Shown here: positions 1 to 43,664 of the stretch, piece by piece | How positions within the stretch are numbered: the stretch's first letter is position 1 | Layout of the letters: each line of letters opens with the position of its first letter | Source of the DNA: an uncultured Bacilli bacterium | GTDB lineage: Bacteria > Bacillota_I > Bacilli_A > RF39 > UBA660 | DNA: 43,664 nt | NCBI GenBank assembly: GCA_944329385.1 | Contig: CALVIE010000004.1 | Coordinates: 1 to 43,664, forward strand | Reading direction: 5' to 3' | Made by a program: the position numbers and the translations under genes | Notes under the pieces: generated by a model | Told to the model about the DNA's origin: nothing | Database searches by the model: none | Seen by the model: the letters and a program-made list of their open reading frames with translations, nothing else

Positions 1-5
1 AAAGC

Positions 6-43
6 AAAAAGATGAATTCTTTTCCACAGGATTCATCTTTTTT
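6..43. terminator. Probable bidirectional intrinsic terminator
   Basis: Inverted repeat AAAAAGATGAAT...ATTCATCTTTTT with A/T tails on both sides, downstream of ORF 96..500. Confidence 0.6.
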
Positions 44-95
44 ATTAGCTTTAGAAAATTTTACCGGAACTCAAATATAGGTGCTTTATGAAAGA

Positions 96-500
96 TTATT
101 GTTTGCTTTTGCTATTTTTAGTATTTTTTTTATTTTCTAAGTCGGAATATTTTTGGACACCATATATTAATGTTGCAATAAATGTACCGGCGAATATAGC
201 TCCAAGAGTAATTTGAAGGACATTTGGTAAAGATAAAGTGATTGATATTTTATCAAATGTCATTTTTAAAGTTCCTGATAGTAAGAATAATGCGATTAGT
301 CCATATCCTACGTCTTTATTAAATGTTAGTTTACCTAATAGATAAATATTGGCGAATGGTATCCAAGCCATTACTGTTGATGTGCCATAGACTTTTTTAT
401 TAAAATTATTTAAAAATACGGCTAAAATAGCATAACATGTAATAAGTATTAAAATAATAACTGCTACAAAGAAGTATAAAAAGTTTGCAGTTTCATTCAT
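96..500 (-). CDS. Small integral membrane protein (DUF5684-like)
   Basis: 3-4 hydrophobic segments, AWIPFANIY motif, GGGGAGGG RBS upstream. Confidence 0.6.
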   Translation of the reverse strand: MNETANFLYFFVAVIILILITCYAILAVFLNNFNKKVYGTSTVMAWIPFANIYLLGKLTFNKDVGYGLIALFLLSGTLKMTFDKISITLSLPNVLQITLGAIFAGTFIATLIYGVQKYSDLENKKNTKNSKSKQ

Positions 501-581
501 GTTTAACCCTCCCCTTATTATTCTTTGGTTATTATAACCTATATTTATTTTATCATAAATTTTAAAGAAATAATAGATAAT

Positions 582-2003
582 TTAATTATTTTTTGGAATT
601 TCAAAATAAAATGTTGAACCTTTATTAGAACTTTTAACTCCATATTTATATTTATGCATTTGTAATATGTTTTTAACAATAGATAATCCTAAACCAGTTC
701 CATAGTTATTTCTTTTATGTTTTTTATCACTATGATAATATTTATCCCAAATATGTTTCAAGTCTTCTTTTTTTATTCCTTTGCCGGTATCTTTGATTTC
801 AACAAGATAATTATTTTTATTTTCTTTTATGTTAATATATATTTTTTTCTCTTCGCCTGTATAATTGATAGCATTGTTGATTAAATTATAAATTACTTGA
901 TATATTCTTTTATAATCTGCTTTTATAATTGTATTTTTAGGATGAGTAAAAATAAATTGATAGTTTTCTTGTTCTTCTAATATTTTAAATCTTTGGATGA
1001 CTTGATTTATTAGGACGATTAAATCTATATTTTCTATTTTTAAAGTGGCGTTTCCAGATTCTGCATTAGATAGGTCTAAAATGTCATTTACTAGTAAAGT
1101 TAGTCTATCGGTTTCTTCAATAATGGTGTTTAAATTTTCTTCGCGTTTTTCTTTGTTATTATAGGTTAAATCTCTAACCATTTCGGCATAAGCTTTTATC
1201 ATGGTTAAAGGTGTTTTTAAATCGTGTGAAACGTTGGCCATGAGATCTCTTTTTAAACTTTCAGTTTTAGATAGTTCATCTTTGGTATAGTTTAAAGAAT
1301 CGGCTAGTTCATTTATTTCATATATGTCAATATCAGTTTTAAAGTTGGCACTAAAGTTACCATCGGCTAGTTTTTTAGCTTCATTACTTATTTTAGTGAT
1401 TGGTTTTGACAATTTTTTCGAAATTAAATATCCAATAATTAATGAGAGGATTAAAACAATTATAGTGGTAATTATAAATTGGTTGCTTAAAATTGTGATA
1501 GTTGAGTCTAATGGTTCTAAAGATGCGTTGATAAAAGCGTATAAGTCTGTATCTAATTTTAAGGCGTATATAAGGGTTTCATTTTGATATTGGCTATTTA
1601 TAAGATTATAATGTTGTTCTAAAAGTCCACTATTGATAAAGTTTCGTTTTACTTTAAAATTTTTATTACCAAATTCCATACATCCTTTATTTGATGAGGT
1701 GGCGGCATAAAGGTTATTGCCATATATTTCAATGCATATATCTCTTTTTCTAGCAATTGTTTCTATTTTTTGTTGGTTTAAGTTAATACTTTGACGTAGT
1801 TCACTAGCGGCTTTATCAAGTTCATTTGTTTTATATGCTTTATAATAGCTATTTAAAAAAATTATTTGAAAGAACCAAAGAAAACATAGAATAAAAATTG
1901 AGAAGCCGGCTAAGAAAAGCCAAATGTTTATTTTTAGACTATTTGGTTTGGTGTTTTTTATGTCGTTTTTTATTTGATTTATGTATTTTTTTAGTTTATT
2001 CAT
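582..2003 (-). CDS. Sensor histidine kinase (2 TM, HAMP, HisKA, HATPase_c)
   Basis: H-box NVSHDLKTPLT, N-box NLINNAINY, G1 DTGKGI, G2 GTGLGLSIV; likely start is the ATG at 2003 overlapping the regulator stop (track start 2018). Confidence 0.95.
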   Translation of the reverse strand: MNKLKKYINQIKNDIKNTKPNSLKINIWLFLAGFSIFILCFLWFFQIIFLNSYYKAYKTNELDKAASELRQSINLNQQKIETIARKRDICIEIYGNNLYAATSSNKGCMEFGNKNFKVKRNFINSGLLEQHYNLINSQYQNETLIYALKLDTDLYAFINASLEPLDSTITILSNQFIITTIIVLILSLIIGYLISKKLSKPITKISNEAKKLADGNFSANFKTDIDIYEINELADSLNYTKDELSKTESLKRDLMANVSHDLKTPLTMIKAYAEMVRDLTYNNKEKREENLNTIIEETDRLTLLVNDILDLSNAESGNATLKIENIDLIVLINQVIQRFKILEEQENYQFIFTHPKNTIIKADYKRIYQVIYNLINNAINYTGEEKKIYINIKENKNNYLVEIKDTGKGIKKEDLKHIWDKYYHSDKKHKRNNYGTGLGLSIVKNILQMHKYKYGVKSSNKGSTFYFEIPKNN

Positions 2004-2667
2004 TTTCTTTGACAACAAATTTATAGCCTACTCCTCTTACTGTTTGGATTAAGTTTCTATATTTTCCAAGGTTATTTCTTAGCATTTTGATATGAGTATC
2101 AATTGTTCTATCATCGCCGAAAAAGTCATAGCCCCATATTTTGTTTAAAAGTTGATTTCTTGATAGGGCAATATTTTCGTTGGTTACAAAATAACATAGT
2201 AGTTCATATTCTTTTAAGGTTAGTTTTATTTCTTTATTATCAATATAAACGGCATGTCCTGGATAATCTATTTTTAAGCCCTGATATTCATAAGTGTTTG
2301 GTGTCATTTTTCCACTTCTTTTTAAAATGGCTTTTATTCTAGCTAATAATTCTTTAGGAGAAAATGGTTTGGTTAAATAATCGTCAGTTCCAAGATCAAA
2401 TCCTCTTAGTTTGTCATATTCTTCGTTTCTTGCAGATAAAATGATGACGGGGATATTTTTTGCTTTTTTTAGTTTTTCTAAAAAAGTCATACCATCCATT
2501 TTGGGCATCATAATATCTAAAATAATGAGATCAATTTTTTGATTTTGGACAATTTCTAGGGCTTCTAGTCCGTTTTCGGCTTCAACTGTTTCATAGTTTT
2601 CAGTTTCGGCGTATGTTTTAATAACATCTCTTATAAGTTTTTCATCATCAACAATTAATAGGCGCAT
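1996..2667 (-). CDS. OmpR/PhoB-family response regulator
   Basis: Receiver VDDE...LDIMMP...KPF; winged helix RTIDTHIKMLR...TVRGVGYKF. Confidence 0.96.
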   Translation of the reverse strand: MRLLIVDDEKLIRDVIKTYAETENYETVEAENGLEALEIVQNQKIDLIILDIMMPKMDGMTFLEKLKKAKNIPVIILSARNEEYDKLRGFDLGTDDYLTKPFSPKELLARIKAILKRSGKMTPNTYEYQGLKIDYPGHAVYIDNKEIKLTLKEYELLCYFVTNENIALSRNQLLNKIWGYDFFGDDRTIDTHIKMLRNNLGKYRNLIQTVRGVGYKFVVKENE

Positions 2668-2686
2668 AAAATCATCTCCGTGTTTA

Positions 2687-2718
2687 ATTATAGTATTTTT
2701 TTGTGTATTTTTTGTGAA
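2687..2718 (-). promoter_or_regulatory. Promoter of the two-component operon with 11-bp tandem direct repeat (candidate autoregulatory box)
   Basis: Minus strand TTCACAAAAAA-TACACAAAAAA followed by TATAAT (2692-2687). Confidence 0.5.
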
Positions 2719-2730
2719 AAGAAAAAAAGC

Positions 2731-3117
2731 TTAGGCAGCTTTTTGAATTTTAGTTTTGCATAGTACTTTAACTGGAGTGTTTTGATTAATTATTTCATTT
2801 AATAATAATTCTTTACCTTCGACTATACGTATATTTAATTTTGGTTTAGAAATCATTAATGGTTTCATTCTTCTTAACTGTTTGTGCAGATAATTGATAC
2901 CAGTTTCATCTAAGTATATATTAGCTAGATGTTTAATGCTTATTGTATTTTCATCTATAAAGTTATTTAATTTTTGTTTTTGCGTGTTGTTTAAGTTATC
3001 GAAGTTTGTTATATATTCATACATTTTTCTAGCTAGTTTTATATCTACGTTTTGATTTTCTTCATTGTATGCGTTAAGTGCATTTTGAAATTTTTTTAAA
3101 TATTCTAAATTGTGCAC
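2731..3117 (-). CDS. Hypothetical protein (orphan, basic C-terminal tail)
   Basis: 128-aa ORF, GTG start with AAGGAAGTGA RBS, consensus promoter upstream. Confidence 0.7.
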   Translation of the reverse strand: MHNLEYLKKFQNALNAYNEENQNVDIKLARKMYEYITNFDNLNNTQKQKLNNFIDENTISIKHLANIYLDETGINYLHKQLRRMKPLMISKPKLNIRIVEGKELLLNEIINQNTPVKVLCKTKIQKAA

Positions 3118-3147
3118 AATATCACTTCCTTTAGTCAGATGTATTTA

Positions 3148-3176
3148 ATTATAACCTTTTTTGACTGTTTTGTCAA
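3148..3176 (-). promoter_or_regulatory. Perfect sigma-A consensus promoter
   Basis: TTGACA (3176-3171), 17 bp, TATAAT (3153-3148). Confidence 0.8.
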
Positions 3177-3206
3177 ATTTTGTCTAATGGATTTTGTTTT
3201 GAGATT

Positions 3207-4073
3207 TTATCTTGACAATTTTCTTTTGTTATAAATATTTTTGATTTTTTGTTTAGTTTTTAAATAAGATATATAATCTGATGTTTCAGGTTTAGTAAAT
3301 TGATCTAAGTCTACAATTATATCTACGGCTTGTTCTATGGACATGTTTTTTATAAGTTCTCCAAATAATCTTAAAATATCGGCGTTAAAATAATCTTCAG
3401 TCATTTCTTCTTTATTTTGATAAAATTTTTCGATTAATTTAGTGAGCTTTTGTAGATAGAGATATGATTTGCTTTTGGCATTAAAAAATCGGTTATTTAA
3501 AAGTTCGGTATAGCCTTCGTTTAAACCTTTACCGATGCTAATACCATTTATTAGTGCTTTAAAACCTATGGCATTATAAATATAACTTGTGGATGCGACA
3601 TGAAGTAATTCATGGTATAAGGTAATATTATTTTTATCTTTATATATTTCTATGGTGTTATTTGCTTTATTATATATTCCTGTTACTGGAAATACCTCTT
3701 TTGAGGGGCAATAGTGGATAGTGGTTTTAGGGATGCTATGGATGAAGTTTCTTAGGTTATTTATATCGACGTTTTGTAATAGTTTTAGAGAGAAAATATA
3801 TATTTGGCTATTTTCTTTTTTAAGGTTATCGATTATTTTATTAAGTTTTTCTATGTCGTCTTTTTTAAATTCGGCAAATAATTTACTTTTTAAATCATAT
3901 TTAGTAAAATTTGGCATGATTTGGTATAAGGCCATTTTTTTAATATTTTGTTTATTTTGATATTCTTTTATTTTTTCTTTTCTTTTTTTGTTATTTTGAA
4001 TAATTTTATTTATATTTAGTGTGGTTATAGCGAGATTTATGCTAATGAAGATGAATAAAATTATATTGTTCAA
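3207..4073 (-). CDS. Membrane-anchored putative zinc metallopeptidase (HExxH...E)
   Basis: N-terminal TM helix; LYHELLH followed by GLNEGYTE (gluzincin-like third ligand); TTG start with GAGG RBS. Confidence 0.6.
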   Translation of the reverse strand: MNNIILFIFISINLAITTLNINKIIQNNKKRKEKIKEYQNKQNIKKMALYQIMPNFTKYDLKSKLFAEFKKDDIEKLNKIIDNLKKENSQIYIFSLKLLQNVDINNLRNFIHSIPKTTIHYCPSKEVFPVTGIYNKANNTIEIYKDKNNITLYHELLHVASTSYIYNAIGFKALINGISIGKGLNEGYTELLNNRFFNAKSKSYLYLQKLTKLIEKFYQNKEEMTEDYFNADILRLFGELIKNMSIEQAVDIIVDLDQFTKPETSDYISYLKTKQKIKNIYNKRKLSR

Positions 4074-4122
4074 AATATCACATCCTCGTATAATATATTT
4101 TTAGAAAAAAGTAGGTTTTATC

Positions 4123-6435
4123 CTACATTTCAAACTGTGAATTATAAAGACTTGCATAAAAGCCCTTTTGTTTCATAAGTTCTTCGTGGTTACCTTGTTC
4201 GATGATGTTACCATCTTTCATGACTAAGATTAAATCAGCATTTTTAATAGTTGATAATCTATGAGCAATGATGAAAGATGTTTTACCTTCAGTTAGTTTA
4301 TCCATGGCTTTTTGAACTAATTCTTCGGTTCTAGTGTCGACGTTAGAGGTTGCTTCATCTAAGATTAAGAATGGTGATTTTTGAATCATACCTCTTGCGA
4401 TAGTTAGTAATTGTTTTTGACCAGCTGAAATACTTTCATTATCAGAAAGCGGTGTGTCATAACCTTTTGATAAGGTTCTTATGAAGTGGTCTAGGCCAAC
4501 TTCTTTACAAACTTCTTTTACTTCTTCGTCGGTGATATTTTGTCTATTATAAATAATGTTTTCTTTGATTGTTCCTTCGAAAAGCCAAGTGTCTTGGAGA
4601 ACCATAGTAAATAACTCGTGGATATTTTCTCTAGTTAGTTTTTTAGTTGAAACGCCATCTATTTTAATGTCACCATTTGAGATTTCATAGAATTTCATAA
4701 GCAGGTTAACCATAGTTGTTTTTCCGGCTCCAGTAGGTCCGACAATGGCTACTTTTTGACCTGGTGTAGCATGAGCTGTGAAGTTTTTAATGGTTGGATT
4801 ATCATTACCATCATATTTAAAGACAACATTTTCAAAGTCTATATAACCTTTAACTTCTTCTTTATTTAAATGTTTATTTATATTTTCTTGAGTATTCATT
4901 TCAGTTTCATCGATAAATTCAAAGACTCTTTCACTAGCAGCTGCGGTTGATTGCAATGATGTCATGGCCTGAGCAATTTGTGATAGAGGGTTTGTGAATA
5001 ATCTAACGTATGTCATAAAGGCGACGATTACACCAAATGATATTTGACCATTCATGGTTAAAATAGCTCCTACTATACAAACGGCAACATAGCCAAAGTT
5101 ACCGATGAAAGCCATGATTGGTTGCATTAATCCAGATAGAAACTGACTTTTTTTATTGCTTAAGCAAACTTTATTATTGAATTCATCGAATTTTTTTATG
5201 GCTTCTTCTTTACCATTATAGGCTTTGACAACGTTTAGACCGGAATATATCTCTTCAATATGACCGTTTAAGTTTCCAAGTTCGGTTTGTCTTTGGGTGA
5301 AGTATTTTTGTGATTTACTAAGTATTAATGCCATACCGATAAAGCCAATTAAACTTGAGATAATAGCAGTTAGGGCTAAAATCCAGTTAGTTATAAACAT
5401 CATTATAATACTACCTAAAAATAGGGTTATACTACTAACTAATGAGGTGAGTGATTGGTTCATGGTCATGGCAATCATGTCAACGTCGTTAGTAATTCTT
5501 GATAGGATGTCCCCTATTTGGTGTTTATCAAAGTATTTAAGTGGTAATTTATTTATTTTTGTTGATATTCTGTTTCTTAGGTTATTGGCAAATTTATTGG
5601 CAACATTGGTCATACAAATTGATTGAATGTATGTAAATAAAGCGCTTGCAAGGTACATACATACTAAAAGCAAAGTGATGTTTTTAATTTTATTTGTATT
5701 CATAACAGGTTCGATGACTTTTCTTATAGATGATGGAAGAGTATCTAATTTTTTATAAATGTTTGTTTCACCATCATTTTTATCTAAGGTGTTTATAGTT
5801 TTTAAAAATTGATATTGTTCGCTGGGGGTTATTTTTATATTATCAATTGTGATTTCTTTGAATAGTATTTCCTTCATATTTTTTGATAAATTTATGTTGT
5901 TTTTATCCATTTTTAAAAGGTTAATTTTATCTTTTGTAGTAAGGGTTTTGCCTTGATATTTAGATTCTTCAAATATTTTTTCTAAAATACTATTTGGAAG
6001 GTCTTTTAATTTTTGAGAAGCTTCTTTGTTATTTTGTAATTCATTTAATATTTTTGTAAATTTTTCTTTATCTTCCTTCAAAATATTTTTATCTTGCATG
6101 ATATTTTGGATGTTTTTTTCGGTTAAATTGGGGTTTAGGATTTCTGGAAGAATTTTATTTAGGTTTTCTTCGTTTAGATTTTGAGTCGTTTTTTTGGTTA
6201 GTATTTCCATATTATTTTGGTTTATTACTAAACCTTTTGATATTTCATCAGTTAGGTCTGATAATCTATTTGGAGCAAGTATTGATAAAATGGAACCTAA
6301 TATAGCTAAAGTAAAAGCAATAGTTATAAGAGTTTTATAGACGTTTAATTCATTAACTAATCTTTTGATAGCTTTTTTAAAATCTTTAGCTTTTTCTGTT
6401 GTTTGGCCATGTGGGCCATGATTTGGTCTAGGCAT
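4123..6435 (-). CDS. Heterodimeric ABC exporter subunit (TM288-like) with large extracellular insertion
   Basis: TMD plus NBD; Walker A GPTGAGKT, signature ISAGQ, Walker B LILDEATS, H-switch AHR. Confidence 0.93.
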   Translation of the reverse strand: MPRPNHGPHGQTTEKAKDFKKAIKRLVNELNVYKTLITIAFTLAILGSILSILAPNRLSDLTDEISKGLVINQNNMEILTKKTTQNLNEENLNKILPEILNPNLTEKNIQNIMQDKNILKEDKEKFTKILNELQNNKEASQKLKDLPNSILEKIFEESKYQGKTLTTKDKINLLKMDKNNINLSKNMKEILFKEITIDNIKITPSEQYQFLKTINTLDKNDGETNIYKKLDTLPSSIRKVIEPVMNTNKIKNITLLLVCMYLASALFTYIQSICMTNVANKFANNLRNRISTKINKLPLKYFDKHQIGDILSRITNDVDMIAMTMNQSLTSLVSSITLFLGSIIMMFITNWILALTAIISSLIGFIGMALILSKSQKYFTQRQTELGNLNGHIEEIYSGLNVVKAYNGKEEAIKKFDEFNNKVCLSNKKSQFLSGLMQPIMAFIGNFGYVAVCIVGAILTMNGQISFGVIVAFMTYVRLFTNPLSQIAQAMTSLQSTAAASERVFEFIDETEMNTQENINKHLNKEEVKGYIDFENVVFKYDGNDNPTIKNFTAHATPGQKVAIVGPTGAGKTTMVNLLMKFYEISNGDIKIDGVSTKKLTRENIHELFTMVLQDTWLFEGTIKENIIYNRQNITDEEVKEVCKEVGLDHFIRTLSKGYDTPLSDNESISAGQKQLLTIARGMIQKSPFLILDEATSNVDTRTEELVQKAMDKLTEGKTSFIIAHRLSTIKNADLILVMKDGNIIEQGNHEELMKQKGFYASLYNSQFEM

Positions 6436-8185
6436 TTTCTAACTCCTCCTTTGATAACTGTGAAAGTGCGATTTGTTTATAAACGTCACAGTTTTTTAGT
6501 AGTTCTTTGTGGGTTCCCATTCCGACACATTTACCACTATCTAAAACGACAATTTTATCAGCATTCATAATTGTACCTATTCTTTGAGCAACTATTAGAC
6601 TGGTGGCATCTTTAGTGTATTTTTTTAATTCTTTTCTAAGAACCGAATCGGTTTTATAATCTAAGGCAGAAAATGAATCATCAAAGATATATATTTCTGG
6701 TTCTCTAGCAATAGCTCTAGCGATAGCAAGTCTTTGTTTTTGACCACCTGAAACATTTGAGCCGCCTTGGGCAATATGGGTTTCGTATTTATCATCCATT
6801 TTTTCGATAAATTCTTCGGCTTGAGCTACTTTAGCTGCCTCTTTGATTTTTTCTTGGGTAGTTTCTTTTCCATTATCACCATAGCTTATGTTATAGTTTA
6901 CTGTTCCAGCAAACATTACGGCTTTTTGAGGAACGTAACCTAATTTATTGTTTAATTCTTTGGTATCATAGTCTTTAACATTTATACCATCTATTAAAAC
7001 TTCACCTTCAGTGGCATCATAAAATCTTGGAACTAAATTAATTAAAGTAGATTTTCCACTACCAGTTGAACCTATAAAAGCAATTGTTTCTCCTTTATTT
7101 ACTTTGAATGAAATATTTTCTAAGACATATTCGTCAGCATCTGGATATTTAAATGAAACATTTTTAAATTCAACAGTACCTATTTCTTTAGTTTTTCCTT
7201 TGAATGTTCCAGAGAATATTTTTTGTTTTGTATCTAATACTTCGTTTATTCTTTTAGCAGAAACTTCGGCACGTGGAATTATCATAAAAATCATGGCAAG
7301 CATTAAAAATGACATTATTACTTGCATGGCATAAGAACTAAATACTATCATATTACCAAATAAGGTTATTTTATCTGCAAGCATAGAGTTTTGGATTAAG
7401 TTTGCTCCAATGAAGTAAATTGATAGAGTTAATCCATACATAATCAGATACATAACAGGCATCATGATGGCAAATTTCTTTTGGTTGAATAATTGTAAGT
7501 CTGTTAGTTCATCATTTACTTTGCTAAATTTATTTTCTTGATATTGTTCAGCGTTGAAGGCTCTTACTACTCTAATACCCGTTAAGTTTTCTCTAGCAAT
7601 ACTATTGATTTTATCGATTAATTTTTGAACGATTTTAAATCTAGGTATAACAATAATCATTAAGGTTATGATAACACCTAGTAATATTAATACAGCAACG
7701 CCAGTAACGGCACTCCACTGCCAGCCTTTATTTAATATTTTAGTAATGGCCCATACAGCGGTGATTGGGGCTTTGACTAATAACTGTAATCCCATAGCTA
7801 TTAACATTTCTATTTGGGTAACGTCATTGGTTGTTCTTGTGATTAGACTACTTGTTTGGAATGCTTTGATTTCGTCAGTATCTAGGTTTTGAACTTTTTC
7901 AAATATTTGTTTTCTTGTGTTTTTAGAAAATTCAGAAGCGATGTAGGCGGCAAAGTATCCAGCACCAACGGCAAATACTAGACTGCCTAAGGCACATAAA
8001 AGCATATAACCACCGTTTAAAATTATATCATTCATTTTACTTCCTTCTGTTTGGACTAAAACGGTAATTTCGGACATATAATCAGGAATTTTTAGTTCGA
8101 GCCAAACTTGGCCAATAATTAAAATTACACAAAAAATGGCATATATCCATTCTCTTTTTGTTAGATTTTTAAGTAGTTTTAACAT
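6428..8185 (-). CDS. Heterodimeric ABC exporter subunit (TM287-like, degenerate site)
   Basis: Walker A GSTGSGKS, signature VSGGQ, degenerate Walker B IFDDSFS and AQR switch; overlaps both neighbours. Confidence 0.94.
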   Translation of the reverse strand: MLKLLKNLTKREWIYAIFCVILIIGQVWLELKIPDYMSEITVLVQTEGSKMNDIILNGGYMLLCALGSLVFAVGAGYFAAYIASEFSKNTRKQIFEKVQNLDTDEIKAFQTSSLITRTTNDVTQIEMLIAMGLQLLVKAPITAVWAITKILNKGWQWSAVTGVAVLILLGVIITLMIIVIPRFKIVQKLIDKINSIARENLTGIRVVRAFNAEQYQENKFSKVNDELTDLQLFNQKKFAIMMPVMYLIMYGLTLSIYFIGANLIQNSMLADKITLFGNMIVFSSYAMQVIMSFLMLAMIFMIIPRAEVSAKRINEVLDTKQKIFSGTFKGKTKEIGTVEFKNVSFKYPDADEYVLENISFKVNKGETIAFIGSTGSGKSTLINLVPRFYDATEGEVLIDGINVKDYDTKELNNKLGYVPQKAVMFAGTVNYNISYGDNGKETTQEKIKEAAKVAQAEEFIEKMDDKYETHIAQGGSNVSGGQKQRLAIARAIAREPEIYIFDDSFSALDYKTDSVLRKELKKYTKDATSLIVAQRIGTIMNADKIVVLDSGKCVGMGTHKELLKNCDVYKQIALSQLSKEELENA

Positions 8186-8622
8186 ATTTTCATCCTTTCG
8201 TTTTTTAAATTTTCTTTCATTTGATTTGTTATTTGAAAAAAAAGTTTTAGATTTTCTTCTGAGATGTTTTTTGTAATAGTGTTTTCGGCTTGGTTTAAAC
8301 TATTTTTTACAATTTGGAAATTTTTTTTAGCTTCTTTGCTTAGGGTAATTTCTTTTTTTCTAGTATCTGTTTTATCTTGAATTCTATGAATTAAATTATT
8401 TTTTTCCATGGTGCTTAAGATTTCAGATAAAGTTGCTCTTCTAAGGTTTAAAGCTAAAGCAATATCTTTTTGATATACTTTTTGCCCTTTTTTAGAAATT
8501 ATAAAATGAAGTATTTGCATTTGAGCTGGTGTTGGCATTTTTTGTTTTGCTGTGCTTGTTTCACAAATAAATCTCATAATTTCATGGTTTATATCTTTTA
8601 TTTGATAAGTTACTCTTTCCAT
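8179..8622 (-). CDS. MarR-family transcriptional regulator
   Basis: 147 aa, wHTH QKDIALALNLRRATLSEILSTMEKNNLIHR...DTR; first gene of the ABC operon. Confidence 0.92.
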   Translation of the reverse strand: MERVTYQIKDINHEIMRFICETSTAKQKMPTPAQMQILHFIISKKGQKVYQKDIALALNLRRATLSEILSTMEKNNLIHRIQDKTDTRKKEITLSKEAKKNFQIVKNSLNQAENTITKNISEENLKLFFQITNQMKENLKNERMKIC

Positions 8623-8642
8623 ATTTTTACTCCCGTTAAAAC

Positions 8643-8682
8643 ATTTTAGTACGGTATTATAAAATTGTCAATACCCTAACAA
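8643..8682 (-). promoter_or_regulatory. Sigma-A promoter of marR-ABC operon with candidate MarR operator
   Basis: TTGACA (8671-8666), 17 bp, TAAAAT (8648-8643); imperfect palindrome TTGTCA-N6-TAACAA (8665-8682) over the -35. Confidence 0.7.
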
Positions 8683-8713
8683 TATTTAATTTAAAAAGAT
8701 AAGATGAACTTAT

Positions 8714-9571
8714 CTAATTGTTTATATGATGATGTATTTTTGGTGTATTTTTGGTTATTTTAGCAAATGTATAGCCGTTTTCTTTAGCATATTTAATAAT
8801 ATAAGGCAAGGCTTCGACAGTAGTTTTTTTAGTAGCTAGATCATGCATTAAAACGATGTTAGTTCCACTATGTATTTTATTCACTACGTTATTATATATG
8901 CTTTCTTTTGTCTGGCTACCGCTGGCATCATTAGAATCAATGTTCCAGTCAAAGTAATAGAATGATTTTTCTGTTAATTTATTTGTTATTCTTGTAATGA
9001 TGTTTTGATTATATTTTTTTGATATGGTATTTGATGATCCACCTGGTAATCTTATAATTCTTGATTTGATGCCTGTGATTTCAAAAACTTTTTGTCTAAT
9101 ATCATTTAAGTCTTTGAAATAGTTTTCATCAGATGAATAAATATAACTATAGTTATGAGTAGATGTATGAAGTCCAATAGTATGGTTTTCTTTTTGCATT
9201 CTTCTTATTATATTATTATATTTATCTATTTGCCCTTTTGTGACAAAGAAAGTAGCTGGAATATTTTCTTTTTTTAAAATGTCTAATATATATTCAGTTA
9301 AATAACTTGGACCATCATCAAAGGTTAGATATATTGTTTTATTTGATATTATAGATGGATTAATATTTTGAACTTTGATTTTATCTGGTTTATAGTAGTC
9401 TATTTTTTGATTAAAAGTTATTTTGGGTTTTATTTGTTTAAATTTGGGTTTTGGACTATTTATTTTAATTATATAGTTTAAAATTATTAAAATATTAAAT
9501 AAAAGGCATATTATGATTATTATAGGTATTTTATATTTTGAAATAGTTTTTTTGATGTTTTTATACTGCAT
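8714..9571 (-). CDS. Membrane-anchored polysaccharide deacetylase (CE4/NodB)
   Basis: TM anchor; TFDDGP, HTSTH, RLPGG, DWNIDS, LMHD motifs; likely ATG at 9571 after AGGTGA (track start 9580). Confidence 0.93.
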   Translation of the reverse strand: MQYKNIKKTISKYKIPIIIIICLLFNILIILNYIIKINSPKPKFKQIKPKITFNQKIDYYKPDKIKVQNINPSIISNKTIYLTFDDGPSYLTEYILDILKKENIPATFFVTKGQIDKYNNIIRRMQKENHTIGLHTSTHNYSYIYSSDENYFKDLNDIRQKVFEITGIKSRIIRLPGGSSNTISKKYNQNIITRITNKLTEKSFYYFDWNIDSNDASGSQTKESIYNNVVNKIHSGTNIVLMHDLATKKTTVEALPYIIKYAKENGYTFAKITKNTPKIHHHINN

Positions 9572-9623
9572 ACTACTCACCTATTCACATTATACCTTAA
9601 AATATAAAGAAAAACAAAGGGAA

Positions 9624-10547
9624 TTAGTATTTTCCTTTTGTTTTTTTGCATATATTATTTCTTTCTATTATTAAATTTATTATTTCATTTATGTTTTCAT
9701 CATCTTTGGTTTTGACTGTTTTATTTAATTTTTCTAATATTGTATTTTCAATTTCTTTTGTAAATTCAGATGATACGGGATCTGAAAATTTAAGAGATTC
9801 AATTAAGTCTTGATTATTTATCTTTTTAGCGATGTTTAATGCTTCTTCGGTAAAGGTTTGAATATTATTTACTTTTTTATCATATTCTTTTAGTCTATTT
9901 TTGACGAAATATAATGGTAAGAATAAGATAAAATATATGATAGTTGTAACGATAGTTATGGTTAAAAGATTATTTATATTTAAGTAAGCATACATGTTTA
10001 TAGCAAATAGATAAATAATGGATAAGATATATAAGAAAGTTATATATACTGTTTTATCTTGATTTTTCTTTTTGTTTAGAATTAATATAACCAGCAAGGT
10101 TATAATTAGGGCAATTAATTCTATTATAATAGTAAGATAAAAATTATTATTGATATTTTCATCTATTATTTGATTTATGGTTATAACAGATGAAGGAATA
10201 TATATTTCGCTTGGCATTTTATCTAAACTCATAGAAATAATGGTTACAGGAAGATTTTCGATGGTTTCTGGTATTATTATTTGATTTTCATTACCTTTAT
10301 AACCAGTTACTTCTATTTGATTATTTTTGATGTTATAAGTGAAATTATCGTTACTTTTAAGTTCGTTTAGTTCACTATCTGATATGTTTTGATAATTAAA
10401 ATTATTTTTTTCGGCATAGTTTTGAGCGTTTTGATTATTATGTGAGGTTAGTTTAATGGAGTTATTATTAAACGGTTTATTTAGATATGTTATAGTTAAG
10501 AAAATGGCACTTATTAATATTATAATAACTGGAATGATTTTTTTCAT
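9624..10547 (-). CDS. Membrane protein with BspA/LRR_5-like cap remnants and C-terminal SDPVS...ERN..CK helical domain
   Basis: N-terminal TM, VTGYKG...IIIPETIENLPVT and IYIPSSV BspA-like pieces, 3 further TM helices; starts 1 bp after the SPFH stop. Confidence 0.65.
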   Translation of the reverse strand: MKKIIPVIIILISAIFLTITYLNKPFNNNSIKLTSHNNQNAQNYAEKNNFNYQNISDSELNELKSNDNFTYNIKNNQIEVTGYKGNENQIIIPETIENLPVTIISMSLDKMPSEIYIPSSVITINQIIDENINNNFYLTIIIELIALIITLLVILILNKKKNQDKTVYITFLYILSIIYLFAINMYAYLNINNLLTITIVTTIIYFILFLPLYFVKNRLKEYDKKVNNIQTFTEEALNIAKKINNQDLIESLKFSDPVSSEFTKEIENTILEKLNKTVKTKDDENINEIINLIIERNNICKKTKGKY

Positions 10548-10548
10548 A

Positions 10549-11697
10549 TTATTTTATTCTCCTTCCACATTTAGGACAAAATATGTTATCAGGTTCTAAT
10601 TTATGATGACAGTTTGGACAGGTTAAACTATTTTCTAATGAGGTTCCACATTTTTTACAAAAGCTATGATCTTTAGAGTTTGCAGTTCCACATTTTGGAC
10701 ATGTTTTAGTACTATTATCAATATTAGCGATAACACCTTGAACATTATTTCCAACTTTATCGCCTAAAGTGGTACCTATTCCGCTCATGATACCAAGTCC
10801 TACTCCAACGTTAGCAAATTCACCTACTCCTTCGTTAGCGGCCATTTTTTCTAAAGCATTATAAGATCTTTCTTCTTGATATGAGTAACCTTCTTGCGCA
10901 CGCTTTTTGGCTTCAGCTTCAGAGGCGATGACTTTTTGTTTGGCTTTGGTTTCTTCATCTATGATATTTACTTTTTGTCTTATTTCAGCTTCAGCTACTG
11001 AGACTGTTTGTTTGAAGAATAGTTCTTTAAATTCTAAGTATTGTTTATCATCTTCTGGTTTTAATATGGTAGTTACAAAGAATTTATTTAGTTTAATACC
11101 ATAGTCTGCAAAATCTTTATTTAAAAGTTTTTGAAGGGTATCACTAAATTCGTTTAAGTATTTATCAACTTCAAAGATACATATTTTATTTTCGGTTATG
11201 ATGTTTGCCATATAACTTTTAACTTTTGTTAATATGCATGATGTGAAGAAGTTATCAATTGTTTCATTATCGATTGTTTTTTTGATGCCAACTAGTTTTA
11301 TCAATAATTTTCTTGCGTCTTCGACAATGAAACGCATTTCACCGCAAGCTCCAATTTGAATTGGGAAATTATATTTAGGGTCTAGAAATTCAATTTTACT
11401 ACTGGTTCCCCATTTACTATTTTTTTCGGTTTTATCGATAAAATATACTTCACACTGAAAGGGACTTCTAAAACCGGTTGGAATATTTAAAAATGTTTTT
11501 AGAAGTGGAATATTATTGGTGGTTAAGGTATATTTACCCGGTCCAAATAAATCTAGAGCTTTACCATTTGAGAAAAATAATGCTTCTTGTGATTCATGGA
11601 CTATTAACTGTGACATTGTGTTAAAATTTGTTTTAGGATATTTCCATACTAGATTATCATCAGCTTTTACTTTTTTTATTACTTCAAATATTGCCAT
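10549..11697 (-). CDS. SPFH/band-7 domain protein (YdjI-like) with C-terminal double zinc ribbon
   Basis: SQLIVHESQEALF...GPGKYTLTTNNIP, CEVYFI, KWGT motifs; EAEA coiled coil; CPKC/CKKC/CPNC/CPKC. Confidence 0.88.
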   Translation of the reverse strand: MAIFEVIKKVKADDNLVWKYPKTNFNTMSQLIVHESQEALFFSNGKALDLFGPGKYTLTTNNIPLLKTFLNIPTGFRSPFQCEVYFIDKTEKNSKWGTSSKIEFLDPKYNFPIQIGACGEMRFIVEDARKLLIKLVGIKKTIDNETIDNFFTSCILTKVKSYMANIITENKICIFEVDKYLNEFSDTLQKLLNKDFADYGIKLNKFFVTTILKPEDDKQYLEFKELFFKQTVSVAEAEIRQKVNIIDEETKAKQKVIASEAEAKKRAQEGYSYQEERSYNALEKMAANEGVGEFANVGVGLGIMSGIGTTLGDKVGNNVQGVIANIDNSTKTCPKCGTANSKDHSFCKKCGTSLENSLTCPNCHHKLEPDNIFCPKCGRRIK

Positions 11698-11706
11698 AAT
11701 TTACCT

Positions 11707-13566
11707 CTACTTTCTTTTTGGAATATATTTTGAATATGTATATTCTCCATTTTGTGATTTATATCCAGAGTATACATAACCTGTTTTGTTTGGAATATAT
11801 TCTATTTTATACCAAAGGCCATCTTTATCTGGACAGTTATCTATATTTTTACATGACACTATTTCTAGTACATTATAATAATTTTCTGAAAAGACATAAT
11901 TTTGTTTTTGGCTACTGCTATCTGGATTTTTTCTAACATTTATATAATCGGTTGTTACTAATATTTGGTCTTCATTTGTGTTTTGCACGCCTATATTTTT
12001 CGGTTTCATGAATACGATGAATATTAAGGTGATTGATATTACTAGGGCAAGTATATAAGCAATTATTGGTGTTTTAGTATGTGGGTTATCTTCAAAATTT
12101 TTCTTTGTTTCTTTTTGTAATTGCTTAATTTCTTCAGCGTACTGTTTTTTGATAAGAGTTGTTTCGGCTTTTAATTGCCATTTAGAGTTCATTAATATTA
12201 GTATGATAGTGAAAATGTAAATACCTAGGATGTATGAGTTAAAAGTTAAGTTATATTCTTTATATATAAAGACTGAAAATAGTAAGAATATAAATAGATT
12301 TATAATATATAGATATTTAGATATTCTTCGGCTTTTTCGGCTACTAAAACCTAGTATATAAGCTATAAAATATATTATAGATGTCGTGCCAAAGATTATT
12401 ACGAGCTGGGCGGATAATAGTTTTATATATAAAGTTGGATTGTTTGAAACAAAAACAGAATTACTAATTAATATAATATAGAAAGTGGCTACTATAGCGG
12501 AAAGTAAAAATGTGATTATACTATAACTTTTTGGACATTTTTCTTTGTATATTTTAACTTCTACGCCTCTTTCTTCTTCCTCTTGCTCTTTTCTTTTTAA
12601 CTCTTCTTCTTGTTTTAACATTTCTTTGAATTTGCTGAATAATTCATCAGATATTTCTTCATTTTTTGGTTCTTTTTTGATTATTTTAGTAACGCCTCTT
12701 ATTAGGTCTTGAATAGCGCCTATTTTATTTAGATCTTGCCCTTGAAGAAGAATAAATTCATCAGGTAAGTCAGCGGCTGTCATGCCATAAAAACAAGGAA
12801 TTAAGGTTTTATTTCTGTCTTTTTTCATGATGTCTAGATAACGGCTCCACTCGTTTTTAACCCAAACTGAGTTCATGTTTTTTTGAGATGTTCCAATTAC
12901 CAGCATTACTTTTGAGGATTTTAGTGCTGAATAGATATATGGTTCATATTCTGAGCCTATTTTATCTTCTAAAGTAATTCTAGAGAAGAATACTTTATAG
13001 TTTAATTTAGTTAATTCGTTATATATTTCTTGGGCTATTACGGAATCTTTGGTTCGCCCACCATTTTTTTCATCAGTTTCTTTATAACAAATGAATATAT
13101 CGTATGGGCTTTCTTTTTCAGATATTTCTAATATTTCTTTTTGAATTCTATTAATTTCTTTAGCTTCTTTTTCATAGAGTTCTAATGTTTTACCATAAGC
13201 ATTTTTTATGATATGTTTATACTCTTGAGCAGTTAAAATTGATTCTTTATTAGCTTTATGACAAGTGGGAATTTTTTTATTTGTTTTAGGGTCATCGACA
13301 TATTCAACGCCGTATTTACAAAGTAAGATACCCCACTGCGCTTCTAACTGAGTATTATCAAGATTTAGTATAGATTCATATAGGCCTTGCGCTTTATCAA
13401 ATTCATTGGATTGTCTTAGTTCGTTTGCTCTATTATAAAGATTGATTATTTTTTCATTATCAGAGTTTGGCAAGGTCATAGAACTTTTACAGTATAGACA
13501 TTTACCGGTATTAGTACCTTTAATTGGCTCAATATCGCCGCCACACATTTTACATTTAAAGGTCAT
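11707..13566 (-). CDS. Zn-ribbon/TPR-like/TIR/multi-TM/SH3b protein, copy C
   Basis: CKMC..CLYC; TIR box YDIFICYK, KVFFS, WVKNEW; about 5 TM; SH3b INVRKNP...WYKIEY...GYVYS. Confidence 0.85.
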   Translation of the reverse strand: MTFKCKMCGGDIEPIKGTNTGKCLYCKSSMTLPNSDNEKIINLYNRANELRQSNEFDKAQGLYESILNLDNTQLEAQWGILLCKYGVEYVDDPKTNKKIPTCHKANKESILTAQEYKHIIKNAYGKTLELYEKEAKEINRIQKEILEISEKESPYDIFICYKETDEKNGGRTKDSVIAQEIYNELTKLNYKVFFSRITLEDKIGSEYEPYIYSALKSSKVMLVIGTSQKNMNSVWVKNEWSRYLDIMKKDRNKTLIPCFYGMTAADLPDEFILLQGQDLNKIGAIQDLIRGVTKIIKKEPKNEEISDELFSKFKEMLKQEEELKRKEQEEEERGVEVKIYKEKCPKSYSIITFLLSAIVATFYIILISNSVFVSNNPTLYIKLLSAQLVIIFGTTSIIYFIAYILGFSSRKSRRISKYLYIINLFIFLLFSVFIYKEYNLTFNSYILGIYIFTIILILMNSKWQLKAETTLIKKQYAEEIKQLQKETKKNFEDNPHTKTPIIAYILALVISITLIFIVFMKPKNIGVQNTNEDQILVTTDYINVRKNPDSSSQKQNYVFSENYYNVLEIVSCKNIDNCPDKDGLWYKIEYIPNKTGYVYSGYKSQNGEYTYSKYIPKRK

Positions 13567-13620
13567 TTAAAACACACTCCCACTACTTTTTCTATTATGA
13601 TTTTATCATATTTGTTTTTT
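13483..13620. repeat. 138-bp direct repeat shared with 15452-15589 (promoter, RBS and first codons of TIR copies C and B)
   Basis: Direct comparison by eye shows one mismatch; offset 1969 bp. Confidence 0.9.
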
Positions 13621-13628
13621 AAAAGCAA
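13600..13628 (-). promoter_or_regulatory. Sigma-A promoter of TIR copy C/SPFH/membrane operon
   Basis: TTGCTT, 17 bp, TAAAAT with extended -10 TG. Confidence 0.6.
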
Positions 13629-13632
13629 TTAC

Positions 13633-13661
13633 GCATAAAAAGCCTTTTATGGCTTTTTATG
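13633..13661. terminator. Intrinsic terminator after TIR copy B
   Basis: CATAAAAAGCC-N6-GGCTTTTTATG hairpin immediately after the stop at 13664. Confidence 0.75.
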
Positions 13662-13663
13662 TT

Positions 13664-15535
13664 TTATTTACTTTTTTTGAAAAATTTAACTTCCAAGTCA
13701 TCTGTTCTACTGTTTTTTTCATATATGTAGCCTACTTTATAACTTTTATCTATACTAGCATAATTTGTTTTGACTTTGTAAAATTTATCTGAAAATTTAT
13801 TTTTATTTACTTCTAATACAGTAAATACTGATTCTGTTGTTGGCCGTCCACTACTTAAATTTCGTTTTTTATCTAAGTATATTCTAAATCTATCATTTGT
13901 ATTTTTGGAAACTATTATTATTTGATCTTTGGTTTTATCACGAACTAATGGCTGACCGGTATTTAAAGAACTATATGTGTGAATAGCAATATATAATATT
14001 AATGTAATGGCAAATATTATTTTAATTATTTTGCCTTTTGATTTTTCTTTGGTTTTAAAATTTTCTTTAATATATTTATTTTTCTTTAATTGTCTATCTT
14101 TTTCTTCAGCATTCATTATTGATTTAGTACTAGAGTTTAGGGTCCAAGATGGATTTATAAATAATAAGATAAATTCTATTATATATATAAGACTAGTGAT
14201 TGCTATTATATTTAAGTCATTTTGAATTATTGGTAAAATAAAATTATATTCTTTATTTACAATGTTATTAATGATTGCGGAAATGCTTGGAATAAACTGA
14301 AAGAAAGTTAATAGAAAAGATATAGTAATTAATATATTTTTATATTTATAACTTTTTCTTTTAAAGATAAAGAAATAGCTTACTGCGAAAAATATCCATG
14401 AGACAAATAATGGCCAAACATTATTAAAATGAATATTGCTATAGTGTGCGAAGGCTAGACTTAAATATATATTGGAGCCTATAAAAATTAAAACGGTTAC
14501 AATGACATAATACCAAGTCGGCAATTTTTCTTTTAAGACAGTTACTTCATATCTGCCATTTCCTAAGTTTTTGGCATCTTCTAAAACGTTTTGAACTTTG
14601 GCGATGGTTTCTTTATCTATGCCTTCAATGTCGTCTACTTTAGTTTCTTCAATTATTTTTTTAACGCCTCTTGTTAAATCTTGCATGGCGCCAACTTTAT
14701 CCATTGATTGGGCTTGAAGCATGGCAAATTCTTCTGGAAGTTTATAGGCGTCTATTTTACTATATACGGGTATTAAAACTTTTGATTTGTCCTGATGCAT
14801 CATTTCTAAAAATCTACTCCACTCGTTTTTGACCCATACAGCACTAAAGTTTTCTTCGCTTGTTCCAACTACGAGCATTACTTTTGAGGTTTTTAAAGCT
14901 GAGTAGATATAAGGCTCATATTCTTTTCCAAGTTTATTTTCTAGGGTTATTTTTGAGAAAAATACTTTAAATCCAAGATTTGTTAGTTTATCATAGATAT
15001 CTTCGGCAATGACAGAGTCATGGGTACGATTTCCTTGTTTATCGGTTTCTTTATAACAAATGAATACATCATAAGGCTTTTCTTTTGAAGAAATTGATAG
15101 GATGTTTTTTTGAATATCATCAATTTGTTTAGCTTCTTTTTCGTAGAGTTTTAAAGCTTCACCATATGAATTTTTTTTGATATATTTAAAATCATTATCT
15201 AGTAAGATTGAATAGTCACTTGTTCTATGACATGTTGGTATTTTTGTTTTGGTTTTAGGGTCATCGACATATTCAACGCCATATTTACAAAGAAGGATAC
15301 CCCAGTGGGCTTCTGTTTCATTATTATCTATTTTTAATATGGTTTCATATATTTCTTTTGATTTATCAAATTCATTATTTAATCTTAAGTCATTGGCTCT
15401 ATTATATAGATTTACTATTCTTTCGTTATCGATATTGGGCAAGGTCATTATACTTTTACAGTATAGACATTTACCGGTATTAGTGCCTTTAATTGGCTCA
15501 ATATCGCCGCCACACATTTTACATTTAAAGGTCAT
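13664..15535 (-). CDS. Zn-ribbon/TPR-like/TIR/multi-TM protein with degenerate SH3b-like C-terminus, copy B
   Basis: First ~344 aa nearly identical to copy A; YDVFICYK, WVKNEW; C-terminal FTVLEV...FYKVKT...GYIY. Confidence 0.85.
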   Translation of the reverse strand: MTFKCKMCGGDIEPIKGTNTGKCLYCKSIMTLPNIDNERIVNLYNRANDLRLNNEFDKSKEIYETILKIDNNETEAHWGILLCKYGVEYVDDPKTKTKIPTCHRTSDYSILLDNDFKYIKKNSYGEALKLYEKEAKQIDDIQKNILSISSKEKPYDVFICYKETDKQGNRTHDSVIAEDIYDKLTNLGFKVFFSKITLENKLGKEYEPYIYSALKTSKVMLVVGTSEENFSAVWVKNEWSRFLEMMHQDKSKVLIPVYSKIDAYKLPEEFAMLQAQSMDKVGAMQDLTRGVKKIIEETKVDDIEGIDKETIAKVQNVLEDAKNLGNGRYEVTVLKEKLPTWYYVIVTVLIFIGSNIYLSLAFAHYSNIHFNNVWPLFVSWIFFAVSYFFIFKRKSYKYKNILITISFLLTFFQFIPSISAIINNIVNKEYNFILPIIQNDLNIIAITSLIYIIEFILLFINPSWTLNSSTKSIMNAEEKDRQLKKNKYIKENFKTKEKSKGKIIKIIFAITLILYIAIHTYSSLNTGQPLVRDKTKDQIIIVSKNTNDRFRIYLDKKRNLSSGRPTTESVFTVLEVNKNKFSDKFYKVKTNYASIDKSYKVGYIYEKNSRTDDLEVKFFKKSK

Positions 15536-15549
15536 TTAAAACACACTCC
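14507..15549. repeat. ~1.04-kb near-identical direct repeat, unit 1 (partner 16456-17498)
   Basis: Offset 1949 bp; about 9 substitutions seen by eye, all near the two ends. Confidence 0.95.
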
Positions 15550-15568
15550 CACTACTTTTTCTATTATG

Positions 15569-15597
15569 ATTTTATCATATTTGTTTTTTTAAAACAA
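15569..15597 (-). promoter_or_regulatory. Promoter of TIR copy B
   Basis: TTGTTT, 17 bp, TAAAAT with extended -10 TG; same leader as copy C. Confidence 0.55.
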
Positions 15598-15639
15598 TGA
15601 TTTATAAAAGTACGGTCAAAATACAAATATTGTTATAAT

Positions 15640-17484
15640 TTATTTTTTTTCTAATTTTTTAATATATTCGTGATTATCTCCACTATAAACATAACCAGTG
15701 ATGCCAGTTCCAGTTTTAATTTTATACCAATAGTTGTTTTTATATACTTTTTCTTTATCTAAAACTGTATATATTTCACCCTTTTTTACTTCGCCTAAAA
15801 TAATACTGTTATCGTCTGCACTTGGGGTTTGTCTTATTCTAATAAATTCATTAATTACTTCTATTTGTTCTTTTGATATGTCACGTTTATTGTGTTGATT
15901 ACTATTTATATTTATGAATATATTTATTGTAATAAATAGTATGGTTAATATGATTAAAATAGTTTTTATTAATTTGCCTTTTTGTTTTTCCTTAGTTTTA
16001 AAATTTTCTTTTATAGATTTGTTTTTCTTTAATTGATTGTCTTTTTCTTCAGCGGTCATTATTGATTTAATACTAGAGTTTAATGACCAAACTGGGTTTA
16101 ATGATATGAATATTATTTGAAAGATTGTAATAAGGCAAGCTATAACCATTTGTTCATAGTTTTCCATGATAAGTGTATAAGCGATTTTATATTCACGATT
16201 AAATAAATTAATCATAACATTTGTTAGAAACTGGTTAAAAAATATTATTAAAAAAATTATGGACAATGTGGTCATTACCTTTTTATATTTATATCTTTTT
16301 CTATTTAGACAAAAAATTAGTGATAATATGAAGAACATTAACGATATTAATAAAGAAATTATGCTTACTAAGTTTATGTTATTATTATAAATATATTGTG
16401 CGGCAAGAAATAAATATAGCCAGCCAACAAATAAGAATATGATAGCTTCTAATATATAATACCAAGTCGGCAATTTTTCTTTTAAGACAGTTACTTCATA
16501 TCTGCCATTTCCTAAGTTTTTGGCTTCGTCTAAAACATTTTGAACTTTAGCAATGGTTTCTTTATCTATGCCTTCAATGTCGTCTACTTTAGTTTCTTCA
16601 ATTATTTTTTTAACGCCTCTTGTTAAATCTTGCATGGCGCCAACTTTATCCATTGATTGGGCTTGAAGCATGGCAAATTCTTCTGGAAGTTTATAGGCGT
16701 CTATTTTACTATATACGGGTATTAAAACTTTTGATTTGTCCTGATGCATCATTTCTAAAAATCTACTCCACTCGTTTTTGACCCATACAGCACTAAAGTT
16801 TTCTTCGCTTGTTCCAACTACGAGCATTACTTTTGAGGTTTTTAAAGCTGAGTAGATATAAGGCTCATATTCTTTTCCAAGTTTATTTTCTAGGGTTATT
16901 TTTGAGAAAAATACTTTAAATCCAAGATTTGTTAGTTTATCATAGATATCTTCGGCAATGACAGAGTCATGGGTACGATTTCCTTGTTTATCGGTTTCTT
17001 TATAACAAATGAATACATCATAAGGCTTTTCTTTTGAAGAAATTGATAGGATGTTTTTTTGAATATCATCAATTTGTTTAGCTTCTTTTTCGTAGAGTTT
17101 TAAAGCTTCACCATATGAATTTTTTTTGATATATTTAAAATCATTATCTAGTAAGATTGAATAGTCACTTGTTCTATGACATGTTGGTATTTTTGTTTTG
17201 GTTTTAGGGTCATCGACATATTCAACGCCATATTTACAAAGAAGGATACCCCAGTGGGCTTCTGTTTCATTATTATCTATTTTTAATATGGTTTCATATA
17301 TTTCTTTTGATTTATCAAATTCATTATTTAATCTTAAGTCATTGGCTCTATTATATAGATTTACTATTCTTTCATTATCAATATTGGGCAAGGTCATTAT
17401 ACTTTTACAGTATAGACATTTACCAGTATTAGTGCCTTTAATTGGCTCGATATCGCCGCCACACATTTTACATTTAAAGGTCAT
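15640..17484 (-). CDS. Zn-ribbon/TPR-like/TIR/multi-TM/SH3b protein, copy A
   Basis: CKMC..CLYC; YDVFICYK, WVKNEW; about 5 TM; clear SH3b IRIRQTPS...GEVKKGEIYTVL...WYKIKT...GYVYS. Confidence 0.87.
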   Translation of the reverse strand: MTFKCKMCGGDIEPIKGTNTGKCLYCKSIMTLPNIDNERIVNLYNRANDLRLNNEFDKSKEIYETILKIDNNETEAHWGILLCKYGVEYVDDPKTKTKIPTCHRTSDYSILLDNDFKYIKKNSYGEALKLYEKEAKQIDDIQKNILSISSKEKPYDVFICYKETDKQGNRTHDSVIAEDIYDKLTNLGFKVFFSKITLENKLGKEYEPYIYSALKTSKVMLVVGTSEENFSAVWVKNEWSRFLEMMHQDKSKVLIPVYSKIDAYKLPEEFAMLQAQSMDKVGAMQDLTRGVKKIIEETKVDDIEGIDKETIAKVQNVLDEAKNLGNGRYEVTVLKEKLPTWYYILEAIIFLFVGWLYLFLAAQYIYNNNINLVSIISLLISLMFFILSLIFCLNRKRYKYKKVMTTLSIIFLIIFFNQFLTNVMINLFNREYKIAYTLIMENYEQMVIACLITIFQIIFISLNPVWSLNSSIKSIMTAEEKDNQLKKNKSIKENFKTKEKQKGKLIKTILIILTILFITINIFININSNQHNKRDISKEQIEVINEFIRIRQTPSADDNSIILGEVKKGEIYTVLDKEKVYKNNYWYKIKTGTGITGYVYSGDNHEYIKKLEKK

Positions 17485-17498
17485 TTAAAACACACTCC
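16456..17498. repeat. ~1.04-kb near-identical direct repeat, unit 2 (partner 14507-15549)
   Basis: Direct sequence comparison. Confidence 0.95.
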
Positions 17499-17550
17499 TA
17501 GTTTTATATTATAATTTTATCATATTTATGTTTAGCATTTTATAGTATAA

Positions 17551-18957
17551 TTAATTATTTACTCCATGAGTTATCATAGGAGTTGACATGGTTATTTTTT
17601 CAAAAGTATATCCGTTATTTTTACCATATCTGATGATATTTCTTAAAGCATCTTTAGTATGGGTCTTAATATCATGCATTAATACCATGTTACTTCTATT
17701 TTTGCTTAAATTTTTAATTACATTATTATAAACTCCTGAACTAGTTTTAGTACTTCCAGCATCATCTGAATCGATATTCCAATCATAATATCTATAACCT
17801 TTATTTACAACATCTTTAGTTAAAGTGCTCATAATACCTTTTGAATATTTTTTAGAAATTGTATTTGATGAACCACCTGGAAATCTAATTATTTTAGCTG
17901 TTTGTCCGGTTATTTTCTTTACTCTATCTTGAACTTTAAATAAATCATTATAATAATTATTTACTGATTTATAAAGATAAGAATAATCATGAGAAGCTGT
18001 ATGGAGTGCTACTGTATGACCTTCATTATATTCTCTTTTAATTAAATAGTCTGGTCCTTTTGCAGTAACAAAGAAAGTTGCTTTAACGTTTTCTTCTTTT
18101 AATATATCTAAAATGACATTTGTTGTTCCTTCATTTGGTCCATCGTCAAAGGTTAAATATATAACTCCTTTATTAGAACCTGAGTTAGAATTATAAGTTG
18201 GTTTAGATATTACTTTAACGGTTCTTTCTACTATTGTTTGATTGCCAGATGAATCTTTTACAGTATAAGTTATTTTATAAGTTCCTAATTTATTTGAGTT
18301 TACGGTGCCACTTGCTTTTACGTTATTTGTAATATCATTATCACAGTTATCAGTGGCGGTGTAGCCAGGATCAGTCCAAGGATTACCTAAATATAAGGTG
18401 ATAGTTTTATTACCTTTTAAAGTAATGACTGGGGATGTTTTATCTTCTTTGGTTATTGTTCTTTTTACTTTGGCAATATTTCCAGAAGAGTCTTTTACGG
18501 AGTATGTGATTATACCATCTTTGGTAGTTACTTTGACTTTTTTTGTTATATCACCATCATAATTATCTATAGCTTTATATCCTTCTTCTTTATATTCAGC
18601 GTTTGGACATATAGATACGTTTTCATTACCGGTTAAGGTTATGACGGGTTTTTCATCATCAATTAATTTAATTTTTCTAATTTTTTTAAAAGTAATACCA
18701 TTTATTTTAATTTCATAAGTTATTTTATAAGTTCCAAGTTTTTTTTGATTTATTTCATTTTTTACTTTGACTTTTTTTGTATAATCTTTTCCAAATTTAG
18801 TTACTTTATAGCCTGGTTCTTGATATTTTTGACCGTATTTTAAGGTTATAGTTTCATCATTTTTTAATTCAAATTTTGGGGGCCAAAAAAGAAATGATAT
18901 GATTGCAGTAAGTAATAATATAATAACAATAATTCCTATAACAAACTTCTTTTTCAT
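17551..18957 (-). CDS. Polysaccharide deacetylase (CE4) with three Ig-like DUF5011/HYR-type repeats
   Basis: TM anchor; repeated PVITL.G...GY.A.DN.D.DIT...Y.VKDSSGN units; TFDDGP, HTASH, RFPGG, LMHD. Confidence 0.93.
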   Translation of the reverse strand: MKKKFVIGIIVIILLLTAIISFLFWPPKFELKNDETITLKYGQKYQEPGYKVTKFGKDYTKKVKVKNEINQKKLGTYKITYEIKINGITFKKIRKIKLIDDEKPVITLTGNENVSICPNAEYKEEGYKAIDNYDGDITKKVKVTTKDGIITYSVKDSSGNIAKVKRTITKEDKTSPVITLKGNKTITLYLGNPWTDPGYTATDNCDNDITNNVKASGTVNSNKLGTYKITYTVKDSSGNQTIVERTVKVISKPTYNSNSGSNKGVIYLTFDDGPNEGTTNVILDILKEENVKATFFVTAKGPDYLIKREYNEGHTVALHTASHDYSYLYKSVNNYYNDLFKVQDRVKKITGQTAKIIRFPGGSSNTISKKYSKGIMSTLTKDVVNKGYRYYDWNIDSDDAGSTKTSSGVYNNVIKNLSKNRSNMVLMHDIKTHTKDALRNIIRYGKNNGYTFEKITMSTPMITHGVNN

Positions 18958-18981
18958 TTTTACCTCTTTATATTTTTGATT

Positions 18982-19599
18982 TTAATATTTCTTTTGATAT
19001 TCTAAGGCTTCATTTAATGAGTATTTACAGCCACAGTAGTTTTGACGATATAAGTCATATTCTTTAGCAAGTTCATTGCTTCTTTTATATCCTTCTTTTT
19101 TCTTGAAGTCAGAATACAGATATTTTATTTTATATTTTTCTTCTAAAGCTTTACCAATATTGTTTAATTTTTGACTATCTTTATGAGGACTTACAGATAA
19201 TGTGGTGGTGAAGTAATCAAAGTTGTATTTTTGAGCAAATTTAGCGGTTTTTTCTAATCTTAGGTAGAAACATTTAGTGCATCTTTTTCCGCCCTCTTTT
19301 TCATTTTCTAATCCTTTAGCTATTTCTTTAAATTCTTTACTTTGATAACCTATTTCTAATAATTTTACTTTTATTTTCATTTTTAAAACGGCTTCTTTTA
19401 AGGTATCAAAGCGTTTTAAATATTCTTTTTCAGGATAGATATTTGGGTTATAGTATAAAATAGTTATGTCAAAAAAAGGATAAAGTCTTTCTAATACTGA
19501 TGATGAACAGATGCCACAGCACGCGTGAAGTAATAGTTTAGGTTTTCCTTTTAAGCTTTTAATAGTTTTTTCCATGATTAAGTTATAATTTGTTTTCAT
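18982..19599 (-). CDS. queH: Epoxyqueuosine reductase QueH (DUF208)
   Basis: LLHACC..C, YNPNIYP, RCTKC, TTTLSVSPHK, YRQNYCGC. Confidence 0.92.
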   Translation of the reverse strand: MKTNYNLIMEKTIKSLKGKPKLLLHACCGICSSSVLERLYPFFDITILYYNPNIYPEKEYLKRFDTLKEAVLKMKIKVKLLEIGYQSKEFKEIAKGLENEKEGGKRCTKCFYLRLEKTAKFAQKYNFDYFTTTLSVSPHKDSQKLNNIGKALEEKYKIKYLYSDFKKKEGYKRSNELAKEYDLYRQNYCGCKYSLNEALEYQKKY

Positions 19600-19638
19600 A
19601 ATTTCACCTTTATTTCACGGAATATTATATCATAAATA

Positions 19639-21126
19639 TTATTTAATTAAAATATCGCCGGTCATTTCTTTTGGAATTGTTAACCCTAATATATATAAAA
19701 TAGTTGGTGCGATGTCAGCAAGCTTGCCACTTTTTAAATTTATGTTTTCTTTTGTAATTAAAAATGGGACAGGGCTTGAGGAATGCGAGGTGATGATATT
19801 TCCTTCCTCATCTTTCATATAATCACTATTGCCATGGTCGGCGGTTATTACAAGGGTTCCATTTAAACTTTGTATTTTTTCATAAATTTTTCCAATACAT
19901 GTGTCAATGGCTTCTAATGCTTTAATTGTAGCTTCAAAATTACCTGTGTGACCAACCATATCACCGTTTGCGAAGTTTAGAATTATAATATTGTAATCTT
20001 CTATTTTATTGAGTAAGGTTTCTGTTATTTCAAAGGCACTCATTTCTGGCTTTAGATCATAAGTGGCGACTTTTGGTGATGGAATTAATATTTGGTCGCA
20101 TTCTCTTAGTTTTTCTTTGTTTTGCCCATCAAAGAAATAAGTTACATGGGCGTATTTTTCGGTTTCGGCAATTCTTAACTGTTTTAAAGAATATTTTTCT
20201 ATTATTTTTCCTAGATAATTAGTGATAATGGGATGAGTGAAAAGTGATGAACCAATAACTTTTTCATCGACAGGCATCATTGTTACTAGTTTTAAATTAG
20301 GGATGAATATTCTTTCAAATTCGTTAAAGTTTTCATTTGTTAAAGCTGTGAACAGTTCTCTTAGACGGTCTGGTCTAAAGTTAAAAACTAAGATGCCATC
20401 GTTTGGTTTTATAATCCCATTTTTATGAGTAAATGGGGGGATGAATTCGTCTGTAATGTTTTGTTCATAATTTTGTTTAATTGTGGTTTCAATATCTTTT
20501 TCTTCATTTAGTTCAGTCATATTTTCATAAGCTTTTTGTATTCTATCCCAGCGATTATCTCTATCCATTGCATAGTATCTTCCACAAATGGTAGCAATTT
20601 GGCCGGTATTTGTTTCATTAATTTTATTTTCTAATATTTTGATAAATTTTAAAGCTTCGTGTGGTTTAGTATCTCTTCCATCAGTGAAAAGGTGATAATA
20701 AATATTATTTATTGATTCGTTTTTTAAAATGTCTATTAAACCTAGTAAATGATTTATGTGAGAATGAATTCCACCGTTACTAATTAAGCCACATACATGA
20801 AGGTCTGAGTGATATTTTTTTAAATGTTTTATGAGTGATTTATATTCTTTGTTTTTTTTGATTTTACCATTTTGAAGATCTTCGCCAATAATGTCTAAAG
20901 ATTGTTTAGGAATTCTACCAGTTCCGATGTTCATGTGTCCTACTTCACTGTTACCCATTTGTCCTTTTGGTAGTCCAACGGCGGGTCCGCTAGCTTCTAG
21001 TGTGGTATAGGGATATTTATTAAATAATTTATCTAGGTTTGGAGTATTAGCAGCATTTAAGGCGTTACCATCGGTAGATGGTCTTATGCCTACACCGTCT
21101 AAAATACATAATAATAGTGGTTTCAT
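19639..21126 (-). CDS. gpmI: 2,3-bisphosphoglycerate-independent phosphoglycerate mutase
   Basis: GQMGNSEVGH, GRYYAMDRD, AETEKYAHVT, DMVGHTG, TADHGN. Confidence 0.97.
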   Translation of the reverse strand: MKPLLLCILDGVGIRPSTDGNALNAANTPNLDKLFNKYPYTTLEASGPAVGLPKGQMGNSEVGHMNIGTGRIPKQSLDIIGEDLQNGKIKKNKEYKSLIKHLKKYHSDLHVCGLISNGGIHSHINHLLGLIDILKNESINNIYYHLFTDGRDTKPHEALKFIKILENKINETNTGQIATICGRYYAMDRDNRWDRIQKAYENMTELNEEKDIETTIKQNYEQNITDEFIPPFTHKNGIIKPNDGILVFNFRPDRLRELFTALTNENFNEFERIFIPNLKLVTMMPVDEKVIGSSLFTHPIITNYLGKIIEKYSLKQLRIAETEKYAHVTYFFDGQNKEKLRECDQILIPSPKVATYDLKPEMSAFEITETLLNKIEDYNIIILNFANGDMVGHTGNFEATIKALEAIDTCIGKIYEKIQSLNGTLVITADHGNSDYMKDEEGNIITSHSSSPVPFLITKENINLKSGKLADIAPTILYILGLTIPKEMTGDILIK

Positions 21127-21140
21127 TTTATCAGCTCCTT

Positions 21141-21902
21141 TTATTTATATAAATTTATAATGCTATCTAAATTTATTTGGAATAATAGTAATATTGTAGC
21201 CCCTGCGGCTAATAGTGGTCCAAAGGGAATTATATTATTTTTCTTTTTCCAAAGGATTATTAAGGCAACTGGTAAACCTATTAAAGAGCCTACGAATATA
21301 GATAGTATGGCTATTGGGTAAGTTAATACCATGCCAAAAATGAATAATAATTTAATATCTCCTCCACCCATTGATTCTTTTTTAAATAAAAAGTCCCCTA
21401 GTTTTTTTAATAAATACATGGTTATGAAAGCTAAAAGACCATTTAAAAGTGAATATAAAGCATTATTTAAGCCATTTATTATTAATATTTCAATAAAAAA
21501 TATTATACCAAATGTTATTAGAACTTCATCAGATATTATTAGATAGTGGTAATCACTGACGATGATAATAATCATTAGTGAAATAAAGGTTAAAGCAATT
21601 ATTAATTTTGGGGTTAGGCCGAATGAAATATAGCAAAGTACGAAAAGGATTCCCGTTAGTAGTTCAAATATTGGATAAAATAAGGAAATTTTTTGATGAC
21701 AATGTTTACATTTTCCTTTTTGAAAAATATATGATAAAACGGGAATTAGTTCTAGAGCGCTTAATTTATGATTACAATTCGTACAGTGGCTTGGTGGGAA
21801 AAGAATGGACTGTCCTTTTGGGAGCCTATAGCCTACTACATTGTAAAAGGAACCGAAAATAGTTCCTATTATGAATAAAAATATACCAATTATAATTTCC
21901 AT
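21141..21902 (-). CDS. pilD: Type IV prepilin peptidase (A24A, PilD/ComC)
   Basis: GSFYNVVGYRLP, two CxxC pairs, MGGGDIKL, IPFGP; likely ATG at 21902 after AAGGTGA (track start 21968). Confidence 0.93.
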   Translation of the reverse strand: MEIIIGIFLFIIGTIFGSFYNVVGYRLPKGQSILFPPSHCTNCNHKLSALELIPVLSYIFQKGKCKHCHQKISLFYPIFELLTGILFVLCYISFGLTPKLIIALTFISLMIIIIVSDYHYLIISDEVLITFGIIFFIEILIINGLNNALYSLLNGLLAFITMYLLKKLGDFLFKKESMGGGDIKLLFIFGMVLTYPIAILSIFVGSLIGLPVALIILWKKKNNIIPFGPLLAAGATILLLFQINLDSIINLYK

Positions 21903-21912
21903 AATATCACCT

Positions 21913-23643
21913 TTATGCTTGAATTTGACCGTACATTGAGAACATTGGTACAACGATTGATAAAACAATGATACCTACCATTACAGTTAAGAGAATTATT
22001 AAAGCTGGTTCTACAAATGTTTTGATTCTTGTAACAGAGTTTTTGTGTAAGTCTTGATAGTATGTTGAAATTTTATGCATCATTTCTGGGAGTTGACCAG
22101 TTCTTTCACCGGTAACAATCATTTCATATGCAGGGATTGGGAAAGACCATTCGTCTTTAAAAGCTGTTGAGATTGGTTTTCCTTGTGCAATATTATTAAT
22201 AGCGTTATATATAAGTGCACGATAGATTTCGTTATTGGTTACTTTATTTAATATTTCCATACTATCAGTTATGAAAACGTTATGAGATAATAATGAACCA
22301 AAAGTTTTGGAAAAAGTGGTTACTTCTTTATAGATGATAACATCACCGAATACAGGTAAGTGCATGGCAAGCCACTGAACAGTTTGTCTAAATGATTTAA
22401 CGTTTTTGTATAGATAAATACATAAAATTAAAATTATTACAACGCTAATACCAATATATATAATATATTTTTGTAAAAATTCACTTATAGCTAAAACGGC
22501 TAAAGTTATGCCTGGTATTTGAGCATTATCCATAGAATTATATATTTCAACAAATTTTGGAACAACATATAGCATTATGAATGTTCCGACTCCAATAGCG
22601 ATGACAAAGATTATAGTTGGATATAGCATAGCTGTAACCATCGCTTTTCTTGTTGCTTCTATTTCTGAGAAATATTCTTCCATATCATCTAATGTTTCTG
22701 GAAGTTCACCTGTCATTTCAGCTGTTCTAACCATATTTGTTAGAATACTTGGGAAAGCGTTTTCTTGTTTTGCTAGTGCTTCACTAAAACTTTTTCCGGT
22801 TGTTAAATCATAATTTAAGGTTGATAAGATTCTTTTATATTTTTTGTTTTTAAATTGTTTTGACAAAATGTTTATTGCTTCAGCAAGGGGGATACCAACT
22901 TTTAAATAAGTAGATACTTGGGCAAGAAAGAAAATCAAATCTTTTGTTTTGAATTTATCGTGTGATCCTCCTACACTACCATACATGGTGTTAATCCATT
23001 TATTTGTTTTTATGCTATAAACTTTGTTTCCTAAACTTTTTAAATAAGAGTGTACTTCAACTAATGAAAATGCGGAAAAATATCCTTTTACAACTTTACC
23101 TTCAGGATTTCTAATGATGTATTCATATGTTAGTTTTTCTTTGGTTTTTTGGGCTTCTGGTCCTTCGTAGTTTATAGTCATTTCTGGGGCATTTTGATAT
23201 TTATCTTTAACATTTCCTAAGCCTAGACTATTTTTAATTTTATCTGAAAAACTTAATACTTCTGTGCCAAAGCGATCTAATTTTTCTCCGGCTGTTTTAT
23301 CTTCTAATTTAGATGAATCTTGAATATAGTCGTTTAATCTTTTTTGAGCTTTTTTTTCTTGGCTTTCTTTTATTTTTTGTCTTGTTTCTTCTTCTTTTTG
23401 CTTTTTTAATGCTTTTTCTCTTTCATGTTCAGCTAGCAAAATGTCAGTTTTTTTATAGGTATTATCGGTTTTTTTTGTAGCGATTGTTATTTTATCTTTT
23501 TTATCTTTAGAAAATAATTTTACTAACATCGTTGGTAAGACGATTAGCCCTAAAAAAACATATTTTATAAATGAAAAAATGGCTTTTAAAACGACTAAAA
23601 TCCCTTTACCAATATAAGTAAACGGTGAAAGTATTTTTTTCAT
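21913..23643 (-). CDS. pilC: Type IV pilus platform protein PilC (T2SSF family) with long N-terminal extension
   Basis: Two T2SSF repeats (AEMTGELPETL; GERTGQLPEMM), AMLYP and FVEP motifs. Confidence 0.9.
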   Translation of the reverse strand: MKKILSPFTYIGKGILVVLKAIFSFIKYVFLGLIVLPTMLVKLFSKDKKDKITIATKKTDNTYKKTDILLAEHEREKALKKQKEEETRQKIKESQEKKAQKRLNDYIQDSSKLEDKTAGEKLDRFGTEVLSFSDKIKNSLGLGNVKDKYQNAPEMTINYEGPEAQKTKEKLTYEYIIRNPEGKVVKGYFSAFSLVEVHSYLKSLGNKVYSIKTNKWINTMYGSVGGSHDKFKTKDLIFFLAQVSTYLKVGIPLAEAINILSKQFKNKKYKRILSTLNYDLTTGKSFSEALAKQENAFPSILTNMVRTAEMTGELPETLDDMEEYFSEIEATRKAMVTAMLYPTIIFVIAIGVGTFIMLYVVPKFVEIYNSMDNAQIPGITLAVLAISEFLQKYIIYIGISVVIILILCIYLYKNVKSFRQTVQWLAMHLPVFGDVIIYKEVTTFSKTFGSLLSHNVFITDSMEILNKVTNNEIYRALIYNAINNIAQGKPISTAFKDEWSFPIPAYEMIVTGERTGQLPEMMHKISTYYQDLHKNSVTRIKTFVEPALIILLTVMVGIIVLSIVVPMFSMYGQIQA

Positions 23644-23751
23644 TTTGACACCTTCCTATTCTCATACACTAAAAATATTATAACATAATATGTTTTAAAA
23701 TAAAACTTTTTTTGTTTAAAACATATAATATTTTAGAAAGGGGCATAAATC

Positions 23752-24093
23752 ATGAATTTTTATAATCCCTATTATTATATGGCGCCGACGATAAATTCTG
23801 GGCTTGGTCGTGGTTTACTTAGTGGTAGTATTAGAAATGGTATAAATTGGTCAAGTATTTTGAATGGAGCTCAAAGAACTTTGAATTTGGTTAATCAAGC
23901 TATTCCTTTGGTAAAGCAAGCTGCACCGATGGTTAGAAATGCAAAAACAATGTTTAAGGTTATGAATGAGTTTAAAAAAGTTGAGGGGCCAAGTAGTGTA
24001 AGCTTTAATAGTTCAAATGAGTTTGGTTCAAATGATGGCATGACTGAGAATGCCCAGATGATTTCTAATGGTGGGCCGACATTTTTTGCTTAA
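23752..24093 (+). CDS. YqfQ/VrrA-like protein
   Basis: Reads on the plus strand (ATG 23752, TAA 24091-24093) although the track says minus; AQRTLNLVNQAIPLVKQAAPMVRN resembles the YqfQ family core. Confidence 0.6.
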   Translation: MNFYNPYYYMAPTINSGLGRGLLSGSIRNGINWSSILNGAQRTLNLVNQAIPLVKQAAPMVRNAKTMFKVMNEFKKVEGPSSVSFNSSNEFGSNDGMTENAQMISNGGPTFFA

Positions 24094-24122
24094 AAAACGT
24101 TAGGGTTTACTCTAACGTTTTT
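24092..24122. terminator. Bidirectional terminator between convergent genes
   Basis: AAAAACGTTAGG-N-TCTAACGTTTTT hairpin. Confidence 0.75.
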
Positions 24123-24143
24123 GGTTTGTGTTTTACTAACAAA

Positions 24144-25088
24144 TTATTCTGATAAAGTGTATGGATTATTTTGACTTCCATCGCCACCAGTGATTTGAAT
24201 TTCTGGTTTTATATAGAGAACTGGATAAATTTCATGAGGGGTGCTGACGAATATATCAGTATTACCATAATAAATATATCCATTATATAAATAGAATACA
24301 GAATTTTTATAATCCAACCGAAACGTCAATGTCCACATGTCGTTATTATGAGTCATCCACGTAGTATTTTGACAAATACTGTGATTGTCATTATTTAAAA
24401 TTACAGTATTGCAATTATTTTGATTGCTATTGCTTCTTAGATACTCACTTAGTGTAATTAGAGCTACTTTCCCACTCCATTTACTTGCATTTTCGCTATT
24501 TATAATGTTTGACAAGTTATTAATGTCATTACTGCCATGTACTCCTCCTATACTATATTTTTTTGAAACCGTTTGATTTTGAGCTGTATTAGTTAATCCG
24601 TTATAATATGTTTCATTTAAATAGGTATTTAAATCGGCTGGACGGGCCCAGTCGCTTGATTCAGATGTATCCCATACCTGCTTTCCTATGCTGGCATCTT
24701 TCATTATTTTTATGGATTTATCTGGTTCAATTGACACTATTCTCCACGTTTCGTTATTGAATGTTATATAATTATTTACATTTTTCCCTTTAAAAAAATA
24801 TCTTCCGCCTTCATATGCGTCTACATATAATCCTTCGCCTGAAGTTATTATTGATTCATTTTCAAGTATTATATCACCAATAAGTATTTGCGGAAGACAC
24901 ATACTATAAAGTTCATCTATCGCTCCTTGGACATTAGTTGAAGATAAGCCACTTTCTTTATTATTGTAAGTTACATTTTTACTATCAAAATATGTTACTG
25001 CGCAGACACTTACTGTACTAAACAAAAGTCCGCCTAATACGAAAATAAATATTCTATTTTTTAGAATTTTTTGGATTTTATGTTTCAT
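24144..25088 (-). CDS. Secreted/surface protein, DUF6273-like (possible lectin-like fold)
   Basis: Signal/TM; NVQGAIDELY; NNYITFNNETWRIV; LNTYLNETYYN; C-terminal YPVLYI...GDGSQNNPY. Confidence 0.55.
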   Translation of the reverse strand: MKHKIQKILKNRIFIFVLGGLLFSTVSVCAVTYFDSKNVTYNNKESGLSSTNVQGAIDELYSMCLPQILIGDIILENESIITSGEGLYVDAYEGGRYFFKGKNVNNYITFNNETWRIVSIEPDKSIKIMKDASIGKQVWDTSESSDWARPADLNTYLNETYYNGLTNTAQNQTVSKKYSIGGVHGSNDINNLSNIINSENASKWSGKVALITLSEYLRSNSNQNNCNTVILNNDNHSICQNTTWMTHNNDMWTLTFRLDYKNSVFYLYNGYIYYGNTDIFVSTPHEIYPVLYIKPEIQITGGDGSQNNPYTLSE

Positions 25089-25188
25089 ATTATCCCCCTT
25101 ATTTTTATCATAATTTTATTATATGTCTTTATTGCAGACATGTCGAGCGTAAATTGTCTGTTTTTGAGATAATTTGATTGGTGATGAT

Positions 25189-25425
25189 ATGATTGGAAAT
25201 GTTTTAAGATACATTAGAAAAAAGAATAATTTAAAACAAGAAGAGATAAGTAAAATAGTTGGCGTGGCTAGAAATACTGTATCTCAGTATGAAACAGAAA
25301 CTATTCAACCTACTTTTGAAATTATTGAAAAAATTGCGAATGAATGCGGATATAAAATTTATTTTGAAAGTGATGATGGGAAAGAAAGGTTTCAAAGTAA
25401 TGATCTTAATCGTAAGGATATTTAA
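25189..25425 (+). CDS. XRE-family helix-turn-helix regulator
   Basis: Reads on the plus strand although the track says minus; LRYIRKKNNLKQEEIS...TVSQYETETIQP; ATG at 25189 after GGTGA. Confidence 0.88.
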   Translation: MIGNVLRYIRKKNNLKQEEISKIVGVARNTVSQYETETIQPTFEIIEKIANECGYKIYFESDDGKERFQSNDLNRKDI

Positions 25426-25457
25426 AAAATCGTTAGAGTTTTGATTCTAACGATTTT
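25426..25457. terminator. Bidirectional terminator overlapping the ABC-F stop
   Basis: AAAATCGTTAGA-N8-TCTAACGATTTT. Confidence 0.7.
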
Positions 25458-27039
25458 CATATTTTTCTAGATACTGTTCATAAGTCATTTGTTTATCGAT
25501 GTAGGTTCCATCTTCATTAATTAATATTAATCTATTGGCAAGGGTATTTATCAATTCAGTATCGAATGTTGCGAATACTATAGGTCCATCAAATTTATTT
25601 AATCCATTATTTAAAGCTGTTATTGATTCAATGTCTAAGTGATTTGTTGGTTCATCTAAAAGTAAGACATTTCCTTTATTTAACATCATTTTAGCAAACA
25701 TACATCTTACTTTTTCACCACCTGATAGGACATTTGCTTTTTTTAAGGCTTCATCGGCTGAGAAAAGCATTCTACCTAAGAATCCTCTTACAAAAGCGTC
25801 TTCTTTATTTTCAGAAAATTTTCTTAGCCATTCTACAAGATTTTCATCTGTTTCAAAGTATTTATCATGATTTTTAGGGAAATATGAGGTTATGACAGTG
25901 GTACCTTTTTTTATTTCCCCACTATCGGGCATTTTTTCTCCTGCTAGAATTTGTAGTAAAGTTGTTTTGGCAAGTTCGTTTTCTCCTATTAGGGCGATTT
26001 TGTCATCTTTTTTAATGTTTAAGGTAAAATTTTTTAATATGGGTTTGCCATTTTGACTAACATTTATTTTACTTAGGGTTATTATTTCTTTGCCAAGTCT
26101 TTTTTCATAATCAAAGTTAATGTATGGATATTTTCTAGTTGATGGTTTTAGTTCATCGAGAGTTATTTTTTCAAGTAATTTTTTTCTTGATGTTGCTTGT
26201 TTTGATTTAGAAGCGTTGGCAGAAAATCTTGCGATGAAAGATTGAAGTTCTTTTATTTTTTCTTCTTTCTTTTTGTTTGCCTGTTTTATTTGTGTTTGCA
26301 TTAATTCATTTGATTTATACCAAAAATCATAATTACCTATAGTTATTCTTATTCTTTCTCTATCAATATCACACATGTGGGTACATACTTTATTTAAAAA
26401 GTGTCTATCATGGGAAACTAAAATAATGGTTCCTTTGAAATCTAAAAGAAAGTTTTCTAACCATATTTTACTTTGAATGTCTAAACCGTTTGTAGGTTCA
26501 TCTAATAGCAATATATCTGGTTCACCAAATAATGCTTGGGCAAGTAAAATTTTAACTTTATCTTTATCTTTGATATTTATCATGTTTTCTTCAAAAAGAT
26601 TGTTTGGGATGCCTAATCCTGCTAGAAGAATTGAGGCATTACTTTCGGCTTCCCAGCCATTTAGGGCTTCAAATTCGGCTTCTAATTCACCTACTTTAAT
26701 ACCGTCTTCTTCGGTAAAATTTTCTTTCATATATAGTTTTTCTTTTTCTTTCATGATTTTATAAAGTTTATCATTACCCATAATAACAGTATCTAAGACT
26801 TTGTGTTCGTTATATAAGTTATGGTCTTGTTTTAGATAAGAAATTCTTTCACCTTTACCTTTAATAACTTCACCGGTTGTACTTTCTATTTGTCCTGTTA
26901 ATATTTTAAGCAGTGTACTTTTTCCAGCACCATTAGCTCCTATTACTCCGTAACAGTTACCTTCTGTGAATTCTAAGTTGACATCTTCAAATAGAATTCT
27001 TTTTCCAAATCTTAAGGATAGATTAACTAATTTTAACAT
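25447..27039 (-). CDS. ABC-F family ribosome-associated ATPase (YbiT/YkpA-like)
   Basis: Two NBDs, no TM; GANGAGKS, LLLDEPTN twice, linker FIARFSANASKSKQATSRKK. Confidence 0.93.
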   Translation of the reverse strand: MLKLVNLSLRFGKRILFEDVNLEFTEGNCYGVIGANGAGKSTLLKILTGQIESTTGEVIKGKGERISYLKQDHNLYNEHKVLDTVIMGNDKLYKIMKEKEKLYMKENFTEEDGIKVGELEAEFEALNGWEAESNASILLAGLGIPNNLFEENMINIKDKDKVKILLAQALFGEPDILLLDEPTNGLDIQSKIWLENFLLDFKGTIILVSHDRHFLNKVCTHMCDIDRERIRITIGNYDFWYKSNELMQTQIKQANKKKEEKIKELQSFIARFSANASKSKQATSRKKLLEKITLDELKPSTRKYPYINFDYEKRLGKEIITLSKINVSQNGKPILKNFTLNIKKDDKIALIGENELAKTTLLQILAGEKMPDSGEIKKGTTVITSYFPKNHDKYFETDENLVEWLRKFSENKEDAFVRGFLGRMLFSADEALKKANVLSGGEKVRCMFAKMMLNKGNVLLLDEPTNHLDIESITALNNGLNKFDGPIVFATFDTELINTLANRLILINEDGTYIDKQMTYEQYLEKYENR

Positions 27040-27098
27040 TTTATCACCTTTTTTAATTATACAGGAAAAGTTATATTTTTCAAAGGAAAAGAAGATAT

Positions 27099-30038
27099 TT
27101 ATTCAATATCTTCTAGTTTTACGCTAACAAGTTTACTGACACCTGATTCTTGCATTGTTATTCCGTATAATATATCAGCATATTCCATGGTAGTTTTTTT
27201 ATGGGTTATGATTATAAATTCTGATTTTTCTTTTAATTTTTGTAGATATTTTCCGAATGTGTTTACGTTAGCTTCATCTAAGGCGGCTTCGACTTCATCT
27301 AATACGCAAAATGGTGATGGTTTTGATTGAATTATAGCAAATAATAAACTTATGGCGGTTAATGTTTTTTCACCACCTGATAATAAGGTAATACTAGTTA
27401 ATTTTTTACCTGGAGGAGATGCGACAATATCAACACCAGTTTGTAGTATATTGTTTGGTTCGGTTAGTTTTAATTCGGCATGCCCACCACCAAATAGTTC
27501 TTTAAATGTTTTTTGAAAGTTTTCGTTTATAAGAGTAAAGGTGTCTTTAAATTCATGAGTCATGACTTTGTCCATTTCTTCGATGATTTGAAGTAAGGTG
27601 TTTTCAGCTTGTGTTAGATCATCAATTTGTTTTTTTAAGAAAATATATCTTGAGTTTACTTCTTCATATTCTTCTGGTGCGGTTAGATTTACAGGTCCTA
27701 GTTGTTTTATCTGTTTTTTTAAGTTTGTAAGCTGATTTTTAGCTTTATCAAAAGGAATTTCAAGTTTATAATTTTCTTTGGCTTTTTCAAAGGTCATACT
27801 ATAATTTTCAGTTAGTGTATTTAAAAGGTTATCTAGTTTGACTTCTAATCTACTTGATTTAATTTCTAAGTCTTTTAATTCGTTTGTTTTAAGGGTATAG
27901 AGAGTATTTTCTTTTTTTAATGATGCTTCATAGTCTTCTAATGTTTCGTTTAGGTTTTGTTTTTCTTTATTTAGATTTTCTAATTCCATTTGGGCTTCGT
28001 TTTTGGTTTTTAAAGCGGCATAATATTTGTTTAATATTTCTTCTTCTTCTTTGGATAGATTACCATTTAGAAGATTATTATTACTTTTGATGTCAAATTT
28101 AATTTGTTTTAGTTTTATTGTTTGATCATTTAATGATTGTTTTTTTGTTTTATATTCTTCTTCTTTTAACATTTTTTCTTTATTTAAAAGATATATTTTA
28201 TCTTCTTTGGCTTTTAGGTTATAGTCAGTTTCATTTATTTTATTTTCTAGTTCTTTTATTTTTGATAAAATATTTTCATTTTGTTTTAATACGTGCTCAA
28301 GCTCATATTTATCGGATATAGTATTTCTTATTTTATTTTGCTTACCGCCTGTCATGGAACCTCCGACGTGAATAATTTCACCATCTAGGGTGACTATACG
28401 GTAACGGTTGTTTATTATTTTACTTATGGATATAGCGGATGTAATATTTTGGGTTACGATTATATTTCCTAATTGGTTTAGAATGATATTTTTATATTTA
28501 GGGTCATATTTTACTAGATTACTGGCAAGATCTATAAAATTTTCATTTTGTTTTATTTTGTTTAAAGTTTCGCTATCAATATATTTAGGTTTAATAATGT
28601 TTAATGGAAAAAAAGTGGCACGTCCAATGTTTTTTAAATAATTAATTGCTTCTTTGGCTGAGTTTTCGTCGGTAGTGATGATATTATTTGTATTATAGCC
28701 TAAAGATGTAGTTATGGCTAGTGCAAATTTTTCATCGGTTTCAACGATGTTTCCTAAAACATTTTCTATTCCTCTTAATTTTGGATTATTTAAGACACTT
28801 TTTACGGCAAGAGGGAGTGCTCCACCGTTTTCAATGCTTTCTTTAAGATTTTCACATTTAAATTCTAGATTATTTTTTTCTCTAATTAAATTGGTTAGTT
28901 TTATTTCTAAGTTGTTTTTTGTTTGTTTGATTTGCTGTTTTTCAATTTCTTCTTTATTTATTTTTTCGGCTGTTTGATCTATTTGTTTGTTTAAAAAAAT
29001 TAAAGTAGTATTTAAGTTATCTATATTATTTTGAACAGTTAATTCTTCTTCTTTTAAATTTAAGATATTTTGATGTAATTTGGTGTTTTCTACTTTATTA
29101 TTTTGCCTTTCTTTGATAATATTTTTTTGACTATTCAACCTTTCTGATAAGGTGGTTAGTTCGATAACTTTATTTTGCATGATTTTTATTTGATTATCTA
29201 ATGAGGCAATGTTTGTTTTAAATTTTTCAATTTGTGCTTCATTTTGGTTACCTTTAGTCATTAAGGATAAAATTTCTTTGTTTAATGATTCTATTTTATC
29301 TTTTGAAGTGTGGTAGTCAAAGTTTATATTTGTAATATCTTCGGTTATTAGTGATATTTCAAGGTTTTCTAATTTGTTTTTTATTTCATTATATTTAGTA
29401 GCTTTATTTTTTGCTTCTTCTAAAGGAGCTAATCTAGTTTCTAGTTCACCTATTATATCGTTTATTCTTTTTTTGTTTTCGTTTGTTTTATTTAATTTTT
29501 TTAAGGCATCTTCTTTTCTTCTTTTATATTTTAAAACGCCAGAGGCTTCTTCAAAGATAACTCTTCTATCTATGGGTTTACTTGAGATAATGCTTTCAAT
29601 TTTACCTTGAGAGATAATGTTGAAGCTTTCTTTTGCAATACTACTATCTAAAAGAAGGTTGGTTAAATCTTTTAATCTTACTTTTTCGTTGTTTAAATAA
29701 TATTCATTACTTCCATCTTTATATACTCTTCTTTTTATTTCTATTTCATCATAATCTAAAGGAAAATATTTGTCTTTATTATCGAAGGTAAGAGATACTG
29801 AGGCAATGTTCATCGGATTTCTAGATTTACTACCTGAGAAAATGACATCACTCATAGTTTCAGCACCTCTTAATGATTTGACTGATTGTTCTCCTAAAAC
29901 CCATCTAATTGCATCGACAATATTGCTTTTTCCGGATCCATTTGGACCTACTATACCATTGATACCATTTGTAAATTCTAAAATAGTTTTGTCAGCAAAG
30001 GATTTAAATCCATGCGCTTTTAATGTTTTTAAATACAT
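27099..30038 (-). CDS. smc: Chromosome partition protein SMC (short, 979 aa)
   Basis: GFKSF, GPNGSGKSN, hinge GRATFFPL...GGSMTGG, LSGGE, LDEVEAALD; likely ATG at 30038 (track start 30092). Confidence 0.96.
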   Translation of the reverse strand: MYLKTLKAHGFKSFADKTILEFTNGINGIVGPNGSGKSNIVDAIRWVLGEQSVKSLRGAETMSDVIFSGSKSRNPMNIASVSLTFDNKDKYFPLDYDEIEIKRRVYKDGSNEYYLNNEKVRLKDLTNLLLDSSIAKESFNIISQGKIESIISSKPIDRRVIFEEASGVLKYKRRKEDALKKLNKTNENKKRINDIIGELETRLAPLEEAKNKATKYNEIKNKLENLEISLITEDITNINFDYHTSKDKIESLNKEILSLMTKGNQNEAQIEKFKTNIASLDNQIKIMQNKVIELTTLSERLNSQKNIIKERQNNKVENTKLHQNILNLKEEELTVQNNIDNLNTTLIFLNKQIDQTAEKINKEEIEKQQIKQTKNNLEIKLTNLIREKNNLEFKCENLKESIENGGALPLAVKSVLNNPKLRGIENVLGNIVETDEKFALAITTSLGYNTNNIITTDENSAKEAINYLKNIGRATFFPLNIIKPKYIDSETLNKIKQNENFIDLASNLVKYDPKYKNIILNQLGNIIVTQNITSAISISKIINNRYRIVTLDGEIIHVGGSMTGGKQNKIRNTISDKYELEHVLKQNENILSKIKELENKINETDYNLKAKEDKIYLLNKEKMLKEEEYKTKKQSLNDQTIKLKQIKFDIKSNNNLLNGNLSKEEEEILNKYYAALKTKNEAQMELENLNKEKQNLNETLEDYEASLKKENTLYTLKTNELKDLEIKSSRLEVKLDNLLNTLTENYSMTFEKAKENYKLEIPFDKAKNQLTNLKKQIKQLGPVNLTAPEEYEEVNSRYIFLKKQIDDLTQAENTLLQIIEEMDKVMTHEFKDTFTLINENFQKTFKELFGGGHAELKLTEPNNILQTGVDIVASPPGKKLTSITLLSGGEKTLTAISLLFAIIQSKPSPFCVLDEVEAALDEANVNTFGKYLQKLKEKSEFIIITHKKTTMEYADILYGITMQESGVSKLVSVKLEDIE

Positions 30039-30132
30039 ATTATCACACCTTACACTATTTTTAATTATACAATAATATGTGCTTTTTAGCAATTATTCCA
30101 AGAAAAAAATCAGTTTTATAACCTGAAATTTT

Positions 30133-30438
30133 TTAACCATTAAATGGATTTTCTTTAGTGATTTTTTTCATTAGTACTTTACCATGTTTTGTAGGTGCGG
30201 GTTCAAAGAAAGATTCTTCTTCGGATTGTAAAATGCTATTAATAATGTCAGATGGTTTTGAAAAGATGATAACATTATTCCAATGTAGTATTAAGGAAGT
30301 ATCATCTAAGAGAGTTAAATTTACTTCATCTTGAGCATATTGGTTATAGTCTTTGATTTTTAAAACATAATTATTATTTTTTAACATTATTACGGCATAT
30401 TTTTCCTCTTTTTTTTCGCCTTTTTGATTATTTTTCAT
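30133..30438 (-). CDS. Hypothetical protein
   Basis: 101-aa ORF with strong AAGGAGG RBS. Confidence 0.65.
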   Translation of the reverse strand: MKNNQKGEKKEEKYAVIMLKNNNYVLKIKDYNQYAQDEVNLTLLDDTSLILHWNNVIIFSKPSDIINSILQSEEESFFEPAPTKHGKVLMKKITKENPFNG

Positions 30439-30483
30439 GTTTTTTCCTCCTTTTATAGTTTTTTTATAAATGTTAGTGAAAAA

Positions 30484-32115
30484 TTATTTATTTTTACCTT
30501 TTTGGTTTTTTTTATATTCTAACATTTGTTTTAATATTATATCACGTTTTTTTAAAATTTCCTGAAATTTTTGAGTGTTTTCATTTTTAACATTAGCTTC
30601 TAGTTCTTGAAATAACTTTATGGCATTTGTTCCAATCCAGTGTTTGTTAAATTCATTGAATAATTGGTTAAGGTTTTCGAAGTTTTCTTTCCCACAAGCG
30701 TTAAAGATATATTCAATATTTCCATTTCTACTTTTAATGATTTCATCTTTAAATTCATTATAAAATGTTTGAGCTAAAAATTTTGTGTTTTGATATATGT
30801 TATTGCTGATATTTTGAGCTTTTTCTTTATTTGTAAACATATATACATTATTTTTATGAAGAATAGACATTATATCTTCGGTAATTAATTCATTAATGAT
30901 TTCGTTAAAGGACTCATAGTTTCTATTTGATAGTTCTGTTTTTAAGGGATACAAATTATTTGATGAGGTGTTTGCTTCATAAATGGTATCCCATCCACAT
31001 ATATATAAAGCTCCATTTTAATCTAAATTTAAAAGGTTTAATTCATAAACGTGATTTAGTTCATGAATGATGTAATTGTCAGTGAAATCAGTTATTTCAT
31101 CAAAGTTAATATTTACAAGGGGCATTTCTATGTATTTGTTATTAATTTTTTTTAAATTTGGAGTAACATAGGTTTTTTGATATATAAATGTTCCAGCGTT
31201 ATAACCACTATCAGAACTTAGTAAGTTTAGATTTTTGATTTTTTCTTCGTTTTGAATATACTGCGGAAGTGATGTATAGTAATCGTTATACATTTTCATT
31301 TCAAAATATTCTTTGGTCAAAATGATTTCTTCTATCAAATCTTGATTTGGAGTCACAGATATGCAGTTTAAAGATTTTTGATATTCTTTATAATCGTTTC
31401 CTAAGTCAATGTTCATTTGTTTGTAGTATTTTATTCTATCGTTTTGAATAGAAATTTTTTGCCATTTTGGGGCGTGTGGGTTATTTAATATAAGGTTACT
31501 ATCTTTGCTAAAAGATTCTATTATTGATGGCACATTTAAGTTATTACCAAAGTAAAGATACATTTTTTTACTTATTTGACCGTTTAAGTTATATTCATTT
31601 AATTCTTCTTCGGTGAAAAGATATTTATATTTTTGAATTAAAGCGTTTAAATATTTATTTTGAATGGTTTGTTTTAATTTTTTACATTTTTTGATATATA
31701 TTTCATAAGGTTTTATGTCTGCTATGAAGGTTGAATACTGCTTTAATAATGTTTTATATATTTGATATATTTCATTTTGTTTTTCATCTTTAATAATTTT
31801 ATTTAAAATATTTTTGTTTAGTGCTTCAAAATTATTATTTATAAAAATTTTATTTTCAATGTTTTGGTATTCAATTTTTGTTTGATTTAAGAATGTTTGT
31901 ATTAAATTTTTATTTTTGGCTTTTTTTAATTCGTGCAGGAGATATTTTAAGCTTTCTGGCGAAATGGTACATATTAAAATCATATTATTTAATTTAGTTA
32001 AAATTTTATCTTTGTTTTCTTCGCCATAAAATTCAATAAATGCTGATATTATATCTGGCATTTTACTTTGGATAGTTTCTTCTTTGTTTAATCTTTTATT
32101 TAATATATCATACAT
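30484..32115 (-). pseudogene. HExxH...E metallopeptidase-like gene split by one in-frame TAA at 31020-31018
   Basis: ORFs 31018..32124 and 30484..30954 are in the same frame and the 21 intervening codons are open; HELNH lies before the stop and FNEIINE after it. Confidence 0.75.
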
Positions 32116-32356
32116 ATTTATCACCGATAATTTCTTTTAAAGCTATATAATATTTTTGGTCTATTCCTTGCCCTTGATATTCAACTTTTTCGTTTTGGGT
32201 GTATATTTTTATATAATATTTTTCACTGTCAAGGTAATTGATTTTATTGGTTTGTTTTTTAAAGTTTCTGATAATTCTTAAAAGAATTTCGATTTTTTCT
32301 TTTTCTTTGATGATGTACAAGTTATTGTTGATCTGTATTTCAATTTTGTTTACCAT
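32108..32356 (-). CDS. Hypothetical protein
   Basis: 82 aa, AAGGTGA RBS, TGTTATAAT extended -10 upstream; overlaps the next gene. Confidence 0.6.
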   Translation of the reverse strand: MVNKIEIQINNNLYIIKEKEKIEILLRIIRNFKKQTNKINYLDSEKYYIKIYTQNEKVEYQGQGIDQKYYIALKEIIGDKYV

Positions 32357-32392
32357 TTTCTCACCTTTTTTATTATAACAGAAAAGAACTAA

Positions 32393-35300
32393 TTAATCCA
32401 TTAGTTCTTGTTCTAGAGCTTCTAGTGGCTCTTCATTAAGCAATTCATTTTCTAAAGTATATTCAGTTTCACGGTATTCACGTGCACCTGTTCCGGCAGG
32501 AATTAATTTACCGATGATAACATTTTCTTTTAATCCTGTTAAGTGGTCTATTTTTCCATGAACTGCAGCGTCTGTTAAAATTCTGGTTGTTTCTTGGAAT
32601 GATGCAGCTGATAGGAAGCTTTCTGTTTCTAAAGATGCTTTGGTAATTCCAAGTAATACTGGTTTTCCAGTTGATGGACGTTTTCCTTCTAGGATTAATT
32701 TTTTATTTTCTTCGGTAAATTTATTAATATTTACCATAGTTCCTGGTAAGAATAATGAATCTCCTGAATCAATAATTCTGATTTTAGAAATCATTCTTCT
32801 TGCCATAATTTCAACGTGTTTATCTGAAATATCAACACCTTGTGAACGATATACTTTTTGTATTTCAAATAAGATATATTCTTGAACAGTTATAGGGTCA
32901 GTGACAACTAATAATTCTTTTGGTGAGATTGCACCGTGAGTAAGTCTTCCACCGGCTTTAACTTCTTCTCCTTTTTCTACGGCAAGTTTTGCACCATAGT
33001 TAGAGATGTGTTCACGAGTTTCAACATCGTTTTTAACATAAATTTTGAAAATTCCATTATCTTCTTCAATTTTAGATACAATACCATTAATTTCTGAGAT
33101 GGTGGCTTTACCTTTAGGGTTTCTGGCTTCAAAAATTTCAGTAACACGAGGTAAACCTTGGGTTATATCATCTCCACCGGCAACTCCACCTGTGTTGAAG
33201 TTTCTCATGGTTAATTGTGTACCTGGTTCACCGATTGACTGAGCGGCCATAATACCAACGGCTTCGCCTAGTTCAACTTCTGAACCAGTAGCTAAGTTGC
33301 GTCCATAACATTTACGGCAAACACCATGATCTGTTTTACATGTTAGAACACTTCTAATTGGAACTTTTGTGATTCCGGCTTTAACAATTTTCTCAGCAAT
33401 TTGTTCAGTGATATATGTATCTTTTTCAAATAATACTTCTTTGGTTTCTGGGTGTAAGATTTTTTTATTAGTATATCTACCAATAATTCTATCTTCTAAT
33501 GATTCTATTAATGTACCGTCTGTGTTATAGAATGCTTCAACAATTACGCCTTGTTCGGTGCCACAGTCATCTTCTTTAACAATAACATCTTGAACGACGT
33601 CGACTAATCTTCTTGTTAAGTATCCAGCATCGGCGGTTTTTAAGGCTGTATCTACAGCACCTTTACGAGTTCCGTGTGTTGATGTAAAGAATTCTGATAC
33701 GGTAACACCTTCTGATAAAGATGACAAAATTGGAATTTCAACGTAGTCACCACTTGGTTTACTCATGATACCACGCATACCAGCCATTTGGCCGTACTGG
33801 TCGATAGAACCACGGGCTTTTGAATCAATCATCATAGTGATAGAAGATTCTGGATTGGCTTTTAATCTTTTATCTAAGTCATTATAGATTTTAGCTTTAG
33901 CATCAAACCATGTTTGAATTACATTATCATATCTTTCTTTATCGGTAATTAAGCCTCTTTTAAACTGTTTAGTGATAGTTTCGATTTTTTTGTTTGCTTC
34001 GTCAATAATTTCGCCTTTAATTGGGCTTTCTTTAATATCGTCGATTGAAATACTGATACCTGATAAGGTTGAATATTTGAAACCTAAATCTTTAATGGCA
34101 TCAAGCATAACTGATGTTTCAGTTGTGTGATAACGTTTATAGATTTGAGCAATTAATCTAACTATCGCGCCTTTATTTAAAGCTTTAACTAAAGGCATTT
34201 TTTCTATTTCTTCCTTGATATTTTTTCCTTTATCGATGAAGTATTTAGTTGGGGTGCATTTTATTGCATTATCAACACTGCTATCATTGATATATTGGAA
34301 AGTATCTGGGAAAACTTCGTTGAATATGATTTTACCAGGAGTTGTAACTAAATATTTATCCATATATTTATCAGGGAAAATTTTATGTCTAAATGATTTT
34401 ACTGGTAAAGCAACTCTTGTATGAAGAGTTATTTCTCTTCTTTCATAGGCCATTATTACATCGTTTGCATTTCTAAAGACTCTACCTTCACCTTCTAGAC
34501 CAGCTTTTTCCATGGTTAGATAATAGTTACCTAAAACCATATCTTGTCCAGGAGTTGCGATTGGAGAACCATCTTTTGGAGATAAGATGTTATTAGCACC
34601 TAACATTAGTAGTCTTGCTTCGGCTTGAGCAGCTTCGCTGATTGGTACATGAACAGCCATTTGGTCACCGTCAAAGTCAGCGTTGAAGGCTGGACATACT
34701 AACGGATGAAGTCTAATGGCTTTTCCTTCAATTAATTTTGGCTCGAAAGCTTGGATACCAAGTCTATGTAAAGTTGGGGCACGGTTAAGAAGAACTGGGT
34801 GTTCTTTTATTTTTTCTTCGACAACATCCCAAACACGTTCATCTTGATTTTCAATCATACGTTTTGCAGCTTTGATGTTGCTGGCAATTTCTTTAGATAC
34901 TAGACCATTTATTACGTGTGGTTTAAATAATTCTAACGCCATTTCTTTTGGAATACCGCACTCATACATTTTAAGTGATGGTCCTACGACGATAACTGAA
35001 CGTCCAGAATAGTCAACACGTTTACCAAGTAGGTTTTGACGGAAACGACCTTGTTTACCTTTTAACATACTTGATAATGATTTTAATGGTCTATTACCAG
35101 GTCCAGTGATATTTTTGCCACGTCTTCCATTATCGAATAAAGCATCGACAGCTTCTTGGAGCATTCTTTTTTCGTTTTGAATGATAATTGAAGGAGCTCC
35201 TAAATCAATTAATTTTTTTAATCTATTATTACGGTTAATGACACGTCTATATAAATCATTTAAATCAGATGTAGCAAATCTTCCACCATCTAATTGGATC

Positions 35301-36028
35301 ATTGGTCTAAGCTCAGGTGGAATTACTGGTAAAGCAGTTAAAATCATCCACTCAGGGCGATTTCCTGATTCTAAGAAAGCATCTAAAACATCTAGTCTTT
35401 TGATTAATCTAATTCGTTTTTGACTTGATGTATCTTTGATTTCAGCTATTTCTTTTTTTATTTCATTTACTTCTTTTTCTAAATCTACTTCTTCTAATAA
35501 TTCTTTGATGGCTTCAGCCCCCATACCTACTCTAAAAGTATTACCATATTTTTCATAGTAGCTTCTATATTCTTTGTCACTGATGGTTTGTTTCTTTTCG
35601 AGTGGGGTATCCCCTTTATCTAGAACAACATAAGAAACAAAGTATAAAACTTCTTCTAATTCTCTTGGTGACATATCAAGAACTAGCCCCATTCTTGATG
35701 GTACACCTTTGAAAAACCAAATGTGTGATACTGGAGTAGCTAGTTCTATATGTCCCATACGCTCACGTCTAACTTTTGATTTAGTAACTTCAACGCCACA
35801 ACGGTCACAGATAATGTTTTTATATCTTAATCTTTTGTATTTTCCGCATGAACATTCGAAATCTTTGGTTGGTCCAAATATTTTTTCACAAAATAATCCG
35901 TCGCGTTCTGGTTTTAATGTTCTATAATTCATGGTTTCAGCTTTTTTTACTTCACCATATGACCATGAACGAATTTTTTCTGGTGAGGCAATGGCAATTC
36001 TTATTCCTTCAAAGCTATTTGCATCCAT
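32393..36028 (-). CDS. rpoC: RNA polymerase beta' subunit
   Basis: [31 protein letters not shown]-terminal Zn finger. Confidence 0.99.
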
Positions 36029-39000
36029 TAATTATCCTCCCCTTCTAAATTTTTTAATTCTTCATCTGTTGGTTCTTGTTCTATTTCGTTTTCCTCAAAT
36101 TCATCTAATTCGTTTTCAAGTTCGCTTGAAGCTGGAGATTTTGTTTCGGTTTGTGTTTTATCTTTTAGAATTTCGCTTTCTAAATCAGTGTCTGGAACAA
36201 ACGAATCTTTTTCAGCTTCTTCTAATTCTTTAAGTTCAACAAATTTTCCGTCTTTATCTAACACAGTAATGTCTAATCCTAGAGCTTGGAATTCTTTAAT
36301 AACTACTCTAAAGCTTTCTGGAACACTAGGTTTTGGCAATTCTTCACCTTTGACTAAGGCTTCATATACTTTAACACGACCAATTACATCGTCTGATTTA
36401 ACAGTCATCATTTCTTGCAAGATATGAGCGGCACCATAAGCATATAGGGCCCAAACTTCCATTTCTCCGAAACGTTGTCCACCAAACTGAGCTTTACCTC
36501 CTAGAGGTTGCTGGGTAACTAACGAATATGGTCCTGTTGATCTTGCGTGAAGTTTATCATCAACCATGTGATCTAGTTTAATCATATACATGACACCAAC
36601 ACTGATTCTATTATCAAATCTTTCTCCAGTTCTTCCGTCATATAGCCACATTTTTCCGTCTTTATCTAATCCAGCTTCTTCTAAGGCTTCAATTATTTCG
36701 GTTCTGGTTGCACCATCAAATACTGGAGTGGCCACATGGATACCTAATGTTTTAGCAGCCATTCCTAAGTGTAATTCTAAGATTTGTCCTAAGTTCATAC
36801 GTGATGGAACACCTAATGGGTTAAGTAAGATGTCAACGGTTTTTCCATTTTTATCATAAGGCATGTCTTCTTCTGGGAGTACTAATGAAACAACACCTTT
36901 ATTTCCATGACGACCTGAGATTTTATCTCCAACACCAATTTTACGTTTTTGAGCAATGTATACTCTAACTTTTTTACTTACGCCAGCTGGAAGTTCATCA
37001 CTATCTTCTTTGGATAAGATTTGAACATCATGAACGATTCCGCCTCCACCGTGCTGAACTCTTAGAGAGGTATCTCTTACTTCTCTTGTTTTTTCTCCGA
37101 AAATTGCGTGAAGAAGTTTTTCTTCTGAGGTAAGTTCTGCCATTCCTTTAGGGGTAACTTTACCAACTAAGATGTCGTCATCTTTTACTTCAGTACCAAT
37201 TCTAATAATACCATTTTCGTCTAGGTTTTTACGAGCTTCTTCTGAAACATTTGGAATATCTCTTGTAAACTCTTCGGCTCCTAATTTAGTATCTCTACAT
37301 TCTATTTCATAGTCTTTGATGTGAATTGATGTGAATACATCGTCATTGACTAATCTTTCGTTTAAGATAACCGCATCTTCATAGTTATAACCATCATAGT
37401 TAACAAAGGCAATGGTTAGGTTTTTACCTAAGGCCATTTCACCTTGGTCAGTTGAAGGTCCATCAGCTATAACTTCACCTGTTTTTACAGTATCTCCTTT
37501 TCTGACGATTGGTTTTTGATGATAGCATGTACCCATGTTACTTCTTTCAAAACCTTCTAGGTAATATGTATCTGTTCCTTTAGCGTTTTTAATAATTATT
37601 TTTCTTGCATCAACGTAATCTACTACACCATCGGCTTTGGCACAAATAACTACACCAGAATCTCTGGCAGCTATTGCTTCGATACCAGTTCCAACATAAG
37701 GGGCTTCAGCTTCTAGTAAAGGTATAGCTTGACGCTGCATGTTAGCACCCATTAAGGCTCTTTTACCATCGTCGTGTTCAAGGAAAGGAATTCCTGAGGT
37801 GGTGATAGAAATAATTTGTTGTGGTGAAACATCGATATAGTCTATTTTTTCTTTTTCGATAATTAAATTATCATTTTGATACCTAACAGGAACTTTATCT
37901 TCTAAAATATTTCCTTCTTCGTCTGATTTGATGGTTGCAGGAGCAATATAGTATTCTAGTTCTTCGTCAGCAGTCATATATTTAATTTCATCAGTTAATT
38001 TACTATTTTCAACTTTTCTATATGGTGTCATTATGAAACCATATTCGTTAACTTTAGCGTAACTTGCTAAAGATGTAATTAATCCAATATTAGGTCCTTC
38101 TGGAGATTCTACTGGACAAAGTCTACCATAGTGTGAAGGATTAACGTCACGAACTTCCATTCCAGCTCTATCTTTTGATAGTCCTCCTGGTCCTAGAGAA
38201 GATAATCTTCTTTTATGGGTTAGTTCTGCGATTGGATTAATTTGATCCATAAATTGTGATAGCTGTGATGAGCCAAAAAATTCTTTGATGGCTGCTGTAA
38301 GTGGTCTTATGTTGATTAAACTTTTTGGCGTTACTTCTGAGATGTCTTGGGTACTCATTCTATCTCTGATCATTCTTTCAATTCGGCTAATACCAATTCT
38401 AAATTGATTTTGAAGTAGCTCTCCTACTTGTCTGACACGTCTATTTGATAAGTGATCAATTTCATCGAATGAACCAATGCCATCTAAAAGGTTTAAGTAA
38501 TATGATAATGAAGCATAAATATCAGATACTGTTAAACGTTTAATATCAATATCTTGGTCATTACCAATTATTTTAACAATTTTATCTGGATTTGTTTTTG
38601 AATATACTTTAACTATTTGAACTGTTCCGTAAGTATCTAGTTCATTATTGATTAAAGTTTCTTTTTTTCCATAACCATTTTGAAAAATTGGTTTTAATTT
38701 GTTTAATATTTCTTTAGTGATTATATCACCGTTTTTGGCAATTATTTCGCCGTCTACTTTGACATCTTCGGCTAATTTAGTACCTAGGAGTCTATCAACA
38801 ACATTTAATTTTTTATTGAATTTATAACGTCCCACTTTAGCCAAGTCATATCTGAAAGCGTCAAAAAATCTAGTAATTAATTGGTTTTTCGCACTTTCTA
38901 AGGTACTAGGTTCGCCTGGTCTTAGTTTTGAGTGAATATCAATTAATGCTTCATCGGTGTTTTTATTAGTGTCTTTTTCTATTGTTTTTATTAAGTAATC

Positions 39001-39645
39001 GTTTTCACCGAATAGGTCTAAAATATCACTATCGCTTGATAGACCAATAGCTCTAAGTAAAGTAGTGATAGGAACTTTTCTTGTTCTATCAATACGAACA
39101 TAGATAATATCTCTTGCGTCGGTTTCAAATTCAAGCCAAGTACCTCTAGTTGGAATTATTTGGGCTCCAACGGTAATTTTTCCGTTTTTCTTGTCTACTT
39201 CTTTGCCAAAATAAACAGAAGGTGAACGAACTAATTGTGATACGATAACACGCTCGGCACCATTGACGATAAATGCTCCGCTATCTGTCATGACTGGCAT
39301 GTCACCTAAATATATTTCTTGTTCTTTAACCTCACCAGTTTCAACATTGAAAAGTCTTGCTTCTACTTTTAGTGGCGCAGCATAAGTAGTATAGCGTTCT
39401 TTGCACTGTTTAATGGTGTGTCTTGGTTCATCAAAACTATAATCACCAAATTCTAAAGACAAATTACCAGTGAAACTTTCCACTGGAAAAATGTCATCAA
39501 ATACTTCTTTGATGCCTTCAGTTATAAACCAATTGTATGAGTCTTTTTGAATTTCTAATAAGTTATTTAATTCAACTTTATTTTTTGTTTTGCCGTAATT
39601 TCTTCTCTCTCTTTTTTTACCTATTTTTTGTACTTTGTATGCCAA
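36028..39645 (-). CDS. rpoB: RNA polymerase beta subunit
   Basis: [34 protein letters not shown]; likely TTG at 39645 after GGGGTGA (track start 39654). Confidence 0.99.
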
Positions 39646-39716
39646 GTATTTCACCCCTATAAACTAGTTTTTCAGATTTTTCATGTACCATTAAGAGTAC
39701 ATGTCGCCAATTTATA

Positions 39717-39745
39717 ATTATAAAGGTTTTACCCTCAAAAGTCAA
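39717..39745 (-). promoter_or_regulatory. rpoBC sigma-A promoter
   Basis: TTGACT (39745-39740), 17 bp, TATAAT (39722-39717). Confidence 0.75.
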
Positions 39746-40326
39746 CGCTTTTTAGCACATATTATAAAAAAACCTTTATTTTTTGTGACTACGGTAGCCT
39801 CATAGTCTTTTTGTATATCTTTGAGGATCGTTTTTGCGCCCCCATTTTTATTTACAACAAGCCAAAGTTCTCCGTTTTCTTTTAAATAATCTTGAGCTTT
39901 AAATAGTATATCATATAGTATTTTTTTACCTACTCTAATGGGTGGATTTGTAATTATAAAATCATATTTTTTTGTGACATTTTCATAAAGATTGCTGGTA
40001 AAAATATTTACTTTAACATTGTTTAAACGAGCGTTTTCTTTAGCTAAGTTTACAGCTCTTAGATTTATGTCAAGCATATCAACGGAGGCTTTAGTGGTTT
40101 TTTTTAAGTAAATTCCGATTGGTCCATAGCCACATCCAAAATCCAAAACATCACCTTTGAGGTTTTCTAGGTCAATATTTTCAAGTAAAGTCCTAGTACC
40201 AAAATCTAAGCCTTTTTTTGAAAATATCCCACTGTCAGTAATAAAGGTCAATTTTGTATTTTTGATAATGACATTTATTTTTTGCTTGTTACTTTTTATA
40301 TAATCATTTGTAAAATAATGTGACAT
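39742..40326 (-). CDS. Class I SAM-dependent methyltransferase (YbxB/RsmC-like)
   Basis: MSHYF, VLDFGCGYG, TNPPIR; conserved Bacilli position between rplL and rpoB; TGA stop. Confidence 0.92.
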   Translation of the reverse strand: MSHYFTNDYIKSNKQKINVIIKNTKLTFITDSGIFSKKGLDFGTRTLLENIDLENLKGDVLDFGCGYGPIGIYLKKTTKASVDMLDINLRAVNLAKENARLNNVKVNIFTSNLYENVTKKYDFIITNPPIRVGKKILYDILFKAQDYLKENGELWLVVNKNGGAKTILKDIQKDYEATVVTKNKGFFIICAKKR

Positions 40327-40352
40327 TTTCTTCTCCTTTTAATAAACGGGCA

Positions 40353-40384
40353 AAGCCCACACTATTTTTAATAGTGCAGGCTCT
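40353..40384 (-). terminator. Hairpin after rplL (probable terminator/attenuator)
   Basis: Minus strand GAGCCTGCACTAT-TAAAA-ATAGTGTGGGCTT; weak U tail. Confidence 0.5.
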
Positions 40385-40394
40385 TTAACCTCAT

Positions 40395-40763
40395 TTATTT
40401 AACTTCAACAGTTGCGCCAGCTTCTTCGAATTTTGCTTTTAATTCATCTGCTTCTGAAGTAGGAATATTTTCTTTGATTGTTCCACCGTTATCAGCAATA
40501 TCTTTAGCTTCTTTTAATCCTAAACCAGTAACTTCTTTGATTAATTTGATAACTGGTAATTTGTTAGGACCAGCTGATGTTAAAGTAACTGTAACTGTTG
40601 ATGGTCCAGCTGCTTCTTCAGCTTGAGCAGGTGCGGCAGCAACAGCTACTGCAGATGGGTCAACACCAAATTCCTCCTTCATAGCGTCTACTAATTCCAT
40701 AACTTCAAGCATAGACATTTCTTTTAAACTAGCGATAAATTCATCTTTATTAATTTTTGCCAT
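40395..40763 (-). CDS. rplL: 50S ribosomal protein L7/L12
   Basis: EEFGV, Ala-rich hinge, TGLGLKEAK, EEAGATVEVK. Confidence 0.98.
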   Translation of the reverse strand: MAKINKDEFIASLKEMSMLEVMELVDAMKEEFGVDPSAVAVAAAPAQAEEAAGPSTVTVTLTSAGPNKLPVIKLIKEVTGLGLKEAKDIADNGGTIKENIPTSEADELKAKFEEAGATVEVK

Positions 40764-40778
40764 TTAAATCATTCCTTT

Positions 40779-41279
40779 CTAATTGTTTTCTTTTTCTAAA
40801 TCTTGTCTATATAAATCTAAGCATATAGATAAGCTTTTAAGTGGGTAGATAAGTCCACTTGCAAGCATTGTAAGTAATCCTTCTCTTGATGGTAATTTTG
40901 ATAGTTCTGATAGTTTTGCTTCATCAGTTTTTTCGCCTTCGATTAATCCTGTTTTAACTACTAAGGCTGGATGTTTTTTAGCAAAGTCATATAAAGTTTT
41001 GACTGGAGCTATTGCATCTGTTCCGAAAGCCATTGCTTTTGGTCCTTTTAAATCTTCATTAAAATCAAGTTTTAGTGAATCGAATGCTCTTTTTACTAAA
41101 GTATTTTTATAGATTTTAAATTCTGAATCTGTGTCTTTTAAGGCTCTTCGAAGTTCATTTGTTTCATCTACGGTTAATCCTTGATATTCAAATAAAACCA
41201 TTCCTTTAGCATTTTTTGTTTTTTCAGCGATTTCATCAATGATTTGCTGTTTTTTATCTAAGATTTTTTGATTAGCCAA
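40779..41279 (-). CDS. rplJ: 50S ribosomal protein L10
   Basis: YQGLTV, KNTL, LPSREGLLTML; TTG start. Confidence 0.97.
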   Translation of the reverse strand: MANQKILDKKQQIIDEIAEKTKNAKGMVLFEYQGLTVDETNELRRALKDTDSEFKIYKNTLVKRAFDSLKLDFNEDLKGPKAMAFGTDAIAPVKTLYDFAKKHPALVVKTGLIEGEKTDEAKLSELSKLPSREGLLTMLASGLIYPLKSLSICLDLYRQDLEKENN

Positions 41280-41309
41280 CTTTTAGCACCTCTCTTTCCG
41301 TTTGCCGTT

Positions 41310-41410
41310 TAAAAAAGCTCTGGGTATTATGCCAGAGCTAAAAGACTTTATTTAAATGTCTCGGTAGGAAATTAAGCTTTGGGCACCTACTGTCTACGGC
41401 ACAATTAAAT
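41310..41410 (-). promoter_or_regulatory. L10 leader RNA with attenuator terminator
   Basis: Minus strand CCGTAGACAGTAGGTG...CTTAAT..CCTACCGAGAC followed by AGCTCTGG-N8-CCAGAGCT-TTTTT; GTGTTATAAT extended -10 at 41430-41421. Confidence 0.88.
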
Positions 41411-41438
41411 TTACAAATTCATTATAACACAGCTTTAA

Positions 41439-42134
41439 TTATTTGTCAAAGCTTGCTACATCTACTTTAATACCAGGTCCCATAGTTGATGATAAAGAAA
41501 TGTTTTTAACATAAGTTCCTTTAACAACACTTGGTTTAGATTTGATAATTAAAGTAACAAAGGTTTTTAAGTTTTCTAATAAATCTTCATCACTAAATGA
41601 AACTTTACCAATTAATGCATGAACGTTACCAAATGAATCAGTACGATATTCAACACGTCCTTTTTTTACCTCTTCTACGGCTTTTTTTGTATCCATAGTA
41701 ACTGTTCCTGTTTTAGGGTTTGGCATTAAGCCTTTTGGACCTAAGATACGTCCGATTTTACCTAAGGCAGGCATCATATCTGGTGTAGCGATTAAGGTGT
41801 CGAAATCAAACCAATTTTCTTTACTGATTTTTTCAATCATATCAGTGTCTCCAACATAATCTGCACCAGCTTCTTTTGCTGCTTTAGCTGCTTCACCTTT
41901 AGCAATTACTAAAACTTTTTTAGTTTTTCCTGTTCCTTTTGGTAAAACTACAGCACCTCTTAATTGTTGATCTGCTTTTTTAGTATCTAAATTTAAATGC
42001 ATAGCAACTTCAACTGAAGCGTCAAATGTTGCATAAGAAGTTTCTTTTACTAATTTAACAGCTTCTTCTTTAGTGTAAAGTTTATTTTTTTCAAGCTTTT
42101 CAGCTTTTTCTAAATATTTTTTACCTTTTTTCAT
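41439..42134 (-). CDS. rplA: 50S ribosomal protein L1
   Basis: [27 protein letters not shown]; true ATG at 42134 after AAGGAGG (track start 42173). Confidence 0.98.
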
Positions 42135-42139
42135 ATTTA

Positions 42140-42176
42140 CCTCCTTGTGGTTTTTGCGGATTATTCCTCCCACATA
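42140..42176 (-). promoter_or_regulatory. L1-binding autoregulatory site upstream of rplA
   Basis: GTGGGAGGAATAATCCGCAAAAACCAC directly before the RBS, resembling Firmicute L1 sites. Confidence 0.7.
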
Positions 42177-42183
42177 TCATGGG

Positions 42184-42609
42184 TTATTCTTCAACTTTAA
42201 CGCCCATATTTCGAGCTGTACCTTCGATGATTTTCATTGCTTCATCAACGGTATAACAGTTTAAATCTGGAAGTTTTGTTTCAGCTATTTCTCTAAGTTT
42301 ATCTTTAGAAAGAGTTGCGACAGTTTCGTTTTTACCATTAACTGAGCCTTTCTTGATTCCGCAAGCTTTTTTTATTAAGAAAGCTGCTGGTGGAGTTTTA
42401 ACTACAAAGCTAAAACTTCTGTCCTCATTAACTGTGATTTCAACTGGAAGAATATCTCCCATTTTATCTCTAGTTGCTTCATTAAACTGATTACAAAAAT
42501 CTCCTAAATTAATTCCTGCAGGTCCTAAAGCTGTACCAACTGGTGGAGCTGGTGTTGCTTTTCCGGCTGCAATTTGGATTTTAATTTTTTTAACTGCATC
42601 TTTTGCCAC
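42184..42609 (-). CDS. rplK: 50S ribosomal protein L11
   Basis: [21 protein letters not shown]; GTG at 42609 after AGGAGG (track start 42618). Confidence 0.98.
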
Positions 42610-42634
42610 GAAAAACACCTCCTATAATTTTTTT

Positions 42635-42684
42635 CGTGGGTGGTTCCAATGATTATCCGCGTTTCAATTGGTAATCTCCCACTT
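42635..42684 (-). promoter_or_regulatory. Probable L1-binding leader upstream of rplK
   Basis: GTGGGAG...CCAAT...ATTGG..ACCAC stem arrangement. Confidence 0.55.
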
Positions 42685-42767
42685 TCTATATTAAAAAATA
42701 ATATAGCGTATTAATAATAGCACATTTGAATGTAAATGTAAATAATTATATTGCATTATATGTTTGA

Positions 42768-43292
42768 TTATGCTTTTGAAATTTGCGATAATTCAAGTTC
42801 AACAATTGTTTCTTGTCCGAATAAGTCGATAGAAACTTCTAGTTTAGCTTCTTTTAAATTAACTGATTTGATAGTTCCATACATGCCTTCGAATGGTCCA
42901 GAGATAACTTTGACTTTTTCTCCTTCTTTTAAATCATTTTCGGCATCTAGTCTACTCATACCCATTGATCCTAAAATTTTATCTACTTCGGCTGGTGTTA
43001 ATGGAAATGGCTTAGCACCTTTTCCTGATGATCCAATAAATCCTGTTACACCTGGGGTGTTTCTAACTATAAACCAAGCTTCGTCAGTCATAATCATCTC
43101 TACTAAGATATAACCAGGGAAAAGTTTGACTTGCTTTTCTTTTCCATTTGCATCAACTACTGTTTCTTCTGGGACAACAACTCTCAATATATAATCTTCC
43201 ATGCCCATTGAACTAGCACGCATTTCTAGTTTTTCTTTGACTTTATTTTCATGTCCTGAATATGTATTTACGACATACCACTGTTTTTCCAT
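42768..43292 (-). CDS. nusG: Transcription termination/antitermination factor NusG
   Basis: WYVVNTYSGHENKVK, FPGYILVEM, RNTPGVTGF, KOW GPFEG. Confidence 0.98.
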   Translation of the reverse strand: MEKQWYVVNTYSGHENKVKEKLEMRASSMGMEDYILRVVVPEETVVDANGKEKQVKLFPGYILVEMIMTDEAWFIVRNTPGVTGFIGSSGKGAKPFPLTPAEVDKILGSMGMSRLDAENDLKEGEKVKVISGPFEGMYGTIKSVNLKEAKLEVSIDLFGQETIVELELSQISKA

Positions 43293-43295
43293 TAG

Positions 43296-43499
43296 TTACC
43301 CCTCCAATAATGTTCTTATAAATGCAATAATAACGTCTGATAAAATAAAGAATAATGCGAATATTATAATGCATATTAATACTGCGAGTGAATATTTGAA
43401 CATTTCTTTTTTCTTTGGCCATCTTACTTGTTTGAATTCTCCTCTAAGTCCACCTAAAAATTTCTTTTTTTCTTTTTTTTCTTTTTTGTTTTTTGCCAT
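43296..43499 (-). CDS. secE: Preprotein translocase SecE
   Basis: EFKQVRWP plus one TM; upstream of nusG. Confidence 0.93.
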   Translation of the reverse strand: MAKNKKEKKEKKKFLGGLRGEFKQVRWPKKKEMFKYSLAVLICIIIFALFFILSDVIIAFIRTLLEG

Positions 43500-43549
43500 A
43501 CAACCTCACCTTTTTTTCAAATAAAAAACACTTTTTCGTGTCTACTAAT

Positions 43550-43578
43550 AAATTAACACATAAAGTGCTTTTTGTCAA
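43550..43578 (-). promoter_or_regulatory. secE-nusG promoter
   Basis: TTGACA (43578-43573), 17 bp, TAATTT with extended TG. Confidence 0.6.
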
Positions 43579-43664
43579 TGAAAATATTTTTTTGAGTTTC
43601 GGTTTTTTACGAAAAAAATTATGAAAATTTTATTAAAATAAATAATCTTTAAAATTTTGGATAA

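What the first reader, a model, noticed from the sequence alone, without database searches (positions are those of the whole stretch)
9624..17484. Candidate Toll-like-receptor-like system: array of transmembrane TIR receptors plus SPFH scaffold plus membrane partner
Seen: three tandem ~615-620 aa paralogues, each with an N-terminal CxxC..CxxC ribbon, a TPR-like helical pair, a TIR domain (YD[V/I]FICYK, WVKNEW), about 5 hydrophobic helices and a C-terminal SH3b-like domain. Copy C is tightly coupled (9-bp and 1-bp gaps) to an SPFH double-zinc-ribbon gene and a multi-TM gene. Established: bacterial TIR domains with the WxxxE glutamate are oligomerisation-activated NAD+-consuming enzymes (Thoeris, TIR-STING, Pycsar); SH3b domains commonly bind cell-wall material; SPFH proteins form membrane scaffolds. 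Inference: an odd TM count and Lys-rich inner loops put TIR inside and SH3b outside. That gives an extracellular-ligand receptor that would cluster on an SPFH scaffold and signal or kill through TIR. I do not recognise this as a named defence system.
Basis: partly seen in the sequence, partly recalled or inferred. Interest (0 to 1): 0.92.

Follow-up and report, generated by a model that had tools for sequence, protein, structure and literature searches.

The report
Membrane TIR receptor array with SPFH partner
A gut bacterium carries three tandem membrane proteins, each with a TIR enzyme domain inside the cell and a wall-binding-type domain outside, next to a flotillin-like scaffold gene and a membrane partner gene; the same three-gene set recurs in many gut bacteria and seems undescribed.

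Summary
Five co-oriented genes at 9624-17484 encode three paralogues, here called T, plus two partners, S and M. Each T is a Zn-ribbon/TPR head, a TIR domain, 5 TM helices and an SH3b tail. S is a soluble SPFH protein (PF13421) with a double Zn ribbon. M is a 4-TM protein of no known family. Fold search confirms the TIR and SH3b folds. Charge distribution supports TIR inside and SH3b outside.

The linkage is not chance. Of 80 related loci from other species, 51 carry S, 47 carry M and 45 carry both, on the T strand. In a sample of 300 Clostridia-class genomes, 20 of 23 T-positive genomes also hold M.

T genes form arrays of 1-5. The head and TIR are conserved (median 65% identity within an array). 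The tails are divergent (26%): RCC1, DUF6273, LRR or SH3b, with or without a TM helix.

S is homologous to the YdjI/SamI-type SPFH protein of Bacillus subtilis. M is not a YdjH homologue.

PADLOC, NCBIfam and seven literature searches gave no named system.

My best reading is a sensor-TIR conflict system working on an M-anchored SPFH platform. Binding, NADase activity, trigger and outcome are all inferred. It is a new variant of TIR-based systems, and of high interest.

The parts
15640..17484 (-). T-A: Zn-ribbon/TPR head, TIR, 5 TM helices, SH3b (614 aa)
   Evidence: ORF. TIR_2 1e-10 and SH3_3 1.3e-7, both above cut-off. Five hydrophobic segments. Charge bias fits N-in, C-out.
13664..15535 (-). 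T-B: same head and TIR as T-A (identical protein to about residue 340), a different 5-TM region, and a tail with no Pfam hit (623 aa)
   Evidence: The tail aligns with the SH3b of A and C but gives no SH3_3 hit.
11707..13566 (-). T-C: the copy directly coupled to S and M (619 aa); 68% identical to A and B over the first 300 residues and 46-49% overall
   Evidence: AF2 model with pLDDT 83.4. Fold matches to TIR and SH3b.
13474..13566 (-). T-C residues 1-31: N-terminal Zn ribbon (C5, C8, C23, C26), part of the conserved head
   Evidence: C8, C23 and C26 are invariant and C5 nearly invariant across 37 and 51 family members. Three short strands in the AF2 model. The head is homologous to the head of a TIR-less family found next to S-M (hhalign 97.1%, E 6.8e-11, 81 columns).
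12676..13098 (-). T-C residues 157-297: TIR domain. The codon of the putative catalytic Glu E239 lies at 12850-12852.
   Evidence: Pfam TIR_2. Alternating strand/helix pattern in the model. Foldseek TIR hits. W235, V236, N238, E239, W240 and R242 are invariant in 51 sequences. E239 aligns with the WCLxE Glu of plant TIRs (weak).
12010..12531 (-). T-C residues 346-519: four-helix membrane bundle, a Lys-rich cytoplasmic loop (459-500) and a fifth TM helix
   Evidence: AF2 helices, hydropathy and charge counts.
11722..11967 (-). T-C residues 534-615: SH3b-like beta domain, predicted to lie outside the cell
   Evidence: SH3_3 1.3e-5, 25.8 bits against a cut-off of 27. Foldseek hits to BT_1314, PlySb and other bacterial SH3 domains, probability 1.00.
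10549..11697 (-). S: soluble SPFH protein (PF13421) with a coiled-coil region, a Gly-rich stretch and a C-terminal double Zn ribbon (382 aa)
   Evidence: Pfam Band_7_1 4e-40 and DZR 3e-11. No hydrophobic segment. Homologous to the YdjI-type protein of a pspA-ydjGHI-type operon (hhalign 99.4%, E 2.9e-21, 205 columns).
9624..10547 (-). M: a 4-TM protein (307 aa). It has a small beta ectodomain (27-129) between TM1 and TM2, and a cytoplasmic helical C-terminal domain carrying the family motif YSDP[VM]S ... RNxxCKxxK.
   Evidence: ORF. No Pfam, NCBIfam or PADLOC family. AF2 pLDDT 90.6. Only a weak TpLRR match for the ectodomain (E 0.036). Alignment of 45 family members. Topology charges.
13567..13663 (-). 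Spacer between T-B and T-C. It holds a hairpin (13633-13662), then a stretch of about 50 nt that also precedes T-B (15536-15639) and, less exactly, T-A (17485-17550). That stretch has a -10-like TATGATAAAAT and a GGGAGTG ribosome-binding site.
   Evidence: Upstream sequences printed. Hairpin found. The promoter and terminator function is inferred, not shown.
8714..9580 (-). Polysaccharide deacetylase paralogue 1. This is the border of the cassette, not part of the system.
   Evidence: Pfam Polysacc_deac_1 6e-30. Related genomes without the cassette have one deacetylase gene between the DUF208-like and MarR genes.
17551..18957 (-). Polysaccharide deacetylase paralogue 2 with three Ig-like domains. 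This is the other border of the cassette.
   Evidence: Pfam. Synteny in five related genomes.

Best explanation
The region encodes a conserved three-component, membrane-associated TIR system, which I call T-S-M.

T proteins are modular sensor enzymes. Each has a conserved cytoplasmic head (Zn ribbon plus TPR), a TIR domain with the catalytic-type Glu, and a fast-diverging tail. In this window the tail is 5 TM helices plus an extracellular SH3b domain.

S is a soluble YdjI/SamI-type SPFH protein. M is a 4-TM protein with a conserved cytoplasmic domain.

Proposed mechanism:
- M holds an S oligomer under the membrane.
- The T paralogues dock on this platform through their shared heads.
- A ligand engages the variable tail. 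For the SH3b tails this would be cell-wall-derived or invader-derived material outside the cell.
- Ligand binding changes how the TIR domains pack, so that they self-associate and cleave NAD+.
- The outcome is growth arrest or death of the attacked cell, as in abortive-infection defence.

Shown here: the anatomy, the folds, the topology signals, the conserved gene linkage, the patchy and indel-like distribution, and the conserved-head, diversified-tail pattern in arrays.

Inferred: every physical contact, the NADase activity, the trigger and the outcome.
For: Anatomy and folds.

Topology: the inside loops are Lys/Arg-rich and the outside loops are not. In single-pass relatives a K/R cluster precedes the TM helix.

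TIR under constraint: W235, V236, N238, E239, W240, R242 and the FICxKE strand are invariant in 51 sequences. E239 aligns with the WCLxE Glu of plant TIRs (weak). That this Glu is the catalytic residue is my recall, not a call result.

Linkage within the genus: in 5 of 5 same-genus genomes that have T, S follows it. M follows in 4 of 4 where the contig continues.

Linkage across species: of 80 loci from other species, S is present in 51, M in 47 and both in 45, all on the T strand. Of the 29 loci without S, 24 are cut within 4 kb on one side.

Genome-level co-occurrence: among 300 scored genomes of one Clostridia-type class, T is in 23, M in 32 and both in 20. In 19 of those 20 the two lie on the same contig.

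Accessory character:
- T is found in 5 of 24 same-genus genomes and 22 of 399 genomes of its own class.
- G010 has an empty site, with the DUF208-like, deacetylase and MarR genes contiguous.
- T copy number varies from 1 to 3 within the genus.
- A TIR-less S-M cassette sits among recombinase, Mob and transposase genes in G011.

Repertoire pattern: arrays hold 1-5 T genes. Within-array identity is 65% for head plus TIR against 26% for the tail, and head exceeds tail in 53 of 54 pairs. A and B have recombined exactly at the TIR/TM junction.

The head as a docking module: a TIR-less 420-aa family that also follows S-M has a homologous head (hhalign 97.1%, E 6.8e-11).

Precedent for a soluble SPFH protein brought to the membrane: S is homologous to the YdjI type. 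In B. subtilis, YdjI needs the membrane proteins YdjG and YdjH to reach the membrane (PMC8581546, passages read; bioRxiv 10.64898/2026.02.06.704340, abstract and introduction).
Against: No experiment or prediction here shows that T, S and M touch.

The window is not in a defence island. Its neighbours are an ABC transporter, a MarR regulator, deacetylases, a DUF208-like gene and a phosphoglycerate mutase.

A PADLOC scan covered 148 of 324 eligible neighbour ORFs from 57 loci. It found only scattered defence genes: one type II R-M pair, dGTPase, MzaA, a DRT reverse transcriptase, IetA, and mad3 in 4 members. It had no control.

No homologue was found in 72,556 plasmid records or 50,697 phage records. 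This mobility is lower than many defence systems show.

The head-plus-TIR module is 50-60% identical across classes. That is much more conserved than is usual for defence TIRs and could point to a housekeeping partner.

Of 60 T relatives, 25 have no TM helix. Membrane anchoring of T is therefore not essential to the family.

M is not a YdjH homologue (hhalign 0.3%), so the SamGHI analogy is only partial.

Five S-less loci have at least 4 kb on both sides. T can therefore sit away from S-M.
Confidence: 0.45

Rival explanations
1. Thoeris-like signalling. The T proteins are sensors whose TIR makes a small nucleotide signal (a cADPR isomer or similar). S-M is the effector that reads the signal and damages or seals the membrane. 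Several sensors serve one effector pair, and no stable T to S-M contact is needed.
For: The gene logic is the same as in Thoeris, with several TIR genes beside one effector unit: arrays of 1-5 T and one S-M. A 2025 preprint reports about 30 effector types for TIR signals, many of them TM proteins or domains of unknown function (10.64898/2025.12.03.692087, abstract and passages). M has a strongly conserved cytoplasmic motif, YSDPxS ... RNxxCKxxK, that could form a ligand pocket. There is a weak NCBIfam hit to the Thoeris type III protein ThcB4 (E 7e-5).
Against: The NCBIfam Thoeris score is 21.8 bits against a cut-off of 220. Pfam finds no known signal-binding domain (SLOG, Macro, SAVED, STING) in S or M. 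The preprint's main text contains neither SPFH, Band nor flotillin (0 occurrences each); I could not see its supplements. This model does not explain the very conserved Zn-ribbon/TPR head, nor the TIR-less proteins with the same head next to S-M.
Confidence: 0.22
2. Envelope-stress surveillance rather than immunity. T-S-M would be an elaboration of the SamGHI (YdjGHI) membrane-stress module. S senses or stabilises perturbed membrane, the T tails read cell-wall state through SH3b, and the TIR adjusts NAD+ metabolism or growth. No invader is involved.
For: S is homologous to the YdjI type (hhalign 99.4%). The T head resembles the N-terminal Zn ribbon of the YdjG type (hhalign 84.4%, E 7.1e-6, 46 columns). 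SamGHI is described as a membrane stress sensor complex (bioRxiv 10.64898/2026.02.06.704340, abstract). In this genus the cassette sits between two peptidoglycan-type deacetylase genes. The head and TIR are unusually conserved.
Against: Distribution is patchy: 5 of 24 in the genus, 22 of 399 and 23 of 300 in the two class samples. Copy number varies and tails are hypervariable. Both patterns fit conflict genes better than a core stress response. There is no PspA-like gene in the cassette. Among the ORF clusters from the 80 loci, none beyond T, S, M and their opposite-strand shadow ORFs recurs in more than 18 loci, and that one is ABC-type ATPases. The deacetylase link is seen in only 2 of the 69 loci outside the closest relatives, strongly in L028 and weakly in L039. 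M is unrelated to YdjH.
Confidence: 0.18
3. Cell-surface recognition with a non-enzymatic TIR. The T proteins would be adhesion or cell-cell recognition receptors. Their TIR and head serve only as assembly domains on an SPFH microdomain, as TIR adaptors do in animals.
For: Surface-type tails occur in the family: SH3b, BspA-type LRR, RCC1 and DUF6273. The organisms are gut dwellers; runs holding the DNA are labelled as chicken and bird gut metagenomes.
Against: The catalytic-type Glu and its surrounding motif are invariant in 51 of 51 sequences. Of 60 relatives, 25 are soluble. As far as I recall, every bacterial TIR tested so far has been an enzyme; this comes from no call.
Confidence: 0.05

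Closest known systems
Thoeris and other bacterial TIR defence proteins (ThsB arrays, TIR-STING, SPARTA TIR-APAZ, SpbK)
   Same: The TIR fold is shared, with the catalytic-type Glu in the same helix. Several TIR genes sit beside one partner unit. The distribution across genomes is patchy.
   Different: Pfam sees no ThsA-type or other known effector domain. Thoeris models score far below cut-off (21.8 against 220). PADLOC gives only a weak TIR-level hit to the candidate PDC-S66 (E 3.7e-9 and 1.2e-6 for B and C, none for A). The Zn-ribbon/TPR head, the TM-plus-ectodomain tails and the SPFH and M partners are not part of any described type in the text I could search.
PspA-YdjGHI (SamGHI) membrane stress module of Bacillus subtilis
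   Same: S and the YdjI type share the PF13421 SPFH domain, a low-complexity stretch and a C-terminal Zn ribbon, and neither has a membrane anchor (PMC8581546 passages). A membrane protein with an N-terminal Zn ribbon is encoded alongside (YdjG; hhalign with the T head 84.4%).
   Different: M is not a YdjH homologue. The cassette has no PspA. The Zn-ribbon protein here carries a TIR domain and a variable tail and is multiplied into arrays. YdjGHI is a single-copy stress operon.
Animal Toll-like receptors
   Same: The layout is shared: ligand-binding domain outside, membrane span, TIR inside. One relative (L037) has seven stretches of BspA-type LRR after a single TM helix. Repertoires of paralogues have conserved TIR and variable sensor parts.
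   Different: The domain order is reversed, with TIR at the N-terminal side. The window copies have 5 TM helices and SH3b rather than LRR. The TIR keeps an enzyme-type Glu. 25 of 60 relatives are soluble. There is no evidence of common descent of the whole architecture. This is a resemblance in how it may work, not family membership.
SPFH-NfeD and HflK/C-FtsH membrane cages
   Same: An SPFH protein is encoded next to a membrane partner, and it may organise a membrane client.
   Different: Neither an NfeD domain nor a protease domain is found in M or T. S has no TM segment. It belongs to PF13421 rather than to the classical Band_7 family (138 bits for PF13421 against 31 bits for PF01145).

Membership tests
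TIR domain superfamily (Pfam TIR_2, PF13676) | Profile match above the curated cut-off | tested here: met
   42.6-42.7 bits against a cut-off of 28 in all three T proteins. 60 of 60 relatives also match.
TIR domain superfamily (Pfam TIR_2, PF13676) | Flavodoxin-like TIR fold | tested here: met
   Foldseek hits to SPARTA TIR-APAZ, Roq1, RPS4, MAL, MyD88 and TcpB. Probability is 1.00, and the TM-score normalised to the target is 0.50-0.72 for the isolated TIR domains. E-values are only 1e-3 to 6e-2.
TIR NADases | Conserved catalytic Glu in the helix after strand C (WxxxE type) | tested here: met
   E239 in WVKNEW is invariant in 51 sequences. It lies in helix 234-249 after strand 220-225. It aligns with the Glu of WCLxEL in the SNC1 and L6 TIR structures (E 0.23-0.55, weak). 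That this residue is the catalytic one is my recall.
TIR NADases | NAD+ cleavage activity | not testable with these tools
   This needs an enzyme assay of the TIR and of an E239A mutant.
Thoeris | ThsB-type TIR recognised by curated models | tested here: not met
   NCBIfam Thoeris_type3_ThcB4 scores 20.1-21.8 bits against a cut-off of 220. There is no PADLOC Ths model hit at E up to 0.1.
Thoeris | Adjacent effector with a known signal-binding domain | tested here: not met
   S matches only SPFH and Zn-ribbon families, and M matches no family. A new kind of effector cannot be excluded.
PspA-YdjGHI / SamGHI module | Soluble PF13421 SPFH protein with a low-complexity stretch and a C-terminal Zn ribbon | tested here: met
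   Pfam. No TM segment. hhalign against the YdjI-type protein of an operon fetched with the published ydjG primer gives 99.4%, E 2.9e-21.
PspA-YdjGHI / SamGHI module | YdjG-type membrane protein with an N-terminal Zn ribbon | tested here: inconclusive
   hhalign of the T head against the YdjG type gives 84.4%, E 7.1e-6, over only 46 columns.
PspA-YdjGHI / SamGHI module | YdjH homologue | tested here: not met
   hhalign of the M family against the YdjH type gives probability 0.3%.
PspA-YdjGHI / SamGHI module | PspA (ESCRT-III type) gene in the operon | tested here: not met
   The cassette holds only T, S and M between two deacetylase genes. No further ORF cluster recurs with the system in the 80 loci.
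Bacterial SH3 (SH3b, PF08239) | Profile match above cut-off, and the fold | tested here: met
   A scores 32.2 bits against a cut-off of 27. C scores 25.8, below cut-off, but its model matches solved SH3b domains. B has no profile hit, so the feature is met for A and C only.
Toll-like receptors | N-terminal LRR ectodomain, one TM helix, C-terminal TIR | tested here: not met
   The order is reversed, there are 5 TM helices, and the outer domain is SH3b. This is a functional analogy only.
PADLOC candidate PDC-S66 | Full-length match to the model | tested here: inconclusive
   The hits are partial: profile positions 92/118 to 249 of 282, 26-34 bits, for B and C only. The library gives no curated cut-off.

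The most novel reading that the evidence does not exclude
Gut Bacillota carry germline-encoded repertoires of pattern-recognition receptors built like Toll-like receptors. A variable ligand-binding domain (SH3b, LRR, RCC1 propeller or DUF6273) sits outside the cell or in the cytoplasm. It is joined to an enzymatic TIR domain inside. All paralogues of an array plug through a shared Zn-ribbon/TPR head into one SPFH microdomain platform held at the membrane by a dedicated 4-TM protein. This would be the first bacterial immune system that senses an invader, or damage, from outside the cell through a TIR receptor. It would also be the first in which a flotillin-like scaffold is an obligatory immune component.
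Probability: 0.3. Interest if true: 0.95.

Novelty: new variant of a known kind. Interest (0 to 1): 0.82.

Why it matters
TIR domains link bacterial, plant and animal immunity. The bacterial TIR systems I know of are cytoplasmic sensors or signal makers.

This is a widespread family with more than 590 loci in species-representative genomes. It is present in about 5-8% of sampled genomes of two classes. It places an enzyme-type TIR on the inner side of the membrane under a variable outer domain, and always pairs it with an SPFH protein.

Three questions would become directly testable:
- Can bacteria detect threats before or at the envelope through TIR receptors?
- What do the poorly understood YdjI-type SPFH proteins do mechanistically?
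- Is the receptor-TM-TIR layout of Toll-like receptors a recurrent solution?

At least two loci come from records named as strains rather than metagenome bins: Pseudoflavonifractor capillosus An827 and a Blautia sp.. Experiments are therefore feasible.

Tried and rejected
Complex prediction. I sent T-C residues 1-300 (the scored partner), full S, and M residues 190-307, each with its own alignment. The result was no verdict: score 0.00 in both runs, and the controls were not run. It counts neither for nor against binding.

Sequence search of solved structures with the full-length T profile. It returned only spurious short-repeat hits (WD40 and designed TPR proteins) and no TIR. The TIR relation needed the fold search.

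BLASTP of the G011 420-aa protein against T-C was not significant (E 0.27-0.39). The relation of the two heads showed up only by profile-profile comparison.

Fold search for M. Nothing matched the TM and C-terminal helical part; the GPCR and designed-helix hits have E above 0.09 and low TM-scores. The protein atlas gave only unnamed Bacillota clusters at scores 0.79-0.81, below the level that means anything.

Promoter and terminator scans. Promoter-like sites were 82 against 75.8 expected, which is uninformative. Among the terminator-like sites I noted only the 13633-13662 hairpin between T-B and T-C.

Sequencing runs. All four runs laid were contigs only. The one run on record as RNA (X20) has short contigs with 0-1 mismatches on S (10949-11465) and on T-C (12656-12814). 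The tool warns that presence in an RNA library does not show transcription, so I make no expression claim. Low depth over copy B in run X3 is no finding on its own.

Mobility. There was no hit in the plasmid or phage record collections. Two of 2.9 million IMG/VR contigs carry the system. That is too few to call it phage-borne.

Defence-island test. The PADLOC scan of 148 of 324 neighbour ORFs had no matched control and gives family counts, not member counts. I treat it as inconclusive.

Considered and rejected:
- Assembly artefact for the A/B identity. Two-copy and one-copy-plus-remnant versions exist in other genomes of the genus, and the divergence boundary is sharp and in frame.
- SPFH-NfeD pair. 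There is no NfeD domain.

Supplementary files of papers were closed. The effector tables of the 2025 Thoeris preprint and the PADLOC and DefenseFinder updates after 2023 may bear on the claim that the system is unnamed.

Full report
WHAT IS THERE. The window has about 27% G+C. It lies in a 1.35-Mb draft genome of 99 contigs, 81% complete. Public records of close relatives are titled uncultured Bacilli bacterium. Runs that hold the DNA are labelled chicken or bird gut metagenomes.

Between 9624 and 17484 five genes lie head to tail on the minus strand:
- Three paralogues that I call T: T-A (614 aa), T-B (623 aa) and T-C (619 aa).
- S (382 aa), 9 bp after T-C.
- M (307 aa), 1 bp after S.

Pfam gives TIR_2 above its cut-off in all three T proteins. 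SH3_3 is above cut-off in A, just below in C and absent in B. The TPR hit is sub-threshold. S matches Band_7_1 (PF13421, 4e-40) plus a double zinc ribbon. M matches nothing.

The AlphaFold model of T-C has mean pLDDT 83.4. In order it shows:
- a three-stranded Zn ribbon (2-31);
- helices 38-84;
- a beta hairpin (87-102);
- a long helix (125-151);
- the alternating strand/helix TIR core (157-297);
- a low-confidence linker (300-306) and a helix (307-332);
- four membrane helices (346-458);
- a Lys-rich helix (474-493);
- a fifth membrane helix (501-519);
- a beta domain (534-615).

Foldseek matches the TIR part to SPARTA TIR-APAZ, Roq1, RPS4, MAL, MyD88 and TcpB. It matches the last domain to bacterial SH3 domains. 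Probability is 1.00, though E-values are only 1e-3 to 6e-2 for this multi-domain query.

TOPOLOGY. Assume the cysteine-rich, signal-less N-terminus is inside. The loops that then fall inside carry K+R of 6 and 11 in A, 5 and 12 in B, and 9 in C, plus an RKSRR stretch at the start of TM3 in C. The loops that fall outside carry 0-2. Five crossings therefore put SH3b outside.

M has four TM helices, with MKK at the start and a KKKNQDK loop inside. Residues 27-129 form an outside beta domain that weakly resembles a BspA-type LRR (TpLRR, E 0.036). Its C-terminal helical domain of about 90 residues is cytoplasmic. S has no hydrophobic segment.

THE T FAMILY. A profile-free search of 1.84 billion representative proteins found 6537 relatives at E up to 1e-3, and 3859 at E up to 1e-30. 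Among the best 150, nearly all align only over residues 1 to about 300 at 40-62% identity. Their total lengths run from 432 to 2363 residues.

The conserved unit is therefore the head plus TIR. Invariant positions in 51 sequences include three of the Zn-ribbon cysteines (the fourth is nearly invariant), the FIC-KE strand, and W235, V236, N238, E239, W240 and R242. E239 aligns with the Glu of WCLxEL in the SNC1 and L6 TIR structures (weak E-values). From memory, that is the catalytic residue of TIR NADases.

The tails differ. Of 60 T proteins from other species:
- 18 carry RCC1 repeats, 13 DUF6273, 4 BspA-type LRR and 3 LRR_8.
- A few carry a ribosomal L12 C-terminal domain (3), EF-Tu domain 2 (2), DnaJ (1) or RHS repeats (1).
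- 35 have one or more strong TM helices, usually preceded by a K/R cluster.
- 25 have none; hydropathy is cleanly bimodal, at least 2.07 against at most 1.45.
- RCC1 and DUF6273 tails occur both with a TM helix and without one.
- One protein, in L037, is TIR, then a TM helix, then seven stretches of LRR_5.

THE LINKAGE. In the genus, 5 of 24 other genomes have T. In all 5, S follows T. M follows in the 4 where the contig goes on. The cassette always sits between two polysaccharide deacetylase paralogues. It holds one, two or three T genes, and one genome keeps a 63-residue remnant of a lost tail.

Genomes without the cassette have a single deacetylase gene. In G010 it lies contiguously between the DUF208-like gene and MarR, and in G018 next to the DUF208-like gene. 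The cassette is therefore an indel.

I analysed the 80 best loci:
- S is present in 51, M-family genes in 47, and both in 45, always on the T strand. The usual order is S-M-T... or T...-S-M.
- Of the 29 loci without S, 24 end within 4 kb on one side. Five have room on both sides and hold a lone T.
- One of those five (L078) comes from the same assembly as a complete locus (L084).
- T genes per locus: one in 48, two in 22, three in 4, four in 4 and five in 2.

At genome level I sampled 300 scored genomes of the class that holds Pseudoflavonifractor. T is in 23, the M family in 32 and both in 20. In 19 of those 20, T and M lie on one contig. Three genomes have T only and 12 have M only. Related genomes are not independent, so I give no statistic.

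In the window's own class, T is in 22 of 399 scored genomes, including the window's own. Apart from T, S, M and their opposite-strand shadow ORFs, no cluster recurs in more than 18 of the 80 loci. That one is generic ABC ATPases.

DIVERSIFICATION. For 54 pairs of T genes that share a locus, the head-plus-TIR module is 65% identical at the median and the tail 26%. The module exceeds the tail in 53 of 54 pairs. For 150 random pairs from different loci the figures are 59% and 11%.

In the window, A and B have almost identical DNA for the first 1028 nt (9 mismatches). They then diverge abruptly at the TIR/TM junction. This fits gene conversion of the head or exchange of tail cassettes. Each T gene carries its own conserved upstream stretch.

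THE PARTNERS. The M family (45 sequences aligned) has a 4-TM core and a cytoplasmic domain. S, D and P of the YSDP[VM]S motif and N of the terminal RNxxCKxxK are nearly invariant, and the terminal R and K are invariant. It has no Pfam, NCBIfam or PADLOC family.

S belongs to PF13421. That family also hits Bacillus subtilis among the control genomes. The characterised member of this SPFH group is YdjI/SamI. It is a soluble SPFH protein with a low-complexity stretch and a zinc finger, and it reaches the membrane only through the membrane proteins YdjG and YdjH (PMC8581546, passages; bioRxiv 10.64898/2026.02.06.704340, abstract and introduction).

I fetched a pspA-ydjGHI-type operon with the published ydjG primer and compared profiles:
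- S against the YdjI type: 99.4%, E 2.9e-21.
- T head against the N-terminal Zn ribbon of the YdjG type: 84.4%, E 7.1e-6, over 46 columns.
- M family against the YdjH type: 0.3%.

A further clue comes from a TIR-less family of about 420 residues. It has a Zn-ribbon/TPR head and a cysteine-rich C-terminal module. It follows S-M in G011, where the cassette lies among recombinase, Mob and transposase genes, and in four of the 80 loci. Its head is homologous to the T head (97.1%, E 6.8e-11). So S-M keeps company with proteins that share this head, with or without TIR.

HOW IT MOST LIKELY WORKS. I read the shared, conserved head as the part that connects each T paralogue to the single S-M unit. I read the tail as the sensor and the TIR as the output.

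The best-supported model is that M anchors an S oligomer. T proteins dock on it. Ligand binding to the tail lets TIR domains associate and cleave NAD+, which stops the cell. For the window's copies the ligand would be met outside the membrane by SH3b.

Every contact and the chemistry are inferred. The one complex prediction returned no verdict.

The main rival keeps the same parts but makes T a signal generator and S-M the effector, as in Thoeris. A second rival sees a SamGHI-like envelope-stress device.

Four observations argue against a plain housekeeping role: the patchy distribution, the indel behaviour, the variable copy number and the hypervariable tails.

Three argue against a typical defence system. 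The genomic neighbourhood is ordinary. Plasmid and phage records hold no homologue. The head plus TIR is unusually conserved.

IS IT KNOWN? PADLOC (2023 models) gives nothing for A, S or M, and only a weak TIR-level match to the candidate PDC-S66 for B and C. NCBIfam (2026) gives only far-sub-threshold hits.

I ran seven full-text searches. Only two papers hold both 'TIR domain' and 'SPFH'. In the one I opened, SPFH occurs only in the reference list. The other, seen only as a search listing, is a plant nitric-oxide paper.

The main text of the 2025 preprint on systematic discovery of TIR systems contains neither SPFH, Band nor flotillin. The same holds for a 2026 paper on domain-centric discovery. 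I could not read supplements, and tools newer than those held here may name the system.

On this evidence it is an undescribed type within the known kind 'TIR-based conflict systems', joined to a YdjI-type SPFH module.

VERDICT. The extracellular-receptor layout applies to about 58% of the family members sampled (35 of 60), including the three in this window.

Scores: interest 0.82; novelty, new variant of a known kind.

Noticed in passing
Same genome, contig C3: L100 6924-9487: A second PF13421 SPFH gene with a C-terminal Zn ribbon (385 aa). It is followed by two Tim44-like proteins that also end in Zn ribbons. This is a TIR-less context for the same SPFH family.
   Followed up: partly
L017 6109-9184 (genome G011); also L091 2194-3441, L058 16527-17696, L034 4493-5551, L071 8088-8999: A TIR-less family of about 420 aa follows S-M. 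It has a Zn-ribbon/TPR head homologous to the T head and a conserved C-terminal module, GGCYVATxVYGSYDCPxVWTLRRFRDY. In G011 the cassette lies among recombinase, Mob and transposase genes. The same C-terminal module is fused to one T protein (L036).
   Followed up: partly
Relatives in alignment A5 (loci L029-L072): Some T tails carry domains of core translation or chaperone proteins: ribosomal L12 C-terminal domain in 3 of 60, EF-Tu domain 2 in 2 of 60 and DnaJ in 1 of 60. This recalls the integrated decoys of plant immune receptors. I did not identify which members carry them.
   Followed up: no
L037 9992-13981: A 1329-aa relative with the head and TIR, one strong TM helix at about residue 496, and then seven stretches of BspA-type LRR (LRR_5, E 2.7e-197). 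Of the proteins seen, this is the closest in composition to a Toll-like receptor.
   Followed up: partly
window 13567-13663, 15536-15639, 17485-17550: Each T gene has its own copy of a conserved upstream stretch of about 50 nt, with a -10-like TATGATAAAAT and a GGGAGTG ribosome-binding site. A hairpin (13633-13662) separates T-B from T-C. T-C, S and M may therefore form their own transcription unit.
   Followed up: partly
window 14456-15535 versus 16405-17484: The first 1028 nt or so of T-A and T-B differ at only 9 positions, and identity then collapses at the TIR/TM junction. This indicates recent gene conversion or tail-cassette exchange. One genus genome (L016, 3113-3301) keeps a 63-residue remnant of a C-type tail behind an A-type gene.
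   Followed up: partly
window 9624-10547; L019-L027: The outer domain of M is a single BspA-LRR-like unit in the window. In related Bacilli it is expanded to several units (M proteins of 413-510 aa). In most Clostridia-type relatives (about 230 aa) it is absent.
   Followed up: partly
window 8714-9580 and 17551-18957: The cassette is bracketed by two polysaccharide deacetylase paralogues. Related genomes without the cassette have one such gene at this site. Recombination between the paralogues could gain or lose the cassette.
   Followed up: partly
window 13400-15500, run X3: In an independent DNA run, contigs bridge M-S and S-T-C and cover T-A. Summed contig depth over T-B is low, 0.5-4 against about 10 elsewhere. 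This is possibly strain variation in copy number, and contig depth is a poor measure.
   Followed up: no
L101 and L102 (IMG/VR contigs): Two contigs in the viral collection carry T with S, and L101 also carries M. I did not examine whether these are prophage-borne cassettes or misclassified host DNA.
   Followed up: no

Follow-up and report, generated by a model that had tools for sequence, protein, structure and literature searches.

Organization of the locus

We analyzed a 43,664-nt stretch of DNA from an uncultured Bacilli bacterium (hereafter the window), in which three intact open reading frames stand in tandem on the minus strand (paralogues A, B, and C; Table 1). Each encoded protein combines a cytoplasmic zinc ribbon, a TPR-like region, and a TIR domain with five transmembrane (TM) helices and a predicted outer part of the SH3b type. 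The N-terminal half of C is 63% identical to those of A and B. The AF2 model of A (pLDDT 82.7) contains the five TM helices, the first of them starting at residue 340, and forms a strand (467-477) and a helix (478-493) in the loop between TM4 and TM5. Lys-rich loops fall on the predicted inner side of the membrane and Cys-pair insertions within the ectodomains.

The gene for an SPFH protein (SPFH382) begins 9 nt past the stop codon of C. Its product contains PF13421 (Band_7_1, E 4e-40) as well as Zn_Ribbon_1 and DZR domains, and the gene is flanked by those of two TM proteins, C and TM307. The conserved part of TM307 is its C-terminal four-TM half; a 148-aa ORF in genome G069 matches residues 170-305. 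The surroundings consist of housekeeping genes (QueH, GpmI, SMC, RpoB/C, ABC transporters), with no defence island, and two polysaccharide deacetylases flank the locus. Neither an effector-type domain of the ThsA type nor a separate effector gene was found among the neighbouring ORFs.

Table 1. Positions of the features of the TIR array and adjacent genes, counted from the first nucleotide of the window.
Feature	Position	Strand	Evidence
Paralogue A, 614 aa: Zn-ribbon, TPR-like, TIR, 5 TM, SH3b	15640..17484	-	ORF, Pfam, AF2 model
Paralogue B, 623 aa: A-like N-half, other TM bundle, divergent SH3b-like tail	13664..15535	-	ORF, Pfam, ectodomain model
Paralogue C, 619 aa: older paralogue, SH3b with Cys-pair insertion	11707..13566	-	ORF, Pfam, alignment
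Constant cytoplasmic half of A, codons 1-343; breakpoint at 16456	16456..17484	-	Maximal chi-square
Constant cytoplasmic half of B, codons 1-343; breakpoint at 14507	14507..15535	-	A/B comparison
821-nt tract of A, identical to B 14604-15424 as assembled	16553..17373	-	A/B comparison
821-nt tract of B, identical to A 16553-17373	14604..15424	-	A/B comparison
Upstream region and first 49 nt of CDS of B, identical to C 13518-13620 (second, short common tract)	15487..15589	-	B/C mismatch list
Upstream region and first 49 nt of CDS of C, identical to B 15487-15589	13518..13620	-	B/C mismatch list
Codon of Glu238 (numbering of A), WVKNEW motif	A 16771..16773; B 14822-14824; C 12850-12852	-	Alignment
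Conserved cytoplasmic loop, TM4-TM5 (A residues 466-504)	A 15973..16089; B 14030-14146; C 12073-12180	-	Alignment, model
Ectodomain of A (SH3b), residues 531-614	15643..15894	-	Pfam SH3_3 residues 549-602; beta strands 540-611 in model
Ectodomain of B (sequence-divergent, SH3b-like), residues 527-623	13667..13957	-	Alignment, model, VIA matches
Ectodomain of C (SH3b with CKNIDNC insertion), residues 524-619	11710..11997	-	Pfam SH3_3 25.8 bits, alignment
SPFH (Band_7_1) protein, two C-terminal zinc ribbons, YdjI-like	10549..11697	-	Pfam, co-occurrence
307-aa membrane protein (TM307) after SPFH gene, without Pfam family	9624..10547	-	ORF, recurrence
GC-rich terminator-like hairpin in B-C spacer	13633..13662	.	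Consensus match only

The TIR domain and its protein family

Pfam TIR_2 (PF13676; cut-off 28 bits) scores 42.6-42.7 bits in A, B, and C (E 1e-10 for A), and a six-frame search of the genome gives 45.6-46.3 bits. All 11 PDB matches returned by Foldseek at E <= 0.001 are TIR domains, among them SARM1, AbTir (7uxu; TM-score 0.74 on target), and TIR-STING. Glu238 is conserved without exception (51 of 51 sequences), and the glutamate of the TIR domains of TcpB and flax L6/L7 falls in the same alignment column. We take this position to be that of the catalytic glutamate of TIR NADases, in line with the PDB titles ‘Sarm1 E642A’ and ‘RUN1 E100A’. Judged by the alignment, the cytoplasmic module keeps an intact NADase-type glutamate.

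As tandem paralogues, the three proteins belong to an uncharacterised and very large TIR protein family of Bacillota, whose N-terminal module is encoded at 575 loci in species-representative genomes. A first-pass annotation of the locus had suggested cataloguing the domains fused to this module in gut MAGs. Across Bacillota, the module is joined to many unrelated tails: the C-terminal parts of 105 scanned proteins include TPR_2 (23), SH3_3 (20), DUF6273 (19), RCC1_2 (17), LRR_5 (5), and LRR_8 (3). The genes are arranged in tandem at 27 of 80 loci. An SPFH homologue lies on the same strand at 56 of the 80 (within 1 kb in 50 cases), and TM307 is present at 20. In addition, the SPFH gene accompanies the TIR genes in all eight TIR-positive congeners.

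A boundary of recombination between A and B

The first-pass annotation had described A and B as nearly identical over about 344 residues, followed by abrupt divergence. The comparison bears this out: 341 of 343 residues are the same through KEKLPTWYY, and the breakpoint lies at residue 343, exactly where it had been placed. Over codons 1-343, 9 of 1029 nt distinguish the two genes (CDS positions 36, 60, 105, 111, 933, 936, 948, 957, and 960), and the longest run of identity measures 821 nt; beyond codon 343, 358 of 801 aligned nt differ. Maximal chi-square reaches 539 at aligned nt 1029, a value attained in none of 200 permutations (permutation maximum 11.8). Synonymous divergence follows the same course, with dS 0.036 over codons 1-343 versus a saturated pS of 0.78 in TM1-4. 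Such a step at synonymous sites, from 0.036 to saturation, makes the break a boundary of recombination or gene conversion and not only a change in constraint. This indicates that the sharp breakpoint is a boundary in age, marking where recombination between the copies stops.

A second, shorter tract joins B and C, which are identical from -54 to +49, that is, over 54 nt of non-coding upstream sequence and the first 49 nt of the CDS. The near-identity tracts thus have abrupt edges and extend to synonymous and non-coding sites, as is typical of gene conversion or concerted evolution between tandem paralogues. A mosaic structure is seen in nine proteins, in which N-terminal halves at least 94% identical are joined to C-terminal halves only 36-54% identical; in the orthologue of G008, the two halves are 87% and 76% identical, the ratio expected without disturbance. 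The half trees disagree with each other, and AU tests reject the clade of the other half in both directions (p = 4.9e-7 and 2.4e-5). The clades were named only after the trees had been inspected, and the trees derive from a quick LG+G4 search that left out two near-duplicate rows (P0013, P0015).

These patterns bear on the proposal that A and B are old duplicates in which new ligands split the sensor half while constraint froze the signalling half. Diversifying selection of this kind would account for C-terminal halves as unlike as those of A and B (36% amino acid identity) and for the many kinds of binding domain in the family. Constraint, however, cannot hold synonymous sites at the divergence observed over the N-terminal half, nor does it explain the non-coding tract common to B and C or the conflict between the half trees. 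With ectodomain omega never clearly above 1 within a type, we regard selection alone as an extremely improbable explanation. Ligand-driven diversification, as first proposed, is therefore not what made the breakpoint sharp; gene conversion or recombination is.

Assembly of the repeated halves

Repeats in a metagenome can be collapsed or mis-joined, so that different N-terminal halves acquire one consensus, or strains can be merged into a chimera. The source genome is a 99-contig MAG, and Logan contigs stop at the repeat edges; those of X1, the likely source sample, extend 30 nt into it from either side before ending. Furthermore, a 112-nt X1 contig of approximately half depth carries five alternative letters, corresponding to G003-type alleles, in the ‘identical’ tract (16861-16912). 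Given these letters, the true difference between A and B may be 14 rather than 9 of 1029, and the identity as assembled may be slightly overstated. The five letters are nonetheless the only alternatives in X1 across the whole 7.7 kb, and a G003-like N-terminal half would give 49 differing sites.

Contigs from other studies bridge both junctions: a 1979-nt X5 contig (record 21) spans the breakpoint of A, and a 1026-nt X6 contig (record 27), covering 13886-14911, spans that of B. The same mosaics are encoded in other assemblies (P0015, P0017, P0010, P0011, G017_2), and A and B retain their nine copy-specific differences near the edges of the tract. Taken together, an assembly artefact is very unlikely.

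Variation of the locus among relatives

Copy number varies from one to three at a single syntenic locus in 8 of 65 congeners, and in these relatives the same N-terminal module is joined to at least four types of C-terminal half. Neither invariant C-termini with a fixed copy number in related genomes nor uniform divergence was found. The G003 spacer begins with 38 nt from the start of the A-B spacer and continues with the final 181 nt of C (93% identity); it is a deletion scar that holds the 3' end of C.

Locus segments have also been exchanged between species. Over window positions 10150-13640, identity with G017, G022, and G024 is 94-98%, compared with 79-82% in the flanks. Between species, the SPFH and TM307 genes have dS of 0.05-0.24 and the flanking genes 0.98-1.7; likewise, the N-terminal halves and C have dS of about 0.2 between species with flanking-gene dS of at least 1.

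The reverse process is conceivable, in which N-terminal halves are stable and orthologous while TM-plus-ectodomain cassettes are swapped between strains through crossovers in the conserved half and downstream. The exchange of locus segments between species is in keeping with this, as are the C-half types that species have in common while their N-terminal halves group by lineage. Taken alone, cassette replacement leaves unexplained the comparison of A in G000 with A in G003, where the N-terminal half has dS 0.21 versus 0.01-0.09 for the C-terminal half and 0.03-0.09 for neighbouring genes. Nor does it account for the short B/C tract, which covers the promoter and first 49 nt alone. We consider it a possible but doubtful account of the array. 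Conversion between A and B may have run in either direction; at 7 of the 9 sites that differ between them, it is B, not A, that has the G003 allele. Cassette replacement and conversion of N-terminal halves are mutually compatible and leave the same boundary.

The variable C-terminal halves

The proteins are modular, as the first-pass annotation had recognized, with a conserved cytoplasmic signalling half and a variable half of TM helices and ectodomain. Within the latter, which is 36% identical overall between A and B, the cytoplasmic loop does stay similar: 33 of 39 residues are identical (A 466-504, B 464-502), as against 20-30% in the flanking TM segments. This loop is kept by purifying selection (A/B, dS 0.56, dN 0.096; A versus G017_D, dS 1.34, dN 0.09).

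The reported difference among the three C-termini likewise holds. Pfam SH3_3 (PF08239, cut-off 27) scores 32.2 bits in A and, just below the cut-off, 25.8 bits in C, and has no match at E <= 1 in B. The tail of B is alignable with SH3b tails along its whole length, and the best matches of its ectodomain model (AF2, pLDDT 81) are SH3b cell-wall-binding domains, with VIA Z of 7.3-5.0, a middling range (7.3-6.1 for those of endolysin and lysostaphin), and Foldseek E >= 0.2. The CKNIDNC insertion described in C is confirmed, and a similar Cys-pair insertion is present in the C-type gene of L049.

Ectodomains compared within one C-half type give omega of 0.14-0.8, from few substitutions; selection on them is purifying or relaxed. 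Positive selection on them was not detected in within-type comparisons; between-type comparisons are saturated, so that diversifying selection may still have acted between types. Of the receptor repertoire diversified for different ligands that had been proposed, the modularity and the varying partners stand, but the within-type omega values lend no support to diversification driven by ligands.

Proposed mechanism and function

The best overall explanation, to which we assign a probability of about 0.7, is an array of recombining tandem TIR membrane paralogues, proposed as envelope sensors. In this reading, two processes shape it. Purifying selection is far stronger on the cytoplasmic module (omega approximately 0.05-0.09) than on the TM-plus-ectodomain half. 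In addition, the conserved 5' half undergoes repeated homologous recombination or gene conversion, both between paralogues and between species, which halts at the first TM helix because the nucleotide sequences are no longer homologous beyond it. As an outcome, a single N-terminal module comes to be combined with several TM-plus-ectodomain types that are old and internally stable, and duplication and deletion shift the copy number between one and three. The recombination mechanism behind the constant and variable halves is what the present analysis adds.

Functionally, the array may constitute an envelope sensor set whose outer domains bind wall material or a wall-associated ligand. The TM bundle, together with the conserved juxtamembrane loop, would relay a signal inward, upon which the TIR domains would cluster and then consume NAD+ or make a nucleotide signal. 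This activity could take place on, or be controlled by, the SPFH scaffold, probably in surveillance for phage or envelope damage. An immune or envelope-sensing role is plausible. The first-pass annotation had seen a conflict or immune locus; the intracellular conservation that it invoked is upheld, but the immune setting is not, given the housekeeping neighbours and weak PADLOC and NCBIfam matches restricted to the TIR domain. The PADLOC candidate PDC-S66 matches the TIR region partially (profile 118-247 of 282) in B (E 3.7e-9) and C (1.2e-6), and no PDC-S66 match to A was found by PADLOC at E <= 0.01.

Alternatively, the locus could be a non-immune module for envelope stress or membrane organisation, like the PspA-YdjGHI (SamGHI) system of B. 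subtilis. The zinc-ribbon membrane proteins would then anchor a soluble SPFH protein, the SH3b domains would tether the complex to the wall, the TIR domain would serve as scaffold or metabolic regulator, and the variation would reflect wall chemistry, not conflict. Like YdjI, SPFH382 pairs a Band_7_1 domain with zinc ribbons at the C-terminus, and the setting is core chromosomal, between the two deacetylases. In B. subtilis, YdjI is a soluble protein that depends on the membrane proteins YdjG and YdjH, whose loss disturbs wall synthesis (PMC8581546; PMC13713150). Against this, a search of the source genome G000 (81% complete) did not find PspA (PF04012), although a control search was positive in 9 of 14 genomes. 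Presence in so few congeners, combined with interspecies exchange, is unusual for a housekeeping system, the NADase-type glutamate is invariant, and the tails include LRR, RCC1, and DUF6273. We therefore judge a non-immune role unlikely, and retain the recombining envelope-sensor array as the preferred reading.

Comparison with known systems

This array and PspA-YdjGHI alike place the gene for a soluble SPFH protein, of the Band_7_1 type and ending in a zinc finger, next to genes for membrane proteins. The same sources describe one YdjGHI membrane protein as beginning with a zinc-ribbon-like Cys pair, and the partners as bringing the SPFH protein to the membrane (PMC8581546; PMC13713150). Here, in contrast, the zinc-ribbon membrane proteins bear TIR and predicted outer SH3b domains and occur as one to three recombining paralogues, and the gene order is unlike.

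The TIR fold and a glutamate at the catalytic position are held in common with NAD+-cleaving TIR proteins, Thoeris ThsB (AbTir, BtpA/TcpB), and SARM1. Unlike in Thoeris, the TIR domain is membrane-tethered with an outside domain, and the neighbouring ORFs hold no ThsA-type effector. Matches to the NCBIfam model for Thoeris ThcB4 (NF058526; cut-off 220 bits) reach 20-22 bits, including one of 21.8, and cover the TIR domain alone. In the accessible part of a recent preprint, TM helices are mentioned only for effectors and SPFH proteins are not mentioned (10.64898/2025.12.03.692087).

Toll-like and IL-1 receptors also combine an outside ligand-binding domain, a membrane passage, and an inside TIR domain, and some members of the present family carry LRR tails. 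The likeness is drawn as an analogy only; here, the order is reversed, with an N-terminal TIR domain of the NADase type and five TM helices instead of one. The T7SS immunity genes of Firmicutes are also described as non-identical tandem paralogues whose number and composition are altered by recombination (PMC9484751 / 10.1101/2022.01.07.475358). The proteins are unrelated, and the array described here differs in that recombination is limited to one half of the gene and re-assorts two functional modules.

Architecture and topology of the array

The membrane TIR paralogues A, B and C are co-directional and lie within 11707-17484 of the window. TIR_2 (Pfam) is found in all three (E ~1e-10, 42.6-42.7 bits against a cut-off of 28), together with a single, weak TPR at residues 43-72. 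In a whole-genome count, they carried the only TIR domains found in G000, the genome of the window (1.35 Mb, 99 contigs, 81% complete). The predicted layout of A, taken from an AF2 model based on a 51-sequence alignment (pLDDT 82.7), is summarized in the table.

Coordinates of the three paralogues (window positions) and of the predicted parts of A (residues)
Feature	Position	Strand	Description
A	15640-17484	minus	intact ORF, 614 aa
B	13664-15535	minus	intact ORF, 623 aa
C	11707-13566	minus	intact ORF, 619 aa
Zn-ribbon of A	residues 11-31		strands, AF2 model
Three helices of A	residues 38-84		AF2 model
Beta hairpin of A	after the three-helix part		bears invariant Cys83, Cys102 and His103, AF2 model
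TIR domain of A	residues 157-300		entered via a long helix, AF2 model
Linker of A	residues 301-316		disordered, AF2 model
Pre-TM1 beta hairpin of A	residues 322-337		AF2 model
TM1-TM4 of A	residues 340-461		AF2 model
TM4-TM5 loop of A	residues 467-493		strand plus helix, AF2 model
TM5 of A	residues 503-527		AF2 model
C-terminal domain of A	residues 540-611		beta-rich, AF2 model

Foldseek matched this model via its TIR domain only, to SARM1, AbTir (TM-score 0.74 on target), TIR-STING and plant TIRs. Glu238, in the motif WVKNEW, is invariant in 51/51 homologues and aligns to the glutamate of TcpB (Brucella) and L6/L7 (flax), which is the catalytic residue of TIR NADases. An A3 profile search of the PDB returned nothing but one designed TPR protein. 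For residues 1-152, the ESM Atlas gave just clusters of "hypothetical protein" entries; in some of these, a minority of members bear zinc-ribbon families.

From the sequence and the model we infer that the N-terminus is inside, which would place the SH3b domain outside and keep the Lys-rich stretches that follow TM2 and TM4 inside. Several ectodomains carry Cys-pair insertions, which fits an extracytoplasmic site. One is CKNIDNC in C (window 11710-11997), and the C-type gene at locus L049 has a comparable one (11513-11782); in the ectodomains of loci L039 (9843-10127) and L041 (7689-7985), Cys pairs lie close to the C-terminus. Such pairs possibly form disulfide loops on the outer face.

The three C-termini are unlike each other, as the first-pass annotation said. 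The SH3_3 score (Pfam, cut-off 27) is 32.2 bits for A and, slightly below the cut-off, 25.8 bits for C; B gives no match. The B tail can be aligned with SH3b tails over its full length. For an AF2 model of the B ectodomain (pLDDT 81.3), the top VIA matches are SH3b wall-binding domains of endolysins, lysostaphin and autolysins; their Z values (7.3 to ~5) are middling, yet the matches are consistent. Foldseek found no match to this model at E <= 0.001. Because the tail aligns throughout and the VIA matches agree, the label of degenerate SH3b already given to B is a fair one.

Signalling and sensor halves of different age

The near identity of A and B as far as KEKLPTWYY, and the abrupt divergence past it, were borne out by the DNA. 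In the N-half (codons 1-343), 341/343 residues are identical and only 9/1029 nt differ, with one identical run of 821 nt; past codon 343, 358/801 aligned nt differ. The proposed break at codon 343 (nt 16456 in A, 14507 in B) is the exact position of maximal chi-square (539, matched by 0/200 permutations). Synonymous divergence changes with it: dS is 0.036 in codons 1-343, the synonymous difference proportion is 0.78 (saturated) in TM1-4 and TM5, and dS is 1.4 in the ectodomain. As protein constraint cannot hold synonymous sites, it follows that the DNA before the break and the DNA after it are of different age. The behaviour extends to non-coding DNA, with a tract shared by B and C that extends upstream of the CDS: they are identical from 54 nt upstream through +49 of the CDS, and then show ~76% identity. 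A promoter scan gave 62 sites against 55.9 +/- 8.6 in shuffled sequence, which is not above shuffled, so the conserved block upstream is named a promoter by its position only.

Similarity also returns in the loop between TM4 and TM5, where 33/39 residues are shared by A and B, in agreement with the earlier reading of this loop. Here dS is high and dN low, both between A and B (0.56 and 0.096) and between A and the gene of the related genome G017 (1.34 and 0.09), and the loop is therefore maintained by purifying selection rather than recent exchange. In the model of A, the loop strand is predicted to sit beside the pre-TM1 hairpin region. At 7/9 of the sites that differ between A and B, it is B that carries the allele of G003, another genome of the genus.

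An assembly artefact as the source of the A/B identity was largely rejected, as the junctions are bridged by contigs of other studies. The A junction is spanned with long flanks on both sides by record 21 of metagenome sample X5 (1979 nt, window 15451-17424), and the B junction likewise by record 27 of sample X6 (1026 nt, window 13886-14911). Contigs of X1, the likely source sample, traverse each specific C-half (TM segments plus ectodomain) and break off 30 nt inside the shared part at either side, as a k=31 graph does at a true repeat. Over the whole 7.7 kb, X1 gave only five alternative letters, all in one 112-nt contig of about half depth (16861-16912). Since these five are alleles of A of G003, one copy may keep a small older patch that was flattened in the MAG assembly; this would shift the A/B count from 9/1029 to 14/1029, with the same conclusion. 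Stretches lacking X1 contig cover (e.g. 11171-12969) and weak short-sided joints in sample X3 were left out. Logan contig depth sums across the repeat (12.3 vs 7.46 + 5.25) were not taken as copy-number evidence.

Mosaic genes in related genomes

The comparison set comprised 23 close homologues from six related genomes and the protein collection, with DNA from the six relatives. Nine have an N-half at least 94% identical to that of A (G000_B, which is B itself, G003_1, G017_2, P0010, P0011, P0013, P0015, P0017 and P0018), but their C-halves are only 36-54% identical to it, save for the A orthologue G003_1 (99%). The A N-module is thus coupled to no fewer than three C-half types. Undisturbed divergence is illustrated by the orthologue of G008, a complete genome with a single copy (N-half 87%, C-half 76%).

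Maximum-likelihood trees of the two halves conflict. In the N-half tree, A, B, G003_1 and P0017 group together (support 97), and these four join P0010, P0011, P0018 and G017_2 (support 99) to the exclusion of G008_1 and P0004. In the C-half tree, A and G003_1 fall with G008_1 and P0004 (support 97), and B is distant, with P0017 and P0018. AU tests rejected each half's clade on the data of the other half (p = 4.9e-7 and 2.4e-5), for clades named only after the trees, from a quick LG+G4 search, had been seen. P0013 and P0015 were left out of the trees as near-duplicates.

The codon-343 boundary has also been reused between orthologues. Between A of G000 and A of G003, dS is 0.21 in the N-half (49 nt differences) and 0-0.09 in the C-half regions; the neighbouring QueH, polysaccharide deacetylase, SPFH and TM307 (307-aa membrane protein) genes give 0.03-0.09. 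For the A-position gene of G017 against that of G000, dS is 0.21 in the N-half and 0.85-1.5 in the C-half.

Gain, loss and exchange at the locus

The N-module occurs in 8/65 species genomes of the genus, at a constant site between PDA_up-QueH-GpmI and SPFH-TM307-PDA_dn. Copy number differs: G003 and G008 have A only, G022 has C only, G017 and G075 have an A-position gene with a different C-half type plus C, and G024 has C plus a contig break within an A/B-like gene, set against A, B and C in G000. In sample X5, A and C are apparently there and B is not. The spacer of G003 (213 nt) is a deletion scar, in which the initial 38 nt of the A-B spacer are joined to the final 181 nt of C (93% identity).

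Segments of the locus have evidently been exchanged between species. Window 10150-13640 runs from the 5' part of TM307 through the SPFH gene to C and the sequence upstream of C. It shares 94-98% identity with G017, G022 and G024; in the flanks of these three genomes, identity is 79-82%. Against G017 and G024, dS is 0.05-0.24 for SPFH and TM307 and 0.98-1.7 for GpmI, QueH, the deacetylase genes and ABC585; the N-half of C gives 0.11-0.25 against G017, G022 and G024. Between G000 and G003 (window 18982-21126 against locus L014), dS is 0.60 for gpmI, whereas the adjacent queH and the genes beyond it in the downstream direction give 0.03-0.09. Such a step suggests that a recombination boundary separates gpmI from queH, and the whole ~10-kb locus may therefore have been exchanged recently.

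Omega is 0.05-0.09 in the N-half, 0.09-0.34 in TM1-4 and 0.14-0.8 in ectodomains within type, the top ectodomain values being based on just 7-9 substitutions. No region-wide positive selection was seen in omega by region within C-half types, and between-type comparisons are saturated. The C-half types are therefore old and internally conserved, with diversity arising mainly from re-assortment, gain and loss.

The TIR-SPFH block is flanked by two polysaccharide deacetylase paralogues (window 8714-9580 and 17551-18957; 52% identical over 213 aa), the upstream one with three bacterial Ig-like domains. In G008, G017, G022 and G024, the TIR array is separated from the upstream deacetylase gene by an additional ORF of 204-210 aa (L012 9725-10354, L013 12147-12761, L015 7164-7796, L017 1142-1756); neither the window nor G003 has it. 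TM307 has no Pfam, PADLOC or NCBIfam family. Its homologues in G017 and G024 (L013 5855-7105, L016 7385-8635) have 416 aa and match it twice (284 + 132 aa), pointing to an internal duplication. At the syntenic site of G069, a complete genome that is TIR-negative (L108 10754-11200), PDA_up is followed by an intact 148-aa ORF and then PDA_dn; this ORF matches TM307 over residues 170-305, its C-terminal half with 4 TM helices, at 56% identity. Core genes lie around the locus (window 21141-23643 and 27099-39654), including those for prepilin peptidase, a T2SS-F-like protein, SMC and an ABC-F protein. Two very large ORFs (1208 and 1211 aa, 32393-39654) are taken as rpoB and rpoC from size and position only.

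A widespread family with an SPFH partner

Protein searches gave at least 7999 matches at E <= 1e-5; those listed were mostly TIR_2 plus SH3_3 proteins of 600-800 aa, with no named protein among them. The N-module is present in at least 575 loci of species-representative genomes, from which the best 80, belonging to uncultured Bacilli and many Clostridia, were surveyed for neighbourhood. A same-strand SPFH homologue occurs in 56 of these 80, no more than 1 kb away in 50 of the 56; it is missing in 24, many truncated at contig ends. Two to four N-module ORFs are found in 27 of the 80 (two in 18, three in 7, four in 2). One Christensenellales contig, of which L100 and L101 are overlapping pieces, has six N-module genes, including one for a 2329-aa protein, around a single SPFH gene. 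Across the genus, 9/65 genomes carry the SPFH gene, among them all eight TIR-positive ones; as the genomes are related, this count does not amount to a statistical test. In G011, the ninth, a 51%-identical copy is located elsewhere, and none of the reference locus genes was detected beside it.

The 80 loci contain 117 family ORFs (N-module alignment of at least 200 aa), 105 of them complete. C-terminal parts of the complete ORFs include TPR_2 (23), SH3_3 (20), DUF6273 (19) and RCC1_2 (17), and more rarely LRR_5 (5), LRR_8 (3) and CIDE-N (3), with WG, RHS and FNIP repeats singly. DUF6273 also comes up in published work about receptor-binding proteins of phages and about DGRs. In most of the Clostridial forms, no more than one TM helix is predicted. 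At L044 (1561-2976), a family gene is broken into ORFs of 183 and 288 aa and is probably a pseudogene.

Proposed function and significance

We propose that A, B and C are membrane sensors. The outer domain would bind wall material or a wall-borne ligand, and the TM bundle and conserved loop would couple it to the TIR module. Once clustered, the TIR domains would consume NAD+ or make a signal, with the SPFH protein as a scaffold for, or restraint on, assembly.

A phage or conflict-related role is our main reading, with a probability of roughly 0.4. An immune role is favoured by the patchy occurrence of the system, its transfer between species, the variable sensors in tandem and the invariant NADase-type Glu. 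Against it, housekeeping genes lie all around, no effector gene is present at the locus, and defence-database models (PADLOC, NCBIfam) match weakly and in the TIR region only. A non-immune role in envelope stress is the less probable alternative. A further reading, also less probable, is that the array forms the bacterial equivalent of a Toll-like receptor repertoire. One TIR module homogenised by recombination would be combined with a long-lived sensor library (SH3b here; LRR, RCC1 or DUF6273 elsewhere), and surface detection of phage adsorption, lysin or wall damage would trigger, on an SPFH scaffold, cell arrest or signalling based on NAD+. Recombination at the TM1 boundary would then allow a lineage to swap sensors with the signalling interface undisturbed.

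The immune sensors known from bacteria mostly act in the cytoplasm. A widespread TIR family with sensors outside the cell would raise the question of sensing at the surface, be it for immunity or for envelope surveillance. The window adds the mechanism of the pattern of constant and variable halves, namely that recombination has a fixed boundary at TM1, which is supported by the deletion scar, the copy-number change and the exchange between species. The locus is a clean natural experiment in which signalling and sensor halves have separate histories, and its junction sets module limits usable for domain swaps. It also shows receptor gain, shuffling and loss in a small-genome gut bacterium. No published description of a TIR-SPFH system was found in parts of the literature on bacterial TIR with SH3b, SPFH, zinc ribbon, transmembrane or anti-phage terms, or in the main text of a TIR-systems preprint; the only paper found with TIR, SPFH and zinc ribbon (PMC7159879) has them in unrelated contexts.

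The SPFH protein encoded just after C is of the Band_7_1 kind and has a pair of zinc ribbons at its C-terminus. No PspA was found in G000 (81% complete). B. subtilis YdjI/SamI has the same domain make-up, and is described as soluble and brought to the membrane by YdjG and YdjH (PMC8581546, PMC13713150). A partner of the YdjI type ties the array to a membrane-stress module under experimental study in B. subtilis.
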